Source: Candidatus Aenigmatarchaeota archaeon (GTDB taxonomy: Archaea > Aenigmatarchaeota > Aenigmatarchaeia > QMZP01 > QMZT01). From it: a stretch of 64,000 nucleotides of DNA. Positions 1 to 64,000 of the stretch are shown in pieces. The position numbers and the translations under genes are program-made. The DNA lies in contig JAPLVC010000001.1 of the NCBI GenBank assembly GCA_026397315.1, positions 128,001 to 192,000 on the forward strand, read 5' to 3'. Within the stretch, counting starts at the first letter, position 1. Each line of letters starts with the position of its first letter. Below the pieces are notes generated by a model. It saw nothing but the letters and a program-made list of their open reading frames with translations, ran no database searches and was not told the origin of the DNA.

Positions 1-507
1 CATGAGCTTGCGGTTGTTGACCCTGATGGTTATGTCCATGCTGATTTTCGCGAAGAACTCAGCCACGATAGCCAGAATCTCGGCCTCGGCGAGCATCGAC
101 TTCGTTCCGACTACGTCGACGTCGCACTGCATGAACTCGCGATATCGTCCGAGCTTGATTGGCCCGTCCCTCCAGACCGGCTGGATTTGATATCGCTTGA
201 AAGGCTTCGGCAGGTTGGGATTCATGCCCACGACCTTCGCCATCGGAACCGTTAAATCATAGCGTAACGCCAGTTCGCGACCTCCTTGGTCCTCGACCTT
301 GAATATCTCCTTCATTATTTCAGAACCGCCCGCGAATTTCGCAGACAGCACGTCAATCCTTTCAATAGCCGGAGTTTCCAGTGGCGAGTAGCCGTATTTC
401 TCGAATATCGCCTTCAGCGTCTCGATTATGCGCTTCCTGGGGATAGCTTCCTCTGGCAAAAAGTCCCTCACTCCTTTCGCGTTGATGGGCTCGAATTTTT
501 CAGTCAT
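1..507 (-). CDS. hisS: Histidyl-tRNA synthetase, N-terminal part (runs off the window start)
   Basis: Own minus-strand translation from ATG at 507: MTEKFEPINAKGVRDFLP...LALRYDLTVPMA...KPFKRYQIQPVWRDGPIKLGRYREFMQCDVDVVG, the HisRS motifs; absent from the ORF track. Confidence 0.95.
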   Translation of the reverse strand, partial: MTEKFEPINAKGVRDFLPEEAIPRKRIIETLKAIFEKYGYSPLETPAIERIDVLSAKFAGGSEIMKEIFKVEDQGGRELALRYDLTVPMAKVVGMNPNLPKPFKRYQIQPVWRDGPIKLGRYREFMQCDVDVVGTKSMLAEAEILAIVAEFFAKISMDITIRVNNRKLM

Positions 508-609
508 TTTAATCACATGAGCTTGTTGCTATTTTATTATTTTGTTTAGCTGGTATTAATTTCAATTCCGTGCGGCGTCTTAAAAAGAAATCGTTTGAAA
601 CCGGCGGTA

Positions 610-879
610 TCAGTTAAGCTCGAGCTTTTCTAGCTCTTCGTTGCCGAACGTCGTGACCGCGTCGATATGGCGAGGGTCTTTCTGCAGCACGACGAACACT
701 TTCTCGAAAATCAGGCCCTCTATCGCCTCGGGCTCGCTCTCCAGCAGGCTCTCCAAATCGAATTCCATCTCCCTCATGATTTCCAGGACTACCTTTTTCA
801 CCGTGACTTCCATGTCCCTCTCTTCCGTGTTGAATGCCATGCTTTCACTTTCTTTCGCTTTTTGGGTTCTAAACATCAA
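610..879 (-). CDS. Small acidic hypothetical protein
   Basis: 89-aa ORF co-oriented with and overlapping the upstream phosphoesterase gene; no family recognised. Confidence 0.6.
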   Translation of the reverse strand: MMFRTQKAKESESMAFNTEERDMEVTVKKVVLEIMREMEFDLESLLESEPEAIEGLIFEKVFVVLQKDPRHIDAVTTFGNEELEKLELN

Positions 880-1450
880 ATACCGCCACCTTCTGCGAAG
901 GCAGGTCGACGATCGCTGCCTTCCTGAATTCCGGAAGTGCCGCGTTCACGTATAGCGTGCCCTTGTGCTTCACGACGCCGGCCGATTCGTGTATGTGCCC
1001 GAACACGTGCATTGCGGGCTTCAATCGCTCGATCACGTCTCTCAGCTCCGGCATGCCCGCGTTGCTGCCGAAATAGCTCATGTCGAGTATGTCGTAGGGC
1101 GGGTCGTGCGTTATGATTATGAGCTTCTTGGGGTCCTTCCCTTTTGCGAGCTTCTCTATCTCATCGTAATGGCCGTATTCCACGCCCAGGAAATAGTAAC
1201 CCTTGTGCTCGGCGACCTCATTCACCAGCACCTTTACTCTCTTGCTTCGTGCCTTTAAATGCCTGTCCCAGTTGCCGTGGACGACGAAAGTGATAAAGCT
1301 GGTCGACGCGAACACTTTCGTGGCAAACTCTTCAGACAGGAAGTCGCCGGCATTGACTATCACATCGACTTTCTCCTTCGTCGCGAGCTTTTCGACCCGC
1401 TCGGCTATCTCCAAGTCACGATGATAGTCGGAAACGCACATTATTCTCAT
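869..1450 (-). CDS. Calcineurin-like metallophosphoesterase
   Basis: Motifs SDYH, AGDF, HGNWD, THDPP, FGHIHE. Confidence 0.9.
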   Translation of the reverse strand: MRIMCVSDYHRDLEIAERVEKLATKEKVDVIVNAGDFLSEEFATKVFASTSFITFVVHGNWDRHLKARSKRVKVLVNEVAEHKGYYFLGVEYGHYDEIEKLAKGKDPKKLIIITHDPPYDILDMSYFGSNAGMPELRDVIERLKPAMHVFGHIHESAGVVKHKGTLYVNAALPEFRKAAIVDLPSQKVAVFDV

Positions 1451-1507
1451 AGCAATCCTTTTTCGCGCATGTATTAATAAATTCACAGAGCAGCCAGCCG
1501 CCAGCAG

Positions 1508-2692
1508 TCATGCCAGCAGATCCATGCACACGAGGACGATTGTTTCTGAAAAATGCACGAGTTCAGCGAGAGAAATATATTCATTTGACATGTGGGCAAG
1601 GCCCTTCCCGGGCGAGAAACCGACAGCAGTCACGCCCGCAGCGGCGAGCGGCTTGATGAGAGTCGTTCCTGAAATGCCTATGATCTCCGCCTTCTTCCCC
1701 GTCACCTCGACGACGCGCTTCTTTATCATTCCAATCAGCGCATTGCCGCCGTCGACAGCGACGGGCTTCTGGTCGTCAATCACTTCAAGCGTGAATCTCG
1801 CTTTCTTATTTTTCTTCGCAACAGCGGCAAGCATCCTCTTCACATCGCCTATAATCGCTAGCGACGACTGCGACGGCAGATAGCGGATATCGATAGTCGC
1901 CTCACACTTCGCAGGCACGATATTCGCCGCTTCCCCGCCACGCACAATACCCAGATTCAGCGTCGGAGGCGAGAGAAGCGCATGTTTCTTGAATTTCATC
2001 CGCTTATCATATCCCTTCAAAAGTTTCAAGAATTCAACCATGTGCCAGACAGCGTTTATCCCTTCGTCAGGCGCAGAGCCATGTGCTTGCTTCCCGAACG
2101 ACGTGACTTTCAAAAACAGCAACCCCTTTTCAGCGACGTCTATCTTCCTCAGCTCGTGCTCTATGTCAGGCACAATCGCATACTCAGCAGAAAGTCCGCA
2201 TTCGTCGAGCAGGTAGCGCATGCCAGCTTTTGAGCCTGCTTCTTCATCCGCGACGCATGCGACAATGACCTGGCCGTGAAGCGACGATTCGACTTTCTTC
2301 AGCGTTTTCGCAGCCATGAGTATGCCGGCAAGCGGGCCTTTGTTGTCGACCGCGCCTCTGCCATAAATTTTATCACCATCGACGCGAGCCTTGAATGGGT
2401 TGGAATCCCATCCCTCGCCTGCAGGGACGACATCCATATGGCACGCCAGAAGAAGGCGAGGGTGACCTTTGCCGATATAGCCGATGATGTTCGCCCGTCC
2501 CTTCTCCTTCTCAAATATGCGATAGGCAATCCCTTCAGTCTCGAAGAAGCGTTTCACAACGCCGGCCGCACGCGACTCGTTGCCGGGCGGATTAGTCGTG
2601 TCCTCAGCGATAAGGTCAGAGAGCAGCTTTATGGTCTCGCTCCTCGCAGGCGTCGAAGGGCCTGAAGCATTTGAAGTTTTGCGAATCTCCAT
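1508..2692 (-). CDS. M20 family metallopeptidase/deacylase (ArgE/DapE-like)
   Basis: CHMDVVP, GRGAVDNKG, ADEE, GKQAHGS, NIVP, AHMSNE motifs. Confidence 0.92.
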   Translation of the reverse strand: MEIRKTSNASGPSTPARSETIKLLSDLIAEDTTNPPGNESRAAGVVKRFFETEGIAYRIFEKEKGRANIIGYIGKGHPRLLLACHMDVVPAGEGWDSNPFKARVDGDKIYGRGAVDNKGPLAGILMAAKTLKKVESSLHGQVIVACVADEEAGSKAGMRYLLDECGLSAEYAIVPDIEHELRKIDVAEKGLLFLKVTSFGKQAHGSAPDEGINAVWHMVEFLKLLKGYDKRMKFKKHALLSPPTLNLGIVRGGEAANIVPAKCEATIDIRYLPSQSSLAIIGDVKRMLAAVAKKNKKARFTLEVIDDQKPVAVDGGNALIGMIKKRVVEVTGKKAEIIGISGTTLIKPLAAAGVTAVGFSPGKGLAHMSNEYISLAELVHFSETIVLVCMDLLA

Positions 2693-2839
2693 GATTAATA
2701 TTTCCCGCAGCCATACTAATAACCGATACGTCAGTTAGGACATTGCAAAAATATTCGACAACATTGAAGATGTCTCTCTGCCTGAGAATGAATTTTAATT
2801 TATAAGTCAAAAATTCAAAATTATTCAAGTGTTATTTCC

Positions 2840-3469
2840 ATGGCAGATCCATCTGTGGTGAATGAAACCTTTATACAATTATTAGTGGTAGTCGTATTTG
2901 TTTTGATTTACTCTACTTTCATATATTATTTTGCTGGATCGAAACGAAAAGCAATAGAACAGAGAAAAAAACGTTTTTACAAAGCATTGGTAGAAGGTTT
3001 AAAAAATAATTCCATAGAATCAATAGATGATGTTATAAACGTTTACAAAGGTATTTCTGGGTTAAGTTCAGAAAATTTAACATACAGATATCATTTAAGT
3101 AAATATTTGCGTCAATTTATGTATGAAATTATTTCTAAAAATAAATTATTAATTGAATCCGAACTGGATGATGAAACAATAATAAAATGGAAAGTTAAAA
3201 TATCTAAATTTATTGAGAAAAATGAAGAATTTTCTCCATATGCAGATATACCTGCGGCAGAAAGAAATGTTCTAAGTGATATTTCAGTATTTATTGAGAA
3301 AAAGGATACAGAATCAATAAAAAGGAAAATAGGTGAATTAGCTGGAATGATTCAAGCCAGACAGGATGATATGAATAAAATTAGAAATATAAACAACTGG
3401 ACAATTCCACTTTCAGTGATAGGTCTTGTGTTAACGGTTATATTTGGTATATTAGCAATCACCACTTAA
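2840..3469 (+). CDS. Hypothetical membrane protein in AT-rich island
   Basis: 209 aa with hydrophobic helices at both ends; much more AT-rich than flanks. Confidence 0.75.
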   Translation: MADPSVVNETFIQLLVVVVFVLIYSTFIYYFAGSKRKAIEQRKKRFYKALVEGLKNNSIESIDDVINVYKGISGLSSENLTYRYHLSKYLRQFMYEIISKNKLLIESELDDETIIKWKVKISKFIEKNEEFSPYADIPAAERNVLSDISVFIEKKDTESIKRKIGELAGMIQARQDDMNKIRNINNWTIPLSVIGLVLTVIFGILAITT

Positions 3470-3618
3470 TCAATTGAAAATTATTTATCTGGATCTCAAT
3501 TTCGAAAAACCGCTATATACTCGGTGCGTGCTCAGAAGAAAACGTATCGGTACTGGCGGTTAGTGAATGAAAATGTTTAAACATAGTAATTTATATCCCA
3601 TTCCAAATTCTCAAATAT

Positions 3619-4428
3619 ATGATAAAATCTTTATTACCTGAAGATTGGCACAAGATAATAATTTCAGTTGAAAAACACGATAAAATTAATGATATATATT
3701 TTCCAATAGGAACAGGGTTTCTGATAGGGTATAAAGGATTCACCGTTTTTGTAACTGCTAAACACATAGCTGAAATCATGGATAAAAATGAAGATATTTA
3801 TTTAGCTTGGAATGCAAATGATAGTTCAATAATAAGAAAGAATTTCGAAAATTTAAAAAATGATTCAGAGTGGATATTTCACGAAAATTCTCAAATCGAT
3901 ATAGCAGTAAGATTTTTTAAATTATATTCCGAGTCAGATGATGTGAGAGTATTGGCTGAAAACCTTTTTGAAAGCTTTGAAGATGTAATGGAAGGAGATG
4001 ATATTTTATTTCTTGGTTTTCCACTTCACATTTCAGAACCTAATAAAATCCACCCGGTGGTTAGAAGTGGTATAATAGCATATAGAAAAGAAAATAAAAA
4101 CTTCCTGATAGATGCAAATGTTTTTCCTGGAAGTAGTGGAAGTCCTGTTTTTTTAAAAACAAGTGCAATAACATATGAAAAAGGAAATTTCAACTTGGGT
4201 AAAGTTAGAATACCAAAATTAGTTGGAATAATAATCGAAGCTTTACTTTATGATGACATCGCAATTAGTCAGCAAACAAAAAGGCATGTGGTTACTTTTT
4301 CAGAAAATGCTGGTTTTGGTGTTGTCTTATCTGTGGATTTAATAAATGATATACTAGAAAGTCAAAATTTTCAAATGCTATTTGAAAAAATAAAAAAAAT
4401 AGACGCTGAAATAAATAAAGATAAATGA
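3619..4428 (+). CDS. Trypsin-like serine protease in AT-rich island
   Basis: GTGF, VTAKH (His), DIAV (Asp), PGSSGSPV (Ser) catalytic-triad motifs. Confidence 0.88.
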   Translation: MIKSLLPEDWHKIIISVEKHDKINDIYFPIGTGFLIGYKGFTVFVTAKHIAEIMDKNEDIYLAWNANDSSIIRKNFENLKNDSEWIFHENSQIDIAVRFFKLYSESDDVRVLAENLFESFEDVMEGDDILFLGFPLHISEPNKIHPVVRSGIIAYRKENKNFLIDANVFPGSSGSPVFLKTSAITYEKGNFNLGKVRIPKLVGIIIEALLYDDIAISQQTKRHVVTFSENAGFGVVLSVDLINDILESQNFQMLFEKIKKIDAEINKDK

Positions 4429-4483
4429 ATAAAAGATAATTCAATTAATTTTATTGTAAAAATCATTGCTGTATAATCTCTAA

Positions 4484-4684
4484 TTATTTTTTTCTTTTTA
4501 TGGGTATTATTGAGCCTGCCATATACGCAATTACCATTAAAACAATTCCAATCAGTCCTAACACGAGAAGGCTACTCCAATCATTCACATCTTTGCTAAA
4601 ATCTTTAAAGGCGACTAATGCTTGAATAAATGCAGTTAATGCTAAAATCAAAGTTGCTTTCTCAACCATATTTTCTTTAGTCAT
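4484..4684 (-). CDS. Small two-helix membrane protein
   Basis: 66 aa, two hydrophobic segments, basic C-terminus, directly after aMBF1. Confidence 0.6.
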   Translation of the reverse strand: MTKENMVEKATLILALTAFIQALVAFKDFSKDVNDWSSLLVLGLIGIVLMVIAYMAGSIIPIKRKK

Positions 4685-4693
4685 GTTTACCGT

Positions 4694-5077
4694 CTATTTA
4701 ACATACAATTCCAATCGATAAAATCGTTCTATCCTCTTTGCTGTTGCGTCGTCGGGCTTGAAGCCGCCCTCGATGCGCTTGTACATCTGGCGGGAGATGT
4801 TCATCTTGTCCGCGGCCTCGTCCTGGGTGAGATTCGCTTTTTCGCGTGCATGGCGGATTTTTGACGAGAAGTCTTGCGCTAGCTCGCTGTCGCTTTCTAT
4901 CGATTCCGCCCTGGGCGCGCTAGAGATGCTGTGCTGGGGCTGGAGGAATACCTTTTTCGGCTGGTAGACTTCCTTGCCGAGCTTCGCGCAGTCTTCGCAC
5001 ACGCTGAGAATGACGCCGTCGATTTCGGCTTTTTTTGCGCCAGAAGTATCCTTTCCGCAAACCTCGCATTCAGACAT
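4694..5077 (-). CDS. mbf1: Archaeal multiprotein bridging factor aMBF1 (Zn ribbon + HTH)
   Basis: CEVCGK...VCEDCAKLG Zn ribbon; IRHAREKANLTQDEAA...YKRIEGG HTH. Confidence 0.9.
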   Translation of the reverse strand: MSECEVCGKDTSGAKKAEIDGVILSVCEDCAKLGKEVYQPKKVFLQPQHSISSAPRAESIESDSELAQDFSSKIRHAREKANLTQDEAADKMNISRQMYKRIEGGFKPDDATAKRIERFYRLELYVK

Positions 5078-5125
5078 AGAAATGCGCACTCTCTTATCGC
5101 TTGGTTAAAATTCAATTGGCTTAGC

Positions 5126-6274
5126 TTAGTAAGCTATGCCCACCTTGACGCCATTGATTTCCCAGCTGCCCGTGCCTGCGAACGATATCGTGTTGGCTCC
5201 CTCGATTACGTCGCTGGATGTGAAGTCGAGCGTATTCGCGCCCGCACGCACTGACTGTATGTTGAGCTGGTTGTCGTTTATCTTTATGTTCAGGACGCCC
5301 TGCTTGTATGTGCTGTTCACGACGAACTCGATGCGTCCTTTGCCATTCGCCTTGAGCAGGTTCAGGTTCTCGCTGGTCACTGTGAAGTCGCGCTCTTTTA
5401 CAGAGCTGCCTGCAGCGACGACCACGTCGAACTCAGCATCGTCAATCTCGTATACGCTGTCCGACTTGAATGAAAGCACGTTGTCGCCTATCTTGAGCAT
5501 GTTGCCGATTTGGGAATACTGGAACTCCTTGGACACGACGTGCTCTGGATTCGAGGAGCTGTATATGTCGTTGCCGTTGAGCTTGACGCGTATCAGGCCG
5601 GACTGCCCGCTGGTTGTGTAGAACTTGAGCACGCCCTTGCTCCACGTTTCCACTTCGTTGGGATATATCTTGAATGACATGAACTTCTCCGGTCCGTATT
5701 CTGCGACGACTGCGAAGTTCTGGAGGCCGTAATATGTCGAGGCCCAGAAATACATGCCGGGCGTCGATGCGCTCAGCTCTAACGTATTCGATTCTTTCAC
5801 GTCGGCCGGGTCTATAACAATATCATACCTGTTGAGATTCGCCAGCTTCTCGAAAACGACCTTGTCGTTCCATTTTACAATAAGGTTTCCATATAGGTTA
5901 GTCTCTCCCATGTCGAACGATACCTTTACGTCGCGTATGCTGCCGAGCACGTTCGGGTCGACGTATATCTCGAACTTCTTGGGATCGCCGCCGAAATACC
6001 CTTGGGAAACGCCGAGATTCGGAAGGCTCTTGAGCGTGTCGGACTGGGTCTCTCCGAGCGTGAAGGATCCGAATCGTATCGCCCTGACGACTTCGTTCTG
6101 CGAGACGCCTACGTTGCCCAGATCGAAAGAAGCAAGAGACTTGTAGTTTCCAGTGGCTCCGCCGCCCTGGCCGGGCCAGTTGCCTTCGGCCATCTGGGCC
6201 AGAGGTCCGCCTACGACCATGAGCGCCGCTATCGCCACGAGCGCTATTATCAGAATAACGATGAACTCGTCCAT
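5126..6274 (-). CDS. Hypothetical membrane-anchored surface protein
   Basis: N-terminal hydrophobic anchor followed by a beta-rich region. Confidence 0.75.
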   Translation of the reverse strand: MDEFIVILIIALVAIAALMVVGGPLAQMAEGNWPGQGGGATGNYKSLASFDLGNVGVSQNEVVRAIRFGSFTLGETQSDTLKSLPNLGVSQGYFGGDPKKFEIYVDPNVLGSIRDVKVSFDMGETNLYGNLIVKWNDKVVFEKLANLNRYDIVIDPADVKESNTLELSASTPGMYFWASTYYGLQNFAVVAEYGPEKFMSFKIYPNEVETWSKGVLKFYTTSGQSGLIRVKLNGNDIYSSSNPEHVVSKEFQYSQIGNMLKIGDNVLSFKSDSVYEIDDAEFDVVVAAGSSVKERDFTVTSENLNLLKANGKGRIEFVVNSTYKQGVLNIKINDNQLNIQSVRAGANTLDFTSSDVIEGANTISFAGTGSWEINGVKVGIAY

Positions 6275-6384
6275 ATTGATTCTATCGGGAGAATGCTTTA
6301 AATCTTTATTTTATACGCCTCCACAAATTAAATCAGGTAGTGTATAAGCTGAACGCGGGAGCGATACGGAAGCAACGTGAAAAC

Positions 6385-7389
6385 ATGAAAATACTGCACA
6401 GGGACATGAAGGAGCAGGTGCTGAAGCTCCACCCCGAGACCATGGAGGATCTGTGGCATCTCGAGAAAGTGATTGAGCCCGGCGATCTGATTACCTCTAG
6501 GACTCTCCGCAAGACTTCGATTAAAAGCGGCGGCGACTACGAATACGGCGATAAGAAGCCCATGGTCCTGACCATACGCCTGGAGAAGATGGAACTGCAG
6601 AAGGACTCCGGCGTGCTTCGACTGAGCGGGCCCATCGCATCAGGTCCGCCTGAAGTGCCGCTCAATTCTTACCATTCCATGAGCATAGAGGTAGGCAGCG
6701 TGCTGTCCATACAGAAGAAGCGGTGGAAGTCGCATCAGCTCGACAGGCTGGAGAAGGCGAAGGTGAAGAAGGCGAAGCTGCTCATATGCGTGCTCGACAG
6801 GGAGGACGCAGATTTCGCTGTCCTCAGCGAGGCTGGCATAGAGATGAAGGCGAGCGTGACCAATTACGACAGGGAACACATGGAAAAGTATTATGAGGAG
6901 ATAATAGCGTATCTCAAGACGCAGGATTCGCAAACGATAGTGATTGGCGGGCCGGGGTTCGAGCGCGAGAACCTGCAGCGTCACATAAGGGCTAACCACA
7001 AGGACTTCGCCAAGAACATCATAGTGGAGCACGCGAGTTCGACGGGCATGAACGGCGTGCAGGAGATACTCAAGAAATCCGCTAACCGCATTTTAAAAGA
7101 GACGCGCGTCGCGAAGGAAGCGGAATACGTCAATGAAGTGATGAAGCGCATAAAGACGGACGGCTTAGTTGTGTACGGGCCGAAAGAGACTGCTAAGGCG
7201 GTAGCGATGGGCGCGGTCGAGACGCTGCTAGTCTCGCAGGAAAAGGTCGATGAATTCGAGCATCTGATGGAAGCGGAGGAGAAAATGGCCGGGAACGTCG
7301 TCGTCATAGCGAGCGACCACGAGCTGGGCGAGCAGTTCCTGCACCTCGGCGGGATCGCAGGTTTTCTGAGATTCAAGACGGATTTTTAA
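6385..7389 (+). CDS. pelA: mRNA surveillance protein Pelota
   Basis: EDLWHL, GPGFERE, VVYG..E...A..MGAVETLL, LGGIAGFLRF. Confidence 0.95.
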   Translation: MKILHRDMKEQVLKLHPETMEDLWHLEKVIEPGDLITSRTLRKTSIKSGGDYEYGDKKPMVLTIRLEKMELQKDSGVLRLSGPIASGPPEVPLNSYHSMSIEVGSVLSIQKKRWKSHQLDRLEKAKVKKAKLLICVLDREDADFAVLSEAGIEMKASVTNYDREHMEKYYEEIIAYLKTQDSQTIVIGGPGFERENLQRHIRANHKDFAKNIIVEHASSTGMNGVQEILKKSANRILKETRVAKEAEYVNEVMKRIKTDGLVVYGPKETAKAVAMGAVETLLVSQEKVDEFEHLMEAEEKMAGNVVVIASDHELGEQFLHLGGIAGFLRFKTDF

Positions 7390-7402
7390 ATCTCTTTAAA
7401 AT

Positions 7403-10400
7403 CTATTTTTTGCTTATCAGCACGAAGTAAAGCGCCCCTGCCAAAAGTATGAGTGCTATCGCTGCCGAATCGCCGAGCTCTGAGAAGTTGGGCGGCATGT
7501 CTACTCTGATATCGACAGTGTCCTCGTCGGAAAGCGTTATGTCGTTCTGGGAGATGCCGTTTAACTGAAGTAAAAATCCTTCCATGGCCGGCACCAGCCT
7601 GGCGTAGATAATCTTTTCTTCAGCCGGATTGAGCACCATGCTGATATTGGTCGCGTCGTTCTCCACGAACCTGCCGTAGTTGGGCGCTAGCGCTAGCGTA
7701 ATGTTGTCTGCCTGGTCGTGTATGTTCCTTATCTCCAGCGCTATCAGGTCCGCGGAGCCGAGGATTGTCCTGTATTCATCGACGACGAGGAAGTTGCAGA
7801 TGGAGTGGTAATATACGGAGTAATAGAAGTAACTGTTCGGCGCGCTGGGAGGCAGGTATTCCATCATCGTCGAATTCTGCGCCATGATGTAGTAGTCGAC
7901 TTCGCGGATGCTCTCGGCTTCGGAAACGTTTATTTTTATGGTGACGTTGCACTGCCTCGTGTTGTAGCATCTCGCTTCCGTCCACTGCAAAGGCAGCATG
8001 CCTAGAGTGTGGTTCGCGTAGAAAACCGTGATGTTTATGTTTTCCGTAACTGAAGGCAGGGCGGAGACGCTTATAATAACGTTCCTCCTGTTCGGGACTT
8101 TGCCACCGTTCCTGACGTTGAGTTTGGTCGTGTTCTCTGTCAAAGAGAATGACACGAGCTTCGGTATGTATACGGTTATGTTCGCGTCCCATGCCGGCTT
8201 GGACTCGACGTTGCCAGCGATATCGGTAGCGACCGACTTGAAGAAGAACGTGTAGTTGTTCGGGTCCTGAACCCACCACAGTTCCTTGGTTGTGTCGAAC
8301 GTGTATAGCGTGAGGTTGGTGCACGCGCCTCCGGCGAAGGGTATGGTGTAGTTCTCGCTGGAGCACTGGCCGTTGTTATTGTTGCAATACCTGTATACTA
8401 CGTTGTAGCATTTCACCCCGCTGTGTGCGTCGCTGCCGCTCCAGGAAATGTTGAAGACCTTGTTCATGACGAAGGCGCCGGAACTGGGACTAATCATCTG
8501 GGACGAGGGGCTCACGTAATCTATGCCCACCCTGGTTACAACGACGTTTACGTTGTTGCCCTTGGTGTCGTTGGACCAGACCCTGAAAGTGTAGTTGTTG
8601 GCGTTCGTGTTCGGCGCGACGGACGTGATGACGAATGGCGCGTCATATATGTCGCCGCTCTCCAGGGTCATCTGTGTCCACGTGCCGTTCGTCGTCGAGT
8701 TCTCCCAGCGGTAGCGCACGCTCGCGACGCCCTGGCTGTCCGTGACGGTCGCTGTCACGTCGAAGCTTGTTCTGAACCATTTCGGGGTAGGTTTGGTTAT
8801 GGTTATGGCGGGAGGCTGCCTGTCTATGCGGACGTTGTTGACGGTCGCGCTGCCGACGTTGCCTATCGTGTCGTTGGCGCTCACGTTTATCGTGTAGTAG
8901 CCGTCGGAAACGGCAAGCACGCTGAACGTCGCTATGTAAGCGTTGCCGATATTACGCGTTATGGGTATCCATGGGCCATTAGCTGTCGAATTCTGCCACC
9001 TGTATCTAGCGCCGCTTATGGGCGAATACGTGTCCGTCACCGTGGCGTTGACCGCGAAATCCGCGTTGTAAATGTCGTTCTGTTTTGGAGTGTTTATGAT
9101 TATGGAAGGCCCCGATTTGTCGACGGCAAAGGTGCGGGCAACGCTGTCCTCTTTAAGCGTCCATCCATCATTGGCGAAGAAGTCAGAGTAGAGGCCGCAG
9201 TAGTCCACTGTCCATATGCCCTCAGGGTCGCCGGATTTTATGGTGTAGTTATACGAGGCGTCAGTGCCCCAGTTGTCGAAAATGATTTTGTTGCTATTGG
9301 GCTTTATGACAGAGCATTCGGAAAGGATGGTAAAGCCGGAAGGCGACTTTGTGACGCCCGTGAGGTTTATCCTGAAAGTGTAGCCGACGCCGTACGAGCC
9401 GGCCGGGTAAACATAAGAAGCCCAGTTGCCAGTGACCTTTGTCGAAACGCCGCCGGTTATGCATGATGTGAAGCTGTTGCCGCAGACGGCGTCGTCGTCG
9501 CATTTGTATGAGCCCGTCCTGCCGCAGTTCTGGTTTATCCACACCCGCTCGTTACCGCTGCCTGCGGCCAGGACGCTGCAGTTGAGCATGCACCCTCCGC
9601 TGTAGCAGTTGCCGCTCGTGGCGTTGCATATGCCAGGCGTGAACAGGCAGGGCTGCCCGCAAACCAGTCCCTGGCACGCGTTCGTCTCGAGGTGGAAAGT
9701 GTTGCTCTGTTTCGCCGCCTCCGTGTTGCCGGCGCTGTCATTCGAATAGAAGCATACCTTGAGTTCGCATATCTTGCCGAAGGGACAGGTGACGTTTTTC
9801 TTTACACTACCGGCGTTTACCGTTATATATGTTCCCGCGGTCACGCAGTCCTGGGTGGAGTTTATGATTTTGTATCTCGTCTTGCTGCACCAAGCGCCAC
9901 CGGTGTCCAAGCATTCGAGCGTGAATTCCGTCCAGTTCTGGCCAGGGTAATCGCCGCCGTTCGGGATTATCGCCGTAATCGGCGCTGTCATATCCTTCCA
10001 AATGCCGTTGGAACATATCCCGCCATGCAATGGAATCGGGTACGGGTCGCCGTTGCTGTAGCAGATGCCGTCTGAGACACAATCGTTCGCCTGGTCGCAG
10101 CAGGCGTCGTCGCTCGTGCTGTTGGTGCAGACGAAACCGTCGCAGACTCTCGTTCTTACGTGCTCGCTGGGATCGTCGCCGCAGCAGCATGACGTCTGGA
10201 CTCCGGCTGTCATGGGGTCGCAGTCATCGCCGCCGAGGGTCCATCTGTTCGCGCCGGCGCACGTGTTGCACGTGTGGCTCGTGGCGTCCGGGTCGTATGT
10301 CTTCGAGGCGCATGAATCGAGGCCTGGGCATCCGTCCGCGCTGTCGACGGGGTAATATTCGATGTAATTGCACGAGTTCACAGCAGCGCCGCAGGTGCCT

Positions 10401-11524
10401 AAACAATAGTCGGTCCCGCCGCCCGTGCCCGCGGCAGTCGAAAAAGCGCCGCTCGCGCAGCCAGCTGCAGTTTTAGGGGTGCACGTTCCTATGGCAGTCG
10501 GGTCGTCGCCGGAGTCGGTATCGGTGGCAGCGACTTCGAATCCGGAGCATGTGTATGGTTTGCTGGGGCACGAAGCGCCGCTTGCATAATATTCCGTAAG
10601 TGCTGCTGCCGACGCGCACACGTCGGCATAAGGCGTGCTCTGGCACGCGCTGGGAGAGCTAGGAGAGCAGGTTGTGTAATCGGTGCACGTGCCCGCGGTT
10701 CTCGGCACGTCGCCGGCGTCGGAATCAACAGAAACTTTTGCGGCGCAGTCCTCGGAACCCGCGACCGTGTAGGTGCATGTGCAGGTTGAAGAGGTAGCGC
10801 ACGAATAATCCCTGTTCTCCCTGATATTCACGTTGCAGTAAAGCCACCCGTCAGCCGGGCAACCGCTGTCCGCGGCACAGGCCGCGTTGCATCTCCCCAC
10901 TGAGCAATAGGCAGCGCCGCTGTCGCCGCATTTGCATGTTGGCGGCCCCCCACCGATCAACGCATCGCATGCCCTGTCTTGCCTTCTTCCGGGATTGGTG
11001 ACACAAGTGGATGAGCAACCGCTGGCCGCATCGCATTCCGCACCGCAAGCAACTGAACATATCGTCGTGCAGCCCGTGCCCACCGAGCAGGTGTAGGCTC
11101 CGCAGTCCGATGTGCCTGAGCATGCGCCACCGGTGCACGTCTTACTCATACAACCGTCGCTTGTGCATGTCTTCGTGCAGTCTGTAGCGAAGCCTGTTGT
11201 GCATGAACAACTCGTGCATGCCGTGTTGCATGTTCTGCCTCCCATCAAGGTGCTGCTGCTGCTGCAGTAATCCGGGCAGTCGGTGTTGGTAATGCACTCT
11301 GCATCGCAGTCCATAATTGAACAAGCTTCGCTTACGATGCACGTTGCACAACCCGATCCCAGATGTCTGCACTCATTGACAGCACAATAATTATCACACC
11401 CCGCGCATTCTATGCACGTGTCGCCGCAGTACAGAGCAGCATCCGCATAAGTGGCCGCTGTCAGCGACAAAAATAGGATAAATATCCCAAGAAAGCAAAC
11501 TGCTTTGCAAGATGACGCCTTCAT
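7403..11524 (-). CDS. Large Cys-rich surface protein with Ig-like repeats and C-terminal membrane anchor
   Basis: Signal peptide, very Cys-rich N-terminal half, repeated ATVTD...RYRW.NST.NG.W beta modules, many NxS/T sequons, C-terminal TM + KK. Confidence 0.85.
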   Translation of the reverse strand: MKASSCKAVCFLGIFILFLSLTAATYADAALYCGDTCIECAGCDNYCAVNECRHLGSGCATCIVSEACSIMDCDAECITNTDCPDYCSSSSTLMGGRTCNTACTSCSCTTGFATDCTKTCTSDGCMSKTCTGGACSGTSDCGAYTCSVGTGCTTICSVACGAECDAASGCSSTCVTNPGRRQDRACDALIGGGPPTCKCGDSGAAYCSVGRCNAACAADSGCPADGWLYCNVNIRENRDYSCATSSTCTCTYTVAGSEDCAAKVSVDSDAGDVPRTAGTCTDYTTCSPSSPSACQSTPYADVCASAAALTEYYASGASCPSKPYTCSGFEVAATDTDSGDDPTAIGTCTPKTAAGCASGAFSTAAGTGGGTDYCLGTCGAAVNSCNYIEYYPVDSADGCPGLDSCASKTYDPDATSHTCNTCAGANRWTLGGDDCDPMTAGVQTSCCCGDDPSEHVRTRVCDGFVCTNSTSDDACCDQANDCVSDGICYSNGDPYPIPLHGGICSNGIWKDMTAPITAIIPNGGDYPGQNWTEFTLECLDTGGAWCSKTRYKIINSTQDCVTAGTYITVNAGSVKKNVTCPFGKICELKVCFYSNDSAGNTEAAKQSNTFHLETNACQGLVCGQPCLFTPGICNATSGNCYSGGCMLNCSVLAAGSGNERVWINQNCGRTGSYKCDDDAVCGNSFTSCITGGVSTKVTGNWASYVYPAGSYGVGYTFRINLTGVTKSPSGFTILSECSVIKPNSNKIIFDNWGTDASYNYTIKSGDPEGIWTVDYCGLYSDFFANDGWTLKEDSVARTFAVDKSGPSIIINTPKQNDIYNADFAVNATVTDTYSPISGARYRWQNSTANGPWIPITRNIGNAYIATFSVLAVSDGYYTINVSANDTIGNVGSATVNNVRIDRQPPAITITKPTPKWFRTSFDVTATVTDSQGVASVRYRWENSTTNGTWTQMTLESGDIYDAPFVITSVAPNTNANNYTFRVWSNDTKGNNVNVVVTRVGIDYVSPSSQMISPSSGAFVMNKVFNISWSGSDAHSGVKCYNVVYRYCNNNNGQCSSENYTIPFAGGACTNLTLYTFDTTKELWWVQDPNNYTFFFKSVATDIAGNVESKPAWDANITVYIPKLVSFSLTENTTKLNVRNGGKVPNRRNVIISVSALPSVTENINITVFYANHTLGMLPLQWTEARCYNTRQCNVTIKINVSEAESIREVDYYIMAQNSTMMEYLPPSAPNSYFYYSVYYHSICNFLVVDEYRTILGSADLIALEIRNIHDQADNITLALAPNYGRFVENDATNISMVLNPAEEKIIYARLVPAMEGFLLQLNGISQNDITLSDEDTVDIRVDMPPNFSELGDSAAIALILLAGALYFVLISKK

Positions 11525-11562
11525 ATTCTAAGTTTGGATTTTGTTTATTATATACTTTGTTT

Positions 11563-12168
11563 CTAAAGCTTGGTTCTCGTTTTTCTTTTACCCCACTCGA
11601 CTATCAGCGCGTGGAACTCCTTGTATAAAGCGACGTCTTTGGGCAGGCGGCTCTCGAAATGCGCGCGCAGCGCTTCGTAATTCGCTGGTTCCATGCCGAG
11701 CGAGCGCACGAAGCGTTTCGTGTATGAATCGATTACGAAATACGGCCTGCCGCATGCGTAGAGCAGGATTGAGTCGCACGTCTCCGGGCCGACTCCTTTG
11801 ACTTTCAGCAGTTCGTGTCTTTCAATTCTTTTGAAATCATTGAAGCTGCCGTATGAAAGGATGAATTGCGCGAGTGTTTTCAGACGAATGGCCTTCTGCC
11901 TGTAAAATCCGCTGGGCCGGACGAGCTGCTCCAGACGGCGACTGCTGATTTTCAGCGTGGCTTCAGGCGTCACGACGTTGCTTTTTATCAGGTTGTCGAG
12001 CGCCTTCTCGACGTTGCGCCAGTTAGTATTTTGTGTGAGTATCGCGCCGACACAGACTTCCCATTCCTTCGGGGCGAATCCTCGTCGCATCGGCCACCAG
12101 GCCTGCGGGCCGTACTCTTTGAGCAGCTTTTCGTATTCTTTGTGCAAACTGGCCGTTCTGCGTGCCAT
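11563..12168 (-). CDS. HhH-GPD DNA glycosylase / endonuclease III-related protein
   Basis: GAILTQNTNW.NVEKAL, PSGFYRQKA, LLKVKGVGPETCDSILLYA; no C-terminal Fe-S motif. Confidence 0.9.
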   Translation of the reverse strand: MARRTASLHKEYEKLLKEYGPQAWWPMRRGFAPKEWEVCVGAILTQNTNWRNVEKALDNLIKSNVVTPEATLKISSRRLEQLVRPSGFYRQKAIRLKTLAQFILSYGSFNDFKRIERHELLKVKGVGPETCDSILLYACGRPYFVIDSYTKRFVRSLGMEPANYEALRAHFESRLPKDVALYKEFHALIVEWGKRKTRTKL

Positions 12169-12205
12169 GGGAATATTTTAAAGCAGGAAAATAAAACTTC
12201 ATGCG

Positions 12206-12958
12206 GTGAAGGGAATGAAAGTTGACGGCATCGGATTCGACTATGGGAACACGCTGGTCAGCGACCCCTTCGAAAGGGTCATGAAGCTAAAGGCGCTGGA
12301 TTTCGTGCGCGTGCTGGAGGCGAACGGCTACGAAGTCGTTGGCAGGAAGTTCGTCAAGGCCTGGGCGGAAATAAACAAGAATGTGAACTACCCGTACTGC
12401 TCTCATTTTTCGCAGGAAATCCCGCTAATAAAGGCGCTGCTCGAATTGCTCGGCGTGAAGAAAAACGACCGCAACAAGCTCAGCCAGCCGCTGCTGGCAA
12501 CGTACAGGAGCGGCCTGAAATACGTAATGAGAAACGACAAAGGCATAACGCATGTCGGAGACGTGCTTGCCGAGCTGAAGCGACGGGGGAAAAAGCTGAT
12601 GATACTGTCGAACGAGAGGATGGACACCATCGACATTCAACTGCGCTGGACCGGCCTGTGGCGCTATTTCGACAGGATAATCGTCTCCGAGCGGCTGAAA
12701 GCGGAGAAGCCGGACCCGCGACTGTTCACCTACATGATGAAGGCGTTCGGCATGCCGAAAGAGCGCATCCTGTATGTAGGCGACGACCCGGAGAGGGACA
12801 TAAAACCAGCGAAACTGCTGGGCATGAAGGCCGTCATGCTGGAGCAGCCGCAGGAATTGGGCAACACTTGGAGGAACTACACAACCACGCTCGCTGATAA
12901 CGAGAAGCCGGACCATGTGATAAAGGATTTGGCAGAGCTGCTGCAAATAGTCAAGTAA
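12206..12958 (+). CDS. HAD-superfamily hydrolase
   Basis: FDYGNTL, ILSN, EKPDP, YVGDDPERDI. Confidence 0.88.
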   Translation: MKGMKVDGIGFDYGNTLVSDPFERVMKLKALDFVRVLEANGYEVVGRKFVKAWAEINKNVNYPYCSHFSQEIPLIKALLELLGVKKNDRNKLSQPLLATYRSGLKYVMRNDKGITHVGDVLAELKRRGKKLMILSNERMDTIDIQLRWTGLWRYFDRIIVSERLKAEKPDPRLFTYMMKAFGMPKERILYVGDDPERDIKPAKLLGMKAVMLEQPQELGNTWRNYTTTLADNEKPDHVIKDLAELLQIVK

Positions 12959-12960
12959 GC

Positions 12961-12983
12961 GTTGCTAGCGCCCGCTAGCGCTA
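12961..12983. terminator. Hairpin between convergent HAD and trkH genes
   Basis: GCTAGCG-CC-CGCTAGC inverted repeat in the short convergent spacer. Confidence 0.3.
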
Positions 12984-14378
12984 CTTGTATTTTATTCTGG
13001 AATATATGACGAAGAACAACACGAAGAACGGCAGGATTTCGAGACGGCCGAGCAACATGCCCGCCATCAGTATTATTTTGCCAACCGGGTTCATGGCGGC
13101 GATGTTTATCGTGCTCAGGCCGACCGTGCCTTCAGCCGAAGCAGAGACGAAGAACGCGTCCGTCGTCGCGTAGCCCATGAAACTTAACGCCAGCGACGAG
13201 ACTATGAGCAGGAATATGTACGTGAACGAGAACAGGGATATTACCGTCAGCTCCTGGTCGTCTATTGTCCTGCCGTTGAATTTGAACGGGACGACCGCCG
13301 AGCTGGGATAGAATATTTTCTTGCTTATCCACGTCATGGCTTTGCCTAAGACGCCGACCCTGACCAGTTTCAGTCCGCCCGCCAGCGAACCGGCGAAGCC
13401 GCCGATTACCATGGCCATGACCAGCAGGACCTTGGCGATGTCCGTATATCCTGTAAGACCTGTGGTGAAACTTGTCGATGTCAGCGACGCCAGCGTGTGG
13501 AACACGCCGCTCCTCAGTGGCTCGCCGACTGTCGCGAGCAGCGAAAACGAGACGAGCGATGCGAATACGACAGCGAACAGCCAGAACAGCTGCGTCTCAC
13601 TGCTCCTGATGTATGACGAAAAGTCTTTTTTGAAGAGCTTCTTGTGCATGAATATCGAGGTCGCGCCGAGTATCGAAAGCACGATTGCGACCAGTTCTAT
13701 CGACGGGCTGGCGTAATAGCCGAGCGACTGGTTCCTCACCGAGAAGCCGCCATTCGAAATCGCAGTCATGGCGTGGTTTACCGAGTCGAATACGGGCATG
13801 CCTACCAGCACGAACAGGAGGATGCCAAGACACGTGTAAATGCCGTAAATCATGAACACTTTTTTCACGCCGAGCAGGACGTTCGTCTCGATTCTGTGCA
13901 TCTTCGCCTCGGCCTTGTACATATAGTATGCGGACATGCCCGGGGACGAGAGCAAGAGAATTATCGCCAGTAACATGCCAGCTCCGCCCAGCCATTGCGT
14001 AAGCGAACGCCAGAACAGTATGGAATGCGGCAGGCTTTCCGGGCTGGCTGTGGTGAATCCCGTCGCAGTGAACCCGGAGACGGATTCGAAGACCGCGTCC
14101 AGCGGCTGCATGTGGTCCAGATAGGCGATAGATCCGAGCAGTGAGACGACGATGAAGGCCAGCCCCGCGAGAATCATGGCAGAGCCGAGCGTGAGGTTCT
14201 CCCGCCTGAACTTTTTGATGAGGATGACGCCGCACAAGAAAGACACGAAAGCCCCGAGGAAGAACGGGATGAACACGTTCTCGTCGTAAACGAGGCTTAC
14301 TATCGCTGGTAGCAGCATCGCGACCGCCAGAAATATGAGGATGAAGCCGAGATATGAAAAAACGGATTTCCAGTTCAT
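12981..14378 (-). CDS. trkH: Trk potassium uptake membrane protein TrkH
   Basis: FESVSGFTATG, WRSLTQWLGG, GGFAGSLAGGLK, MLLGRLEI. Confidence 0.93.
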   Translation of the reverse strand: MNWKSVFSYLGFILIFLAVAMLLPAIVSLVYDENVFIPFFLGAFVSFLCGVILIKKFRRENLTLGSAMILAGLAFIVVSLLGSIAYLDHMQPLDAVFESVSGFTATGFTTASPESLPHSILFWRSLTQWLGGAGMLLAIILLLSSPGMSAYYMYKAEAKMHRIETNVLLGVKKVFMIYGIYTCLGILLFVLVGMPVFDSVNHAMTAISNGGFSVRNQSLGYYASPSIELVAIVLSILGATSIFMHKKLFKKDFSSYIRSSETQLFWLFAVVFASLVSFSLLATVGEPLRSGVFHTLASLTSTSFTTGLTGYTDIAKVLLVMAMVIGGFAGSLAGGLKLVRVGVLGKAMTWISKKIFYPSSAVVPFKFNGRTIDDQELTVISLFSFTYIFLLIVSSLALSFMGYATTDAFFVSASAEGTVGLSTINIAAMNPVGKIILMAGMLLGRLEILPFFVLFFVIYSRIKYK

Positions 14379-14453
14379 AATTTATAATGTAAATAAGAGT
14401 AATAATAAATTGAGCTTTGCGGTTTTTTCGCGTTGGACTGACAGGTTGGCTAT

Positions 14454-15992
14454 ATGGGAAAGAAAAAAGGCTTCATGCACATCATCGAAGTTCTGCTCGT
14501 GGTCATACTCGTTTTCTTCGCTTTCAGCCAGTTCTCCTCGATACCCGATACGGGCGGCGAGTGGCCGAAAACCAAGCTTTCGCTTCTGGCCAGCGACTCG
14601 CTGAAGATGCTGGACGCGAAAGGAGTGGACTGGTTCAACCAGACCCAGCTGAGAAGCGCGCTGAACGGCACGATTCCCGAGAACATGATTTATTCCATAA
14701 GGCTGCAGAACGTGATAAAGCCGGTGATAAAGATTGGCTGCCTCTGCAGCGACAACGAGTTCAATCGAACTAGATTCATGCTGTCGCCGGGATGGACGGT
14801 CATAAACGGCGTCAACACGTCTTTCGAACTGGTACAGGTAAAGAGCCTCGACGAAGCGTTCTCGCTGGAATACGACGTAACGCTGGTGAACGGCTACACG
14901 AACCTCGGGCCTGCATATTCCGCGCTGAGGAATTTCGTCTCCTACGACAAGGGTGTGATCGAGATATTCGACAGGATAGGCCAGGACGACTCGCCCGCTA
15001 ATGTCCAGGCCAACGTTTTCGGCATCGTGACCGGGTCAAAGGCTTCCGACGGCACCGGCATGATTTTTTCGGTTTCGAGTTCGCAGAGCGGCAGGGACAC
15101 CAACAAGATTTATGAGAACTACGTGCACGCCCCGGTCTTCTACGACGTTTTCGACAGGCTCGACCAGTGGGCGGGAACCGCGGATTTGAACACGGGCGTG
15201 GGCAAACCAGCGCCTTCACTGAGGCTGAGCGCCAGCGACTGCGGCAGCGGGCAACTTGCCTTCACGCGCTTCTACGACAGCTTCAGTAACGGGGAAATCG
15301 ACTTCGACCTTCGCCTCAACAGCGGTTCGGCCCTGACCATCGCTTTCGGGAAGAGTGGCGTTAGCGAATACTTGGCCACGATATCCGGCAACTCGTCGCT
15401 GGGGTATGATGCTTTCTACCAGAGGGAGCCCATGCACTCCATAGGGACCAACACTTCGCATCTCACGCCCATAAATGCGTGGAGCCACGTGAAAATAATA
15501 TCCAGCATGGGCGAGCTCACGCTTTACAACAACGGCGTCAGAGTCGCGAGCGCTCAGTCAGCCGGCCTGACCGGCTCCAACATAACGCTCTACAACAAGT
15601 GCGCGAACGCCATGATCGACAACATGAGGATCACGCTGGTCGAGAAAAGCGAGCTGGCCAACTTCCTCGACAACGAGAACATAACCCAGGTGACCGGCAA
15701 CCAGAACAAGATACTGCTCGTGCAGAAGGGTTCCGGCCTGCCTGGAGCCGTCATAAACTACAACATCGAGGATATAGGCAAGGGCAGGACTGCATGGATT
15801 TCCAACATGACGACCATAAACGGGGACTACAGCAACCTGGTAAAAGCGATAGTCATGTGGGCCGCGGGCAGCGAATACACGCCCGTGAAAGCGAACCTCA
15901 ACCAGCCCGTCACAGCCTTCATGTACAAGTCGCTAGGCAACGACATGCAGCAGAACGCGAAAATAATTCTAGAGATAGACTATATTTACTGA
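14454..15992 (+). CDS. Pilin-like (class III signal peptide) surface protein with LamG-like insert
   Basis: MGKKKG|FMHIIEVLLVVIL prepilin-type N-terminus; WSHVKI...LTLYNNGVRV LamG-like strand motif. Confidence 0.7.
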   Translation: MGKKKGFMHIIEVLLVVILVFFAFSQFSSIPDTGGEWPKTKLSLLASDSLKMLDAKGVDWFNQTQLRSALNGTIPENMIYSIRLQNVIKPVIKIGCLCSDNEFNRTRFMLSPGWTVINGVNTSFELVQVKSLDEAFSLEYDVTLVNGYTNLGPAYSALRNFVSYDKGVIEIFDRIGQDDSPANVQANVFGIVTGSKASDGTGMIFSVSSSQSGRDTNKIYENYVHAPVFYDVFDRLDQWAGTADLNTGVGKPAPSLRLSASDCGSGQLAFTRFYDSFSNGEIDFDLRLNSGSALTIAFGKSGVSEYLATISGNSSLGYDAFYQREPMHSIGTNTSHLTPINAWSHVKIISSMGELTLYNNGVRVASAQSAGLTGSNITLYNKCANAMIDNMRITLVEKSELANFLDNENITQVTGNQNKILLVQKGSGLPGAVINYNIEDIGKGRTAWISNMTTINGDYSNLVKAIVMWAAGSEYTPVKANLNQPVTAFMYKSLGNDMQQNAKIILEIDYIY

Positions 15993-16040
15993 AAGCCACA
16001 AACCGCGCAACATTTTTAAATAATGCCGCCAATATTTGTT

Positions 16041-16352
16041 ATGGCTTTCCACAACAAAGAGGGCGAGTATTCTGAGGTAGTAAGGGTGCGCATGCCCCGC
16101 GGCACCGAGCTCATCGGAGTCGTCGAGGAGATGCTGGGCGCGGGGCGTTTCAGGATAAAATGCAACGACAAGTTCACGCGCATGTGCAGGGTGTCCGGCA
16201 AATTCAAGCGCAAGCAGTGGATAAGGCCTGGTGACGTCGTCTTAGTCAGGCCATGGGTTGTCGAGATCAACGAAAAGGGCGACGTGGTCTGGAAATACAG
16301 GCGCGCGGAAGTCGACTGGCTCAGGAAAAGAGGCATGATGCAGAACGTCTGA
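16041..16352 (+). CDS. eif1a: Translation initiation factor aIF-1A
   Basis: GVVEEMLG, RMCRVSGKFKRKQWIRPGDVVLVRPW, KGDVVWKY. Confidence 0.95.
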   Translation: MAFHNKEGEYSEVVRVRMPRGTELIGVVEEMLGAGRFRIKCNDKFTRMCRVSGKFKRKQWIRPGDVVLVRPWVVEINEKGDVVWKYRRAEVDWLRKRGMMQNV

Positions 16353-16409
16353 GCCGCGTTTTCTAACGAAACTCAAATATTTAAGTTTGCGTAAGAACTA
16401 AATCTCTTT

Positions 16410-16910
16410 ATGATTGATGAGGTAAAAATCCCGGATCTAAGGAAAGGGGTGCTCATAGGGCCGGAAGGCTCTGTCAAGAAGGGCATAGAGAAGCGCACGC
16501 GCACGATCATAACAGTGAACGACTGCGTCGAGATAAACGGCGAGGCGCTTGACGTGATGAAGGCCAAAGAAATCGTCAAAGCGATCGGCCGCGGCTTCGC
16601 GCCGGACAAGGCGCTTAAGCTCATGAGCGATGACTATCGACTGGTCATCATAAGCCTCGGGCACGAGACTGAACGTCTCATGAAGAGGACTTTATCCAGA
16701 GTGATAGGCAGCGACGGCAAAGCGAAGAAGACAATCGAACTCCTGACCACAACGGATATATGCGTGTACGGCAAAACAATTTCTATCATAGGAAAATGGG
16801 ACAATGTTGACCGGGCTAACGAGGCGTTAGAGCTGCTTATAGAGGGCAAGCCCCATGCTTACGTCTACAAGCGGCTTGAGAGCCAGAAAGAAGGGGAAGA
16901 AAAGGAATGA
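16410..16910 (+). CDS. KH-domain pre-rRNA processing protein (Dim2/Pno1-like)
   Basis: [33 protein letters not shown]; context between aIF-1A and top6B. Confidence 0.9.
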
Positions 16911-18652
16911 GGAAAGGCGCGGAGGAAATGGCCAGGGACCAGAGGGAAATCTCGGTCTCGGAATTCTTCGAGAAGAACCGCCATCTGCTGGGGTATGACA
17001 ACAAGGCGAAAGCGCTTCTCATGATTGTTAAAGAAGGCGTAGACAATTCGCTTGACGCCGCCGAAGAGGCTGGCATACTGCCCGACATTTACGTCGGGGT
17101 GAAGCAGCTGGCCGATGAGAAATACGAGATAATCATAAAGGACAACGGTCCGGGCATCGTGGAAAAGCAGATAGGCAGGATTTTCGGCAAGCTGCTCTAC
17201 GGCTCGAAGTTTCACAAATTAAAACAGAATCGCGGTCAGCAGGGCATCGGCATATCCGCCGCGACGCTGTACACGCAGCTCACCACGGGCGAGCCGCTGG
17301 AGATACGCACGTCCACCGGCGACGGCAGGATTTTCAAGTACAAGATAAAAGTCGACGTGCGCAAGAACGAGCCTATCATACTTGAAAGCGAGACGGAGGC
17401 GGGGGACGGATGGCGAGGCGTGCAGCTGAAATTCGTGACAGAAGGGATATACAGGGAGCACAAGCAATCGATCGCGGAATACGTTAAGCAGACTGCGATA
17501 GCGAATCCTCATGCGCATATAGTCTTCGAATCGCCTACAGGCAGAGCGGAATACAAGAGGGCTATAGAGCACATGCCTCCCGAAGCGAAGGAGATAATGC
17601 CCCACCTGCACGGCGTCGAGCTGGGCGTCTTCACCCGCATGCTGAGGGACACGCAAGCGCGCACGTTCGTCAGCTTCCTGACCAGCGAATTCACGAAAGT
17701 CGGAAGAGTCACGGCAAAAGATATATGCCAGAAAGCCGGCATCGAAGAGGGCAGGAAGCCGAAGAAAGTGACAGACGATGAAGCTAGACGAATAATAGAG
17801 GTCATAAAAACTGTCAAGCTGCTCAAGCCACCGACGGACTGCCTGTCGCCGCTCGGCGAAAGCGTCATAAAGGAGAGCCTGAAAAAAGAGCTCGCCCCGG
17901 AATGGGTCGACGCGGTGACGCGCCCACCCGAAGTCTACCGCGGCTGGCCTTTCCAGATCGAAGTGGGCATCGCCTACGCCGGCTCGATAGCGGAGCCGAA
18001 AGTCATGCGCTTCGCGAACCGCGTGCCACTGCTATACCAGCAGGGCGACTGCGCCATTACGAAGTCCATCGCGGATATTGAATGGAGGCGCTATGGACTA
18101 GCGAACTTCATGAAAAACAACACCGACAACCCCGAGCCGGTCGCGATATTCGTGCACCTTTTCTCGGTCTGGGTGCCGTTCACTTCCGAGTCGAAAGAAG
18201 CCATCGCGTCCTACCCGATCATAATCAAGGAGATAAAGCTCGCGCTGCAGGAATGCGCGCGCAAGCTCGGTCTTTACCTATCGGGCAAAAGGAGGAGCGA
18301 GTATCACCTGCAAAGGATACAGACTTTCGAGCGCTACGCAGACGAAACGGCGAACGCTCTTTCCGAGCTCACGGACGTCAGCAAGGAAAAAATAAAGAAT
18401 GATATTTTCGAGCTCATAAATTCGAAAAAACATAAATTAACGGAGGCAGAAGATGGAGAAAACCAGGGAAAAGGAGTCGAAGGAAACGTCGGAAGCGATA
18501 GAAGCGAGGAAACTGCACGATCTGGGAAAGGACGTGTTAAATCAGATAGAGAAAAAGGAAAGCCCAAAAATAGAGTTTCCGGTCAGGTCACTCTCGAACA
18601 TTTACTTCGACGAGAAGAACGGCCTGATCCAGCTGGGGGACAAGAAGAGTGA
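16907..18652 (+). CDS. top6B: DNA topoisomerase VI subunit B
   Basis: [57 protein letters not shown]. Confidence 0.96.
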
Positions 18653-19574
18653 AAGGCTCTATTTCAACGCCGCCCACACCAGGAAGTTCATGCAGACCCT
18701 CATGGTCGCGGCGGAATGCAAGAAGATACGCGAGCAGGGCGTAACCACGACGATTCGTGACCTTTATTACGCGCTGAAACGCACCATACCAGGCACGCGC
18801 GAGAACACGTTCGAGGAGCAGGACGAGAGCGACCCGGTCATCGAAGATCTCGAAGCGATGCTCAACTCCCTCCGCGAGAATCTTAACCTGAAAGCCGACC
18901 GCAAGGGCTACATGGCAGGCAACGTCATGCTTAATGACATGGGCGACAGGATAAACTGCGCCAAGATGGGCAGCTCCGGATGGGCGATACCCAGCAACGT
19001 CGAAAACGACATAATAAAGTTCGAGGACGTCAAGGCCGACTACGTGCTGGTCATAGAGAAGGACGCCGTCTGGCAGCGTTTGAATGAAGACAAGTTCTGG
19101 AAGAAACATAATTGTCTTATAATCACGGGTAAAGGGCAGCCTGCGAGGGGCACGCGCCGCCTCATAAACCGCCTCCACCACGAGCACAAGCTGCCCGTCT
19201 ACGTGATGTGCGACGCAGACTGCTACGGATATTATATTTACTCGGTAATCAAGCAGGGCTCGATCAACCTTTCCTTCCTTTCCGACAGGCTGGGCACGCC
19301 TGACGCCAAATACATCGGGCTGACGACACTGGACGTCGAGAAGTTCTCCATCCCTCATAACGTGACCATAAAAATGACGAATCTCGATGTCAAGCGCACG
19401 AAAGAGCTGATGCAGTATGTCTGGTTCAAACCAAAGGAGTGGCAGAAGGAGCTGAAGAACATGCTGCATTTCAACCACAAGCTGGAGCTTGAAGCGCTGT
19501 CGTCGAAGGGGATAAAGTTCATCTCGGAGAAATACCTGCCGGAGAAGATAAAACAGGAAGACTTCCTGCCTTAA
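18453..19574 (+). CDS. top6A: DNA topoisomerase VI subunit A
   Basis: TIRDLYY, IEKDAV, GKGQP, DADCYG, KLELEAL; GGAGG SD upstream of the ATG. Confidence 0.96.
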
Positions 19575-20017
19575 CGGTTTTTGTAATATTTCGGGCCGCC
19601 GCTGTTGGTGCCTTTTTCGAGAATTTCGAGATTATTTTCAATGTCACTCTCGCGTCTAATACGTTTCATGCTATCCGTATTCATGAGCCTTTCGTGCTGC
19701 ATTTTTTTCATTTTTCCCGTTATTCCACTGTAAGCGCCTTTTAAGCCGCACCATGCACCATACGCAACAATAGCACTCAGCGCTAAAAGCGCTCCTTTAC
19801 CCACAATATCGCTCGCCTCTTCGCTAAGCGGCGGGATCAGAGGCTTGAAGTTCGGGTTCTCGGGTAGGCCCACAAGCTTTTTTGTCTGCTGGAGCTGCGC
19901 TTCTTTGACTCTGCGAGCTTGGCCTATATAGTCAGCTATTGTACCCACATTGTAGCTTTTGAAATAAGCGTCTATGCCACTGCCGTTCAAAACAACAGGA
20001 TAATTTGATAGACTCAT
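19571..20017 (-). CDS. Hypothetical single-TM protein
   Basis: 148-aa ORF with one hydrophobic segment, convergent on top6A. Confidence 0.6.
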   Translation of the reverse strand: MSLSNYPVVLNGSGIDAYFKSYNVGTIADYIGQARRVKEAQLQQTKKLVGLPENPNFKPLIPPLSEEASDIVGKGALLALSAIVAYGAWCGLKGAYSGITGKMKKMQHERLMNTDSMKRIRRESDIENNLEILEKGTNSGGPKYYKNR

Positions 20018-20102
20018 ACAATCACTCGATTTTAAGTGATTTGTTTTATAGGTTTATAAATGTTACTTAATAGTGGTGAAGCTTTTTCTAATTTAAACGG
20101 GG

Positions 20103-20118
20103 CAGAACCTTTTTATTG
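20103..20118 (+). promoter_or_regulatory. Putative BRE/TATA promoter of tRNA-Asn
   Basis: CAGAACC-TTTTTATT about 26-33 nt upstream of the tRNA 5' end. Confidence 0.5.
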
Positions 20119-20143
20119 CTGGTGCGGTTTAATTGATACTATT

Positions 20144-20247
20144 GTCCCGGTAGCTCAGCTGGCAGAGCGTTCGGCTGTTAACCGAAAGGTCGCACATGAG
20201 CTGGGGAACCATCTCGTGGACTAAAGGTTCGAATCCTGCCCGGGACG
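20144..20247 (+). tRNA. tRNA-Asn(GTT) with 31-nt BHB intron at 50/51 (20194-20224)
   Basis: Acceptor GTCCCGG/CCGGGAC, anticodon GTT 20177-20179; BHB helix GGTC/GACT with bulges GCA and AAA; splicing restores GCAGG-TTCGAAT-CCTGC. Confidence 0.93.
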
Positions 20248-20332
20248 TTAAAAATGAGGGCTAACGCACCCTCAATTTATTTTTGTTAGAAATAGTTACA
20301 ACCAAATATAAAATTTTCAAGAAGTTTGGCTA

Positions 20333-20349
20333 TTGTCCACCTAGGACAA
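20333..20349. promoter_or_regulatory. Palindromic candidate operator upstream of a BRE/TATA
   Basis: TTGTCC-N5-GGACAA just upstream of GAAAGG-TTTAAAA (about 20358-20370), ahead of ORF 20427. Confidence 0.35.
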
Positions 20350-20426
20350 ACATCACAGAAAGGTTTAAAATGATAAAACCTGATGTTAGTAATAACCTTT
20401 TTGAATCTTATACCCAATAAAAGACC

Positions 20427-20705
20427 ATGGAGCTTTTCGACGTGGTCGACAGGCACTGCAACATCCGCCTTCTCAAGACCAACTGCAACTTCAGGTTATG
20501 CGAGAAGCCGCCTGAGAAGGAAATGCTTATTTTCGAGATGACCATGAACACGGCCAAGAAGAAGGACATAATCTCCCTTTACCTCTGCCGCGAGCACTAC
20601 AATGAGATGGAAAAGGCACTTGAGAGCGTTATCGGCAGGTTCAGGAACGGCCGCGTCTACAGGATAAAGCAGATGGACGATAAGATAAACGTGGTTAGAT
20701 ATTGA
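20427..20705 (+). CDS. Small hypothetical protein, possibly Zn-binding
   Basis: CNFRLC...LCREH pattern; host-like codon usage. Confidence 0.7.
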   Translation: MELFDVVDRHCNIRLLKTNCNFRLCEKPPEKEMLIFEMTMNTAKKKDIISLYLCREHYNEMEKALESVIGRFRNGRVYRIKQMDDKINVVRY

Positions 20706-20730
20706 TTAAATAACAACACAAATTATTTTT

Positions 20731-21513
20731 ATGGGCTCTATTGTCACCTTAAATGATGTACTGAAAATCTACAAATCACAAAAAGCAGGCGAGATAGCTC
20801 TGAAGCCTTACAATAAATGGTTTCCTTTAAAGCCCTCACCGGAGCTAGCAGGCGTAGTTGCAGATTTGATATGTGACGGTCATCTTCAGGGCAATCCAAA
20901 ATGGAGAATAGATTTTACCTTCAAAATAAACGAAGAAAAGCTGAGATTCGAAAGGAAAATTGAAAAAATATTTGGTGTTAAAGGAAAAGCGAGGCCTTGT
21001 TATTCCAATATGTGGGGAGAAAGTTACAATTACGGTGTGAATTGCAAACCTCTGGCTAAAACTCTTTTTCTATGCGGAGTTCCCAGCGGCAACAAGGTGC
21101 TGGGAAATTTCGCTTTTCCTAAATGGATTCTTGAAAATAAAAATTATTTCAAAGAATTCACGAAAAGATTTTATAATTGCGAGGGCACTTGCTGGGGAGG
21201 TAAAAGCCCGGGCATAGGCTTTGAGATGTGGAAAGAAACTGGTAAAATCGACAATTTAAAAGAATTTCTGGAAGTCATAAGATGTGGCCTGAAAAAATTT
21301 TTCGATATAAAAACGACGGAAATTTTCACGACAAGTTCCGTGCATAACAGAAAGGATGGCTATGTGACAAGGCCTCTGAGGTTTTATATAAAAAGAAAAG
21401 AGTCTATATTTAAATTCTATAGAGATATAGGATTTGAATACGAAAAACAAAATAAATTGAAAAACATAATAGAAAATTGGGGCAGAACCTCTGTGGGAAC
21501 TGAAGTGCCATAA
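20731..21513 (+). CDS. Free-standing LAGLIDADG homing-endonuclease-like protein overlapping tRNA-Phe
   Basis: LAGVVADLICDGHL and FTKRFYNCEGTC motifs, FPKWIL, FYRDIGF; AT-rich; no intein ends. Confidence 0.85.
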   Translation: MGSIVTLNDVLKIYKSQKAGEIALKPYNKWFPLKPSPELAGVVADLICDGHLQGNPKWRIDFTFKINEEKLRFERKIEKIFGVKGKARPCYSNMWGESYNYGVNCKPLAKTLFLCGVPSGNKVLGNFAFPKWILENKNYFKEFTKRFYNCEGTCWGGKSPGIGFEMWKETGKIDNLKEFLEVIRCGLKKFFDIKTTEIFTTSSVHNRKDGYVTRPLRFYIKRKESIFKFYRDIGFEYEKQNKLKNIIENWGRTSVGTEVP

Positions 21514-21620
21514 CAGTAGCTCAGCCCGGGAGAGCGCTCGTATGTAGCGGGAATAATGAATCCCGCTTCATGGCGAAGCTGAAGACCGATAGGTCGTGGG
21601 TTCAAATCCCACCTGTCCCA
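21495..21620 (+). tRNA. tRNA-Phe(GAA) with two BHB introns: 15 nt at 4/5 (21499-21513) and 37 nt at 30/31 (21541-21577)
   Basis: Spliced acceptor GGGACAG/CTGTCCC, anticodon GAA 21581-21583, T arm GTGGG-TTCAAAT-CCCAC; BHB helices GTGG/CCAT and CGCT/GGCG, each with two 3-nt bulges. Confidence 0.88.
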
Positions 21621-21656
21621 TATTTTATTTTTATTCTTTCCATCGAATCATTCTCT

Positions 21657-22730
21657 ATGAAAAAGATCGCCGAAGGCAAAGCAAAACTTTACGTTCCAGA
21701 CGAATCGCTGACGAAGGACTCGGAAACTTTCTACAACTCGGCCATGGAGCATCAGCGTAACGTGACGATCGCTTGCGTGCGGCTTGCTGGCTCGAAGGAC
21801 GCGCTGGATCCGCTAGCGGCGACCGGCGTGCGCGGCATCCGCCTGTTAAAGGAAGCAGGCGTCGCCAAAGTCGTGCTCAACGACGTCAGCCCCGCAGCCA
21901 TAAAACTCGTGCGCAGGAATCTCGTGCTCAACAAGATAAAAAAGTCATCTTATGAAATCTCCAGGAAGGACGCGAACGAGCTTTTCCTCGAAAAAAGGCG
22001 CTACAACTTCGTCGACATAGACCCTTTCGGCTCGCCCATCAAGTTCCTGAGAAGCGTCTCTTATGCACTCAGGAAGGACTCGCTGCTGGGCGTGACCGCT
22101 ACTGATTCCGGCGCGCTCGCAGGCAAGTTCGCCGACGCCTGCTTCAGGCGCTACGGCGTTTTCGTGTGCGCCACGGACTTCCCGAAAGAGCTGGGCGTGC
22201 GCGTGCTCATCACTTCGATTCTCAAAAACCTCGCGACGCACGAGATGACTTTCGAGCCGCTGTATTCGCATGCGAACCACTATTTCCGCGTTATCGGACG
22301 CGTCTCGTACGGGCCGGACAAGAACGTCTCCAAAATAAAAATGGTCTCGTACTGCCCGCAGTGCCATAACAGGAAAATCGGTGTCGAGAGCGTATGCGAT
22401 AACTGCAAAGGCGAAATGAAACATATCGGTCCCATATGGACGGGAAAAATCCATGACAGCGAATTTTGTAAAAAGCTGCTGGAAAATTTCGAATTCTCCG
22501 GGAAAAGGGAGATAGAGCTTTCCGCGGCAGAGATAGACCATCCGTTCTATTACGACCTCCACATGCTGGCCCAGTCACTCAAGACCAGCCCTCCGCGCAT
22601 GGAAAAGCTCATCGAAAAGCTGAGAGCGAAAGGCTTCGAGGCGTCGAGAACGCACTTGGAACTCAGGGCCGTAAAAACTAATGCGGGCATAAAAGCAATA
22701 TCAGTCTTGATAGCGGCCGGTAAGAAGTGA
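21657..22730 (+). CDS. trm1: tRNA (guanine26-N2)-dimethyltransferase Trm1
   Basis: FYN..M..QRN, AATGVRGIR, VDIDPFGSP, GVTATD, ELGVRVL, GPIWTG. Confidence 0.93.
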   Translation: MKKIAEGKAKLYVPDESLTKDSETFYNSAMEHQRNVTIACVRLAGSKDALDPLAATGVRGIRLLKEAGVAKVVLNDVSPAAIKLVRRNLVLNKIKKSSYEISRKDANELFLEKRRYNFVDIDPFGSPIKFLRSVSYALRKDSLLGVTATDSGALAGKFADACFRRYGVFVCATDFPKELGVRVLITSILKNLATHEMTFEPLYSHANHYFRVIGRVSYGPDKNVSKIKMVSYCPQCHNRKIGVESVCDNCKGEMKHIGPIWTGKIHDSEFCKKLLENFEFSGKREIELSAAEIDHPFYYDLHMLAQSLKTSPPRMEKLIEKLRAKGFEASRTHLELRAVKTNAGIKAISVLIAAGKK

Positions 22731-23111
22731 TATTTTATCCTTTTGTTGTCTCGTGAATTCTCTTTCAAGTATCGCATTGAATCTCTGCGCGTCCCATATG
22801 TTTATGTTGCGGTAAACTCCCAGCACGCACACGTCGTGCGGTTTCAGTTCAGCTTCTTCTATCATATCAACTGGTATCTTTATCGAGCCGTCACAAATTT
22901 CCACGGACCTGTTGCTTTCAGAAAGTCTTTCCGGATTGGCCTGGACGTGTTTTTTGTCCCAACCACGTCTCACTAGCTGAAGGTATAGCTCTTTGATTCC
23001 ATGATTCTGGAGCAAGTACTGAAGTTTTGGGGAAAGGGTGAGAGTGAGGCCGTCAAAATCGCTTCCCTCGGTGTAGTTTCCCCGGAAAATATAGTTACAG
23101 CATTTTAGCAT
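22701..23111 (-). CDS. MraZ-like (SpoVT/AbrB fold) protein
   Basis: N-terminal IFRGNY and C-terminal DGSIKIP..MIEEAEL...VCVLGV...INIWD..RF resemble MraZ; GTGA SD. Confidence 0.6.
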   Translation of the reverse strand: MLKCCNYIFRGNYTEGSDFDGLTLTLSPKLQYLLQNHGIKELYLQLVRRGWDKKHVQANPERLSESNRSVEICDGSIKIPVDMIEEAELKPHDVCVLGVYRNINIWDAQRFNAILEREFTRQQKDKISLLTGRYQD

Positions 23112-23157
23112 GAAAATCACGTTAAAAGGAAATCGCAGTAAATTTTAAAAAGCGAGT

Positions 23158-24108
23158 CTACTCCACGAGCTCTTCTTCTTCCTTGACCTTTTCCTCGACC
23201 TCGTCTTTTATGCCAAGGCGCTCGACTATCTCCTTGTAACGATTTCGAATGGTCACTTCGGTCACGCCTATCGCGTCCGCGACTTCGCGCTGCGTCTTTT
23301 TCTTGCCTTCGAGAACAGCTGCAATGTAAAGTGCCGCAGCCGCGACGCCTATCGGTCCCTTTCCGCTGGTCACGTCGTAGCGCATCGCTTCGTCAAGGAC
23401 CTTGACAGCCTTGACCTGGATTTTCTCGTCCAGACCAAGCAGCGAGCCGAATCTCGGGATGTAATCCTGCGGCTTTGCCGGCAGTATGCGGATGTCAAGC
23501 TTCCTGGAAATATAACGGTAGGTCTTGCCTATGTCCCTCTTGGCGATGCCTGAAGCCTTCGAAATCTCGTCCAACGTCCTCGGCGCGCCCTCTTCACGGC
23601 AAGTCGTGTATAGTAACGCCGCGATTATCGATTCGGTCGAGCGGCCGCGCACCAATCCCTTTTCGACGGCCTTTTCGTAAAGCTTGGCCACTTTCTCGTG
23701 GACGGCCTGGGACAAATTCAAGTATGAAATGAGCCTCTGCAACTCTGAGAATGCGAACGAGAGATTACGATCCTTCGACTTTATCAGTCTCTTGTGCCAT
23801 TTGGAAAGCCTGTAATACTGCGCACGCTTTTTCGCAGCGACCTTGAACAACTCGCCTCGTCCCTTGCCTATCTCAGTCGTCAGCCCCTGATCGTGTTTCG
23901 TCACTGTAAGTGGCGCACCGGTTCTCACGCGTCGCGAGCGCTGGCTGTCGTCGAACGCTCTCCATTCCTGCGTCGTGTCGATCATTGAAGAATTAATAAC
24001 AAGGCCGCAGCTGCCGCATGTCATCTCGCCGCGCGAAGAATCATAACGTAAATTAGTGGATTTGCACTCAGGACACTTTTGCTTTTTCTCATCAGTTTTT
24101 GGGCACAT
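23158..24108 (-). CDS. tfb: Transcription initiation factor B
   Basis: CPECKS...CGSCG Zn ribbon, EWRAF, GLVRGRS, PRTLDEI, GVTEVTIRNRYKE. Confidence 0.97.
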   Translation of the reverse strand: MCPKTDEKKQKCPECKSTNLRYDSSRGEMTCGSCGLVINSSMIDTTQEWRAFDDSQRSRRVRTGAPLTVTKHDQGLTTEIGKGRGELFKVAAKKRAQYYRLSKWHKRLIKSKDRNLSFAFSELQRLISYLNLSQAVHEKVAKLYEKAVEKGLVRGRSTESIIAALLYTTCREEGAPRTLDEISKASGIAKRDIGKTYRYISRKLDIRILPAKPQDYIPRFGSLLGLDEKIQVKAVKVLDEAMRYDVTSGKGPIGVAAAALYIAAVLEGKKKTQREVADAIGVTEVTIRNRYKEIVERLGIKDEVEEKVKEEEELVE

Positions 24109-24323
24109 GTTACTCCCTTTAAGTGATTATAGCGAGATAAACGTTAATATATCTTATAGTTTACTCATTTATAAAGATTTGTATGGTTCAGTGTATACTA
24201 CTCCATGGCTTTCTGTTTGCATGATATCGGTTTTGCGTGTTACGCCTCAGGAGTGTCTTATTATTAGTCAAAGTATTTATAAGCGCAGGTTAATATTACT
24301 AAATTAAGTTTTGAGGTCTCTTT

Positions 24324-24713
24324 ATGAGCGAAAGGGTAGCAACAGTGAAAGACTTGAAGCCAGGTTCGTATGTCATGATAGATGACGAGCCCTGCAGAGT
24401 TCTTAAGATATCCACATCAAAACCGGGCAAGCACGGCGCTACGAAGGCGCGAGTCGAGGCGGTCGGTGTGTTCGACGAGAAGAAGCGCACGCTGATGAAG
24501 CCCACGTCCGCTGGATGCAACGTGCCGATAATCCTCAAGAAGGGAGCGCAGGTCATTTCCATATCAGGCAACATGGCCCAGCTCATGAACCTCGAGGATT
24601 ACTCGATGTTCGACTGCGAGATTCCTGCGGATCTTAAGGACAATGTCCAGCCAGGCAAAGAAGTGGAATACTGGGAAATAGGCGACAGAAAAGTTATAAA
24701 ACAGGCCAGATAA
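24324..24713 (+). CDS. eif5a: Translation factor aIF-5A
   Basis: SKPGKHGATKAR hypusine motif. Confidence 0.97.
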   Translation: MSERVATVKDLKPGSYVMIDDEPCRVLKISTSKPGKHGATKARVEAVGVFDEKKRTLMKPTSAGCNVPIILKKGAQVISISGNMAQLMNLEDYSMFDCEIPADLKDNVQPGKEVEYWEIGDRKVIKQAR

Positions 24714-24831
24714 GGCGGAATGCCTGCAATTTTTCCCTTGTTTATTTGTAATATTATTGTTTTGCCCGTTCGTCAAGTTTAAACAAAAGTCTTATATACC
24801 CTTCGTTTTTTAATAATATCAGGTGATTTGT

Positions 24832-24906
24832 TTGCTGCTTGAAGATGAAGGCGATGAGCCGGGTGTTGGAGACGACGAAGAGACGGAAGAAGAGGAGGAT
24901 CTCTAA
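24832..24906 (+). CDS. 24-aa highly acidic micro-protein (not in ORF track)
   Basis: TTG-start MLLEDEGDEPGVGDDEETEEEEDL; GGTGA SD 5 nt upstream; AAAAGT-CTTATATA promoter at about 24785-24798. Confidence 0.55.
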   Translation: MLLEDEGDEPGVGDDEETEEEEDL

Positions 24907-24913
24907 TACCTAA

Positions 24914-26659
24914 TTAATTTTTCTTATTTTTTATAATATTGCTAGTCTTGTAATCGCCCAGTTTTTCCCTGATTCTCACAATTTTACACACAATGCCATC
25001 TTCAGCCAGAAGCTTCGCTAGCGCTTTCTCGTCAGCCTTCTGGTCATGGCCCAGCGCTATGATATCCGGCATAGCCCACATTATCGTTTTTAAATAACTG
25101 CTTTCTTCTTTGCCCAAAAATGCACCGTCAACATAAGATATTTCTTCCATGACGGCCAATCGTTGCTTTTCCTCGTTAATAGGTAATCTTCCCTTAAAAT
25201 TTTTTGCAGTTTGATCTCTGGCTATTATGACTATCAACAAATCTCCCAATAATTTGGCGGATTTAAGCAAATGTAAATGTCCTGGATGTACTATATCAAA
25301 AACTCCTCCAGTAAGAACAACCTTGAATTTCATCCTACCTTTCTCATTTAGTGAATATTTTCCTGGGAGAAAACCAATTAATGACGATCTTCCTCGACTG
25401 CCTAAAAAAACTCTATCGCTCATCTTATTTACAAGACCTTCACGTAGGAGTTTGCTAACTATCCTTGCCGTTCTAGTATATGTTCTTTGACATTTTAAAG
25501 ATAATTCGGGTATTGTGAAAAAACCATATCTGAGTTCTAAAAGGTATGCTTTTTTTAAAAATTCAACAGAAGCTTTACTGTTAGGAAATTGATATTGTTG
25601 ATAGGAAGATAAAGCAACTTTTAATTTTTCCTTTTTATATTTCAAATCAGAACCAATTTTGGTTTCAAATTTAATAAGCTCACTTCTGTTGTCTATGTTT
25701 ATTTGCCAAACGCTAGAATCTGATTTGATTCCTTTGAACTTGGGTCCCACATATTCTATTCCGACTTTATCCAAAAGTTTGCAATCGCCCAACAGCAGAG
25801 GGGGTGGGGTTTTTTTGTCCCTGTTTACCAATCTTAATACAATTGACCGATGTTTCTTTTTTTGATTAAAATAAACAGAACCATCATCGTCAAAACATCT
25901 TCTAATAAAAGTCGTCAAAAATTTTTCATCGTTACCGAAAACAAAATTCGGAATATTCTGTTTATGTTTTTTCAAGTCCCTTTTAAACAAGCAAAGTGTT
26001 ACTAATGCAATAATCGCAGGTAATTTTATTGTATGGTTTGTTAAACTTTTATTCCAACCACCTTTAGGTTCTTCGATTTGACCAAAAATATTAAAAGCAG
26101 CATCCAAGAAGCTTTTTCTCATTAGAAATGCCTCTTTTTCATCACTTGCTTTTTTCTTCGTGTAGGCTGTGAAATTTTCATTTAAAAAGCCATCATGCAT
26201 GATTGAAGAGATATATAGAGCGCCATTATTTGTATTGAAATTGAAAGGTAGTTTGGGATTCAAAATGCTTTTCCTATAAGTTCCTTTGGGTGTTGTTAAT
26301 TCAAGAATATCTTGGTTCTTGATCAATTTAAAATTGTTAATATAATAAAGTATTTTTATCAAAAGAGACAATTTAATAAACTTTCCTTTATCTAGATTGT
26401 ATAAGGCAGGGCAGTATCTTTGTCTTATCTTCTCTCCCAAAAACCTGCCAAACTCTGTCAGATTTTTAAAACCTCCCGTTTTTAAGGATAGAAAAATTAG
26501 CTCACGCCCCTTTTTTTCTGTTAATCTTAAGCTGGTTGAAGGGTGCAAATTCCACAAAAATACAATTCCGGTATTTGGTGGTTTATTGAAAAAATCTTGA
26601 GATAACAATTTTTCATTGAAATTCTCAAACGCTTCTTTTAAAAAATCAATTTCAACCAT
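24914..26659 (-). CDS. ribL: LAGLIDADG-like/wHTH protein fused in frame to FAD synthase RibL (RibL domain 24914-25333)
   Basis: YISSIMHDGFL and FIRRCFDDDGSV motifs; C-terminal VLTGGVFDIVHPGH...IARD...PDIIALGHDQ is the RibL nucleotidyltransferase signature. Confidence 0.82.
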   Translation of the reverse strand: MVEIDFLKEAFENFNEKLLSQDFFNKPPNTGIVFLWNLHPSTSLRLTEKKGRELIFLSLKTGGFKNLTEFGRFLGEKIRQRYCPALYNLDKGKFIKLSLLIKILYYINNFKLIKNQDILELTTPKGTYRKSILNPKLPFNFNTNNGALYISSIMHDGFLNENFTAYTKKKASDEKEAFLMRKSFLDAAFNIFGQIEEPKGGWNKSLTNHTIKLPAIIALVTLCLFKRDLKKHKQNIPNFVFGNDEKFLTTFIRRCFDDDGSVYFNQKKKHRSIVLRLVNRDKKTPPPLLLGDCKLLDKVGIEYVGPKFKGIKSDSSVWQINIDNRSELIKFETKIGSDLKYKKEKLKVALSSYQQYQFPNSKASVEFLKKAYLLELRYGFFTIPELSLKCQRTYTRTARIVSKLLREGLVNKMSDRVFLGSRGRSSLIGFLPGKYSLNEKGRMKFKVVLTGGVFDIVHPGHLHLLKSAKLLGDLLIVIIARDQTAKNFKGRLPINEEKQRLAVMEEISYVDGAFLGKEESSYLKTIMWAMPDIIALGHDQKADEKALAKLLAEDGIVCKIVRIREKLGDYKTSNIIKNKKN

Positions 26660-26742
26660 ATATAATATTATATTGAATTTAGATATTTAAAACTTGGCAA
26701 GCAAATATTATCAAGTAATAATTTATAATGGTGGTAGATGAG

Positions 26743-26919
26743 TTACTTCTTAAGGCTCATCGCATCGACGGGGCAGAAGTTCACGCAGGCAGCGCAGTTC
26801 ACGCATCTCTTCGCGTCGCATTCTATGCCGTGCTCAGTGAGGTCCAGCGCGAGCTTCGGGCAGACCGCCACGCATCCGCCGCATCGAAGGCACTTGTTCT
26901 TGTCCGTTAACGCAACCAT
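26743..26919 (-). CDS. 2x[4Fe-4S] ferredoxin
   Basis: CLRCGGCVAVCP and CVNCAACVNFCP; GGTGA SD. Confidence 0.93.
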   Translation of the reverse strand: MVALTDKNKCLRCGGCVAVCPKLALDLTEHGIECDAKRCVNCAACVNFCPVDAMSLKK

Positions 26920-27031
26920 AAACATCACCCATTTAGACAGAAGCAGATGCAATCTGCTTCATTCGCTTAATAGGTTATTTTTTAAACTGCGAGCTTAAAT
27001 ATTTGAAATAACCAGTGCAAAAGGTGACGTC

Positions 27032-27964
27032 ATGGCAGAGGGTTACGGTTTCGGCAAAATCATTTTGTTCGGCGAGCATTTCGTCGTCTACGGCCTGCCC
27101 GCGATAGCTTCGGCCATAGGGGATAAAACCATCGCCACAGTCGAGACGTCGAAAAAATTCGAACTGGTCGACAAGCGGCCAGCGACAGACGGATACAAGG
27201 TGACCAAGAAAGACGAGATGGACCGCTCGATGAAGCTCATACTCGACTTCATGAAAATCAATCCCGTCAAAACGCCGGTCAAAATCACGCTGTCAGGCAA
27301 CCTCTTCTGCACGAGCGGCATAGGGGCGAGCGCCGCGATGGCGACATCGATTGCCCGCGCCTTTTCAGAACATTTCAACCTCAGTCTCAATGACGAACAG
27401 GTGAACAGGATTTCATACGAAGGAGAGAAAGGTTCGGCAGGCACGCCTTCGGGCATCGATAACACCTGCGCGACTTTCGGTGGCCTGTTATGGTTCGAGA
27501 AGAACCTGAAAGGCGGCGAGAACAGGATGGAGCTGATAAAGGCGAAGAAGCCGATAGAAATCGTGCTTGGCAACACCGGCATATCGCAGGAGACGAAGCT
27601 CGTCGTCGAGGACGTAAAAAAAGCGAGAGAAGCGGACCCGAAGCGATACGAACGCATATTCAGCGATTACATGAAGCTTGTGAAAGAGGCGAGAGGCGTT
27701 ATCGAGCGAGGAGACATCAAAAGGCTCGGCGCGCTTATGGACGAGAACCACCGTCTGCTGAAGGAAATGGGTCTTTCGTGCGTCCAGGCTGAAGATATAA
27801 TAAGCGTCGCCAAGGCGAACGGCGCGGCTGGCGCGAAGATAACAGGCACCGGCCGCGGCGGTTATGTGATACTGCTCACGCCGGGAAAAGCGGTTCAGGA
27901 CAAAGTGGCGAAAGCGATAGAGACGAAGGGTTACAAGACGCTCAAGACGGAAATCGGCGTTTAA
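27032..27964 (+). CDS. mvk: Mevalonate kinase
   Basis: GKIILFGEHFVVYG, GIGASAA, PSGID, GAKITGTGRGG. Confidence 0.95.
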   Translation: MAEGYGFGKIILFGEHFVVYGLPAIASAIGDKTIATVETSKKFELVDKRPATDGYKVTKKDEMDRSMKLILDFMKINPVKTPVKITLSGNLFCTSGIGASAAMATSIARAFSEHFNLSLNDEQVNRISYEGEKGSAGTPSGIDNTCATFGGLLWFEKNLKGGENRMELIKAKKPIEIVLGNTGISQETKLVVEDVKKAREADPKRYERIFSDYMKLVKEARGVIERGDIKRLGALMDENHRLLKEMGLSCVQAEDIISVAKANGAAGAKITGTGRGGYVILLTPGKAVQDKVAKAIETKGYKTLKTEIGV

Positions 27965-28065
27965 TATTCGACGATTGGCGTCTTTCAACAATTTAAAATA
28001 AGAACCCAATTTTTCTATTAAGAATATTGAATATCAAACGGTTGAAAGAGTTCAGGGTGATTTTG

Positions 28066-29346
28066 ATGAACATGAGGGAATTCGTCGATTTGCTGGACAA
28101 GAAGGGATTGCTTGTAAAAGTCAGCAAGCCAGTCGATACCAAATACGAGATTTCGACCATAGTCAAGATGCTAGCGGGAAAGCCCGTGCTTTTCGAGCAC
28201 GTCAAAGGTCATGACATGCCGGTCGTATCGAATGTCTGCTCGACGCGCGACCTCGTCTGTCTCGGCCTCGATATCGACAAGAAGGACCTCATAGCGAAGC
28301 TCACGCATGCGATCGAGAACCCGGCGGAGCCGACGAAGAAAGTGTCGCACGAATATCACGAGCTGGAATGCGATTTGCACAAGCTTCCGATTCTGACTTA
28401 CTATCCAAAGGACGGCGGGCCGTACATTGCGTCCGGCATCGCTATCGCCAGGGACGCAGAACACGGCACGAACGCTTCTTACCATAGGGCCATGATTCTC
28501 GGCAAGGACAGGATGGTGCTTCGCATTCTCGAACGCCACCTGAACGAGTACAAGAAGCGCGGGCTCAAGGAATTCGCCTTCTGCATAGGCAATCCCACGA
28601 CCGTTCTGATTGGGGCTGCGATTTCGGCTGAACTTGGAAAAAACGAGCTTGCGATAGCGAACGCGCTGCATGAGACGCATACCATCGAACTGAACGGGCA
28701 TATTGTCCCTGAGAGCGAGATAGTGATGATATGCGAGTTCACTGGCGAGCTCGCCGAGGAGGGGCCGTTCCTCGACCTGACCGAGACTTTCGACATAGTC
28801 AGAAAACAGTCTGTGGTGCGCGTCAAGAAAATCTACGCGAAGAAAAACGCGCTCTTCCACGCGCTGCTTCCCGGTGATTTAGAACACAAGATTCTCATGG
28901 GTATGCCGAGAGAGCCGACGATATTCCGCGAGGTGAACAAGGTCTGCGACTGCCGCGACGTTTACATCACGCCCGGCGGATGCTCATGGCTGCACGGAGC
29001 GGTCAAGATTCACAAGAAGCACGACGATGACGGGCGCAAGGCGATAGAAGCCGCGTTCAAGGGTCACGCTTCGATGAAGCACGTTTTCGTCGTCGACGAC
29101 GACATAAACATTGAAGAGCCGAAGGAAATTGAGTGGGCGCTAGCGACGCGTTTCCAGGGTGACAAGGACATGATAGTCAGAACGAAAGAGAAAGGCTCGT
29201 CCCTCGATCCTTCGTCTGACATGGCGACGCGCGAGACGACTAAAGTCGGCTTCGACCTTACAAAGCCGCTCGTCTCGAAGGGCAAGGATTTCAGCAGACC
29301 CGAGCTGCCCATGAAAATAAATCTTGAAGATTACTTGGTGGAGTAG
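28066..29346 (+). CDS. UbiD-family decarboxylase, probably anhydromevalonate phosphate decarboxylase
   Basis: DGGPYI, NASYHR, EGPF, GGCSWLH, VVDDDINI, EWALATR, SSLDPS; in mevalonate operon. Confidence 0.9.
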   Translation: MNMREFVDLLDKKGLLVKVSKPVDTKYEISTIVKMLAGKPVLFEHVKGHDMPVVSNVCSTRDLVCLGLDIDKKDLIAKLTHAIENPAEPTKKVSHEYHELECDLHKLPILTYYPKDGGPYIASGIAIARDAEHGTNASYHRAMILGKDRMVLRILERHLNEYKKRGLKEFAFCIGNPTTVLIGAAISAELGKNELAIANALHETHTIELNGHIVPESEIVMICEFTGELAEEGPFLDLTETFDIVRKQSVVRVKKIYAKKNALFHALLPGDLEHKILMGMPREPTIFREVNKVCDCRDVYITPGGCSWLHGAVKIHKKHDDDGRKAIEAAFKGHASMKHVFVVDDDINIEEPKEIEWALATRFQGDKDMIVRTKEKGSSLDPSSDMATRETTKVGFDLTKPLVSKGKDFSRPELPMKINLEDYLVE

Positions 29347-29673
29347 ATGCGCATGCTAACTGCAGGAAAGGGCAAATACAAAGTATGGCTGAAAGAAGCG
29401 AGGCAGGGGAAGGACTTGGTGCTCTTTCTCGGCGGCGGCGAGAGGACACATATAGGATCAGTCGTCGTGTGCGCTCCAGGGAAACCAGCGAAAGTCATCA
29501 ACAGGAAAGGCCATTACGATTGGATGGTCGCCATGCCCATAGCGGAGAAAAAGAGCAGAAAGACAAAGAAGGCGGTCGTGTGCATAGCCGGGATTCACGT
29601 TAACAATGCTAGCAAAAAAGAGATAGAGATTCTCAAAAAGAACTGTAAAAAAATAGAGGATTATATTAGATGA
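29347..29673 (+). CDS. LpdD-like prenylated-flavin chaperone
   Basis: DL...GG...HIGSV, GH.D, V..AGIHV.NA...EI pattern; abuts the UbiD gene. Confidence 0.7.
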   Translation: MRMLTAGKGKYKVWLKEARQGKDLVLFLGGGERTHIGSVVVCAPGKPAKVINRKGHYDWMVAMPIAEKKSRKTKKAVVCIAGIHVNNASKKEIEILKKNCKKIEDYIR

Positions 29674-30260
29674 GTCTTATGAAGCGGAACAAGTGGTATA
29701 AAATTTTACTCAAGGAAGCCGAAATGTATTTGAAAAAAGCACCAAAAGTTTCGCCAGTGCACAAATCCGATCACCTGAAAAGGGTCTGGAAGAGGTCGGA
29801 GATCCTGTGCAAGAGTCTGAACTGCGATCCTGATGTCATGGTTGCGGCATGCCTTCTTCATGATCTTGGAAGGCATCACGGGCTCGAAATACACGGAAGG
29901 AAATCAGCCGAACTCGCAAAGCCCATACTTGAAAGGCATAACTTTCCCAGGGACAAAATACCCAAAGTCCTGGATGCGATAGCTCAGCATGACTATAATT
30001 TTCCGCCTGCCGAAAGAAAATCAATAGAGTCCAAGATTCTTTACGATGCCGACAAAATGGACGCTTTCGGAACAGTGGGCATTTACAGGCACTTGCTATT
30101 CATTGAGGCGGGCAGGATAAGGATGAACGAGGTCATTCCACTGCTAGAAAAAAGATGGACTGGTTTAACGCTGATTGAAAGCAGAAAAATCGCAAAGGAG
30201 GATTACGAATACACAGTTAACTTTTTTAAAAGCTTGCAAAAAGAATTGAAGGAGGCATGA
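29670..30260 (+). CDS. HD-domain phosphohydrolase
   Basis: H...H..RV, LLHDLGR, AIAQH, LYDADKMDAFG. Confidence 0.9.
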   Translation: MSLMKRNKWYKILLKEAEMYLKKAPKVSPVHKSDHLKRVWKRSEILCKSLNCDPDVMVAACLLHDLGRHHGLEIHGRKSAELAKPILERHNFPRDKIPKVLDAIAQHDYNFPPAERKSIESKILYDADKMDAFGTVGIYRHLLFIEAGRIRMNEVIPLLEKRWTGLTLIESRKIAKEDYEYTVNFFKSLQKELKEA

Positions 30261-30263
30261 ATT

Positions 30264-31445
30264 ATGTATCTCACTAAAGAACAGGAGAATATGCTTAATG
30301 GCGGGCACGGCGAAGTCGTCGAAAGGCAAATGCGGCTGCTTGTGCGGCTCGGCGAAATATACAAGGCCGACAAGATGATAGACGTCGGCTCCGTGCAGGT
30401 CGCCGGCGTTTCATACAAGTCGATAGGCGACCCGGGTCTCGAGTTCCTCGAGGATATTGCTCACAAAGGAGCGAAGGTCAAGGTCCTGACTTTTTTGAAT
30501 CCCGCGGGTATGGACATGGAGAACTGGAGGGAAATAGGCTTCCCCGAAAGCTTCGCGACGATGCAGAAGAAGGTTATGGACGCGTTCGAGCAGATGGGCA
30601 TCGTCATGTCAGCGACATGCACGCCATATCTCGCCGGCAACCTGCCTCGCTTCCGCGAGCACATCGCATGGTCCGAGAGCTCGGCTGTTTCATTTTCCAA
30701 TTCAGTAATTGGTGCAAGGACGAACCGTGAAGGCGGACCGTCCGCACTGGCGGCTGCGATATGCGGCTTCACTCCGAACTACGGCCTGCACCTCGACGAG
30801 AACAGGAAGCCCCACATGCTCGTGAAAGTCGACGCGAAGCTGGAATACAACTCGGATTTCGGCGCGCTCGGCTACCACGTAGGCAAGATCGCCGGCAGCA
30901 AGATTCCTTATTTCACCGGCATAAAGAACGCGAACACCGACAATCTCAAAGCGCTCGGCGCTGCGATGGCGGCCAGCGGGGCTGTCGCTCTCTATCATGC
31001 GGAAGGTCTTACGCCAGAAGCGAGCACGATGGAAACGAAAGGCCTCGAGATCATAGAGGTCGGCGAGAAGGAGCTGAAAGAAGCGTATGCGAAACTCAAC
31101 ACGGGCAAGGACCCGGACCTCGTCGTCGTGGGATGCCCGCACGCATCGCTCAGGGAGATAATAACAATCGCGAAAAAAATCGATGGCAAGCACCTGAAAA
31201 AGCCGTTCTGGATATGCACCTCGCGCGTCATGAAGGACGCTGCGACGCGCATGGGCCTGACGGCAACGATAGAGAAAGCAGGCGGAAAAATCGTGGCTGA
31301 TACGTGCATGGTCGTCTCGCCCATCGAGGAAATGGGCTTCAAGACGACCGGAGTCGACTCTGGAAAAGCGGGAAACTATCTTCCCGGCTTCTGCAAGCAG
31401 AGCGTCGTGTTCAAGAACATAGACGATCTGATAAAATCCGGATGA
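30264..31445 (+). CDS. Aconitase X large subunit (DUF521), probably phosphomevalonate dehydratase large subunit
   Basis: GVSYKSIGD, TCTPY, WSESSAV, GARTNREG, GCPH, DTCMVVSP, SGK. Confidence 0.92.
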   Translation: MYLTKEQENMLNGGHGEVVERQMRLLVRLGEIYKADKMIDVGSVQVAGVSYKSIGDPGLEFLEDIAHKGAKVKVLTFLNPAGMDMENWREIGFPESFATMQKKVMDAFEQMGIVMSATCTPYLAGNLPRFREHIAWSESSAVSFSNSVIGARTNREGGPSALAAAICGFTPNYGLHLDENRKPHMLVKVDAKLEYNSDFGALGYHVGKIAGSKIPYFTGIKNANTDNLKALGAAMAASGAVALYHAEGLTPEASTMETKGLEIIEVGEKELKEAYAKLNTGKDPDLVVVGCPHASLREIITIAKKIDGKHLKKPFWICTSRVMKDAATRMGLTATIEKAGGKIVADTCMVVSPIEEMGFKTTGVDSGKAGNYLPGFCKQSVVFKNIDDLIKSG

Positions 31446-31494
31446 CGACTTGAATTTATGTTCAAGGTCGTCTTTCGAAGGAAATGGTGATGTC

Positions 31495-31893
31495 ATGACG
31501 AAAGAAGTTATGAAAGGAAGAAGCATTTCGCCTGGGAAAGCGGAAGGCGAAGCGATAGTTTCGAAGACGCCGCTCGGATTCTACGGCGGCATCGATGCAA
31601 AAACGGGCATCGTCATCGAGAAGGGTCATGAGCTTGAGGGAAAGAACGTCAAAGATAAGATTCTCGTTTTCCCCACAGGCAAGGGCTCGACGGTCGGCTC
31701 TTACGTCATATATGGACTGAAAAAGAACGGCGTCGCTCCCAAGGCGATAATCAACAAGGAGACGGAAACCATCGTCGCTACGGGCGTGATTCTCGCCGAC
31801 ATACCGTGCGTCGACCAGATAGACATAGAGAAGCTGAACACGGGCGACAGGCTGAAAGTCGACGCAACGAAGGGAACGGTAGAGCATGCGTGA
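31495..31893 (+). CDS. Aconitase X small swivel subunit (DUF126), probably phosphomevalonate dehydratase small subunit
   Basis: GKAEGEA, FYGGID..TG, FPTGKGSTVGSY. Confidence 0.92.
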   Translation: MTKEVMKGRSISPGKAEGEAIVSKTPLGFYGGIDAKTGIVIEKGHELEGKNVKDKILVFPTGKGSTVGSYVIYGLKKNGVAPKAIINKETETIVATGVILADIPCVDQIDIEKLNTGDRLKVDATKGTVEHA

Positions 31894-32458
31894 CGCTTCA
31901 GAAAAGGAAAGAATCATAGTCGGCATTTCAGGCAGTTCATGCGCCATCCTTGGCGTGCGCTTTCTCGAGGTCGCAAAAAAGCTCGGCTTGGAGACGCATC
32001 TCGTCATAAGCGAGACTGCTGAGAAAATCATAGAGCACGAAACCGGTCGCAAGGTCAGCGACGTCAGAAAGCTCGCGACTAAAGCTTATGGCTACCGCGA
32101 CCTTTTCGCTGCGATAGCGTCCGGCTCTTTTCAGACGAAGGGCATGGTCATAATACCGTGCAGCATGAAAACGCTAGCAGGCGTTGCCAGCGGTTATTCC
32201 GACAACCTGATGTTACGGGCGGCGGACGTTTGTCTTAAAGAACGGCGAAAGCTGGTGCTGGTCGCGCGCGAGACGCCTCTGAGCCTGATACACATCGAGA
32301 ACATGAAACGCGTTACGCTCGCTGGAGGCGTAATCCTGCCACCTGTCATGACGCTCTATGCGAAACAGAAAAGCATAGAAGACCTTACGAATCACGTAAT
32401 CGGCAAGACGCTCGACGTGCTCGGCATCGACAACAAGGTTTACAACAGGTGGAGCTAG
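31886..32458 (+). CDS. ubiX: Flavin prenyltransferase UbiX
   Basis: VGISGSS, IASGS, PCSMKTL, RAADVCLKERRKLVLVARETP. Confidence 0.95.
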   Translation: MRDASEKERIIVGISGSSCAILGVRFLEVAKKLGLETHLVISETAEKIIEHETGRKVSDVRKLATKAYGYRDLFAAIASGSFQTKGMVIIPCSMKTLAGVASGYSDNLMLRAADVCLKERRKLVLVARETPLSLIHIENMKRVTLAGGVILPPVMTLYAKQKSIEDLTNHVIGKTLDVLGIDNKVYNRWS

Positions 32459-32493
32459 AGACGCTTTTTAAGCCAAAAACGGAATTGATATTC

Positions 32494-33273
32494 ATGAAAA
32501 ACCTGATATTCGTCAAGCTTGGCGGCTCGCTGATAACCGACAAGTCGAGGCCATACACCGCAAGGCATGATGTAATCAGAAGGCTATGCAGAGAAATACA
32601 TGAAGCACGCTCGGACAAGGATTTCCCGCTGCTCGTCGGCCACGGCGGCGGCAGCTTCCCGCACGTATCCGCGAAGAAATACGAGACGCACAAAGGCGCT
32701 ATTCGCAGCGACAGCTGGGAAGGCTTCGCGAAAGTCCAGGACGACGCCGCGCGCCTGAACAGGATAGTCGTCTCGTCGCTCATGGAAGCGGACGAATACG
32801 CGGTTTCGATACAGCCGTCAGCATCGTGCTCGGCAAGGAATGATCGTATTATCAAATGGCACATGACGCCCATAGAAGTCGCGCTCTCAAAGGGTCTCAT
32901 ACCCGTGCCGCACGGCGACGTGTGCGTCGACGATGTGAAAGGATGCTGCATCATATCCACGGAAGAGATACTGGGCTTCCTAGCGAGAAAGCTCAGGCCA
33001 GAGCGCATAATCATGGCAGGCAAGACCGACGGAGTGCTGGGCCCGCTGGGAGAGACGATAAAGCGGATTGACAGGAAAAATTACGCGGAGATTATCGACT
33101 CGCTCTCCTCGTCGGACGGCGTCGCGGACGTGACCGGCGGCATGGCGCAGAAAGTGAAGATGTCGCTAGCGATGGGTTGCGAAGTCGAAATAATAAACGG
33201 CCTCAAACCAGGCGAGCTGAAAAGAGCGCTGCTCGGGGAGAGAGGATTGGGAACTATAATTAGCGGAAAATGA
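32494..33273 (+). CDS. ipk: Isopentenyl phosphate kinase
   Basis: KLGGSLITDK, HGGGSFPH, PHGDV, DVTGGM..K. Confidence 0.93.
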   Translation: MKNLIFVKLGGSLITDKSRPYTARHDVIRRLCREIHEARSDKDFPLLVGHGGGSFPHVSAKKYETHKGAIRSDSWEGFAKVQDDAARLNRIVVSSLMEADEYAVSIQPSASCSARNDRIIKWHMTPIEVALSKGLIPVPHGDVCVDDVKGCCIISTEEILGFLARKLRPERIIMAGKTDGVLGPLGETIKRIDRKNYAEIIDSLSSSDGVADVTGGMAQKVKMSLAMGCEVEIINGLKPGELKRALLGERGLGTIISGK

Positions 33274-34292
33274 TTGTTATGTCTTCTGACAAAAAATCCG
33301 TCACCAAGTCGCGCAAGGACGATCACATACGCATATGTCTCGAGAAAAACGTCGAGTTCGCGAAGTCGAACGGCTTCGACCGCGTCGAGCTGGAGCACAG
33401 CGCGCTGCCGGAGATTGAGAGAAGCGACATCGATTTGTCCACCAGATTCATGGGAAAGAAGTTCCGCTACCCGCTTTTCATAGAGGCGATAACAGGAGGA
33501 ACGGCACAGGGCGAGCGCATAAACAAGAATCTCGCTGCTGCGGCAGAAGCGCTTGGAATTGGAATGGGCGTCGGCTCGCAGCGCGCGATGTTGGAGGACG
33601 CGAAAGCTACGAGAACGTATTCTGTTCGCGACGTCGCGCCCAGCATTTTTCTTCTCGGCAACATAGGCGCGGCGCAACTGAGGAAATACGATACGTCTCG
33701 TGTGCTGGCGCTGGTCGACGCGATAAAGGCCGACGGGCTAGCGATTCATCTCAACGTCGCGCAGGAACTCGCTCAGAAAGAAGGGGATAAATCATGGAAA
33801 GGCGTTTTCGACGACATAAAGGCGCTGTGCGCCAAATCGAAAGTTCCGATAATCGCTAAAGAAACCGGCTGCGGCATTTCGGGAAAGCTGTCTGAAGCGC
33901 TCGTATCAGCGGGTGTGAAGGCGATAGACATCGCGGGCGCGGGCGGCACGTCGTGGGTCAAGGTCGACAGCCATCGGACTGACGATGATGTGAGTCACAT
34001 CGAGGAATGGGGCATCCCGACGGCGCGGGCGCTGAAGGACGTGGCTGGTTCGGTCGAAGTTCCGATAATCGCTTCCGGCGGCATACGCAACGGCGTCGAG
34101 GTCGCTAAGGCGATAGCGATGGGAGCTTCGCTGGTCGGAATGGCGCTGCCGCTGCTGAAACCAGCGACCGAGTCGTCTGAAAGCGTGAGAAAGCACCTGG
34201 AAAAAATAATTTCACAACTGGAAGACGCGATGTTCCTTGTCGGCGCGAGGAACGTGTCCGAGCTGAAGAAAGTGAAAGTACTTTACGCATGA
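33270..34292 (+). CDS. fni: Type 2 isopentenyl-diphosphate delta-isomerase
   Basis: RKDDHI, GVGSQRA, HLNVAQE, KETGCG, GAGGTSW, ASGGIR. Confidence 0.95.
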   Translation: MIVMSSDKKSVTKSRKDDHIRICLEKNVEFAKSNGFDRVELEHSALPEIERSDIDLSTRFMGKKFRYPLFIEAITGGTAQGERINKNLAAAAEALGIGMGVGSQRAMLEDAKATRTYSVRDVAPSIFLLGNIGAAQLRKYDTSRVLALVDAIKADGLAIHLNVAQELAQKEGDKSWKGVFDDIKALCAKSKVPIIAKETGCGISGKLSEALVSAGVKAIDIAGAGGTSWVKVDSHRTDDDVSHIEEWGIPTARALKDVAGSVEVPIIASGGIRNGVEVAKAIAMGASLVGMALPLLKPATESSESVRKHLEKIISQLEDAMFLVGARNVSELKKVKVLYA

Positions 34293-34318
34293 CTCTCTGG
34301 TTCTGAAGTAGATAATAT

Positions 34319-34705
34319 TCAGGCGCTTGTGAACCTGTATCTTCTGGGGGCGAACCTGCCGTTCACACCCGAAAATCCACATCTCTGACAGGTCATCTTG
34401 TAAAGGATTTTCCTGCCCTTGAGGTTCTTCGTGTAAATCTTTTTGAGCCCGCCGTAGCATGACGGGCACTTGTCCATCTTGCCGCCCATGCGCGTTTCAG
34501 TGATGATTTTAGTGCCGGGTATCTTGGAGAAAATGCTGCGCAGGCGGACGCTCGAAACAGAAAGCCTTGAGTCGACCATCTTCAGGCGCATGTTGACGAG
34601 GTCAGTGAACTCGCGCAGGGAGGCGATTTCTTTATGTTTCTGCATGACCTCTTTTATGACGAAAAGTATGACGTCCTTGTTGGGGACTTTCGCGCCGTCT
34701 TTCAT
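34319..34705 (-). CDS. Hypothetical Zn-ribbon protein
   Basis: CPSC...CQRCG. Confidence 0.75.
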   Translation of the reverse strand: MKDGAKVPNKDVILFVIKEVMQKHKEIASLREFTDLVNMRLKMVDSRLSVSSVRLRSIFSKIPGTKIITETRMGGKMDKCPSCYGGLKKIYTKNLKGRKILYKMTCQRCGFSGVNGRFAPRRYRFTSA

Positions 34706-34738
34706 GCTTAACTTTTGAAGCCGGGATTTTTAAGACTT

Positions 34739-35038
34739 TCAGAAGCGGTGTAGTTGCCTTTTCAGGTCGATTTTGCCGTTCCTTAGCGTTATGCCGTCCT
34801 TCCTGAGAAGCTGCGCTTTCGTTTTCACGCCGCCGCGGCCTGAGTAGCCGCCGAGCGAGCCGTCGGAGCGCACGACCTTGTAGCACGGCGTTTTTACAGG
34901 ATCGGGGTTGTGTTTCATGAACATCGCTATCGCTCTCGGGTGCGTTCCGGCCGCTTTAGCGAGCGCTCCGTATGTCGTTATTTTGCCTCGTGGCACCCGC
35001 CTCAGCAACGAGTATACAATCTCCATTTTCGAAGCCAT
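34739..35038 (-). CDS. O6-alkylguanine-DNA alkyltransferase family protein (C-terminal domain only)
   Basis: VPRGKITTYG, PRAI, NP....PCYKVV.SDGSLGGY with the active-site Cys retained. Confidence 0.88.
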   Translation of the reverse strand: MASKMEIVYSLLRRVPRGKITTYGALAKAAGTHPRAIAMFMKHNPDPVKTPCYKVVRSDGSLGGYSGRGGVKTKAQLLRKDGITLRNGKIDLKRQLHRF

Positions 35039-35100
35039 GTTTAAACTTCTTTAATTTAGAATATATATGCCCCAATCCAAATTATTTAAATTGAGGAATT

Positions 35101-35661
35101 ATGCTGAAAGCCCAGAGCACGAAGGACGGAATAGAGAAGGGCGACGCGGAAAAAGCCATAAAGGAAAACGAGATTATCCTGTTCCTGCTGCCCAACCAGA
35201 GCTACTCCGACAAGATAAAAGTCGTCGCCGGCGCGGCCGCAAAGACCGGCCAAAGGATATGCTACGTGGCGGCTAACAAGCCTTCAGAAGTACTCTCAAA
35301 GGATTTCGACAAGAACAAGATCGATATAGCCAAGTTCTATTTCGTGGACTGTGTCACCAAAAGCCTCAAGAATAGCGAGAAAGTCGTCTACGTCTCGTCG
35401 CCTAAAGCGCTCACAGAGATAAACATAGCGCTGAAAAAGATGATAGAGTCGTCTAAAGCGGATATGACGCTTTTCGACTCGCTTTCCACGCTTCTCATAT
35501 ACGAGGACTCGCACGTCGTCATACGCTTCGTCCACTCGATAATATCGGCTTTCAGGACCATGAAGTCGAAAGGTATTCTAATATCTCTCAAGGAAGAGAC
35601 GCAGAGCGAGCTGATAAAAGATTTGAATATGTTCGTTGACAAGGTAGTAGAGTTGGGTTAG
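35101..35661 (+). CDS. Inactive KaiC/RecA-fold protein (no Walker A)
   Basis: CYV...KP, FVDCVT, LFDSLSTLLIY, MFVDKVVE; paralog of 45118-45669. Confidence 0.75.
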   Translation: MLKAQSTKDGIEKGDAEKAIKENEIILFLLPNQSYSDKIKVVAGAAAKTGQRICYVAANKPSEVLSKDFDKNKIDIAKFYFVDCVTKSLKNSEKVVYVSSPKALTEINIALKKMIESSKADMTLFDSLSTLLIYEDSHVVIRFVHSIISAFRTMKSKGILISLKEETQSELIKDLNMFVDKVVELG

Positions 35662-35675
35662 CTGCTGGTGTGTTA

Positions 35676-38600
35676 ATGGCGGTCGGGGTAAAGGGTAAAA
35701 AACAAAAGTTTAGCTGCGGGGATGCATTGCTGGAAAAAATCAGGCAATGCGCTCCCATAGTTGACGTTTTCCCCGACATAGCTTATTTTAAGGACCTGGA
35801 TCACAGGAACGTTTTCATAAACAAGGCATTCGAGAAATTTGCCGGCCGCAAAAAGAGCGATATCGAAGGTAAGCGCGACGACGAGATTCTGCCGAAGGAG
35901 CTGGCACGCCAGTGCATGAAAAGCGACGACGCCGTCAGGAACGGGAAGCCCGTGCACACCGATGAGGCGCTCACGGACAAAGACGGCAAGACTGCATTCT
36001 TCGACACCATGAAATTCCCCCTGAGGGACGGGGAAGGCCGGATAATAGGCCTCATGGGCATAAGCCGCGAAATCACCGAAAAGAAGCGCGATGAGCATGA
36101 GCTCAGGGAAAGCGAGGCTTCATACAGAGCCATAGCCGACAACATCCCGGGCATTGTTTACAGGATTCATCTCGAGGGTGAAAAAAGCTTCACGGAATTT
36201 TTCAACGAGAACGTGCAGACGCTTGCAGGTTATCCGCCGGAGAAGCTCAGTGGCGGCAGGTGCCCGATGGATCCGCTAATAGTCAGCGAAGACAGAAAAA
36301 ATGTGATAGAGACCATCGCAAATGCGATAAAGAAAGGGCAGCCGTTCAAGGTGGAATATCGCATAAAGAACAAGAAAGGCGATATCCGCTACTTCGCGGA
36401 AAGGGGCAGGCCCATATTTGACGAGAAAATGAAAGCCGAGCACATAGACGGCGTCATTTTTGACGTGACCCAGAGCAAAAAGGCCGACGACGCCTTCAGA
36501 AACGTCATGGACCAATACAAGTATCTCTATGATGAAAGCCCCGCCGTCAACATAATAGTCGGCAACAACGGCAAAATAATGGACATAAACAGGAAATCTG
36601 CGCAGGCGATAGGATACAAAAAAGAAGAACTCGTAGGCAAAAGTATTTTCGACCTGATGACTGCGTCCGATATAAAGAAAGCACTGACAGTCCTTAAAGA
36701 CAGTATCATGAACAAGTACACACCAGAGATGGAGCTGGCTATAAAATCAAAAGACGGTTCTATAAGAAGGCTGCTTCTTTCCGAAGGCGGCACGCCAATT
36801 TACGATAAAGGGAAAGCTGTCGGAGTGCTGGTCACGGGCATGGACATAACGGAACGCAAGAAAGCGGAAGAGTTGACAAGGCAAAACGAGGAAAAATACA
36901 GGAGTATAATCGAGCTGGCTCCGGATGGCATAATCTCCGTGAGCCTGAAAGGAACGGTGACAGCGTGCAATTCGGCCTTCGAAAAACTCACCGGATATTC
37001 AAAGGAGGAGATTGTAGGCAAGCATTTCACCAGTCTCCCGACCATCAACAAGAAGGACATGCCGAGCTACATAAAATTGTTCACTTCCATCATCAGGGGT
37101 AAAATTCCGGAGTCATTCAAGTTCGAATGGAAACACAAAAACGGCTCCTTGCACATGGGCGAAATCCGCGTTGGCCTGATGAAAAGCGGTAACAAAATAA
37201 CCGGAATGCAGGCATTCATAAGTGACATAACAGAAAGATTGATGGTAGAAAAAAGGGCTAAGGAGGACGAAGATAAATACAAGTTCCTGGTCGACAGTAT
37301 GCAGGAGATAGCAATTATTCTCAGCAAAACCGGAACGATACTGTTCGCCAACAGGTCTGCCCTTGAAACGCTGGGCTATACTGAAGAGGAGGTTATAGGC
37401 AAATCCATCGTTTCTTTCCTCACGAAAGGCTCGCTCAAGAAAGCCTTATATGCGCTCGCGCAGGAATTCCTCGGCAAACATCAGGAGGAGATGGAAGTCG
37501 AGGTCAAAAACAAAAAAAGCGAGATAAGGACTTTGCTGATTGCCGAGTCATCAAACCCCATTCACAAAGACGGGAAAATGATCGGGATTCTGGTGAACGC
37601 CCGCGACATCACTGAGCAGAAAAAGACCAATGAATTGCGCAGGGAAAGCGGGGAACAATTCAGAAAGCTCTTCAACGAGATGCCAGACGCCGTCATCATC
37701 CTTGACAAGAAGGGGACGTTGCTTGAAATGAGCAAAGAAGCTGAAAAGATAAGCGGCTATCCGAGGAATGAATTGATAGGCAGAAACATCTTCGCCACAC
37801 GTATCCTTGACATGAAGACGAAGGCGCTCACTATCAGAAAACTGGCCCTGCATTTTTCCGGCGAAAGTGTTCTGCCATTCGAAGTCAAAATCTACAGGAA
37901 AGATGGTGGCACCGTCCCGCTTGAAATAAAGCCGCAGATGATTGATTACATGGGAAAGGAGGCTGACCTCATAGCTCTCAGGGACCTCACCGAACGCAAG
38001 ATAGCTGAGGCTGCAGTCAGCGAGAACGAGGAAAGGTATAGGATACAGTTCGAAGAGGCGCTGGACACTATTGTAATAGCCAACGCGAAAACAGGCATAA
38101 TAGTTGACTGCAACCGCGCAGCAACACAGTTGGTCGGGAGAGACAAGTCGGAGCTTATCGGGCAGCATCAAAGAATACTCCATCCGCCAGAAGATACCAA
38201 AGGTCAGTTCAGCGAGACATTCAAAAAACACATAAGCGTTGCCAAAGGCCAACCATTGGAAGCGCGGATTATCACCAAAAGCGGGGAAATAAAGTTCGTT
38301 ACCATAAAGGCCAACCTGATTGAAATGAGGGGTGAAAAATTAATTCAGGGAATATTCAGGGACATTACCGAATGGAAAAGAGTGGAAAACGAGTTGAGAA
38401 AGAGTGATGAACGCTTCAGGCAGATCACCGAAAATGCTTACGAGTGGGTATGGGAAGTTGACACCAACGGTGTGTATACCTATTCGAACACCATAATTGA
38501 AAGGATACTTGGCTACACATCTGATGAGCTTGTTGGTAAGGTACATTTTTACGATTTATTTGCTCCCGATGTGAAAGAGCAGTTAAAGAAAGCGGCCCTT

Positions 38601-39293
38601 GAAACCTTCGCCAAAAAACAACCTATCAGGGGGTTTATAAACCAGAACCTGCACAAGAACGGCAATATGATCATACTTGAAACGAATTGTGCGCCGATCC
38701 TTGATGAAAAAGGCCGCCTCTTGGGCTACCGTGGCGCTGATACGGACATCACCGAACGCAAAAAGACGGAAGATATTATCAAAGAAAGCGAAAGCAGATA
38801 CAAGCTGATGGCCGAGCAAACAGGGCAGGTAATTTATGATTATGAGATTGCATCCGGCGCCATTAAATGGTCCGGGGCGATAATGAATATCACCGGTTAC
38901 ACGCCAGAAGGGTTGCAAAAAATGGGTATAAAAGAATGGGGGGAATCAATCCATCCGGATGATTCCAAGAATGTCTCGGAACTCCTAGACAAAGCAATTA
39001 AGCAATGTACGAAATTCGACAGTGAATACAGATTCATGCGTAAGGATGGCAGTTACGTGTACGTCGAGGATAGGGGCATCGTGCTAAAAGATGCGAAAGG
39101 TAAGCCATACCGCATGCTCGGTACCATGAAAGACATTACTTACAGGAAAAAGGCGGATGATGAAATAAAAAATAGGACAGAGGAACTCGAGCGCTTCAAC
39201 CGTCTCGCCGTCGGCAGGGAGTTGAAAATGATCGAGCTTAAAAACAGGATTGAGGATCTGGAAAAAAAGCTCAGGGAAAATAAGGATGCATGA
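35676..39293 (+). CDS. Cytoplasmic sensor with nine PAS/PAC domains, no catalytic output, C-terminal GRELKM helix
   Basis: Nine repeats ending in DIT/DVT/DLT/EIT-type motifs; ends ELERFNRLAVGRELKMIELK. Confidence 0.9.
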   Translation: MAVGVKGKKQKFSCGDALLEKIRQCAPIVDVFPDIAYFKDLDHRNVFINKAFEKFAGRKKSDIEGKRDDEILPKELARQCMKSDDAVRNGKPVHTDEALTDKDGKTAFFDTMKFPLRDGEGRIIGLMGISREITEKKRDEHELRESEASYRAIADNIPGIVYRIHLEGEKSFTEFFNENVQTLAGYPPEKLSGGRCPMDPLIVSEDRKNVIETIANAIKKGQPFKVEYRIKNKKGDIRYFAERGRPIFDEKMKAEHIDGVIFDVTQSKKADDAFRNVMDQYKYLYDESPAVNIIVGNNGKIMDINRKSAQAIGYKKEELVGKSIFDLMTASDIKKALTVLKDSIMNKYTPEMELAIKSKDGSIRRLLLSEGGTPIYDKGKAVGVLVTGMDITERKKAEELTRQNEEKYRSIIELAPDGIISVSLKGTVTACNSAFEKLTGYSKEEIVGKHFTSLPTINKKDMPSYIKLFTSIIRGKIPESFKFEWKHKNGSLHMGEIRVGLMKSGNKITGMQAFISDITERLMVEKRAKEDEDKYKFLVDSMQEIAIILSKTGTILFANRSALETLGYTEEEVIGKSIVSFLTKGSLKKALYALAQEFLGKHQEEMEVEVKNKKSEIRTLLIAESSNPIHKDGKMIGILVNARDITEQKKTNELRRESGEQFRKLFNEMPDAVIILDKKGTLLEMSKEAEKISGYPRNELIGRNIFATRILDMKTKALTIRKLALHFSGESVLPFEVKIYRKDGGTVPLEIKPQMIDYMGKEADLIALRDLTERKIAEAAVSENEERYRIQFEEALDTIVIANAKTGIIVDCNRAATQLVGRDKSELIGQHQRILHPPEDTKGQFSETFKKHISVAKGQPLEARIITKSGEIKFVTIKANLIEMRGEKLIQGIFRDITEWKRVENELRKSDERFRQITENAYEWVWEVDTNGVYTYSNTIIERILGYTSDELVGKVHFYDLFAPDVKEQLKKAALETFAKKQPIRGFINQNLHKNGNMIILETNCAPILDEKGRLLGYRGADTDITERKKTEDIIKESESRYKLMAEQTGQVIYDYEIASGAIKWSGAIMNITGYTPEGLQKMGIKEWGESIHPDDSKNVSELLDKAIKQCTKFDSEYRFMRKDGSYVYVEDRGIVLKDAKGKPYRMLGTMKDITYRKKADDEIKNRTEELERFNRLAVGRELKMIELKNRIEDLEKKLRENKDA

Positions 39294-39296
39294 ATA

Positions 39297-41054
39297 ATGT
39301 TAAACTTTTACTCGCTGCTGCCGTTTTCGGCGTTGCTGACAAACCTGGTTTTCGGGATATTCATACTCTACATAGACCCGAAGAGCAGGCTCAACAGGCT
39401 ATACAGCCTTTTCACGCTTTCCTTTGCCTTCTGGGCCTTGGGCGATTTCATGGTTTTCATGGCATACGACCAGGGAAGCTCGCTTTTCTGGGCAAAAGCC
39501 GCCTCGGTCGGCTCTACACTTTCTGCAGCTTTCGCCATAAACTTCTTCGTGCTTCTGACGAAGAACAGGCTGGCAAACAGCAAGCTCATGCTGCTTTTTT
39601 ACGTGCCTGCGGCGGCGTTCTCTTTGCTATCGCTCGGCACCGACCTTATAACAAAGGGTACGAAGCCCGTTCCGTGGGGCCTGTTGCAGTTAAGGGGACC
39701 GCTTTACATCCCGATGACCCTTTTCATTGTGGCGTGCATGGTGGCGAGCATAATCCTTTGCTACATGTATTATCGCCGCACGGAAAAACAGGATGAAAGA
39801 AAACAGATGAGGATCATGATCATTGGCACGTCAATACCGCTTTTCGGCGGCATCGTGACGCAGATTGTCCCGATCATAATGGGCTTCGAAATGATTCCGC
39901 TGTCTTCGACGCTCTCGATAATCATAGTGGTGGCCGCCGCGCTCGGCGTCATGCGCTACAGGCTCATGACACCCGTGTCTTTCAGCATCCGCAAGAAGAT
40001 AATAGTTTCAATCATGGTGGCGAGCATAATACCGCTCCTCATGCTGAGTCACGTTTCTATATCGAGCATCAGCTCTCTCGGTTTGATGCACACCGAGCAC
40101 ATGGACACCATAAGCAACTTTTCCATAAACGAAACTGTTCATTCGCTGGAAGCGCTTGGCGCCGAAATGGTAAAGCAGAAGGCATTCGACGTCTCGAACC
40201 AGATAGGTATTTTCATCAGTAAGTCGCCCCAGATGACCGAAGAACAGATGAAAAACAACGCTGAGCTTGCATCGATAGCTGTCCAGCGCGTCGACAAAAC
40301 TGGTTACACTGCCGTGCATAACAACAAAGGCATCAACCTGTTCCATTCCAATCCAAATATCATAGGCTCAGATCTTACGAAGCTGAATTTGACGGGCTTC
40401 AGGGAGATAGTGCAAAAAAGCCTGAGTCAGGAGGCGTATGGCTATTACGACTGGAAGGAAAGCGACGGCAGCATAAGGCAAAAATACATGCACTGCGTTC
40501 CCGTAAAGATGACAGGCTTGGTAGTGTGCGCAACAACATACATAGACGAGTTTTCCGAGCCTTCGGATGCTGCGATGAAAAGACTGAACAATGCCACAAA
40601 GCAACACATACTTGATGAAAAAGATGTCCAGGCCGCGCTCCTCGTCACCATAGGCGCGATGCTAATCCCGATGGTGGCGATAATGATAATTATTACGTAC
40701 CTGCTCACCGGAGCCCTTTCCAAACCCATACTAAAGCTCACAGATGCGATGAAAAAGATAAGCGGTGGCAACCTCGACGTGAAAATAGAAGTGAAAGAAG
40801 GCGACGAGATAGGCCAGCTTGCTTCATCTTTCAAACAGATGCTTGAGGAACTGAAAACTTCAAAAATCAAAATAGAAGAGCATAGCAAGACGCTGGAGAA
40901 AGATGTCGAGGATAGGACTAGTCAGCTCGAGGATAAAGTGAGCGAGCTGGAGAGGTTCAGCAAGCTGGTCATAGGCAGGGAGCTTAAGATGGTGGATCTC
41001 AAGAAAAAATTAAAGGAAGTTGAGGATAAGCTGAAGAGCAAGGAGAATAAATAA
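39297..41054 (+). CDS. Membrane sensor (HisKA_7TM-like + Cache-like + HAMP) without kinase domain, C-terminal GRELKM helix
   Basis: N-terminal multi-TM region; KTGYTAV...HSNP...GYYDW Cache-like region; HAMP KPI..L......GNLD...DEIGQLA. Confidence 0.85.
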   Translation: MLNFYSLLPFSALLTNLVFGIFILYIDPKSRLNRLYSLFTLSFAFWALGDFMVFMAYDQGSSLFWAKAASVGSTLSAAFAINFFVLLTKNRLANSKLMLLFYVPAAAFSLLSLGTDLITKGTKPVPWGLLQLRGPLYIPMTLFIVACMVASIILCYMYYRRTEKQDERKQMRIMIIGTSIPLFGGIVTQIVPIIMGFEMIPLSSTLSIIIVVAAALGVMRYRLMTPVSFSIRKKIIVSIMVASIIPLLMLSHVSISSISSLGLMHTEHMDTISNFSINETVHSLEALGAEMVKQKAFDVSNQIGIFISKSPQMTEEQMKNNAELASIAVQRVDKTGYTAVHNNKGINLFHSNPNIIGSDLTKLNLTGFREIVQKSLSQEAYGYYDWKESDGSIRQKYMHCVPVKMTGLVVCATTYIDEFSEPSDAAMKRLNNATKQHILDEKDVQAALLVTIGAMLIPMVAIMIIITYLLTGALSKPILKLTDAMKKISGGNLDVKIEVKEGDEIGQLASSFKQMLEELKTSKIKIEEHSKTLEKDVEDRTSQLEDKVSELERFSKLVIGRELKMVDLKKKLKEVEDKLKSKENK

Positions 41055-41076
41055 TAATTTTATGGAGGGTGATAAT

Positions 41077-41856
41077 ATGAATAAATTTTTGATTTCGGCG
41101 CTGTGCATTTTGCTTGTCATCGGATTTTCGGGATGCACGCAGACAAACTTGAATGGAAGCGGCTCATCTCTGTTAAAATTGAAAGAGCCGGGCAAACTTA
41201 TAATAGGCACGAATTTGCCGTACGAACCAATGGAGTTCTACGACGCTTCGGGAAATATAGTTGGCATTGACGCGGATGTTGCAAAAGAAATCGCTTCGCA
41301 ACTTGGGCTGGAGCTGGAAATAAGAAATGTTGACTGGGACAAGCTGTTCGAACAAGTGAAATCAGGCGATCTGGATATTATAATTTCATCTATATCTATA
41401 ACAAATGAAAGGCAAAAGGAATATCTTTTTAGTGCGCCATATTTCAACGCAGGCCAGGTGGTTATCACCAAAAAGGGCAATACCGACATCAAATTCCCGG
41501 AGGACCTCAAAAACAAGAAAGTGAGCGCCCAGAAAGATACAACAAGCGCTGAAGAGGCTGCAAAATACTCGAACAGCTCTATAGTGTACGAAAACTCAGA
41601 TTACGAAAAAACTGTCGCTGACCTTAAAAATGGAAATTTAGACGCAATTGTCATGGATTATGTTGCCGGCATCATGCTGGTGAAGAACGACCAGTCACTT
41701 AAAATAGCTGTGGAACCTTTCACCCAGGAGTTTTACGGCATAGCCACGCAGCTAGGCAACACGGCACTCATGAATGAAGTGAGCAGAGTGCTCAGAAATA
41801 TGAAGGAGACAGGGAAGCTGGAAGAAATAAAAAATAAGTGGCTTAGCGAGACGTGA
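41077..41856 (+). CDS. Polar amino-acid solute-binding lipoprotein (family 3), no permease nearby
   Basis: FSGC lipobox, YEPMEF, GIDAD, FSAPYF, GKLEEIKNKWL. Confidence 0.9.
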   Translation: MNKFLISALCILLVIGFSGCTQTNLNGSGSSLLKLKEPGKLIIGTNLPYEPMEFYDASGNIVGIDADVAKEIASQLGLELEIRNVDWDKLFEQVKSGDLDIIISSISITNERQKEYLFSAPYFNAGQVVITKKGNTDIKFPEDLKNKKVSAQKDTTSAEEAAKYSNSSIVYENSDYEKTVADLKNGNLDAIVMDYVAGIMLVKNDQSLKIAVEPFTQEFYGIATQLGNTALMNEVSRVLRNMKETGKLEEIKNKWLSET

Positions 41857-41911
41857 AATGTTTGGATCTGGCAGTGCTTTGAAAAATAACAAAGATAAGT
41901 GGCTCGGGTAA

Positions 41912-43603
41912 ATGAAAATAAACATATCGCTGAAGATAATCGGGGTAGTTTTTTTGCTTTTTTTACTCGTTTTTATAATCATCGCTTACAACAACATCAT
42001 AATCTATGAGAACGATGTGACAGGCTACTTCATAGAAAAAGCTAAAGCTATTGCATATTCCATCGAAGCTGGCATAAAGAACAGGGAAACCCTGAGCAAA
42101 AAGGATGAGATGTTGTCCAGCATCCATAAAATCATGTGGCTTAATTCTGAAATTGTAGATATAACATACGTCACAAGTAGCGAAAGCGGGCTGGTAAATT
42201 ACATATCAAACGACCCCGAAAGAAACGGTGTCGAGCCCGAACCTGAAAATTATGAAGCGTTCGAAAAGGATATCGTGATAAGCAAGATTTACACTCGGGG
42301 ATATTCAGCCATGCTTAAAATCGTATCACCTCTTCACATCTCTGGGCAGGTTGTCGGCACCGTGCAGTTGGATTTTACCATGGAAAGCATTAATGGTAAA
42401 ATAACAGCTGTCAGAAACTCCCTCATCGTGGGTTATCTTATGTTAATGATCACTTCCGCTGTTCTGTTGTTCTTTTTGCTGAGAATACTAGTCATAAAAC
42501 CTATTCAAAAAATAAACAAAGGCGTTGAATCTGTATCGTCTGGCAAGCTGGACTACAGCGTCGATATAAAATCCAATGACGAGATAGGCAATTTATCAAA
42601 AGCTTTCAATAGGATGGTAAACGATCTTAAGCAATCCAACGACCAGATAAAAAGGCACGAGCATGATCTCGAAGAAAAGGTAAGCGAAAGGACCAAGGAT
42701 CTTGACTCCAAAGTGGGCGAGCTCACGGATACGAAGACGGCGATACTCAACATGATGGAGGACATGGACGATGCCAACAGGAACCTTATGACGATGCAGG
42801 ACGAGCTCAGGAACAGCCTCAAGGAACTGAAGGAAAGCGACATCAAGAAGGACGAATTCATATCGATAGCGGCGCACGAGCTGAAGACGCCACTGACATC
42901 GATACACGGTTTCTCTCAGCTGATGCAGAACAAGGACGTCATAGAAAACAAGGAAAGGAGGGGAAAATATCTGGGTATAATGGAGCATGAGACCACGCGC
43001 CTGGCAAAGCTCGTGACCGACATCCTCGACCTTTCAAGAATTGATCTTGGAACGCTTAAAATGGCGATAGAAGAGGTCGATGTTTCGTCGCTTATAGACG
43101 ACGTGAGCAAGGAACTCAACATACAGATGAAGTCCCATGGTCTCGAGTCTGAATACATCATAGAAAAGGACCTGAAAATGATGACGGACATGGAGAGGCT
43201 TACACAGATAGTGATAAATCTCATAAACAACTCCATCAAATACACGCCGAAAGGCAAGATAACCGTGAAGGCATGGAAAGACGGCGGCGACTTCCATTTC
43301 ATGGTCAAGGACACGGGTATAGGCATACCGAAGGACAAGCAGCACCACATCTTCCAGAGGTTCTATCAGGTCGATTCTTCATACACCAGGTCAGCTGGAG
43401 GCGTCGGCCTCGGCCTTTCTCTATGCAAGGAGTTCGTGAACGTCCTCGGGGGCAAGATATGGTTCGTGAGCCAGGAAGGCAAGGGAAGCGAGTTCCACGT
43501 CACTCTGCCCATGAAGAAAACTGTCGCGCCCGGTATATTTGACGTGAAAGCAAAGGCGGCAGAAATCCTCAAGAAGTCTGAAAAAATCACGAAAGGAAAA
43601 TAA
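41912..43603 (+). CDS. Sensor histidine kinase (2 TM, HAMP, HisKA, HATPase)
   Basis: AHELKTPL H-box, NLINNSIKY, DTGIGI, F.RFYQ, GVGLGL. Confidence 0.96.
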   Translation: MKINISLKIIGVVFLLFLLVFIIIAYNNIIIYENDVTGYFIEKAKAIAYSIEAGIKNRETLSKKDEMLSSIHKIMWLNSEIVDITYVTSSESGLVNYISNDPERNGVEPEPENYEAFEKDIVISKIYTRGYSAMLKIVSPLHISGQVVGTVQLDFTMESINGKITAVRNSLIVGYLMLMITSAVLLFFLLRILVIKPIQKINKGVESVSSGKLDYSVDIKSNDEIGNLSKAFNRMVNDLKQSNDQIKRHEHDLEEKVSERTKDLDSKVGELTDTKTAILNMMEDMDDANRNLMTMQDELRNSLKELKESDIKKDEFISIAAHELKTPLTSIHGFSQLMQNKDVIENKERRGKYLGIMEHETTRLAKLVTDILDLSRIDLGTLKMAIEEVDVSSLIDDVSKELNIQMKSHGLESEYIIEKDLKMMTDMERLTQIVINLINNSIKYTPKGKITVKAWKDGGDFHFMVKDTGIGIPKDKQHHIFQRFYQVDSSYTRSAGGVGLGLSLCKEFVNVLGGKIWFVSQEGKGSEFHVTLPMKKTVAPGIFDVKAKAAEILKKSEKITKGK

Positions 43604-43616
43604 GGAAAAAGACCGG

Positions 43617-44435
43617 TTATTTCTTATCTTGTTTTTTACCCATCGCGCTTGCGCCAGCCTGTTGCGCGGCTTCAAAAAGCCTGGTAATGACCACTCTGTT
43701 ATATATGAAACCGGTAGCCATCAGGATGTAGTCCATGTTCCAAAGTATGTCTATAATGTTTCCGGTCTCATAACTGCCGAGAATATAAGAATATATTATA
43801 TCAGCGCACGTGCTCAGCATCAACGCGAAGAATATTACAGACCATGGCTTGATGAATTTGCTGTCCCACAGGTAAGTCAGGCCGAAAGCCATTGAAATAA
43901 GCAGGAACATGTCTTCTGCAATGTATCCGGCCGAAGCCGCTTTCTCCAACAAAGGAGTTTCAGTATCTGCTGCAAATGGTGCAATAAGAAATATTGAAAC
44001 CACCGCTATCGCTATCACAACGGACAGCAATATCCACTTTTTTCTGCCGAGCTTCGATGACGAAAGCTTGCATATGAAAAACATGCCGGCGATGAAAAAC
44101 GCGTAGCCCGCATACCAGAAAATATCGGCTATCGACACGACTGGCTTGAAGTCAGTAAATATCTCCAGAACTCCCCATGTTATTTCACCCAGAGTCCAGA
44201 ATGCCGTCCCTACCGCGATGAATAACATCGCTTTTCCCTGCTCGCTCTTGAAGCCATGTATCTTGAAGGCGAAAAAGCCGGCCAGCGTGGCCATTATCGC
44301 CAGCGCGGCCACCCACACGTCTGCGATGACGTAAAATGAGTCGCCCAACGGCCGGAAGGCGAAAAGCGCCAGATTTATTACCAACAGAGCAACGAGAATC
44401 GAAAGCCCGAGATATTTCATATTTTCTAATTTCAT
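43617..44435 (-). CDS. Stand-alone multi-TM protein resembling membrane sensor input domains
   Basis: About 8 hydrophobic helices, W.LGE..W and SIADIFW..GY motifs; no cytoplasmic output. Confidence 0.7.
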   Translation of the reverse strand: MKLENMKYLGLSILVALLVINLALFAFRPLGDSFYVIADVWVAALAIMATLAGFFAFKIHGFKSEQGKAMLFIAVGTAFWTLGEITWGVLEIFTDFKPVVSIADIFWYAGYAFFIAGMFFICKLSSSKLGRKKWILLSVVIAIAVVSIFLIAPFAADTETPLLEKAASAGYIAEDMFLLISMAFGLTYLWDSKFIKPWSVIFFALMLSTCADIIYSYILGSYETGNIIDILWNMDYILMATGFIYNRVVITRLFEAAQQAGASAMGKKQDKK

Positions 44436-44453
44436 TTTAACAACATCATCATA

Positions 44454-44654
44454 TCATTTGATATATTTCCTGTAAAGCGGATCCATCTTTTTCTTGGCCG
44501 CGCACACGCCTATGAACTTCCCGAGAAAGTCGGTACACTCGTCCAGGAAGTCCTTCGGGTATTTTTCAGGATCATCAAAATTTTTCAGCTGTTCGGATAC
44601 TACAGAACCTAGCAACTTGTCAAATACTGATTTAGCTTCTTCTTTCAGTGCCAT
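44454..44654 (-). CDS. Small hypothetical protein
   Basis: 66-aa ORF co-oriented within the receiver operon. Confidence 0.6.
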   Translation of the reverse strand: MALKEEAKSVFDKLLGSVVSEQLKNFDDPEKYPKDFLDECTDFLGKFIGVCAAKKKMDPLYRKYIK

Positions 44655-44680
44655 GGTATCGGCCTGTAATATAAAATGGT

Positions 44681-45061
44681 TCATCCTATCATTTTCTTGA
44701 CCCTTTTGACGAGGTCGTCGTTGTCAAAGGGCTTGTTTATGTAGTCAAGCACTTTCATTTCCTTGAGGATGTCCTTGCCAGCTTCGGAGAACTTGGCCAC
44801 GGTTAGAAAAGCGATTTTCAGGCCCCTGGTCTTCGGGTCTTTCCTTATCTTGTCGCACACCTCGCGGCCGCTCATGCCAGGCATCATCATGTCCAGAAGT
44901 ATGAGATCCGGTGACATTGTTTTGAGCTTATTCAGGCAATCCTCGCCATCCGATGCTGTGGCCACGTCGTATCCCTCATGCTCGAGCACGGCAGAGACAA
45001 GCTCCCTAAGGCTTTCCTCGTCGTCGACTACGAGAATCTTCTTTTTTGTCATATTTAACAT
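44681..45061 (-). CDS. Stand-alone response regulator receiver domain
   Basis: ILVVDD, LLDMMMPGMSG, FLT, KPF. Confidence 0.95.
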   Translation of the reverse strand: MLNMTKKKILVVDDEESLRELVSAVLEHEGYDVATASDGEDCLNKLKTMSPDLILLDMMMPGMSGREVCDKIRKDPKTRGLKIAFLTVAKFSEAGKDILKEMKVLDYINKPFDNDDLVKRVKKMIG

Positions 45062-45117
45062 ATTGCATCATCTCTTTATTAAAATTATTAAATCCTGAGA
45101 TAGTCCTTAGATGGCGT

Positions 45118-45669
45118 TCACCCGAAATTTATCGTCTTGTCCGCGAACATGCCCAGATCCTTCATGAGCTTATCGTTCTCCTCCTGCGGTATGGTGTCCT
45201 GCTTCAGGAGGATGAAGAGCTTTTTGACGTTCTCTTTCGTATCGTCCGACATGATGCTGTGGGTGAAGCTCACGACCGACGACGTCTGCTGGTAAATGAG
45301 GAGCGTGGATATCGTGTCGAAAAGTATGACGCTGCAGCTCTTTTTCTCGACCGCTTCCTTTATCGCCACCCGTATGGCGGCAAGGTCGCGTGGTGAACGC
45401 ACGAAAAAGCAGTCCTTGCACGGCTCGGGGTCGTGGTAATGCGACGTGAGCACGTCTATGAAGAAGAAATCCGACAGATTGAACCCCTGCTTCGAAAGCT
45501 CCTCTTTGACGTCTTTGACGGGCTTGCTGAGGCACACGTAGCATATTTTCGTCTTTGTCTTCTCCACGCCATTGATTATCTCTTCCATGCGAGCTGTGTA
45601 TTCGCTCTCCTCCATCATGATGATGAGGAACCTGTTGCTAGTGATTTCCTTGATGAGGTCCAGTACCAT
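45118..45669 (-). CDS. Inactive KaiC/RecA-fold protein (no Walker A)
   Basis: CYVCLSKP, FFIDVLT, ILFDTISTLLIY, MFADKTI; paralog of 35101-35661. Confidence 0.75.
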   Translation of the reverse strand: MVLDLIKEITSNRFLIIMMEESEYTARMEEIINGVEKTKTKICYVCLSKPVKDVKEELSKQGFNLSDFFFIDVLTSHYHDPEPCKDCFFVRSPRDLAAIRVAIKEAVEKKSCSVILFDTISTLLIYQQTSSVVSFTHSIMSDDTKENVKKLFILLKQDTIPQEENDKLMKDLGMFADKTINFG

Positions 45670-45764
45670 TATTGTAATTAGCGGCATAACTTATAAATTT
45701 AATTTTAAAATGTTTAAACATAATAAATGTTTTATAAGCAAAAGCGATAATAATATATAAACGG

Positions 45765-46562
45765 ATGGAAAAAACACTGCTATCCGTTGCTAAAGAGGCG
45801 CTTTCATTCATAAAACCTGAGATATGTTTCTTCTGCGCAGGCATAGCAGCGTCGGGGTATATCGTTTTCAACGGGATTGATGCAAAACTCCTGCAGCTTT
45901 TCATCGCTGCTTTCCTGGGAACAGGTGCAAGCTACGCCTACAATTACATGAAAGACGCGAAAGAGGACATGGCAAACGGGAAAAAACTGAACTTTTTCGT
46001 CATAAACAGCGGCCGTGGGCGAATTTTTGTCTCGCTTCTATATGTTGTCGGCTTCCTTTTTTCTCTATTGTCTCCGGTCTCTGCGGCTTTTTATGTCGTC
46101 ATGGCTGTCATGAGCGTGTTTTACTCAAGGAACAGGATAAAGGAGATTTTTCTCGTGAAGAACGTTTTCACCGGCATGACCATATCGCTTTCATTCCTGC
46201 TCGGCGCTGCAGCTGGCGGCTTTTCACCGGCCATGGTACCTTGCGTCGCCGCCATCTTTTTCCTCGGCTCTGCTGCCAACGCGCTGGGCGACATACGCGG
46301 CAGGAAAGGCGACGAGGCGATAGGCATGATCACGCTTCCCATAGCGATAGGCGTGGAAAGGACGAAACTTGTCATATATTCGCTCCTTTCGCTCTGCGGC
46401 GCCTCGATATTATTGTCCGGCAGCAGGGCATTGTATCCCGTAATACCTTTTGTCGTGCTCACCATAATGTGTCTCTCTAGGAATAATATTGCCCTCAGCA
46501 GGGTGTCTATGCTGTCGTCTTTTGCCCTGCTGCCCCTTTTCATTATCGCAGGAATCTGGTAG
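45765..46562 (+). CDS. UbiA-family membrane prenyltransferase
   Basis: NYMKDAKEDMAN first motif; DIRGRKGD...G..TLP second motif (partly degenerate); multi-TM. Confidence 0.85.
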   Translation: MEKTLLSVAKEALSFIKPEICFFCAGIAASGYIVFNGIDAKLLQLFIAAFLGTGASYAYNYMKDAKEDMANGKKLNFFVINSGRGRIFVSLLYVVGFLFSLLSPVSAAFYVVMAVMSVFYSRNRIKEIFLVKNVFTGMTISLSFLLGAAAGGFSPAMVPCVAAIFFLGSAANALGDIRGRKGDEAIGMITLPIAIGVERTKLVIYSLLSLCGASILLSGSRALYPVIPFVVLTIMCLSRNNIALSRVSMLSSFALLPLFIIAGIW

Positions 46563-46570
46563 GTGATGTG

Positions 46571-47623
46571 ATGTGCTGCATAACGTTCAACTGGAAGGAG
46601 AACGATGCCGTGGAAAAGGTGGAGCATTTCAGGCGAAAGCGCACGGTTTCTTGGGCGGTGGTCGAGGTGACCGAGGCGTGCAACCTGAACTGCAAGTGGT
46701 GCTACGCCTCTTCCAGCTACAAAAACAAAAATGCCGGGTTCATGCGGGAAGACGAAATAATCTTCATCCTCAACAGGCTTTCCGAAGCCGGAGCGAGGCA
46801 GGTCACGTATTCGGGCGGCGAGCCGAGCATTTACCCGCACCTTGATTTTGCCATAAAGGAGGCGAAGGAGCGCGGCATGGTCGTGCACGTGAACACGAAC
46901 GGCTACATGCTGACGAAAGGCCTCGCTGCGAAATGGGCCGGGCTCGGAGTTACACAGGTCCAGGTGAATATCGACAGCACGGACGCAGCGAAGCATGACG
47001 AAATCCGCGGCAGGGCTGGCTCCTTTTCCCGCGCATTGAAAGGAATAGGCAACACTGCCGCAGCCGGCATTACGCCGGTTTCGCAAACCGTGCTGACCAG
47101 TGAAAACGAAGGAGAGGTAATGCGCATCATATGCTTGGCCAGAAAAGCGGGCGTCGAGCGCGTCAGGTTGTGGGACATGATGCTTTCGGGCCATGCGCAG
47201 GACAGGAGAGACATGCTCCCGGCCAGATATCTTGAAATACTCAAGGAGGTTTCAGAATACGCCCTGCAGACCGGCGCGAAAAGCATAGAAGCCGGCGAGC
47301 CGCTCTTCCCTCTCGGATACGAAACTGGCATGAAAGTGATGGATTCTTTCTGCGTATGCCTCGCCGGGCTTCTCGCCAATTTCTCGGTCAGCGGCGATGC
47401 TTACTTCTGCTGCATGCACAGGAAGCCGCTATACAATGTATTCAAAGACGCGGCGGAGGAGCGACTGGACGGGCTTCATGCAAGAAAAATAAGGGAATTC
47501 TCGGACCGCTTTAGCCTGCCAGAAAAATGCGTCAAATGCGACGTGCTTGGAAAATGCATGGGAGGCTGCATCGCCAGGAGAGGCTTCACGCCAGACGGCA
47601 GGGACTACTGGTGCACTGAATAG
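46571..47623 (+). CDS. Radical SAM/SPASM-domain protein
   Basis: CNLNCKWC, SGGEP, NTNG, C-terminal CVKCDVLGKCMGGC...C. Confidence 0.93.
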   Translation: MCCITFNWKENDAVEKVEHFRRKRTVSWAVVEVTEACNLNCKWCYASSSYKNKNAGFMREDEIIFILNRLSEAGARQVTYSGGEPSIYPHLDFAIKEAKERGMVVHVNTNGYMLTKGLAAKWAGLGVTQVQVNIDSTDAAKHDEIRGRAGSFSRALKGIGNTAAAGITPVSQTVLTSENEGEVMRIICLARKAGVERVRLWDMMLSGHAQDRRDMLPARYLEILKEVSEYALQTGAKSIEAGEPLFPLGYETGMKVMDSFCVCLAGLLANFSVSGDAYFCCMHRKPLYNVFKDAAEERLDGLHARKIREFSDRFSLPEKCVKCDVLGKCMGGCIARRGFTPDGRDYWCTE

Positions 47624-48618
47624 ACGAGCTTCAGCCGCCTGCCTGCGTAGTCATAACCGGAAAGGAAAAGGCCGGGCTCGAAAATGCGCAGATAGCCGAG
47701 TATGGTCTGCGACAAGAAATCCCAGTTATCCTTCTCCAACTGCAGGCCGCATGCGGGATTTTTTATCAGGACAATGATTTCCTTCGCTTTCATTTCAATG
47801 CTGACGATGCCCCAGCCCATGACCTGCAGCAGTGTTTTCAGCAGCTGCGCTTTTTTGATGTCGTCTGCGTTGCTTTCCACGATGCCGTTGAAAAAGGATT
47901 TGGATACGTCCGCCACGCAGCCGGACATTATGCCCTTGTTTCCTATTAAATGGAATAGCGTACTTTCTATTGGTGAGATGGATTTGCCGCGGAAACTTAT
48001 GGCATTGCCCTTCATCTCGAAAACTTTTGTTTTAAGCGCGTCCCTCAGCGTGAAATCGTCTGACGCATCTGTCCTGTTGAGCTTATCGTAAAGCTGCCTG
48101 CTCTTGCCCGTGATGGACATGCGCTCGCCCGTCCTCCTGAAGACGTACCTGCATTCGCCAGTGCTCTGTTCGGCCTCGACCATGGCGAAGCGGAAGCCGT
48201 ACAGCGAACCGAGTATGCCCCTGTAAAACCCTTTCATCAGGCTGTTGCTGCCCACAATCCTTGTCAGACCCTCGTTTCTGGTAGTTATCTCGAACAGGCC
48301 GGCATCCTCGCGCATGTGAAAATAATCCATCAGATACACGCTTACCCATATCTTCTTTATTATGACGTTGAGGAAAAATTTCGGCGGCAGCTTCCTGAAG
48401 CTGGATGGCAGGAGCGAGCCGAAATAAAGAGCCATCCATCTTTCGCCAATTTCCTCCATCTCGGCGGCGTAACCGGCGTCTTCGCAGGCCTTGACATAGC
48501 CGGCGCCTATCTCCTCGAAGAACAACGTAATCCGTCTCGGGCGCAGCTTTACCCTGTTAACAATGTCGCCGGCGTGCGTCTTGATGCCGCCTTTCCTCAG
48601 AAAATCGGCTATTCTCAT
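47605..48618 (-). CDS. Tandem V4R-like domain protein
   Basis: KGFYRGIL......VE......CRYVF and L.VMGWG...I.NP...FL...ILGYL patterns; downstream of a KaiC-like gene. Confidence 0.6.
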   Translation of the reverse strand: MRIADFLRKGGIKTHAGDIVNRVKLRPRRITLFFEEIGAGYVKACEDAGYAAEMEEIGERWMALYFGSLLPSSFRKLPPKFFLNVIIKKIWVSVYLMDYFHMREDAGLFEITTRNEGLTRIVGSNSLMKGFYRGILGSLYGFRFAMVEAEQSTGECRYVFRRTGERMSITGKSRQLYDKLNRTDASDDFTLRDALKTKVFEMKGNAISFRGKSISPIESTLFHLIGNKGIMSGCVADVSKSFFNGIVESNADDIKKAQLLKTLLQVMGWGIVSIEMKAKEIIVLIKNPACGLQLEKDNWDFLSQTILGYLRIFEPGLFLSGYDYAGRRLKLVYSVHQ

Positions 48619-48629
48619 GGTCGGTTCTT

Positions 48630-49298
48630 CTATATTATTTTTGTGTCTGTCATCCTGATTTCTTTGGGGTCTATGACAATCTCATGGGGCACTTTCGGGT
48701 CGAAGCGCGCGTATCTCATCTTGTGGATGGTCATGATTCTCTGGGGCTTTTCCTCAAGCTCCAGGAACGAGAGCGAAAGCACGCCGTCGCACTCGAATGA
48801 TTCTCCGTTGCCCGTGTCTATGTGCTCGCCTCTCGTCTCGCAGATAAGGAGCGTGCACCCCATCTGCTTGAGGCTTTTCACGAGCTCGTACAGGTGTATC
48901 CTGTAGGAGCGCTCGTTCTCAGCGAAGATGAGCAGCTTGTTGACGTTATCGATAACGAGACGGTCCAGCTTTGGATAGGAAGCGATTATGTCTATGAACT
49001 TCTTCATGGTGATGTTCTCGCCGAGCGGTATGTGCTCTATGGCGAAATTCTTGCCGACGTATTTCTCCATGGTGCTGAGCGTTTCGATGCCTTTGCTAGC
49101 GCGGAGAAGTTCTTCTTTCGTCTCGTTAAGCGAGACGTAGCAGCACCTTTCCTTTTTGAGGATGCCTTCCATGAGGAAATTCATGGCGAAGAGCGTCTTG
49201 CCGGAGCCAGGCCCGCCTGAAACAAGGACCGTCGTTTTCCCCGGGAAGCCGCCGCCAAGCAGCTTGTCCAGCTTCTTAATGCCAGTGCTCATCGTCAT
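48630..49298 (-). CDS. Single-domain KaiC-like ATPase
   Basis: STGI..LD.LLGGG, GGPGSGKT, LVID, CDGVL.L, HKMR. Confidence 0.9.
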   Translation of the reverse strand: MTMSTGIKKLDKLLGGGFPGKTTVLVSGGPGSGKTLFAMNFLMEGILKKERCCYVSLNETKEELLRASKGIETLSTMEKYVGKNFAIEHIPLGENITMKKFIDIIASYPKLDRLVIDNVNKLLIFAENERSYRIHLYELVKSLKQMGCTLLICETRGEHIDTGNGESFECDGVLSLSFLELEEKPQRIMTIHKMRYARFDPKVPHEIVIDPKEIRMTDTKII

Positions 49299-49302
49299 AG
49301 TC

Positions 49303-49644
49303 TCACTCCTTAGCCTCCATGTCCTTGAAAACAGGTATGCCGAAAGCCGACTTCTTGATCTTTATGAGAAGGTACGTGTTGTCGTTGATGCTGAACATCC
49401 TGGCCGGGACCTTTTTCTCGAGGATCCTTATATCGAATTTCTCGAGTATCTTTTTGGGCAGCATGACCCTGTTGCTGTTGCCCAGCTTCCCCGTGGTCAG
49501 CAAATAGCTCATGAAAGTGTGGCTGGTGGGCACTAAAATCAGGTCGGAAGTGTTGTTGCTGAGCGTTTCGTATTCGGCCTTGGATATCTTGAGGTTTACC
49601 AGAACCTTGTCTCTCTTGACGTCTATTGTTTGTATCTCGGCCAT
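49303..49644 (-). CDS. Hypothetical protein, possibly AbrB-like
   Basis: GKLGNSNRVMLPKKIL resembles the AbrB G.S..V.LPK motif. Confidence 0.55.
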   Translation of the reverse strand: MAEIQTIDVKRDKVLVNLKISKAEYETLSNNTSDLILVPTSHTFMSYLLTTGKLGNSNRVMLPKKILEKFDIRILEKKVPARMFSINDNTYLLIKIKKSAFGIPVFKDMEAKE

Positions 49645-49741
49645 AAGTTATATATTTAGGCGTAATATTTAAACTTTTCCTGCTTTTTTGCTTACCCTGG
49701 ACGGCTGTGAAATTTATTAGCAGCGGATTCAATACGTTTAT

Positions 49742-50593
49742 ATGATTTTGCGCAAGAAGAAAAAACCGGCTTCTTCTGAAAAAATCAAGAAAGCCGAACC
49801 GGAAAAGGCGAAGCCCGTCGCTAGCGAGAAGCCGCTGTCTGCTAAGGCTAAGGAAAGCGAGAATTTCATAAAGACCGGCATAGAAGGCTTCGACGGCCTC
49901 ATCGAGAAAGGCATACCTAAGGGGTCAGCGATACTCATAGCGGGCGGCGCAGGCTCGGGCAAGACCATCATGTGCCTCCAGATACTGGCGCACGCCGCCA
50001 AGAACGGCAAAAAGGGCTTTTACATGTCCTTCGAGGAGTCAGAATCGCGTCTTCGAAAACACATGGAGGATTTCGGGTGGAATGCGACTGAATACGAGAA
50101 GAAAGGCAATCTCGTGATAAAGAGGATGAGCTCATACGAGATAGCGCGCGCGGTCGAGGGATTGCTAGCGAAGGAACGAGGCGAACTCCTTATCGACCTC
50201 GAGCCCATACTCCTGCCGGACAACTATAAACCAGACCTTGTGGTCATTGACTCGCTGAGCGCGATTGCTTCGTATTTCATGGGCAAGACCGGCCAATACA
50301 GGAGTTACGTCGAACAGTTATTCAGGTATTTCGAGCGCATGGGGACGACTTCATTCATGATAGCGGAAACGAAACAAATCCCTGAGGTATTCAGCCCGAC
50401 GGGTGTGGAAGAGTTCCTGGCTGATGGAGTCGTCGTGTTATACAACATCCGCAAGGGCGACATACGCGAGAACGCGATAGAAATACTCAAGCTCCGTGGC
50501 ACGAAGCACGTAAAAAAGATAGTCGCCATGCAGATAGTCGACAATCAGGGCATAGCTGTCTACCCTGACCAGGAAGTCTTCGGCGGACTCTGA
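49742..50593 (+). CDS. Single-domain KaiC-like ATPase with basic N-terminal tail
   Basis: KTGIEGFD, GGAGSGKT, SFEE, VVIDSLS, EEFLADGVV, LKLRG. Confidence 0.92.
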   Translation: MILRKKKKPASSEKIKKAEPEKAKPVASEKPLSAKAKESENFIKTGIEGFDGLIEKGIPKGSAILIAGGAGSGKTIMCLQILAHAAKNGKKGFYMSFEESESRLRKHMEDFGWNATEYEKKGNLVIKRMSSYEIARAVEGLLAKERGELLIDLEPILLPDNYKPDLVVIDSLSAIASYFMGKTGQYRSYVEQLFRYFERMGTTSFMIAETKQIPEVFSPTGVEEFLADGVVVLYNIRKGDIRENAIEILKLRGTKHVKKIVAMQIVDNQGIAVYPDQEVFGGL

Positions 50594-50620
50594 ATAATTT
50601 TTACAGTTTCTTTTCAAGTC

Positions 50621-50785
50621 TCAGTTCCAGACGACGCTGTCTTCCTGCTCGTTCTCGAGAACCAGGCCGAACGGCGTGAAGAAAGTCGAACATTTAGGAC
50701 AGACGAACGCTTCCGGCGTTTTGTTCCATATCCTGCCGTGCGCCCCGCATACGGGACATTTCTCATCGAACATACTACAGACCAT
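50621..50785 (-). CDS. Small Zn-finger protein of 50-54 aa (not in ORF track)
   Basis: Own translation MVCSMFDEKCPVCGAHG...FVCPKCSTFFTPFGLVLE...; follows rpl32e on the same strand. Confidence 0.7.
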   Translation of the reverse strand: MVCSMFDEKCPVCGAHGRIWNKTPEAFVCPKCSTFFTPFGLVLENEQEDSVVWN

Positions 50786-50824
50786 ACCCTCAAACAGCCG
50801 TGTTACGAAAAATACGCTGTCAAT

Positions 50825-51223
50825 TTACTTTTTGTTGGCAACTTTTATATTGTTTTTAACAGCGAACTCCATGATTGCAAAGCGCTTTCTCTTGCCGACA
50901 GTGCCGGCTATGACCGCCATGTCGTCCTTGCGGTTCAGTTTTTCCATGTCTTTCGTGTTCCTTACAAGGACTTCCCTGTAGCCCATCCTGTTAAGGCCGC
51001 GGACTGCGGCTGGCGAGCCGTATCCCACACGGGGAAGCGCTCCCCTGGCGACCTCGTGCTCGCGCTGCTTGGAATGTATGCCCCTCGGCTTGCGCCAATT
51101 GCGATCTAGCGTTTTCTTGCACCACCACTCCTGACGGAGGAATGACGGTTTTCTCTTTTTCATCTTCCTGCGAATCGCTAGAAGTTCCTCTTTGGTTTTA
51201 CCCGTCGCTTTTTCGTTGCTCAT
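50825..51223 (-). CDS. rpl32e: 50S ribosomal protein eL32
   Basis: KP.F.RQE, WRKPRGIHSKQR, P.VGYGSP..VRGL. Confidence 0.96.
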   Translation of the reverse strand: MSNEKATGKTKEELLAIRRKMKKRKPSFLRQEWWCKKTLDRNWRKPRGIHSKQREHEVARGALPRVGYGSPAAVRGLNRMGYREVLVRNTKDMEKLNRKDDMAVIAGTVGKRKRFAIMEFAVKNNIKVANKK

Positions 51224-51759
51224 TCCTCTCCCTCCAGGTATGGCTTCCTTGTTATGTAAAGGCCGTCTTGGAAAACACGCTTATCATAACCGCGTATCCT
51301 TGTCGTTTGCTCTATCCTGCCGCAAAGCTGGCCCACGCGCTCCTTGTCGTGGCCGGAGACTTTTATCAGGCTCTGGTCAAGTTCGACTTTTATGTCTGAC
51401 GGTATCGGAACGCTCCTCGGGCTTTTCTCGCCCAGGAAGTTGTCGATGAGAAGTCGTCCCTTGTCGACCTTGAGCTTTATCGGGAAGTGCGAGTAGACGA
51501 GCTTCAGCTCGGCTTTCCAACTCTTCTCGGTTCCCTTGAACATGTTCCTGACGAGCGTCTCCCAGGTGGTGACTATCGCTCGCACCTTCTTCCTCTCGTT
51601 CGGGGACGTTATGACTATTTTGCTCCCTTCGAGGCTCATGCCGAGCATGGGGTTGACGAAGACCTTGCTCGCTTCGCCTTTCTTGCCCTTGACAGTCAGC
51701 CTTCCGTCCGCTAACGACACGTTCACTCCTGCCGGGATTTCTATCTCGTTCTTAAGCAT
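51220..51759 (-). CDS. rpl6: 50S ribosomal protein uL6
   Basis: YSHFPI, NFLGEK, KERVGQ, DKRVFQDGLY. Confidence 0.96.
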   Translation of the reverse strand: MLKNEIEIPAGVNVSLADGRLTVKGKKGEASKVFVNPMLGMSLEGSKIVITSPNERKKVRAIVTTWETLVRNMFKGTEKSWKAELKLVYSHFPIKLKVDKGRLLIDNFLGEKSPRSVPIPSDIKVELDQSLIKVSGHDKERVGQLCGRIEQTTRIRGYDKRVFQDGLYITRKPYLEGEE

Positions 51760-51808
51760 AGGTTGCACCTGAAATATGAATATCTTTAGAAGGTAATATA
51801 TTTAAGCG

Positions 51809-53074
51809 TTATTTCTTTTTCTTGGCAGCGGCTTTCTTCTTTTCCTTCGCTTTCGCCGGCTTTTCCTCTTTCTCTGCCTTCTTTTTTACGGGTTTCTCGG
51901 CTTTCTCTTCCTTCTTCTCGGCCTTCGTCTCCTCCGCCTCGTCTTCGGGCTGCTCCACCTTGACCTCAGGCATGCGCCCGACGAGCGTGAACGCTCCGGT
52001 GCCCATGGGTATGACCTGGTTCATGATGATGTTTTCCACATGCCCCTTGAGCGGGTCGCGCATTCCTTCGATAGCCGCGGAGATGATGTGCTTCTTCGTC
52101 TCCTCGAAAGCCATTCTCGCAAGAACTGAGTCCTTGTTGCCTGCGATCCCGTATCGCCCGATGCCCATTATTTTGCCGCCGGATGTCATGAGATCGGCAA
52201 GCATTGAAACATAACGTATGTCGACACCGAGGCCCTGCTCCTCTATCGTGCCGACGGCTTCCTTGATTATCGAATTTCTCGCCGCTTCTACGCCAAAAAC
52301 GTCGTATATCTCGAACGGGTTGTTACATGTCGTTCTTGTCGTGTCGACGCCCTCGATGGCGAGAACCTTGTGCAGGTTCGAGCCAAGCGTCGATATCACC
52401 CATTCGTCGCCCTCTTCTTTGCTGACGATGACGTGTGAAATGTTTTTCACGCCCTTTATGTGGGTTTCCAGCAGCTTGTATTTCAGCTTGTGCAGGTTGA
52501 CGTTGTCCGCCTTCTTTGGCATGATTATGAGTTCCTTGCCCTTCGCCTCGACGTCGATGTTCTTCAGCTTGACGTGTTTCGGAAGGTCCTTCATGTCGAC
52601 GTCGAACTTCTTCAGCTTCTCGACATCCATATGGCATGTAATGGTGAGGTTTATCAGGTCTATGACGTTGCTGAGGACGAAGTCCTTGAGCTTGACTTCC
52701 TTGATTTTCTTGGCTATCTCTATCGCTTTGGTCTCGCTGCCGTGCTCCGGATCGAGATATATGGTCATGCTCGGGGTCTCGGGCTCTTTCTTCGCATCGA
52801 AAATCTCGGCCAGACGCGGCAGGCCCAGCGTGACTTGTATGCCTGCGGTTCCTGCGAAGTGGTATGTTCGCATCGTCATCTGCGTCGCGGGCTCGGAAAG
52901 AGACTGGGCGCTCACGACTCCGACCGCTTCCTCAGGGTCATACATGGACATGCGGTAGAAATGCTTTACTTTTTCGACTATCTCGTGCTTCTTCTCGCTC
53001 TCGATGCCCTTCTTCTTGCAGTATTCATCGATTTCTTCCCTGATTTTCAGCGGCAGATCTGTCATCATAATCAC
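51809..53074 (-). CDS. rpo1C: RNA polymerase subunit A'' (Rpo1C)
   Basis: AQSLSEPATQMTMRTYHFAG, TLGLPRL, ARMAFE, ENII..Q...GTG. Confidence 0.97.
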   Translation of the reverse strand: MIMMTDLPLKIREEIDEYCKKKGIESEKKHEIVEKVKHFYRMSMYDPEEAVGVVSAQSLSEPATQMTMRTYHFAGTAGIQVTLGLPRLAEIFDAKKEPETPSMTIYLDPEHGSETKAIEIAKKIKEVKLKDFVLSNVIDLINLTITCHMDVEKLKKFDVDMKDLPKHVKLKNIDVEAKGKELIIMPKKADNVNLHKLKYKLLETHIKGVKNISHVIVSKEEGDEWVISTLGSNLHKVLAIEGVDTTRTTCNNPFEIYDVFGVEAARNSIIKEAVGTIEEQGLGVDIRYVSMLADLMTSGGKIMGIGRYGIAGNKDSVLARMAFEETKKHIISAAIEGMRDPLKGHVENIIMNQVIPMGTGAFTLVGRMPEVKVEQPEDEAEETKAEKKEEKAEKPVKKKAEKEEKPAKAKEKKKAAAKKKK

Positions 53075-55569
53075 CCGTGCTCCACGAAGTCAATCCAGTT
53101 CAGCTTGCCCCAGTCCGATTTGGACGGGTCGATGCCGTCGTCGCCCACGAAGAACTGTATTATGTTGCCGTTCGAGTCGCGCACGCTCATGTCTCCGCAG
53201 ACCTTGAGGTCCTGCAGCGAATTCATCAGTCGTCGCTGCATGTAACCCGACTTTCTCGTACGCAGTGACTTGTCCATCAGGCCTTCTCGTCCGTTCATGA
53301 CGTTCCAGAAGAACTCGAAAGGCGTCAGCCCCTGCTTGAATCCTCTCGCTACGAAGCCCCTGGTAGCGGCTGAAAGGTCACCCACTTTGAAGTGCGTCGT
53401 CGTGCGTCCGAGATAGCCGCGCTGTATGCGTTTTCCGAGGATGGTCTCGGAGCCTACGCACGCGGACATCTGGGTCGTGTTGATGTTCGAACCCTTCGCG
53501 CCGGACTGCGACATCACGAGGATGTCGCTCGGCCTGATGTTTTTTATCATGATCTCGCTGACCGTGTTGAGACCCTCGGCCAGCGTGGAAAGTATCTGTG
53601 TCTCTAACGAATCTTCGGGCGTCATGCCCGGAAGAACCTTGAGCTTGTCCTCGTTGAACTTGATTACAAGCTTGTCGGCGTCTTTCATGGACGTCTGTAT
53701 CTCTTCGCTTATGATGTTCTCGATCCTTGTCGGGACGTCGAGATCCGAGATGCCTATGGAGAAGCCCCTCATCATGAGATACGATACGCCAAGCCTGCCG
53801 AGCCTGTCGATGAAGTTCTTCAGTTCATCGTCAGCGACGAGCCGCCTGATCTTGTTGAGCATCTTGCCCTTGAACGCGCCTGCAGCTCTCGTGTCTAGCA
53901 CGCCCGTCTTCAGCACGCCGTCTTTGATAGAAACCCACATGTCGTGCTTGCATTCATCTTTAAGGCACTTGTCGCATTCCTTGCACGCATTGGCCTTGAA
54001 GTACATGTTGAGCTTCTTGGGCAGAAGCAGACTGACTATGTCCTTGCCCGTGAACGTATCCTTGTCGGGCAGCTCGATGTCTATCGCCGCCCTTGAGAAA
54101 AGCTCCGCAGTCTCTTTCCTGCCGAGAACTGTTTCCTTGCTTGTGAGAAGGAACAGGCCGGATATGTGGTCCAGGTCGAGACCGACAAGCGGGCCGCCGA
54201 ACCTCGGTGAGATGATGTTGTTCTTGACTTCCATGAGCATTGACGCTTCGACCTGCGCTTCCTCCGACTGCAGCGCGTGTATGTTCATCTCGTCGCCGTC
54301 GAAGTCTGCGTTGTACGGAGCGCATACGCTCGGGTTCATGCGGAACGTCCTGTACGGCATGACCTTTACCCTGTGAACCATTATAGAAACCCTGTGCAGC
54401 GAGGGCTGCCTGTTGAAAAGCACGACATCGCCATCTTTCAGCTGCCTGTCCACGCTCCAGCCAATCGCGAGGTTGGTTATTATGTCTTTCCTGTTTTCAT
54501 CCGTAACTTTTATCTTGCGGCCGTCAGGCCTTGTGATGTAGTTGACCCTGCCGTCCTTTATCAGCTCTTTTATGTTCTTGGCATTGAGCGTGGTGATGGT
54601 CTCGGGAATCGTGAGCTCTCTGGCGACTTCGACCGCGGGTATGCCGACCTCGTTTATCGAGAGTGTCGGATCGGGTGATATGACCGTGCGCGAGGAATAG
54701 TTTACCCTCTTTCCCAAGAGGTTGCCGCGTATGCGCCCTTCCTTAGCTTTCAGCCTCTGTATTATGCCTTTCAGCGGTCGGCCTGAACGATGTCTCGCCT
54801 GCGGGATGCCTGTAAGCTCGTTGTCGAAATACGTCGCGACATGATACTGCAGCAGTTCCCAGAGGTCGTTGAGAATGAATTCCGGCGCGCCGATGTCTAT
54901 GTTCTCCTTCAGCGACTGGTTTATGCGGACGATGTCGACAAGCTTGTGCGTTAGATCGTCTTCGGAGCGCTCTCCAGTCTCGAGGGTAATGCTCGGTCTC
55001 ATCGTGACCGGAGGGATGGGGAATAACGTAAGCGTGAGCCATTCAGGACGTCCGCCGCGGAAGCCGATTTTCTGTAGATCCTCGCCTTTTACGCGCTCGA
55101 ACCATTCCCTTATCTGCATGGGGTTGAGCTCTTCCTTGCCGAGATAATAAGTGTAAGGCTTGGCGAACGTGACTTTGCCCTGCTGTTTGTCGCAGTGGGT
55201 GCATTTCCTCATCGGCGCCTTTGCAACCTGGTCCAGCGAGATGGGATTCCTGTGAAGGATGTGCCCGCATTTGGAGCACGAGGCCTTAAGCAACTGGTAA
55301 ATCTGCTTGGTGTACATGACATGTATGACCGGCCTTGCCAGCTCCACGTAACCGAAGTGGCCAACGCAGTCGCCTATCGTGCTGCCGCATGTCCTGCAAC
55401 GGAGACCTGGATCGACGACGCCCATTCTCGGGTCCATCGCTCCTCCGTCGACCGGGTAGCCGTCCGCATCGTATAAATCGGACGTCACTATTCGCACAGT
55501 CGCTAGCGACTTGACCATGCTCGGTGAGAGCAGGCCGAAATCAATCGAATTGATTTTTGACAAAGTCAT
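53071..55569 (-). CDS. rpo1N: RNA polymerase subunit A' (Rpo1N)
   Basis: YNADFDGDEMN catalytic motif, NRQPSLH, SGYMQRRL. Confidence 0.98.
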   Translation of the reverse strand: MTLSKINSIDFGLLSPSMVKSLATVRIVTSDLYDADGYPVDGGAMDPRMGVVDPGLRCRTCGSTIGDCVGHFGYVELARPVIHVMYTKQIYQLLKASCSKCGHILHRNPISLDQVAKAPMRKCTHCDKQQGKVTFAKPYTYYLGKEELNPMQIREWFERVKGEDLQKIGFRGGRPEWLTLTLFPIPPVTMRPSITLETGERSEDDLTHKLVDIVRINQSLKENIDIGAPEFILNDLWELLQYHVATYFDNELTGIPQARHRSGRPLKGIIQRLKAKEGRIRGNLLGKRVNYSSRTVISPDPTLSINEVGIPAVEVARELTIPETITTLNAKNIKELIKDGRVNYITRPDGRKIKVTDENRKDIITNLAIGWSVDRQLKDGDVVLFNRQPSLHRVSIMVHRVKVMPYRTFRMNPSVCAPYNADFDGDEMNIHALQSEEAQVEASMLMEVKNNIISPRFGGPLVGLDLDHISGLFLLTSKETVLGRKETAELFSRAAIDIELPDKDTFTGKDIVSLLLPKKLNMYFKANACKECDKCLKDECKHDMWVSIKDGVLKTGVLDTRAAGAFKGKMLNKIRRLVADDELKNFIDRLGRLGVSYLMMRGFSIGISDLDVPTRIENIISEEIQTSMKDADKLVIKFNEDKLKVLPGMTPEDSLETQILSTLAEGLNTVSEIMIKNIRPSDILVMSQSGAKGSNINTTQMSACVGSETILGKRIQRGYLGRTTTHFKVGDLSAATRGFVARGFKQGLTPFEFFWNVMNGREGLMDKSLRTRKSGYMQRRLMNSLQDLKVCGDMSVRDSNGNIIQFFVGDDGIDPSKSDWGKLNWIDFVEHG

Positions 55570-55578
55570 AATGACACC

Positions 55579-57381
55579 TCAAACTTCCACGACGTTCAGC
55601 TTCGGGTAGACACCGAGCGATTTCAGCTCGTCCATCGTCAGCTTGAACGCGTACGAAGTGCTGACCCACAGGATTTTCGAATCCTTGCACACGGGACAGT
55701 AAGTCTTGTTCTTCGCCTTGTCGTTTATCGCTATAAGGCCGCACGACTGGCAGATGGGAAGCGACGTTTCGTCGGAGTTGAAGCGTTCCTTGAGTGTAAG
55801 CGCTGCGCCGTGCCCTACCAGGCACTGCTGCTCCATCTCGCCGAGACGAAGCCCGCCGCGCTTCGAGCGGCCCTCGGTCGGCTGTCTCGTAAGAAGCGTT
55901 ACCGGTCCTTTCGAGCGTGCGTGTATCTTGTCCGCGACCATGTGGTCCAGCTTCATGTAGTATGCTATTCCCGTGAAAATCATAACCTCGAATTTCTTGC
56001 CCGTGCGTCCGTCGTATAACGTTTCTTTCCCGTCGTCGCGGAAGCCGAGCTTCTTCAGCTCTTTCCTTATGTTCTCTTCCCTGGTTCCGGAGAAAGCGGA
56101 CGAGTCGATTTTTTCACCAGCGATTGAGCCGTATTTGCCCGAAAGCAGCTCAAGCAGCTGGCTGACGGTCATACGAGATGGAATGCCGTGCGGGTTGAAC
56201 AATAAGTCAGGCACGATGCCTTCCTTAGTGAATGGCATGTCCTCCTGCGGCACGAGCAACGCCGTTACGCCTTTCTGCCCGTGCCTCGTGGCGAACTTGT
56301 CTCCAAGCTCCGGTATGCGCTCGTCCCTTGTCCTTATCTTGAAAAGCTGCTCACCGCTCACCGTCTCGCTTATCAGCACGCGATCGATTATGCCGCGCTC
56401 GCCGTAGCGTATCGTGACCGACGATTCTCGCTTGTTTTCAATATCAGTCGTGAAATCGCCACCCGTCAGGAAACGGAGCGGTGAAGTCTTGCTTACAAGG
56501 ACCGAATCCGATTCGACGTTGGTCTCCGGGTTGATTACGCCGTCTTCAGGGATGTCCTTGTAGGCTTCCTCGCCCCTGTATCCCTTTATGCCCGGCTCGG
56601 GGATCGCTATAACGTCTTCCTGGCCGCCCCAGTAGCGTTTTCGAATGGTTTCATAAGTCCTGAAGTAGAATGAGCGGAACATGCCGCGATCGACGGAACC
56701 TTTGTTGAGCACGACTGCGTCGTTCATGTTGAAGCCGTCCCAGCACATGACCGCGACCACGATATTCTGGCCGTATGGATGCTGCTTGAGAATCTTGTCC
56801 GTCGCCGTATCTACGAGCGGCATTTGCGCGTAAGTGAGGACGTTGAACTTCGTGTCCGTCCTGACCTGGAAGTTGTCTATGGGCGCGCCTATCGCCTGTC
56901 CGACCATCTTCGCTCCGTAGTTGACGCGGTCGCCACGGTTGTATTCAGGGAATGGCGTAAGGCTTGCTGAAATGCCAAGTATGAGAAGCGGGTTTATCTC
57001 CGCGTGCGTGTGCTCTTTGTTGACTTTTTCTATGTCGATTGCTATGTAACTGTTTTCTTCCTCTTCAGCGTCTACGTATTCGATTATGCCGTGCTTGACC
57101 AGGAAGCTCCAGTTTATCTTGCCGGCCTTGAGCTTTTCGATGTGTTCCTTCGTAAGCTTCGGCTTGCCATCCTCCACGACGACGAGCGGCCTTCTGGCGC
57201 GTCCCGAATCGGTGTTTATCCTTATCTCGCCGAACTCGGTGTGATAAGAAACATTCATCTGGTCGGGCAGTATGCCGTGCCTTCTCTTCTTCCTCAAATC
57301 TTCGACTACATCCTCCGGCTTGTCCGTCGTGCCGACGAAATCGCCGTTGAAATATATGTCAGCTTCTGATTTGCCTTTCAT
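55579..57381 (-). CDS. rpo2C: RNA polymerase subunit B' (Rpo2C)
   Basis: GDKFATRHGQKG, PSRMT, RQPTEGR...GGLRLGEME. Confidence 0.97.
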   Translation of the reverse strand: MKGKSEADIYFNGDFVGTTDKPEDVVEDLRKKRRHGILPDQMNVSYHTEFGEIRINTDSGRARRPLVVVEDGKPKLTKEHIEKLKAGKINWSFLVKHGIIEYVDAEEEENSYIAIDIEKVNKEHTHAEINPLLILGISASLTPFPEYNRGDRVNYGAKMVGQAIGAPIDNFQVRTDTKFNVLTYAQMPLVDTATDKILKQHPYGQNIVVAVMCWDGFNMNDAVVLNKGSVDRGMFRSFYFRTYETIRKRYWGGQEDVIAIPEPGIKGYRGEEAYKDIPEDGVINPETNVESDSVLVSKTSPLRFLTGGDFTTDIENKRESSVTIRYGERGIIDRVLISETVSGEQLFKIRTRDERIPELGDKFATRHGQKGVTALLVPQEDMPFTKEGIVPDLLFNPHGIPSRMTVSQLLELLSGKYGSIAGEKIDSSAFSGTREENIRKELKKLGFRDDGKETLYDGRTGKKFEVMIFTGIAYYMKLDHMVADKIHARSKGPVTLLTRQPTEGRSKRGGLRLGEMEQQCLVGHGAALTLKERFNSDETSLPICQSCGLIAINDKAKNKTYCPVCKDSKILWVSTSYAFKLTMDELKSLGVYPKLNVVEV

Positions 57382-58865
57382 TTCTTTCCACCCTGCTTTT
57401 CTCCATGCAAAAGATTAAGTATGTTGTCGTCTTCCTCTTTCGATACGCCTGGCGTTATTTCCGTCAGCAGCGCCAAATGCTTTCGAAGCCCGATTGAGCT
57501 GCCTTCTGGCGTTTCGGCCGGGCACAAGCGACCCCATTCGGTCGGATGAATCTGCCTCGCCTTGAAATGCTCCTGCGTTGGCGTCAGGGGCGAGAGAACC
57601 GAACGCAAGTGAGAAACCGTCTTTATGTAAGAACTTCTGTCCAGGCGCTGCGATACGCCAGTGCGCCCGCCTATCCACGTTCCGGTCGCCAGCGACGAAA
57701 GAATCTGCTTCGTCACGGTGTTTGCCTCTATTATTGACTGGACTGACGGGAACTTGCCTCTCTTGACAAGTTTCTGGTAGTTGTAAGTCATCTTCGCTAT
57801 AAGGCCCCATCGTCCCAGAAGTATGGAGCGGAACAACTGCCCGAACAGTTCGCCAGACATTAGTAACCGCTTGTTCGAGTAGTGGTCTATGTCATCCTCT
57901 GGTGAGAGATCGAGTCTTATGTATATGCACTTCCTGATTATCCTCGCCAGGTATTTGCTCTTCCTTATCCTGTCGCCTACCTCCTGGCCCAGATGGGGCA
58001 GCAGGTAGCGGTCAAGGATCTGGTTTACCCTTTCATCTATGTAATCTTTGGTAACCTTGAGTTTCTTGCCTATGTAATCGACCGCTTCCTCCGTCGTTAT
58101 GACGTCGGTCTCGTAAAGGTTCGTGTAGAACTCGTTAAGAATCTTGTCTTCCCTCGAGACGAGGTCGCAAAGTTCCTTGTCGTTCTCCAGGCCCAGCGCC
58201 TTCATGAGGACGACTATCGGCAGCTTCTTGATGTTGGCAAACGAGATGGTTATTTCTCCGTCGGGCTTCATTTCGACCAGGTGACGCTGCTTGAATCCCG
58301 ACTTCTCGGAGTTTATCCTCACGGACACGCCGCTGTTTTCGGTTTTCTCGAAAATCGGCTTGTTCGAAGTGATTTCCTCGATTAAAACCAGCACGCGTTC
58401 GGTACCATTGACGACGAAGTATCCCCCAGGGTCGGTCGGGTCTTCGCCCGCGGCGATCAGCTCTTCGTCAGAGATGCCGGTAAGGTTGCATATCTTGGAT
58501 TTGACCATGACGGGCAGGTCGCCTACGTGGACCGTTTCCGACTTCTCCTGCACGCCGTTGAAAATGGGAGTGAGTTTGACGTAAATGGGCGCCATGTAGT
58601 TCAGGTTGCGTATTCTCGCCTCGTTCGGGTATATCGCTCTGCTCGAGCCGTCCGCTTCGTGGACGACGGGCTTGCCCAAAGCGACCTCGCCGAACTTTAT
58701 CTTCAGGTCTTCCTTGTCCTGCACGACGCGAATGGTGCCGACCTCATTTATGATTTTCTGCAGGCCGAAGTCAATGAAGTTATTGAAAGACTCGACCTGA
58801 TATCGCACCCATTCCTTTTCCTTCCCGAAACCGCCAACTATAGTGACAACCGACATACAAATCAC
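57378..58865 (-). CDS. rpo2N: RNA polymerase subunit B'' (Rpo2N)
   Basis: PNEARIRNL, DPGGYFVVNGTERV, WGRLCPAETPEG. Confidence 0.97.
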   Translation of the reverse strand: MICMSVVTIVGGFGKEKEWVRYQVESFNNFIDFGLQKIINEVGTIRVVQDKEDLKIKFGEVALGKPVVHEADGSSRAIYPNEARIRNLNYMAPIYVKLTPIFNGVQEKSETVHVGDLPVMVKSKICNLTGISDEELIAAGEDPTDPGGYFVVNGTERVLVLIEEITSNKPIFEKTENSGVSVRINSEKSGFKQRHLVEMKPDGEITISFANIKKLPIVVLMKALGLENDKELCDLVSREDKILNEFYTNLYETDVITTEEAVDYIGKKLKVTKDYIDERVNQILDRYLLPHLGQEVGDRIRKSKYLARIIRKCIYIRLDLSPEDDIDHYSNKRLLMSGELFGQLFRSILLGRWGLIAKMTYNYQKLVKRGKFPSVQSIIEANTVTKQILSSLATGTWIGGRTGVSQRLDRSSYIKTVSHLRSVLSPLTPTQEHFKARQIHPTEWGRLCPAETPEGSSIGLRKHLALLTEITPGVSKEEDDNILNLLHGEKQGGKK

Positions 58866-59086
58866 ACAACTAGCCTGTAATAAACGTATTCTCCGGCGAC
58901 TTCGGATTTTCTCTTTATCTCGAGGATGTCGCCCTTCTTGGCCTCGATATTCGTGACTATGGGATCAACCTGAAGAATTTTAGGTAATTTTTCTTTCGTG
59001 GTTTTGAGTTTTTCGAGAAGCCTCGCCTTCTCCTCGTCTGAAAGGACCCTGAATTTAGGAACTAGGACATGTTCTAAAATGTTAAT
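58862..59086 (-). CDS. rpo5: RNA polymerase subunit H (Rpo5); start probably ATT at 59086, alternative GTG at 59107
   Basis: HVLVPK, LPKI...DP, I.RKS..AG...YYRLV. Confidence 0.93.
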   Translation of the reverse strand: MNILEHVLVPKFRVLSDEEKARLLEKLKTTKEKLPKILQVDPIVTNIEAKKGDILEIKRKSEVAGEYVYYRLVV

Positions 59087-59287
59087 GCAATCACCCTTTA
59101 AACTCACAAGGCTTAGCAGCCGTAGAGGAGTTTTAAGTTTTTAATGGGTATAGTATGGTGTAGGCGTGGTTCGATAACTAAAATAGATAAACTTGTTATT
59201 TAAATACTTTTCGGCTTTTGTCGTCTTTTTCCGGCCAAAAAGGCAAAAAACCGGATTTTCAGGGGTTTTGGAGAAAAAAAGAGGGAG

Positions 59288-59433
59288 TGAGCCCGGCGGG
59301 AATCGAACCCGCGACCCCCAGATGTCTTTCCGCACCTTGTTCTGTCATTGGCTTTCGCCAGAAAGCGATAACCTCAGCATACTTTTATCGAACAGATAAA
59401 AGTCTGGTGCTCTACCGATTGAGCTACAGGCCC
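59288..59433 (-). tRNA. tRNA-Lys(TTT) with 73-nt canonical intron at 37/38 (59324-59396)
   Basis: GGGCCTG/CGGGCTC acceptor, CCAGA-CT-TTT-A|A-TCTGG, BHB helix CTTT/AAAG. Confidence 0.93.
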
Positions 59434-59435
59434 AC

Positions 59436-59573
59436 GCAGCGACAGACGCAGTTTGCGACTGCGTCATACGCTTGCAGCGACAGACGACCTGAAATATAAA
59501 TTCAAGTCGTCAATTGCTGCGACGCCCTGGCCGGGAGTTTCAGACGGACGCAGATAAAATCTGCGTCATGCGC
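59436..59573. repeat. Three related hairpin elements: two in the Asp-Lys spacer, one inside the tRNA-Asp intron
   Basis: GCAGCGACAGACG at 59436 and 59474; GAC(A/G)GACGCAG-N7-CTGCGTCAT(A/G)CGC at 59441 and 59543. Confidence 0.75.
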
Positions 59574-59633
59574 CTTTGAACCCGGGTCCTCGAAGTGACA
59601 GTCCGAGATGATAGGCCACTACACTACCAGGGC
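59523..59633 (-). tRNA. tRNA-Asp(GTC) with 38-nt intron at 59/60 (59537-59574)
   Basis: GCCCTGG/CCAGGGC acceptor, TCGGA-CT-GTC-AC-TTCGA, BHB helix TTCA/TGAA. Confidence 0.93.
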
Positions 59634-59742
59634 AGAGTTTTCTGGTTGATAATATTTCTAATCACGTCCAATATTTATAAATCTGAAAAAAGGCAGGAAA
59701 AACACTAAACGGAAAAACGAAGCAAAAAAGATTAACAAGAGG

Positions 59743-59854
59743 TGAGCAGCTATCTGAGGTTCCCCCTTGTTCAGGAGTACTTTCCAGACCGTCGGAAAGT
59801 TTAACTTCCGTGTTCGAAATGGGAACGGGTGAACCTTTCCACTTTGGCCGCTCA
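59743..59854 (-). rRNA. rrf: 5S rRNA, not linked to 16S/23S
   Basis: TGAGCGGCCA...ACCCGTTCCCATTTCGAACACGGAAGTTAA...GCTGCTCA with terminal stem. Confidence 0.93.
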
Positions 59855-59872
59855 ATACTTCTATTGCCGGCT

Positions 59873-59890
59873 ACTATTTAAAAGCTTTGC
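59873..59890 (-). promoter_or_regulatory. BRE/TATA promoter of the 5S rRNA gene
   Basis: GCAAAGC-TTTTAAATA on the minus strand about 25 nt upstream of the 5S 5' end. Confidence 0.6.
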
Positions 59891-59913
59891 GTCCTGAAAA
59901 AAATAGGCCCAGC

Positions 59914-60000
59914 CTAGAATTTAATCAATATGAGCATTATAGCCATAACTATGCCAGCCAGATAAATCCTGCGCTCGAGTCTTGCAAAGTTAATGCTCAT
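59914..60000 (-). CDS. 28-aa single-TM micro-protein (not in ORF track)
   Basis: MSINFARLERRIYLAGIVMAIMLILIKF; GTGAT SD upstream. Confidence 0.5.
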   Translation of the reverse strand: MSINFARLERRIYLAGIVMAIMLILIKF

Positions 60001-60105
60001 GTAAAATCACAAATGTGAAGTATACTATGAAGAGATAAGTTTTTAAACGTGTTTACCGCCCGGATCGTCCAAAAAACATGGTTTCAGTATTAAAAAAAAG
60101 AAGTA

Positions 60106-60299
60106 TCCCCCGGGTGAGATTTCCATACGCGAAAGCTGCTGGTTTTCGCTTAAGCCTTTTCAACAAAAGGCTTATTTTGAACTCACAACCTATCGGTTTC
60201 TGAAGCGACTGCGAATGACCAACACACTCGTAAAACCGAGTTTAAGTCACCGTGCGAGAGTCTACAGCCGATCGCTCCACCAGATTGAGCTACCGAGGG
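60106..60299 (-). tRNA. tRNA-Tyr(GTA) with two introns: 64 nt at 37/38 (60198-60261) and 56 nt at 59/60 (60120-60175)
   Basis: C1:G72 and A73 archaeal Tyr identity; ATCGG-CT-GTA-G|A-CCGAT; BHB helices CTGT/TCAG (3 of 4 pairs) and TTCA/TGGA. Confidence 0.92.
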
Positions 60300-60515
60300 A
60301 TGCACGCAATACGCGTAATATTATATAAACGTCTCCAGAATTTAAATATTGGCCAGACCACGGTCATTATCAGTCGGAGTATAAGAACGGTGGAATCCTT
60401 TATCTAAAAATGTTCTTTTTTAGTTTTTTGTTGTCTTTTTGAATAGCACTTGAACCATTAATTGCATTTTGTGTTTCGTGCGCCCATCTATCAGGTTATC
60501 AGATGCTTTATGATA

Positions 60516-63470
60516 TCAACATCCGGGTTTGCTGCCTTTTCCGAAGTCCTTGCCTATCGTGACCAGATCGAAAATGTTGACTCCCGAGTCATGGTTTATG
60601 TCAGCAGCCACGTTGAAGCCGGAAGTCAAACCGAAGTTTGTGGCGACAAGAACCGCATCGGAAATATCCACGCAGTGGTCCCCGGTCGTATCGCCGGAGC
60701 ACAACGGGTCAGTGCCGTCGCAATTCTCGTCTGCGCTATTGTCGCATATTTCTGTTGTTGGGTTTATTGATCCTGTGCAGTTGCTCCATTGTCCTGCTAC
60801 GCAGGTTTGGTTTCCTAGTTTGCAGATTCCTATGTTGTTTGTTCCGCATGTTTTTTTCTGCCCTGCTGTGCAGTTGCATGTAGAGCATAATGAAAGATTA
60901 ACTCCATATGAATTTCCTTCAGGCAATACTATTGACAAATTGCCATAACTATTCGTAATGGCAGTTGTATTCAGAATTGAATTGATAAATAGATTATAAG
61001 TCCTGTCTGGAATAAGACCTGTTTTATTCATGATTGTTGGTTTATCCATCCTTTCTACGTAAAATGTCGTTTTAATATTAGACAGATTCTTTATTACAAA
61101 CCAATTAGCAGATGCGTTAGAATAACAGTTTTGAGTTGGTGAGATAAATGTGTAGTTTGCAATTGTAATTTTTTGGTTGCAATAATGATATATGTTAAAA
61201 TTTGATTTATTCATCACGTAGTATTTTGTGTTATTAATTGTTTTTACTAATTCTCGCATATACAATTCATTGCCCGAATAATTTAGATGCACAACATCAT
61301 AAAGAAGCGAAGTATTCCCTCCCATCAAATACTGAATTTCCATAAAGGGAATCTGATTGTCAATTGCGATTTGCCTTAAGCCAGCATCATATAATGATTG
61401 AATTGTGCGATTGTCATAATTTGTTATATATAATGTAGTTGTAGAAGTTATTAGAGTTGTGTTTAAAGCATTGTTTTTTATTCCCTCAAGTAATATCCTG
61501 GCATCTCTTGTGTACTCTGAAGCTGATACTCCCTTCGGAATATCATTTATGTTTGGGAGAACATACGCGAAGCGAGGATTGTACGAAACAACGTCATTCA
61601 TATATCTATTTACAGCACTTGTAGCAGGATTTGGGCACGTGCTAGCTAAGCAAGACCCGTCTATCCCTTTATTCACGGAGGTTAGATTCCAAAATGAGTA
61701 ATTTGTAGCTAATTCTAAAGCCGCAGGTGCGATGAAACTTCCACGAGGAAACCCCCTCATTACAGAATCACCAAGGCCAAGAAGAGTATTATTCCAAGAA
61801 TTGACTGCGGGTGTCGTGCCGTTCACTGTTATATTAATGTTTGGAGTGAAGTCCCCGAACCATTCCACTCCCTCTTTAAGCATCCTCCATCTTAGTACAT
61901 ATGTTCCGAGCTTGGATGGAGCGATGATGGTGAACCTGAACTCCTTGCTCGACCCGGGATTCACTATCTCACCCTGATTAAGAAATGCTCCGGAAATAAC
62001 CCAAACGCTGTCATTCCCTGATTGAATCCCCAGACGATGAGAACTCGCCTTAGTCCATGCCGTCGTACCAGTATTATTCATGGTGACAGAGATATTATAA
62101 TTTTTTCCAGCAGCCATCCTTGTTGGAATAGACTGTGAGACGAACCGAGCATTATTCACAGGAGGCTGAGTCGTATTTTGATACTTGCAGCTTTGATTGC
62201 ACAGCCCGGTTCCTGGTGCCTTGCCATTGCAGGATTGTGATGCGTTGCAGGCGGAATCACAGAGGTTATTTCCAGAACCGCCAGGCCTTACTGTTAATGT
62301 ACCATTGCATTTTGCTTGTTCCGCGTTTCTATAGCTGACTCCGTTCACCCCGCAGAATGGATTCGGGTCCTGGATGCTGCACATGACTTCTTTCCCCCAG
62401 GCTTTATGCTGGGCCAGCATATCAGGGACATGCAAGCCAATTCCCAAGCACTTCATTGTGGTGGCTGAAAGATATGCATTATAAGCCGCGGCAGTAGAAT
62501 ATGTGAATCCTATCACTCCTACCACATCAGAATCAGATTTAGCCCAATCATAATACCATTGCTGCTGGCAAATGCTCGGTATCTGACTTATGCCCCAGCC
62601 TCCGCCATATTGATTGCACTTAAAATTCTGCGGTATCAAAAGTATTTTTTTGGAGGAATCAGAATGAACAACCCTATCAATCTCGGCCAATTGTTCCGCT
62701 GTACATCCATCGGGATAAGGCTCATCACAAGGGGCATATTGGATTATAGTGCCGCCGGATTTAACCCAATAAAAAACATCGTTCATTTGATCAAGGAAAG
62801 ATTGTTTATTAGCGGCATTGCATGCGAAAGGGTTTGTATGCGAAGCTTCATAATCAGTGGTGAAAAAGTATGGGTCAAGGGCTATAAAGTCTAATTTTGG
62901 ATTATTGAGAACTGATCTGCCGCCATCGCCGCCCCAAGCCACATTAAAAACAATAAATGTCTCTATATTTGGAAAGTATTCTTTTGATAGATTGATAATC
63001 AAATCAACTCTTTCTGGATGATGTATAAACTCAAAATAATTATACGTGTTTGGCTCATCCATCAAATAAAATGACCAGACTTTATCAGCATTAGCGCCAA
63101 GATTAGTCTTTATCTTATCGAGGCAGCTTCGCCACACACTTTCTGATTCCCAAAAATTATGTGCATAATAAGATGTAAGCGAAAGAATTATCTTATGACC
63201 ATTATTATATGCAAAATTTATATTCGTGTCATAAGTCTTATTGCTGGTATCACAGGAAGCACCAATAAAAACGATGTTCGTGAAGAGGGAGAGATTCGCC
63301 TCTTCTGCGGTGCCGGTCCTCACAGGGGCGCCATAAAATCCATAATATTTTAAGTTGGTCGAAGAAGCTTGCGCGATTCCGATAGTATTTTCAAATAGAC
63401 ATGAAATGATTAAGACGACGGTAGTAATTACTAATAAGAGAATGGGCCTCTTCATAAAAACAATAATCAT
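60516..63470 (-). CDS. Secreted multidomain protein: glycoside-hydrolase-like barrel, NBR1-type Ig domain, SGNH hydrolase, Cys/Asp metal-binding motif, dockerin-like C-terminus
   Basis: YLMDEPN and DFIALDPY; NNARFVSQSIP...VTMNNTG..AW; GDS, G.DG, ND, DVVH; EICDNSADENCDG; GD..GD..VDISD and ADIN.D..VNIFD. Confidence 0.82.
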   Translation of the reverse strand: MIIVFMKRPILLLVITTVVLIISCLFENTIGIAQASSTNLKYYGFYGAPVRTGTAEEANLSLFTNIVFIGASCDTSNKTYDTNINFAYNNGHKIILSLTSYYAHNFWESESVWRSCLDKIKTNLGANADKVWSFYLMDEPNTYNYFEFIHHPERVDLIINLSKEYFPNIETFIVFNVAWGGDGGRSVLNNPKLDFIALDPYFFTTDYEASHTNPFACNAANKQSFLDQMNDVFYWVKSGGTIIQYAPCDEPYPDGCTAEQLAEIDRVVHSDSSKKILLIPQNFKCNQYGGGWGISQIPSICQQQWYYDWAKSDSDVVGVIGFTYSTAAAYNAYLSATTMKCLGIGLHVPDMLAQHKAWGKEVMCSIQDPNPFCGVNGVSYRNAEQAKCNGTLTVRPGGSGNNLCDSACNASQSCNGKAPGTGLCNQSCKYQNTTQPPVNNARFVSQSIPTRMAAGKNYNISVTMNNTGTTAWTKASSHRLGIQSGNDSVWVISGAFLNQGEIVNPGSSKEFRFTIIAPSKLGTYVLRWRMLKEGVEWFGDFTPNINITVNGTTPAVNSWNNTLLGLGDSVMRGFPRGSFIAPAALELATNYSFWNLTSVNKGIDGSCLASTCPNPATSAVNRYMNDVVSYNPRFAYVLPNINDIPKGVSASEYTRDARILLEGIKNNALNTTLITSTTTLYITNYDNRTIQSLYDAGLRQIAIDNQIPFMEIQYLMGGNTSLLYDVVHLNYSGNELYMRELVKTINNTKYYVMNKSNFNIYHYCNQKITIANYTFISPTQNCYSNASANWFVIKNLSNIKTTFYVERMDKPTIMNKTGLIPDRTYNLFINSILNTTAITNSYGNLSIVLPEGNSYGVNLSLCSTCNCTAGQKKTCGTNNIGICKLGNQTCVAGQWSNCTGSINPTTEICDNSADENCDGTDPLCSGDTTGDHCVDISDAVLVATNFGLTSGFNVAADINHDSGVNIFDLVTIGKDFGKGSKPGC

Positions 63471-63614
63471 AAATATTATATATAAAACAATAAATTTGCG
63501 TTAAGTCTATACAAGGTTGCCAAAAAATAATCGATTCTGGGAATTTAAAATAAAAGTATTGAAACAAAGTCCTGATTTATCCGTATTCGATTCTTAAAAA
63601 ATTATTCGGCCGCT

Positions 63615-64000
63615 TTACTCCAGGATGACTTCACGAGAGAAGACTTTTGTCTTCCCTTCGCTTTCTTCCATGCCCGTCCTGTAGGAAATGTATGCCCTCG
63701 GCATCTTGAGCTGCGCCTCGACGAGCGGCTGAATCTTGTATGAAAGGTAAATCTGGCTTCTCGGCTTCATGTCGCCGAGATTCCAAAAGAGCTCGGTCCC
63801 GTATTCCGTTTCCCTTATGACCGGCTTGGGCCCGCCAAACTCGGGAAGGACTTTGCCGAGCGCCGTTACCCTGTCCTTGACTATGACGTTCTTCAGGTCG
63901 CTCATGACAGGGCCCTTTATCTCGAGAACTATGATGTGTTCGTTCCTCTTTTTCACGTGGCTCTTCTTTATCGACGGCGCCCTGACCTTGACCGCGCCCA
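63615..64000 (-). CDS. Hypothetical protein, C-terminal part (runs off the window end)
   Basis: The 113-aa track ORF stays open to the window edge; host-like codon usage. Confidence 0.7.
   Translation of the reverse strand, partial: GAVKVRAPSIKKSHVKKRNEHIIVLEIKGPVMSDLKNVIVKDRVTALGKVLPEFGGPKPVIRETEYGTELFWNLGDMKPRSQIYLSYKIQPLVEAQLKMPRAYISYRTGMEESEGKTKVFSREVILE

What the first reader, a model, noticed from the sequence alone, without database searches (positions are those of the whole stretch)
20731..21620. LAGLIDADG gene whose last five codons are exactly a tRNA-Phe intron
Seen: the ORF runs into tRNA-Phe. The 15-nt acceptor-stem intron (21499-21513) starts on a codon boundary and reads ACT GAA GTG CCA TAA (TEVP*). 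Its BHB helix GTGG/CCAT uses the pre-tRNA leader, which is endonuclease coding sequence. After splicing the ORF would end GGA CAG TAG (GQ*), so both RNA forms are closed. I see no clear TATA box just upstream of the tRNA, but TTAAATA (20706-20712) precedes the ORF. Inference: a selfish endonuclease inserted between the tRNA and its promoter, is co-transcribed with an essential tRNA, and is linked to tRNA splicing and 5' maturation; the intron could also shield the host allele from cleavage.
Basis: partly seen in the sequence, partly recalled or inferred. Interest (0 to 1): 0.75.

Follow-up and report, generated by a model that had tools for sequence, protein, structure and literature searches.

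The report
Homing endonuclease gene docked on tRNA-Phe
A selfish DNA-cutting enzyme gene has wedged itself between the phenylalanine tRNA gene of a tiny archaeon and its promoter; it arrived with two small tRNA introns that endonuclease-free sister genomes lack, which gives a before-and-after view of how odd archaeal tRNA introns may arise.

Summary
ORF 20731-21513 (260 aa) has a LAGLIDADG homing-endonuclease fold. It runs into the genome's only detectable tRNA-Phe(GAA). That tRNA is split as exon 21495-21498, 15-nt intron 21499-21513, exon 21514-21540, 37-nt intron 21541-21577, exon 21578-21620.

The joined exons are identical to the intronless tRNA-Phe of a congener that lacks the ORF. In 23 ORF-less relatives the tRNA is uninterrupted over positions 1-60. 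In the syntenic ones a TTTTTAAAT box sits about 26 nt upstream of the tRNA. In the window the homologous box precedes the ORF. Both introns occur only in the four ORF-carrying genomes.

In all 37 loci with enough flanking sequence (DPANN-wide) this protein family lies next to tRNA-Phe. About three quarters of those tRNAs carry an intron at positions 2/3 to 9/10.

Best reading: a tRNA-Phe-specific free-standing homing endonuclease gene with partner BHB introns, analogous to collaborative homing in phages. Cleavage, co-transcription and intron shielding are inferred, not shown. A weak TATA-like octamer at -31..-24 of the tRNA leaves an independent promoter possible.

I found no paper describing this. 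The scan has noted the same family on other DNA before; what is new here is the intronless, ORF-less sister allele.

The parts
20705..20712 (+). TATA box (ATTAAATA) homologous to the tRNA-Phe promoter of ORF-less relatives; now 18 nt upstream of the ORF's ATG
   Evidence: Alignment of junctions: the block TATTGA(TTT)TTAAATAACA is shared with G002/G004, where it lies about 26 nt before tRNA G1. Function as a promoter is inferred.
20731..21513 (+). 260-aa double-motif LAGLIDADG endonuclease ORF, GC 0.37 in a 0.50 genome
   Evidence: invariant D49 G50, E151 G152; pLDDT 92.7; Foldseek hits to PI-PfuI, I-DmoI, I-Tsp061I, I-SceI and others; dN/dS 0.13-0.14.
21464..21471 (+). Weak TATA-like octamer ACATAATA at -31..-24 of tRNA G1; candidate internal tRNA promoter inside the ORF
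   Evidence: Same spacing as the canonical TTTAAAA boxes of L011, L015 and L019. Poor match to this genome's tRNA TATA boxes.
21479..21485 (+). GGGGCAG: an upstream second copy of the acceptor 5' strand inside the ORF (after the Trp codon); a relic or an alternative 5' exon
   Evidence: it pairs with the 3' acceptor strand in the MFE fold; BHB helix TTGG/CCAT has only 3 bp. Equivalent copies in L003, L004, L007, G018 and L040 track each lineage's own acceptor.
21493..21496 (+). 5' strand (GTGG) of the central 4-bp BHB helix of intron 1; two leader/coding bases plus G1 G2
   Evidence: Helix variants in relatives: ATGG/CCAT, GTGG/CCGC, GCGG/CCGC, ACGG/CCGT, CTGG/CCAG, TTGG/CCAA.
21495..21498 (+). 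tRNA-Phe exon 1 (positions 1-4, GGGA)
21499..21513 (+). Intron 1, 15 nt, at tRNA position 4/5. A relaxed BHB (inner helix 1 bp, outer helix 2 bp). It holds the ORF's last five codons including TAA
   Evidence: Homologous 28-nt intron in L007 with the same ACT... ...GCCATAA ends and a 7-bp inner helix. Absent in G002/G004.
21514..21540 (+). tRNA-Phe exon 2 (positions 5-30)
   Evidence: BLAST block 4-31 of the intronless gene.
21541..21577 (+). Intron 2, 37 nt, at position 30/31. Good BHB: central helix CGCT/GGCG and a long inner helix
   Evidence: The inner helix is kept by different sequences in G003 and L001. Absent in G002/G004.
21578..21620 (+). tRNA-Phe exon 3 (positions 31-73, anticodon GAA at 21581-83, no encoded CCA)
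21623..21635 (+). T-rich tract (TTTTATTTTTATT); likely archaeal terminator of the unit
   Evidence: Inference from the known oligo-T termination of archaeal RNA polymerase.

Best explanation
This is a free-standing LAGLIDADG homing endonuclease gene (HEG) of a family whose home is the tRNA-Phe gene of DPANN archaea. The ancestral arrangement in this lineage was: upstream gene stop, TATA box, ~26 nt, intronless tRNA-Phe. A cassette replaced the ~25-nt leader plus tRNA bases 1-4. The cassette consists of the ORF, a new copy of bases 1-4 and a 15-nt BHB intron. The same alleles also carry a 37-nt intron at 30/31.

Shown: the insertion and replacement; the linkage of both introns to the ORF; the endonuclease fold with its catalytic acids; purifying selection; the presence of a broad-specificity epsilon2 splicing endonuclease and an RNase P RNA candidate.

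Inferred:
1. The enzyme cuts intronless, ORF-less tRNA-Phe loci, and repair copies the cassette in.
2. The 5'-proximal intron (and possibly the changed leader) interrupts the recognition site, so the carrier is immune. The intron in turn hitch-hikes, as in collaborative homing.
3. The ORF is expressed from the captured tRNA promoter. The tRNA is then released from the same transcript by EndA splicing and RNase P, and/or made from a weak promoter inside the ORF's 3' end.

Because the stop codon lies in the intron and TAG (U8 A9 G10) follows in frame, both unspliced and spliced RNAs have a closed frame.
For: Fold and catalytic residues:
- AF2 pLDDT 92.7.
- 142 PDB matches at E<=0.001; the 50 best listed are LAGLIDADG-fold proteins, mostly homing endonucleases.
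- D49/G50 and E151/G152 are invariant in 34 homologues.

Selection and composition:
- dN/dS is 0.13-0.14 at dS up to 0.99.
- GC is 0.37 against 0.50 for the genome.

Presence/absence:
- The ORF occurs in 2 of 5 genomes of the genus and 3 of 23 of the family, counting the window's own genome.
- The fourth carrier, L001, is a metagenome contig about as distant from the window as G002 and G004.

Before/after:
- G002 and G004 are syntenic, lack the ORF and both introns, and have the TATA ~26 nt before G1.
- G002's tRNA equals the window's joined exons.
- 23 ORF-less relatives have positions 1-60 uninterrupted.
- All four ORF carriers (G000, G003, L001, G018) have both the 4/5 and the 30/31 intron.

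Family-wide linkage:
- tRNA-Phe(GAA) lies within ~350 nt in all 37 loci with enough flanking sequence.
- 26 are co-oriented downstream, 10 (11 counting contig-truncated L037) divergent, 1 convergent.
- A 5'-proximal BHB intron occurs in about 29 of 38 loci (the count includes truncated L037), with seven different fully paired central helices.

Host machinery:
- A 395-aa EndA matches the ARMAN-2 epsilon2 enzyme 4fz2 at E 3e-104.
- RNase P RNA candidate, 58 bits, full length.
- No second tRNA-Phe was found in the genome, so this gene must be spliced.
Against: - No cleavage, transcript or splice-junction data exist.
- The window protein itself has no significant Pfam hit. The assignment rests on homologues and on the predicted fold.
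- HEG divergence between carriers roughly tracks flank divergence. Vertical descent with precise losses therefore explains the patchiness as well as recent homing does.
- Eight HEG-linked tRNA-Phe genes have no 5' intron (L011, L012, L015, L016, L018, L019, L024, L031), so the intron is not obligatory for coexistence.
- Strong long-term purifying selection would also fit a host function.
- Intron 1 is a weak BHB: inner helix 1 bp, outer helix 2 bp, one G-U in the central helix.
Confidence: 0.68

Rival explanations
1. The physical insertion is the same, but the ORF and the tRNA are expressed independently. The tRNA has its own promoter inside the ORF's A/T-rich 3' end (ACATAATA at -31..-24 of G1). 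The overlap is only spatial, and the ORF is not processed together with the tRNA.
For: - The octamer spacing is identical to the canonical TTTAAAA boxes at -31..-24 of the intronless tRNA in L011, L015 and L019, which lie in or against the ORF's end.
- L003 has TAATATAATA at a similar distance.
- Divergent loci show that the family does not need co-transcription.
- The captured TATA box is only 25-27 nt (first base to A of ATG) from the start codon in four carriers. That is rather short for an archaeal promoter driving a transcript that includes the ATG.
Against: - ACATAATA is a poor match to this genome's tRNA boxes (CTTATAAA, TTTAAATA).
- Similar A/T octamers occur at 93 of 776 ORF positions.
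- There is no T5 run between 21298 and the end of the tRNA, so read-through from the ORF would reach the tRNA anyway.
Confidence: 0.35
2. The mature tRNA starts at the upstream copy GGGGCAG (21479). A 31-nt intron (21483-21513 or an equivalent register) is removed, and the reader's GGGA is intronic.
For: - The MFE fold of 21479-21620 pairs GGGGCAG with CTGTCCC.
- In G003 the upstream copy has a perfect ATGG/CCAT central helix.
- Upstream copies track each lineage's acceptor stem in L003, L004, L007, G018 and L040.
Against: - In the window the central helix would be TTGG/CCAT (3 bp) with no flanking helices.
- In L007 the 7-bp inner helix abuts the downstream copy only.
- In L003 use of the upstream copy would give A8 instead of U8.
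- In both genera with ORF-less congeners, the downstream copy reproduces the congeners' acceptor and the upstream copy does not. The window gives GGGA+CAG = G002. G018 gives GGGG+CAG = G009/G014.
Confidence: 0.15
3. The protein is a domesticated LAGLIDADG protein with a host role tied to tRNA-Phe (regulator or maturation factor). It is kept by selection and is not mobile.
For: - dN/dS is 0.13-0.14 over large synonymous distances.
- Divergence is congruent with that of the flanks.
- Linkage to one tRNA holds across DPANN phyla.
- LAGLIDADG maturases and WhiA show that such domestication happens (PDB hits 2ab5 and 3hyi).
Against: - It was not found in 20 of 22 other family-level relatives, nor in 3 of the 4 congeners searched, although in one of these (G001) a contig break at the locus leaves it uninformative. 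The other ORF-less relatives have a normal tRNA-Phe.
- Both catalytic acids are invariant, unlike in WhiA-type derivatives.
- Foreign-looking GC content.
- It occurs in either orientation relative to the tRNA.
Confidence: 0.1
4. The ORF is intron-encoded in the classical archaeal way: the true 5' exon lies upstream of the ATG, and an ~800-nt BHB intron contains the whole ORF.
For: ATGGGC at the ORF start (20731-36) could supply ATGG to pair with CCAT and a GGG(C) 5' exon. Many family members begin Met-Gly.
Against: - It would give GGGCCAG with a C4-U69 mismatch.
- The closest relatives start ATGGAT (G003) and ATGACA (G018) and so offer no 5' exon, yet share the same 3' structure.
- Short introns with compensated helices explain all lineages.
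Confidence: 0.02

Closest known systems
Collaborative homing: free-standing endonuclease F-CphI next to the ORF-less group I intron of psbA in cyanophage S-PM2 (described in PMC6083498)
   Same: A free-standing endonuclease gene sits beside a gene whose small ORF-less intron is proposed to interrupt the enzyme's target, so that the enzyme and the intron spread together. Here ORF and intron co-occur and are absent together in sister genomes.
   Different: - LAGLIDADG rather than Endo VII-like enzyme.
- Archaeal protein-spliced BHB introns rather than a ribozyme.
- The target is a cellular tRNA gene.
- The ORF overlaps the exon and ends inside the intron.
- Cleavage and protection are untested here.
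Phage T4 SegB, a free-standing GIY-YIG homing endonuclease in the T4 tRNA gene cluster (PMC2330249)
   Same: A free-standing HEG lives among tRNA genes, recognises conserved tRNA-gene sequence and drives inheritance of itself plus flanking tRNA DNA.
   Different: - Different nuclease family.
- Phage rather than cellular genome.
- SegB's conserved recognition motif is the T-psi-C stem-loop.
- No introns and no ORF-tRNA overlap.
Archaeal intron-encoded LAGLIDADG endonucleases (I-DmoI, I-Tsp061I; PDB 2vs7, 2dch)
   Same: Same two-domain monomeric fold. The hosts are archaea, and the association is with BHB introns of stable RNA genes.
   Different: There the whole ORF lies inside a large rRNA intron. 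Here only five codons are intronic, and the ORF occupies the tRNA leader (tested: not an intron-encoded ORF).
tRNA-Thr(GGU) locus heterogeneity in Caldiarchaeum subterraneum (Sugahara et al. 2012, PMC3293823)
   Same: A population-level before/after in which insertion of a mobile element at a tRNA gene coincides with gain of a tRNA intron and with a stray tRNA 5' fragment.
   Different: - That element is a 1.8-kb recombinase-bearing insertion.
- No homing endonuclease is involved.
- No conserved linkage to one tRNA across phyla.
- No ORF-exon overlap.
Randau and Soll's proposal that tRNA introns protect tRNA genes from mobile-element integration (as summarised in PMC4090602)
   Same: The intron is seen as a DNA-level shield of a conserved tRNA gene sequence.
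   Different: Here the suspected attacker is encoded next door and the intron travels with it. That makes the idea testable with one enzyme and two natural alleles.

Membership tests
LAGLIDADG homing endonuclease (monomeric, two-motif) | Two LAGLIDADG helices, each ending in a catalytic Asp or Glu | tested here: met
   LAGVVADLICDGHL with D49 G50, and FYNCEG with E151 G152. Both are invariant in 34 aligned homologues.
LAGLIDADG homing endonuclease (monomeric, two-motif) | Pseudo-dimeric alpha-beta-beta-alpha-beta-beta-alpha fold | tested here: met
   AF2 model with pLDDT 92.7 and pTM 0.89. Foldseek gives 142 matches at E<=0.001; top hits are PI-PfuI, I-SceI, I-AniI, I-DmoI and I-Tsp061I.
LAGLIDADG homing endonuclease (monomeric, two-motif) | Significant match to a curated LAGLIDADG profile (e.g. 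PF14528) | tested here: inconclusive
   The window protein has no Pfam hit at E<=0.1 apart from a chance DUF. Of its 39 homologues, 21 carry a precomputed PF14528 hit.
LAGLIDADG homing endonuclease (monomeric, two-motif) | Presence/absence polymorphism at one fixed genomic site among close relatives | tested here: met
   Present in G000, G003, L001 and G018. Syntenic empty sites in G002 and G004. Not found in 20 of 22 other family-level genomes.
LAGLIDADG homing endonuclease (monomeric, two-motif) | Site-specific double-strand cleavage of the ORF-less allele and biased inheritance | not testable with these tools
   Needs protein and DNA substrates or crosses.
Archaeal BHB (bulge-helix-bulge) tRNA intron | 4-bp helix flanked by two 3-nt bulges, with the cuts at symmetric positions | tested here: met
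   Intron 1: GTGG/CCAT with bulges GA|A and AA|C. Intron 2: CGCT/GGCG with bulges CG|T and AA|G. Intron 1 is relaxed: inner helix 1 bp, outer helix 2 bp.
Archaeal BHB (bulge-helix-bulge) tRNA intron | Removal restores a canonical tRNA | tested here: met
   The joined exons are identical to the 74-nt intronless tRNA-Phe of G002.
Archaeal BHB (bulge-helix-bulge) tRNA intron | The helix is maintained by compensatory change in relatives | tested here: met
   For 4/5 introns: GTGG/CCAT, GTGG/CCGC, ATGG/CCAT, GCGG/CCGC, ACGG/CCGT, CTGG/CCAG, TTGG/CCAA. Read by hand and by script, not by a formal covariation test.
Archaeal BHB (bulge-helix-bulge) tRNA intron | The host has a splicing endonuclease that accepts non-canonical positions | tested here: met
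   A 395-aa EndA aligns end to end with the ARMAN-2 epsilon2 enzyme 4fz2, E 3e-104. Broad specificity of that type: PMC3488258 (title and abstract).
Archaeal BHB (bulge-helix-bulge) tRNA intron | Splicing observed | not testable with these tools
   No RNA data. Indirect support: this is the only tRNA-Phe found in a 91%-complete genome.
Collaborative homing (free-standing HEG plus ORF-less intron) | HEG outside the intron but adjacent to the intron-bearing gene, with the two co-occurring | tested here: met
   4 of 4 carriers in this family have the introns; 0 of 23 ORF-less relatives do. About 29 of 38 HEG-linked loci DPANN-wide have a 5'-proximal intron, in both orientations. Kin are not independent.
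Collaborative homing (free-standing HEG plus ORF-less intron) | The enzyme cuts the intronless allele at or near the intron insertion site, and the intron blocks cutting | not testable with these tools
   Needs a biochemical assay.
Intron-encoded archaeal HEG (I-DmoI type) | The whole ORF lies inside the BHB intron | tested here: not met
   Only codons 256-260 plus the stop are intronic. A 5' exon upstream of the ATG is excluded by G003 and G018.

The most novel reading that the evidence does not exclude
Homing endonucleases create and spread non-canonical archaeal tRNA introns. On this reading the 4/5 (or 9/10) BHB intron marks the enzyme's cleavage or recognition site in tRNA-Phe. It arose or persists as the carrier's immunity, and it is copied into naive genomes together with the endonuclease gene and the 30/31 intron. 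The extra upstream acceptor-strand copy may be a relic of a previous host's tRNA end. If so, part of the puzzling intron load of DPANN tRNAs would be a by-product of an arms race with tRNA-gene-specific nucleases.
Probability: 0.35. Interest if true: 0.85.

Novelty: new variant of a known kind. Interest (0 to 1): 0.7.

Why it matters
Where the many oddly placed introns of archaeal tRNA genes come from is an old open question. Proposals such as mobile-element scars or shields against integration have had little direct support.

This locus offers natural alleles with and without the element. Their mature tRNA sequences are identical, so the only DNA differences in the gene are the two introns and the leader. 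One small enzyme and two short DNA substrates would test whether a tRNA intron is a shield against a neighbouring nuclease.

It also shows an unusually tight packing of a protein gene and a tRNA gene. The ORF reads through the tRNA's first bases and stops inside an intron. A co-transcript could therefore serve either as mRNA or as tRNA precursor.

Tried and rejected
- ARAGORN, default and with introns allowed, does not find this tRNA. It reports a spurious 'tRNA-Phe' with a 2.8-kb intron on contig C4, which has no D arm or proper ends.
- A sequence search of the ORF against PDB gave nothing useful; the fold search was needed.
- Contigs of the 68% and 64% homologues P0003 and P0004 could not be fetched.
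- The 'large intron' model, with a 5' exon at the ORF start, was considered and rejected.
- My first spliced-alignment script placed the short 5' exons wrongly because acceptor stems differ between lineages. A BHB-aware search replaced it, and some loci were resolved by eye. L040 remains ambiguous.
- The HEG tree is a quick tree with many open forks. It shows that arrangement classes cluster only partly. I draw no transfer inference from it, also because organism names of the MAGs are loose.
- Comparing HEG divergence with flank divergence did not separate recent homing from vertical descent with loss.
- The sigma-70 promoter scanner was not used, because it does not apply to archaea.
- Literature searches for LAGLIDADG with tRNA introns, DPANN or tRNA-Phe found no description of this arrangement.
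Full report
**What is there**

The window comes from a ~1.05-Mb, 7-contig genome with GC 0.50. Its closest named relative is a Candidatus Aenigmatarchaeota MAG.

ORF 20731-21513 (260 aa, GC 0.37) ends 5 nt before the Rfam-detectable body of a tRNA (29.7 bits at 21513-21616). ARAGORN misses that tRNA. Reading the sequence gives tRNA-Phe(GAA) in three exons:
- Exon 1: GGGA, 21495-98.
- Exon 2: 21514-21540.
- Exon 3: 21578-21620.
- Intron 1: 15 nt at position 4/5 (21499-21513).
- Intron 2: 37 nt at position 30/31 (21541-21577).

Both introns obey bulge-helix-bulge geometry: four paired bases, then two bases, then the cut.
- Intron 1: GTGG (21493-96) pairs with CCAT (21508-11).
- Intron 2: CGCT (21535-38) pairs with GGCG (21572-75), followed by a long inner helix. 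That helix also appears in the minimum-free-energy fold.

Intron 1 is exactly the ORF's last five codons, ACT GAA GTG CCA TAA. After its removal the frame reads GGA CAG TAG, where TAG is U8 A9 G10.

**The decisive comparison**

Among 40 relatives, close matches to the ORF occur only in congener G003 (94% identity) and in G018, a member of another genus of the same family. In G018 the ORF is split by a contig break.

Congeners G002 and G004 are syntenic on both sides but lack the ORF. Their sequence reads: stop codon of the upstream 92-aa gene, TTTTTAAAT(A), about 26 nt, then an intronless tRNA-Phe. G002's 74-nt gene is identical to the window's three exons joined. BLAST blocks break exactly at the predicted exon ends.

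In the window and in G003, L001 and G018, the same stop-plus-TATA block is followed after 18-20 nt by the ORF's ATG. So about 25 nt (the leader plus tRNA bases 1-4) were replaced by ORF + GGGA + intron.

Across 23 ORF-less relatives the tRNA-Phe is uninterrupted from position 1 to at least position 60. Many of them instead have a T-loop intron. All four ORF carriers have both the 4/5 and the 30/31 intron.

G018's 4/5 intron is also 15 nt. It has central helix GTGG/CCGC and no stop codon, so its ORF ends at the tRNA's TAG.

**The protein**

- Pfam finds nothing in the window protein.
- Thirty-nine homologues exist, and many carry PF14528.
- In an alignment of 34, D49-G50 and E151-G152 are invariant. 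These are the ends of the two LAGLIDADG helices.
- The AlphaFold model is confident (pLDDT 92.7).
- Its best structural matches are LAGLIDADG homing endonucleases, including the archaeal I-DmoI, I-Tsp061I and PI-PfuI.
- dN/dS between carriers is 0.13-0.14.

**The family**

Thirty-five loci from species-representative genomes plus three from metagenomes were examined. They come from MAGs named Woese-, Nano-, Aenigmat- and Iainarchaeota.

In every locus with enough flanking sequence, a tRNA-Phe(GAA) lies within about 350 nt:
- 26 loci have it directly downstream on the same strand.
- 11 have it divergently upstream.
- One has it convergent and overlapping.

The ORF often runs into the tRNA.
- In L012 the stop TAG is tRNA positions 5-7 of an intronless gene.
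- In L004 and G018 the stop is U8 A9 G10.
- In L007, L003, L022 and L029 the stop lies inside a 4/5 or 9/10 intron.

A script that demands a closed acceptor stem, U8 and a paired central helix finds 5'-proximal introns (3/4, 4/5, 9/10) in most co-oriented loci. Together with manual reading it also finds 4/5 introns in divergent loci L008, L021, L025, L027, L030, L033 and L036. That is about 29 of 38 loci.

The central helix is kept by seven different base combinations. L007's 28-nt intron shares the ACT... ...GCCATAA ends of the window's intron and has a 7-bp inner helix. The window's 15-mer therefore looks like a shortened homologue.

Because the 4/5 intron also occurs where the ORF does not touch the tRNA, its role cannot simply be to donate a stop codon.

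**Which 5' exon?**

A second copy of the acceptor strand, GGGGCAG (21479-85), follows the ORF's Trp codon. Similar copies occur in L003, L004, L007, G018 and L040 and match each lineage's own acceptor.

The MFE fold pairs this upstream copy with the 3' acceptor strand.
- The upstream copy's BHB helix is poorer in the window (3 bp).
- L007's inner helix abuts the downstream copy only.
- In L003, use of the upstream copy would destroy U8.
- In both genera with ORF-less congeners, the downstream copy reproduces the congeners' acceptor: GGGACAG in G002, GGGGCAG in G009 and G014.

I put the upstream-copy reading at about 15%.

**Expression**

The genome has an epsilon2-type EndA, 395 aa, aligning end to end with 4fz2. 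That type is reported to accept non-canonical introns (PMC3488258). It also has a full-length RNase P RNA candidate (58 bits) and no second tRNA-Phe. The interrupted gene must therefore be matured.

Whether the tRNA comes from an ORF-tRNA co-transcript is open.
- The captured TATA box is strong. There is no T5 run between 21298 and the tRNA, and a T-tract follows the tRNA.
- Against this, ACATAATA lies at -31..-24 of G1. That is the same spacing as the canonical TTTAAAA boxes of L011, L015 and L019. It is a weak match to this genome's tRNA boxes, and such octamers are common in the ORF.

**Interpretation**

The data fit a tRNA-Phe-specific free-standing homing endonuclease gene with partner introns. 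The closest described logic is collaborative homing (F-CphI and the psbA intron, PMC6083498). Another analogue is SegB in the T4 tRNA cluster (PMC2330249). The Caldiarchaeum tRNA-Thr case (PMC3293823) is the nearest archaeal precedent for intron gain with a mobile element.

Cleavage specificity, immunity by the intron and co-transcription are inferences. HEG divergence tracks flank divergence, so ancient presence with precise losses cannot be separated from homing among kin.

I found no publication describing the arrangement.

Earlier notes of this scan describe the same family beside tRNA-Phe in other genomes. I reached the family-wide linkage independently before reading them. What this window adds is the pair of intronless, ORF-less sister alleles with an identical mature tRNA.

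Noticed in passing
window ~59434-59485 (upstream of tRNA-Lys 59288-59433, minus strand) and at least five other tRNA genes of the genome (e.g. G000:C1 above 55775, C6 before 6262, C6 above 135656, C7 before 151078, C5 before 47076): Instead of a TATA box, several tRNA genes are preceded by a conserved G+C-rich hairpin of the type GACGCAG-loop-CTGCGTC followed by (T)TTCGCTG, ending about 8-12 nt before the tRNA. Its function is unknown (leader-processing or promoter element?).
   Followed up: no
window 20144-20247 (+): tRNA-Asn(GTT) has an insertion in the variable/T-arm region: Rfam 49.1 bits, with the insert after model position ~44. The homologous tRNA-Asn in L001 is an intronless 74-nt gene, so this intron is also polymorphic among close relatives.
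   Followed up: partly
window 21479-21485; L062 (G018:C46) ~160-166: The upstream acceptor-strand copies are 'swapped'. The window's copy GGGGCAG equals the native acceptor of ORF-less genomes of G018's genus (G009, G014). G018's copy GGGACAG equals that of the window's congener G002. This could be a relic of a former host's tRNA end carried by the cassette, but it rests on one base.
   Followed up: partly
L009 1751-2072, L010 1949-2298, L013 2023-2453: In three Woesearchaeota loci the RNase P RNA gene lies directly upstream of the endonuclease gene, giving the order RNase P RNA - HEG - tRNA-Phe.
   Followed up: no
L004 1647-2204: In this 54%-identical relative, the gene right after the three-intron tRNA-Phe encodes a 185-aa tRNA splicing endonuclease subunit.
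   Followed up: no
L071, L074, L075, L077-L079, L081, L082, L084-L088 (tRNA-Phe of ORF-less relatives): Many ORF-less relatives carry an intron in the T-loop of tRNA-Phe (after GGTTCAAA), which the window's gene lacks. So intron positions in this one tRNA turn over quickly within a family.
   Followed up: no
window 2001-4000, 24001-26000, 60001-62000: There are further low-GC islands (0.38-0.40 against about 0.50). Weak paralogues of the ORF also occur at G000:C3:79426-79740, C4:106525-107139 and C6:165793-166224.
   Followed up: no
L011, L019 (tRNA 3270-3341, 3280-3351); L012, L015: The HEG-linked tRNA-Phe genes that lack a 5' intron have unusual bases in the otherwise conserved 5' region: A10 (ACTC/GAGT D stem) in L011 and L019, and A3 (GGA...) in L012 and L015. 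These might be resistance substitutions.
   Followed up: no

What the first reader, a model, noticed from the sequence alone, without database searches (positions are those of the whole stretch)
35676..43603. Candidate 'fan-in' signalling system: output-less sensors ending in a GRELKM helix that aligns with an acidic helix in the only kinase
Seen: two adjacent sensors with unrelated inputs (9xPAS; 7TM+Cache+HAMP) have no kinase, cyclase or DNA-binding domain, yet end almost identically: ELERFNRLAVGRELKMIELK and ELERFSKLVIGRELKMVDLK. The downstream kinase aligns without gaps to the second sensor after HAMP: LEKDVEDRTSQLEDKVSELERFSKLVIGRELKM versus LEEKVSERTKDLDSKVGELTDTKTAILNMMEDM. A basic GRELKM segment therefore sits where the kinase has acidic LNMMEDMDD, just before HisKA. 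Known: the helix after HAMP or PAS normally carries the signal to a catalytic domain. Inference: the two motifs are a docking pair that lets kinase-less sensors control one kinase in trans. I know no characterised function for this tail.
Basis: partly seen in the sequence, partly recalled or inferred. Interest (0 to 1): 0.8.

Follow-up and report, generated by a model that had tools for sequence, protein, structure and literature searches.

The report
Docking helices linking kinase-less sensors to kinase
Two sensor proteins with no enzyme part end in a strongly conserved helix, and the genome's only histidine kinase carries a second conserved helix that is almost always encoded beside such sensors in bacteria and archaea, so the two helices are probably an undescribed way of attaching separate sensors to one kinase.

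Summary
P0001 (9 PAS domains) and P0002 (7TM-Cache-HAMP) have no output domain. Both end in ELERFxxLxxGRELKM plus exactly 20 residues.

This tail is not local. A profile of it hits 7,242 protein clusters, nearly always at the extreme C-terminus of PAS, HAMP, Cache or GAF proteins without an output domain.

The kinase's "acidic helix" (TAILNMMEDMDD) is a second widespread motif, T-x-x-A-x-L-N-[IM]-[LM]-E-D, here called the socket.
- Of kinases directly downstream of a tail gene, 27 of 28 carry it.
- Of 60 metagenome loci picked by the socket alone, all 60 have a tail gene just upstream.
- In 201 genomes of the window's phylum, 35 have both motifs, 4 the tail only, 2 the socket only and 160 neither. 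There were 79 tails for 35 sockets, always one socket per genome.
- No fused form was seen.

The tail Gly, the socket Asn and the phospho-acceptor His share one heptad position.

This genome has one histidine kinase and one receiver, both in this locus.

Functional coupling is well supported. Direct helix-to-helix docking is inferred, not shown. Neither motif was found in Pfam, NCBIfam, the PDB or the searchable literature.

This scan has reported the same tail and socket at least 12 times before on other DNA.

The parts
35670..39293 (+). P0001: soluble sensor with 9 PAS domains, no output domain, C-terminal tail (GTG 35670; the ATG at 35676 is the likelier start)
   Evidence: Database representative P0007 is 1205 aa, which fits the ATG start.
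39171..39290 (+). Tail of P0001: NRTEELERFNRLAVGRELKMIELKNRIEDLEKKLRENKDA
   Evidence: PAS DIT to G spacing is 27 residues, in the family's heptad phase.
39297..41054 (+). P0002: membrane sensor HisKA_7TM + Cache + HAMP + S-helix (DRT), no output domain, C-terminal tail
   Evidence: The AF2 model gives one continuous helix 504-584 from HAMP to the C-terminus.
40932..41051 (+). Tail of P0002: DKVSELERFSKLVIGRELKMVDLKKKLKEVEDKLKSKENK
   Evidence: Spacing from the ERT arginine to G is 20 residues (counted on the sequence).
41062..41856 (+). P0003: secreted or lipoprotein-type solute-binding protein (SBP_bac_3), probably an extracellular input to the kinase
   Evidence: It is conserved between sensor and kinase in L001 and L002.
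41912..43603 (+). P0004: the genome's only histidine kinase. TM, mixed alpha/beta extracytoplasmic domain, TM, HAMP, S-helix (ERT), socket, HisKA (His322), HATPase_c
42716..42811 (+). Socket helix of P0004: GELTDTKTAILNMMEDMDDANRNLMTMQDELR. Asn280 lies 42 residues (6 heptads) before His322.
   Evidence: In the AF2 monomer model it is the only low-confidence break (275-286) in the HAMP-to-DHp helix.
43617..44435 (-). P0158: 272-aa multi-pass membrane protein with no family match, conserved between kinase and receiver in relatives
44681..45061 (-). The genome's only response-regulator receiver: 126 aa, stand-alone REC with its acidic pocket, Asp, Thr and Lys present
35101..35661 (+). Small KaiC-like (DUF7504/DUF835-like) protein flanking the locus upstream
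   Evidence: iKaiC/DUF835 domains are known archaeal receiver-linked output domains (PMC5847659).
45118..45687 (-). Second small KaiC-like (DUF835-like) protein, next to the receiver gene

Best explanation
The locus encodes a split, many-to-one two-component system. P0001 and P0002 are complete sensors, not broken kinases. Their output element is the C-terminal tail helix (ELERF-x4-VGRELKM-x-ELK...). This helix continues the PAS or HAMP output coiled coil in heptad phase and ends where a fused kinase would carry its phospho-acceptor His.

The only kinase, P0004, carries the partner element, the socket (T-x-x-A-x-L-N-M-M-E-D). It lies in its own signalling helix exactly six heptads before His322.

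Inferred mechanism: a tail dimer docks side by side on the socket segment of the kinase dimer, forming a hetero four-helix bundle. This changes the packing of a marginally stable coiled coil and so gates autophosphorylation. The kinase would thereby integrate its own periplasmic domain and HAMP (probably with the solute-binding protein P0003) with the PAS and Cache sensors. It would pass the result to the single stand-alone receiver.

Shown: the motifs, their positions, their phase, and their co-location and co-occurrence. Inferred: physical contact, the geometry, and the sign of the effect.
For: 1. Tail family. There are 7,242 clusters. The tail is C-terminal in about 95% of the best 150. Of 113 scanned, the carriers are PAS (83), HAMP (24), Cache, PocR, GAF and CBS proteins, with no output family among the 25 commonest.

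2. Co-location starting from the tail. Of kinase reading frames within 150 bp downstream of a tail gene, 27 of 28 carry the socket. Elsewhere in the same loci it is 9 of 21 (Fisher p 3e-5).

3. Reciprocal test starting from the socket. All 60 metagenome loci with enough upstream sequence have a tail gene ending less than 600 bp upstream.

4. Own phylum, 201 genomes. Both 35, tail only 4, socket only 2, neither 160. Every genome has exactly one socket, against 79 tails in all. In 30 of 35, the socket lies 1.0-3.3 kb downstream of a tail on the same strand.

5. Specificity. In five other genomes with 6-69 HATPase_c matches, the socket occurs in a single reading frame, the one beside the tail gene.

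6. Heptad phase. Socket Asn to His is a multiple of 7 in 95 of 108 kinases. Socket repeats are spaced 21 or 42 residues. PAS DIT to tail Gly is 6 mod 7 in 80 of 89, and ERT Arg to tail Gly in 46 of 52. Ordinary fused kinases put their His at the same phase (13 of 18 and 7 of 8).

7. Conserved residues outside the a/d core on both helices, for example tail Leu at f and Gly at c, and socket Leu at b and e and Asn at c. Net charges are opposite.

8. Translational coupling in bacteria. The kinase is in the -1 frame in 64 of 81 junctions, and 48 have ATGA or GTGA overlaps.

9. This genome has one kinase and one receiver, both in this locus.
Against: - No binding, structural or activity evidence exists. 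AlphaFold-Multimer was not available.
- Co-location and co-occurrence show functional linkage, not contact between these two helices.
- Genomes in the tallies are related, so the p-values overstate. The 60 metagenome loci come from a narrow clade with nearly identical tails.
- Motif detection in the loci used regular expressions I chose myself.
- The number of socket repeats (1-7) does not track the number of tail genes. Four larger genomes have one tail and several repeats.
- One 93%-complete relative (G012) has three tails and no detectable socket.
- One adjacent kinase (L072) has no socket.
- Tail-socket covariation could not be separated from phylogeny.
Confidence: 0.6

Rival explanations
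1. The sensors and the kinase are functionally coupled, but not through tail-socket contact. Each motif is a lineage signature of its own homodimeric signalling coiled coil, left over from an ancient split of a sensor kinase. The actual contact runs through other surfaces (TM, HAMP, PAS) or a third protein.
For: Both motifs lie in ordinary signalling-helix positions and phases. P0002 and P0004 share homologous TM-HAMP-S-helix regions that could themselves associate. Profile comparison shows no relation or obvious complementarity code between the motifs. Socket repeat number does not match tail number.
Against: Sensors with unrelated architectures (soluble 9xPAS, membrane Cache-HAMP, PocR, GAF, CBS) share only the tail. 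Many bacterial socket kinases consist of nothing but socket repeats plus DHp-CA. The two helices are therefore the only elements common to all pairs. Conserved non-core residues argue for a partner surface.
Confidence: 0.25
2. The tail is only a homodimerisation cap (zipper) for stand-alone sensors that signal to targets other than the kinase. The gene adjacency is ordinary operon clustering of signalling genes.
For: The tail has a clean a/d heptad pattern, and AF2 models it as one continuous helix. Half of the tails in the phylum are unlinked to the kinase.
Against: A generic zipper would not be conserved nearly residue for residue across bacteria and archaea. It would not have an Arg at a core d position. 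It would not co-occur genome by genome with one particular kinase motif.
Confidence: 0.08
3. The sensors are recently truncated kinases, or sensor and kinase are joined by stop-codon read-through or frameshifting into one polypeptide.
For: The tail Gly sits at the heptad position of a fused kinase's His, and ELE-x-F resembles the start of DHp helix 1. In many bacteria the kinase gene starts at the tail gene's stop codon.
Against: The tail is the C-terminus in about 95% of the best 150 of 7,242 clusters. No reading frame in the two sets of 80 loci examined carries both motifs. Only 9 of 81 junctions are in the same frame. In the window an SBP gene separates sensors from kinase, and the intergenic gaps are 3 and 7 nt.
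Confidence: 0.02

Closest known systems
Signalling helix (S-helix) of Anantharaman, Balaji and Aravind 2006 (PMC1592074)
   Same: It is a parallel coiled-coil segment that carries the signal out of PAS or HAMP. It has a polar Arg at a core d position. P0002 and P0004 each contain a true ERT S-helix just upstream, and the tail Arg lies 14, 21 or 28 residues after the ERT Arg, at the same heptad position.
   Different: The S-helix lies between two domains of one protein and has the ERT signature. The tail is a chain terminus with a different, much more conserved signature, and it pairs with a second motif on another protein.
HisKA (DHp) helix 1 with the H-box
   Same: The tail begins ELE-x-F like many DHp helices. 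Its Gly occupies the heptad position and the spacing class (from PAS DIT or S-helix ERT) at which fused kinases carry the phospho-acceptor His.
   Different: It has no His, no second helix (13-29 residues follow in most of the best hits), no CA domain and no Pfam HisKA match.
Accessory-sensor ('three-component') systems: H-NOX/HqsK and NosP/VpsS (PMC6769237), QseG/QseE (PMC6075780, PMC12691602), HbpS/SenS (PMC4991794)
   Same: A separate sensor protein encoded beside a histidine kinase controls it in trans. Several inputs can converge on one kinase.
   Different: Each of those pairs uses its own globular interface and is lineage-specific. Here one short helix pair recurs on thousands of unrelated sensor architectures in both domains of life, and several different sensors carry the same connector.

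Membership tests
S-helix (signalling helix) | ERT signature in the central heptad of a coiled coil of about 40 residues | tested here: not met
   The tail itself has no ERT. Its signature is ELERF..L.VGRELKM. ERT (DRT, ERT, NRT) lies upstream as a separate element in P0002, P0004 and P0001.
S-helix (signalling helix) | Lies between a sensor domain and a downstream output domain of the same protein | tested here: not met
   The tail ends the protein, with 13-29 residues after GRELKM in about 95% of the best 150 hits.
HisKA / DHp domain | Phospho-acceptor His in an H-box | tested here: not met
   Gly occupies the in-phase position and there is no His in the tail.
HisKA / DHp domain | Helical hairpin followed by a HATPase_c domain; Pfam HisKA match | tested here: not met
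   There is no Pfam or NCBIfam match over the tail and nothing follows it.
Accessory-sensor three-component systems | Stand-alone sensor encoded next to the kinase it controls | tested here: met
   Window gene order; 27 of 28 and 60 of 60 adjacency; 30 of 35 in the phylum.
Accessory-sensor three-component systems | Direct binding of sensor to kinase, with a change in autophosphorylation | not testable with these tools
   This needs biochemistry or multimer modelling.
Canonical two-component system | Kinase with H-box and CA domain, plus a cognate receiver | tested here: met
   P0004 has HisKA + HATPase_c. The single REC lies at 44681-45061. That this receiver is the kinase's partner is inferred from it being the only one in the genome.
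Truncated or pseudogenised sensor kinase | Remnant kinase sequence downstream, or intact fused orthologues in relatives | tested here: not met
   The gaps of 3 and 7 nt run straight to the next genes. No fused form was seen in the two sets of 80 loci examined. Relatives L001, L002 and L017 keep the split arrangement.

The most novel reading that the evidence does not exclude
Tail and socket form a universal, modular connector code. Any sensor ending in the tail, which is a His-less analogue of DHp helix 1, can complete a hetero four-helix bundle with the socket segment of a kinase dimer. That would let cells wire several interchangeable sensors (up to 8 here) into one kinase. Bacterial kinases with 2-7 socket repeats would then be multi-site docking rails.
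Probability: 0.4. Interest if true: 0.9.

Novelty: new variant of a known kind. Interest (0 to 1): 0.8.

Why it matters
Thousands of PAS, HAMP and Cache proteins are annotated only as "PAS domain S-box protein" or "hypothetical", and they look like sensors with no output. If the tail is their output and the socket its receptor, three things follow.
- These proteins acquire a predicted partner and pathway.
- Kinases that appear to have no sensor acquire their inputs.
- Two short motifs become usable for predicting sensor-kinase wiring from sequence, and possibly for engineering modular sensors.

The window is a favourable minimal case for testing. The genome is about 1 Mb and has one kinase, one receiver and two tailed sensors, all in a single locus.

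Tried and rejected
- **Word-indexed homology search** on the tail region gave only 3 hits. The exhaustive profile search was needed.
- **Literature.** Searches for the motif strings (GRELKM, ELERFN, LNILED and others) and for descriptive terms found nothing relevant. The library holds only open-access papers.
- **Solved structures.** The PDB sequence search found neither motif.
- **ESM Atlas.** Neighbours are all "hypothetical", "PAS domain-containing protein" or "putative histidine kinase" clusters.
- **Family libraries.** Pfam and NCBIfam cover only DHp-CA in the bacterial socket kinases. The best NCBIfam hit (LvrA) is explained by the kinase core.
- **Common origin of the two motifs.** Profile comparison of tail against socket shows no relation, so this is not supported.
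- **Equal distance from the membrane as a general rule.** Rejected: ERT-to-motif distances differ by whole heptads between partners.
- **Read-through fusion.** Rejected on reading frames.
- **Tail-socket covariation.** The pairs were only inspected by eye. They sort by lineage, so no claim is made.
- **AF2 monomer models** confirm helicity but cannot test docking.
The contexts of the GREEKM-type tail variants (P0022, P0146, P0025) were therefore not examined.
A narrower bacterial alignment was used instead.
Full report
**What is in the window**

Four co-directional, tightly spaced genes occupy 35670-43603.
- P0001 has nine PAS domains (1207 aa from GTG 35670; the ATG at 35676 is the likelier start).
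- P0002 is HisKA_7TM + Cache + HAMP (585 aa).
- P0003 is a family-3 solute-binding protein.
- P0004 is TM, extracytoplasmic domain, TM, HAMP, HisKA, HATPase_c.

The gaps between them are 3, 7 and 55 nt. P0001 and P0002 have no output domain. Both end in ELERFxxLxxGRELKMxxLK followed by exactly 20 residues. Nothing in Pfam or NCBIfam matches that tail.

**The genome**

The held genome is 1.05 Mb in 7 contigs and 91% complete. Its relatives are Aenigmatarchaeota. It has only these two tails and one socket. It has one histidine kinase, P0004; the other HATPase_c matches are GyrB and topoisomerase VI B. It has one receiver domain, a 126-aa stand-alone REC at 44681-45061 on the minus strand. The genome's whole two-component repertoire is therefore in this locus.

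**The tail is a large family**

A profile of the two 40-residue tails (A1) found 7,242 cluster representatives at E<=1e-3, out of 1.84 billion. Among the best 150, the consensus is ELERFNKLAVGRELKMIELKKRIKELEEKL. The protein ends 13-29 residues after GRELKM in about 95% of them.

Of 113 full-length hits scanned, 83 carry PAS and 24 carry HAMP. Others carry Cache, PocR, GAF or CBS. No kinase, cyclase or DNA-binding family appears among the 25 commonest families.

Genome loci with the tail come from DPANN archaea, Methanosarcinales, Patescibacteria, Ignavibacteria, Chloroflexota, Acidobacteriota, Bacteroidota, Myxococcota, Actinomycetota and others. A few proteins carry two tails (P0008, P0033, P0023).

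**The kinase helix is a second family**

I looked at kinases next to tail genes in 80 genome loci. Their regions upstream of the H-box share T-[QK]-[RKT]-A-[VLI]-L-N-[IM]-[LM]-E-D.
- In archaeal and CPR (Patescibacteria) kinases the motif occurs once, after HAMP and S-helix, as in P0004 (TDTKTAILNMMEDMDD).
- In many bacteria it occurs as 2-7 exact 21-residue repeats at the N-terminus of otherwise sensor-less kinases.
- It also precedes HisKA_2-type kinases (L028, L029, L058, L075).

No Pfam or NCBIfam model covers it. No PDB chain has either motif.

**Linkage tests**

1. Starting from the tail. Of kinase reading frames starting within 150 bp downstream of a tail gene, 27 of 28 carry the socket. 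For kinases elsewhere in the same loci it is 9 of 21, and several of those 9 are scoring artefacts.
2. Starting from the socket. I took 80 metagenome loci chosen only by the pattern LNILED[FI][DE]. All 60 with at least 400 bp upstream have a tail-bearing reading frame ending less than 600 bp upstream. None is fused. These loci are a narrow clade, so they do not count as 60 independent events.
3. Genome-wide in the window's phylum, 201 genomes. The tail is in 39 and the socket in 37. Both occur in 35, tail only in 4, socket only in 2, neither in 160.
   - Two of the tail-only hits are weak or at a contig edge. The two socket-only hits lie on contigs of 3 kb and 7.5 kb.
   - Every genome with a socket has exactly one, while tails number 1-8 (79 in total).
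   - In 30 of 35 genomes the socket lies 1.0-3.3 kb downstream of a tail on the same strand. Of the 79 tails, 39 are unlinked to it.
   - The Fisher p-value of 3e-32 is inflated by relatedness. Even so, states match genome by genome within families that are mixed for presence.
4. Specificity. Five genomes from five phyla have 6-69 HATPase_c matches each. In each, the socket occurs in one reading frame only, the one beside the tail gene. These genomes were chosen from loci where I had already seen adjacency. The test therefore addresses whether sockets occur elsewhere in a genome, not adjacency itself.
5. A sample of 151 Acidobacteriota had three tails. One had a strong socket, one had a divergent adjacent socket, and one lay at a contig end.

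**Exceptions**
- G012 (93% complete) has three tails and no detectable socket.
- In L072 the adjacent kinase has no socket.

**Anatomy and phase**

- The distance from the Asn of the last socket to the phospho-acceptor His is a multiple of 7 in 95 of 108 HisKA-type kinases. In P0004 it is 42.
- Socket repeats are spaced 21 residues (230 cases) or 42 residues (24 cases).
- The distance from the PAS DIT motif to the tail Gly is 27, 34 or 41 in 80 of 89 proteins.
- The distance from the S-helix ERT Arg to the tail Gly is 13, 20 or 27 in 46 of 52.
- Ordinary fused kinases in the same loci place their His at the same phase: DIT to His is 6 mod 7 in 13 of 18, and ERT Arg to His in 7 of 8.

The tail Gly, the socket Asn and the DHp His therefore share one heptad position.

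Anchoring on the published assignment of the ERT Arg to a d position (PMC1592074) gives the following.
- The tail Arg is at d and the Gly at c.
- Many strongly conserved residues on both helices fall outside the a/d core. Examples are the tail Leu at f, and the socket Leu at b and e with Asn at c.
- The socket has polar residues (Glu, Thr) at two of its three d positions per repeat.

This fits an exposed docking surface on a marginally stable coiled coil, but it is an inference.

The mean net charge is about +1.8 for the tail after the Gly and -2.2 per socket repeat.

AF2 monomer models give one continuous helix 504-584 for P0002. In P0004 there are helices 224-278 and 286-338. The only low-confidence break (275-286) falls on the socket core. 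Monomer models of dimeric coiled coils are weak evidence.

P0002 residues 454-581 align without a gap to P0004 residues 174-301. That stretch runs from the last TM helix through HAMP and the S-helix. In this pair the tail and the socket therefore lie at the same distance from the membrane. Across other pairs the distances differ by whole heptads. Only the phase is general.

**Gene junctions**

In bacteria the kinase frame is -1 relative to the tail gene in 64 of 81 distinct junctions. In 48 of these an ATG or GTG overlaps a TGA stop. This is the usual sign of translational coupling between subunits. It also argues against read-through fusion, since only 9 of 81 are in the same frame.

**Surroundings**

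The following order is conserved in Aenigmatarchaeota and Woesearchaeota loci:
1. small KaiC-like protein;
2. tailed sensor(s);
3. solute-binding protein (not always present);
4. socket kinase;
5. a 7TM protein without family (not always present);
6. stand-alone REC;
7. small KaiC-like protein.

Inactivated KaiC and DUF835 domains are known archaeal receiver-associated output domains (PMC5847659). The output of this system may therefore run from the REC to these proteins. That is an inference.

**Verdict**

Functional coupling of tailed sensors to the socket kinase is well supported (about 0.9). Direct helix-to-helix docking is the most economical mechanism, because the two helices are the only elements common to all pairs, but it is unproven (about 0.6).

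The closest known concepts are the S-helix, DHp helix 1 and accessory-sensor three-component systems. The tail fails the defining features of the first two.

I found no description of either motif in Pfam, NCBIfam, the PDB, the ESM Atlas names or the searchable literature.

Earlier agents of this scan reported the same tail and socket on at least 12 other genomes. I treated those notes as leads and re-tested the claims independently.

Noticed in passing
window 35101-35661 (+) and 45118-45687 (-): Two small KaiC-like/DUF835-like proteins bracket the signalling locus. The bracket is conserved in Aenigmatarchaeota and Woesearchaeota relatives (L001, L002, L003, L012, L017, L036, L069). They may be the output partners of the stand-alone receiver.
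   Followed up: partly
window 43617-44435 (-): A 272-aa multi-pass membrane protein (P0158) with no Pfam match lies between kinase and receiver. It is conserved at that position in L001, L002 and L003.
   Followed up: partly
whole genome G000: This 91%-complete 1.05-Mb DPANN genome appears to have a single histidine kinase and a single receiver domain, so the locus is its entire two-component repertoire.
   Followed up: yes
L029:10105-11190, L058:10062-11249, L028:11254-12465, L075:260-1819: Socket repeats also precede HisKA_2-type kinases (H-box EIHHRVKNN). The socket is therefore independent of the DHp subfamily.
   Followed up: partly
P0008, P0033, P0023 (database proteins): Some proteins carry two tails. 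P0008 and P0033 carry them in tandem after a membrane anchor, and P0023 has one internal and one terminal.
   Followed up: no
G012 (L163, L164, L165): A 93%-complete relative has three tail-bearing proteins but no detectable socket kinase. It may be a true exception or an assembly gap.
   Followed up: partly
bacterial loci L061-L160, tail-stop/kinase-start junctions: The kinase start codon overlaps the tail gene's TGA stop (ATGA or GTGA) in 48 of 81 distinct junctions, which suggests translational coupling.
   Followed up: yes
window 30264-34292 (+): Genes for aconitase X (AcnX), an amino-acid-kinase-family protein and an FMN-dependent dehydrogenase lie upstream. I read these as the archaeal-type mevalonate pathway (phosphomevalonate dehydratase, isopentenyl phosphate kinase, type-2 IPP isomerase), which fits an archaeal origin.
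   Followed up: no
window 2001-4000, 24001-26000, 60001-62000: There are three low-GC stretches (0.38-0.40, against about 0.50 for the window).
   Followed up: no
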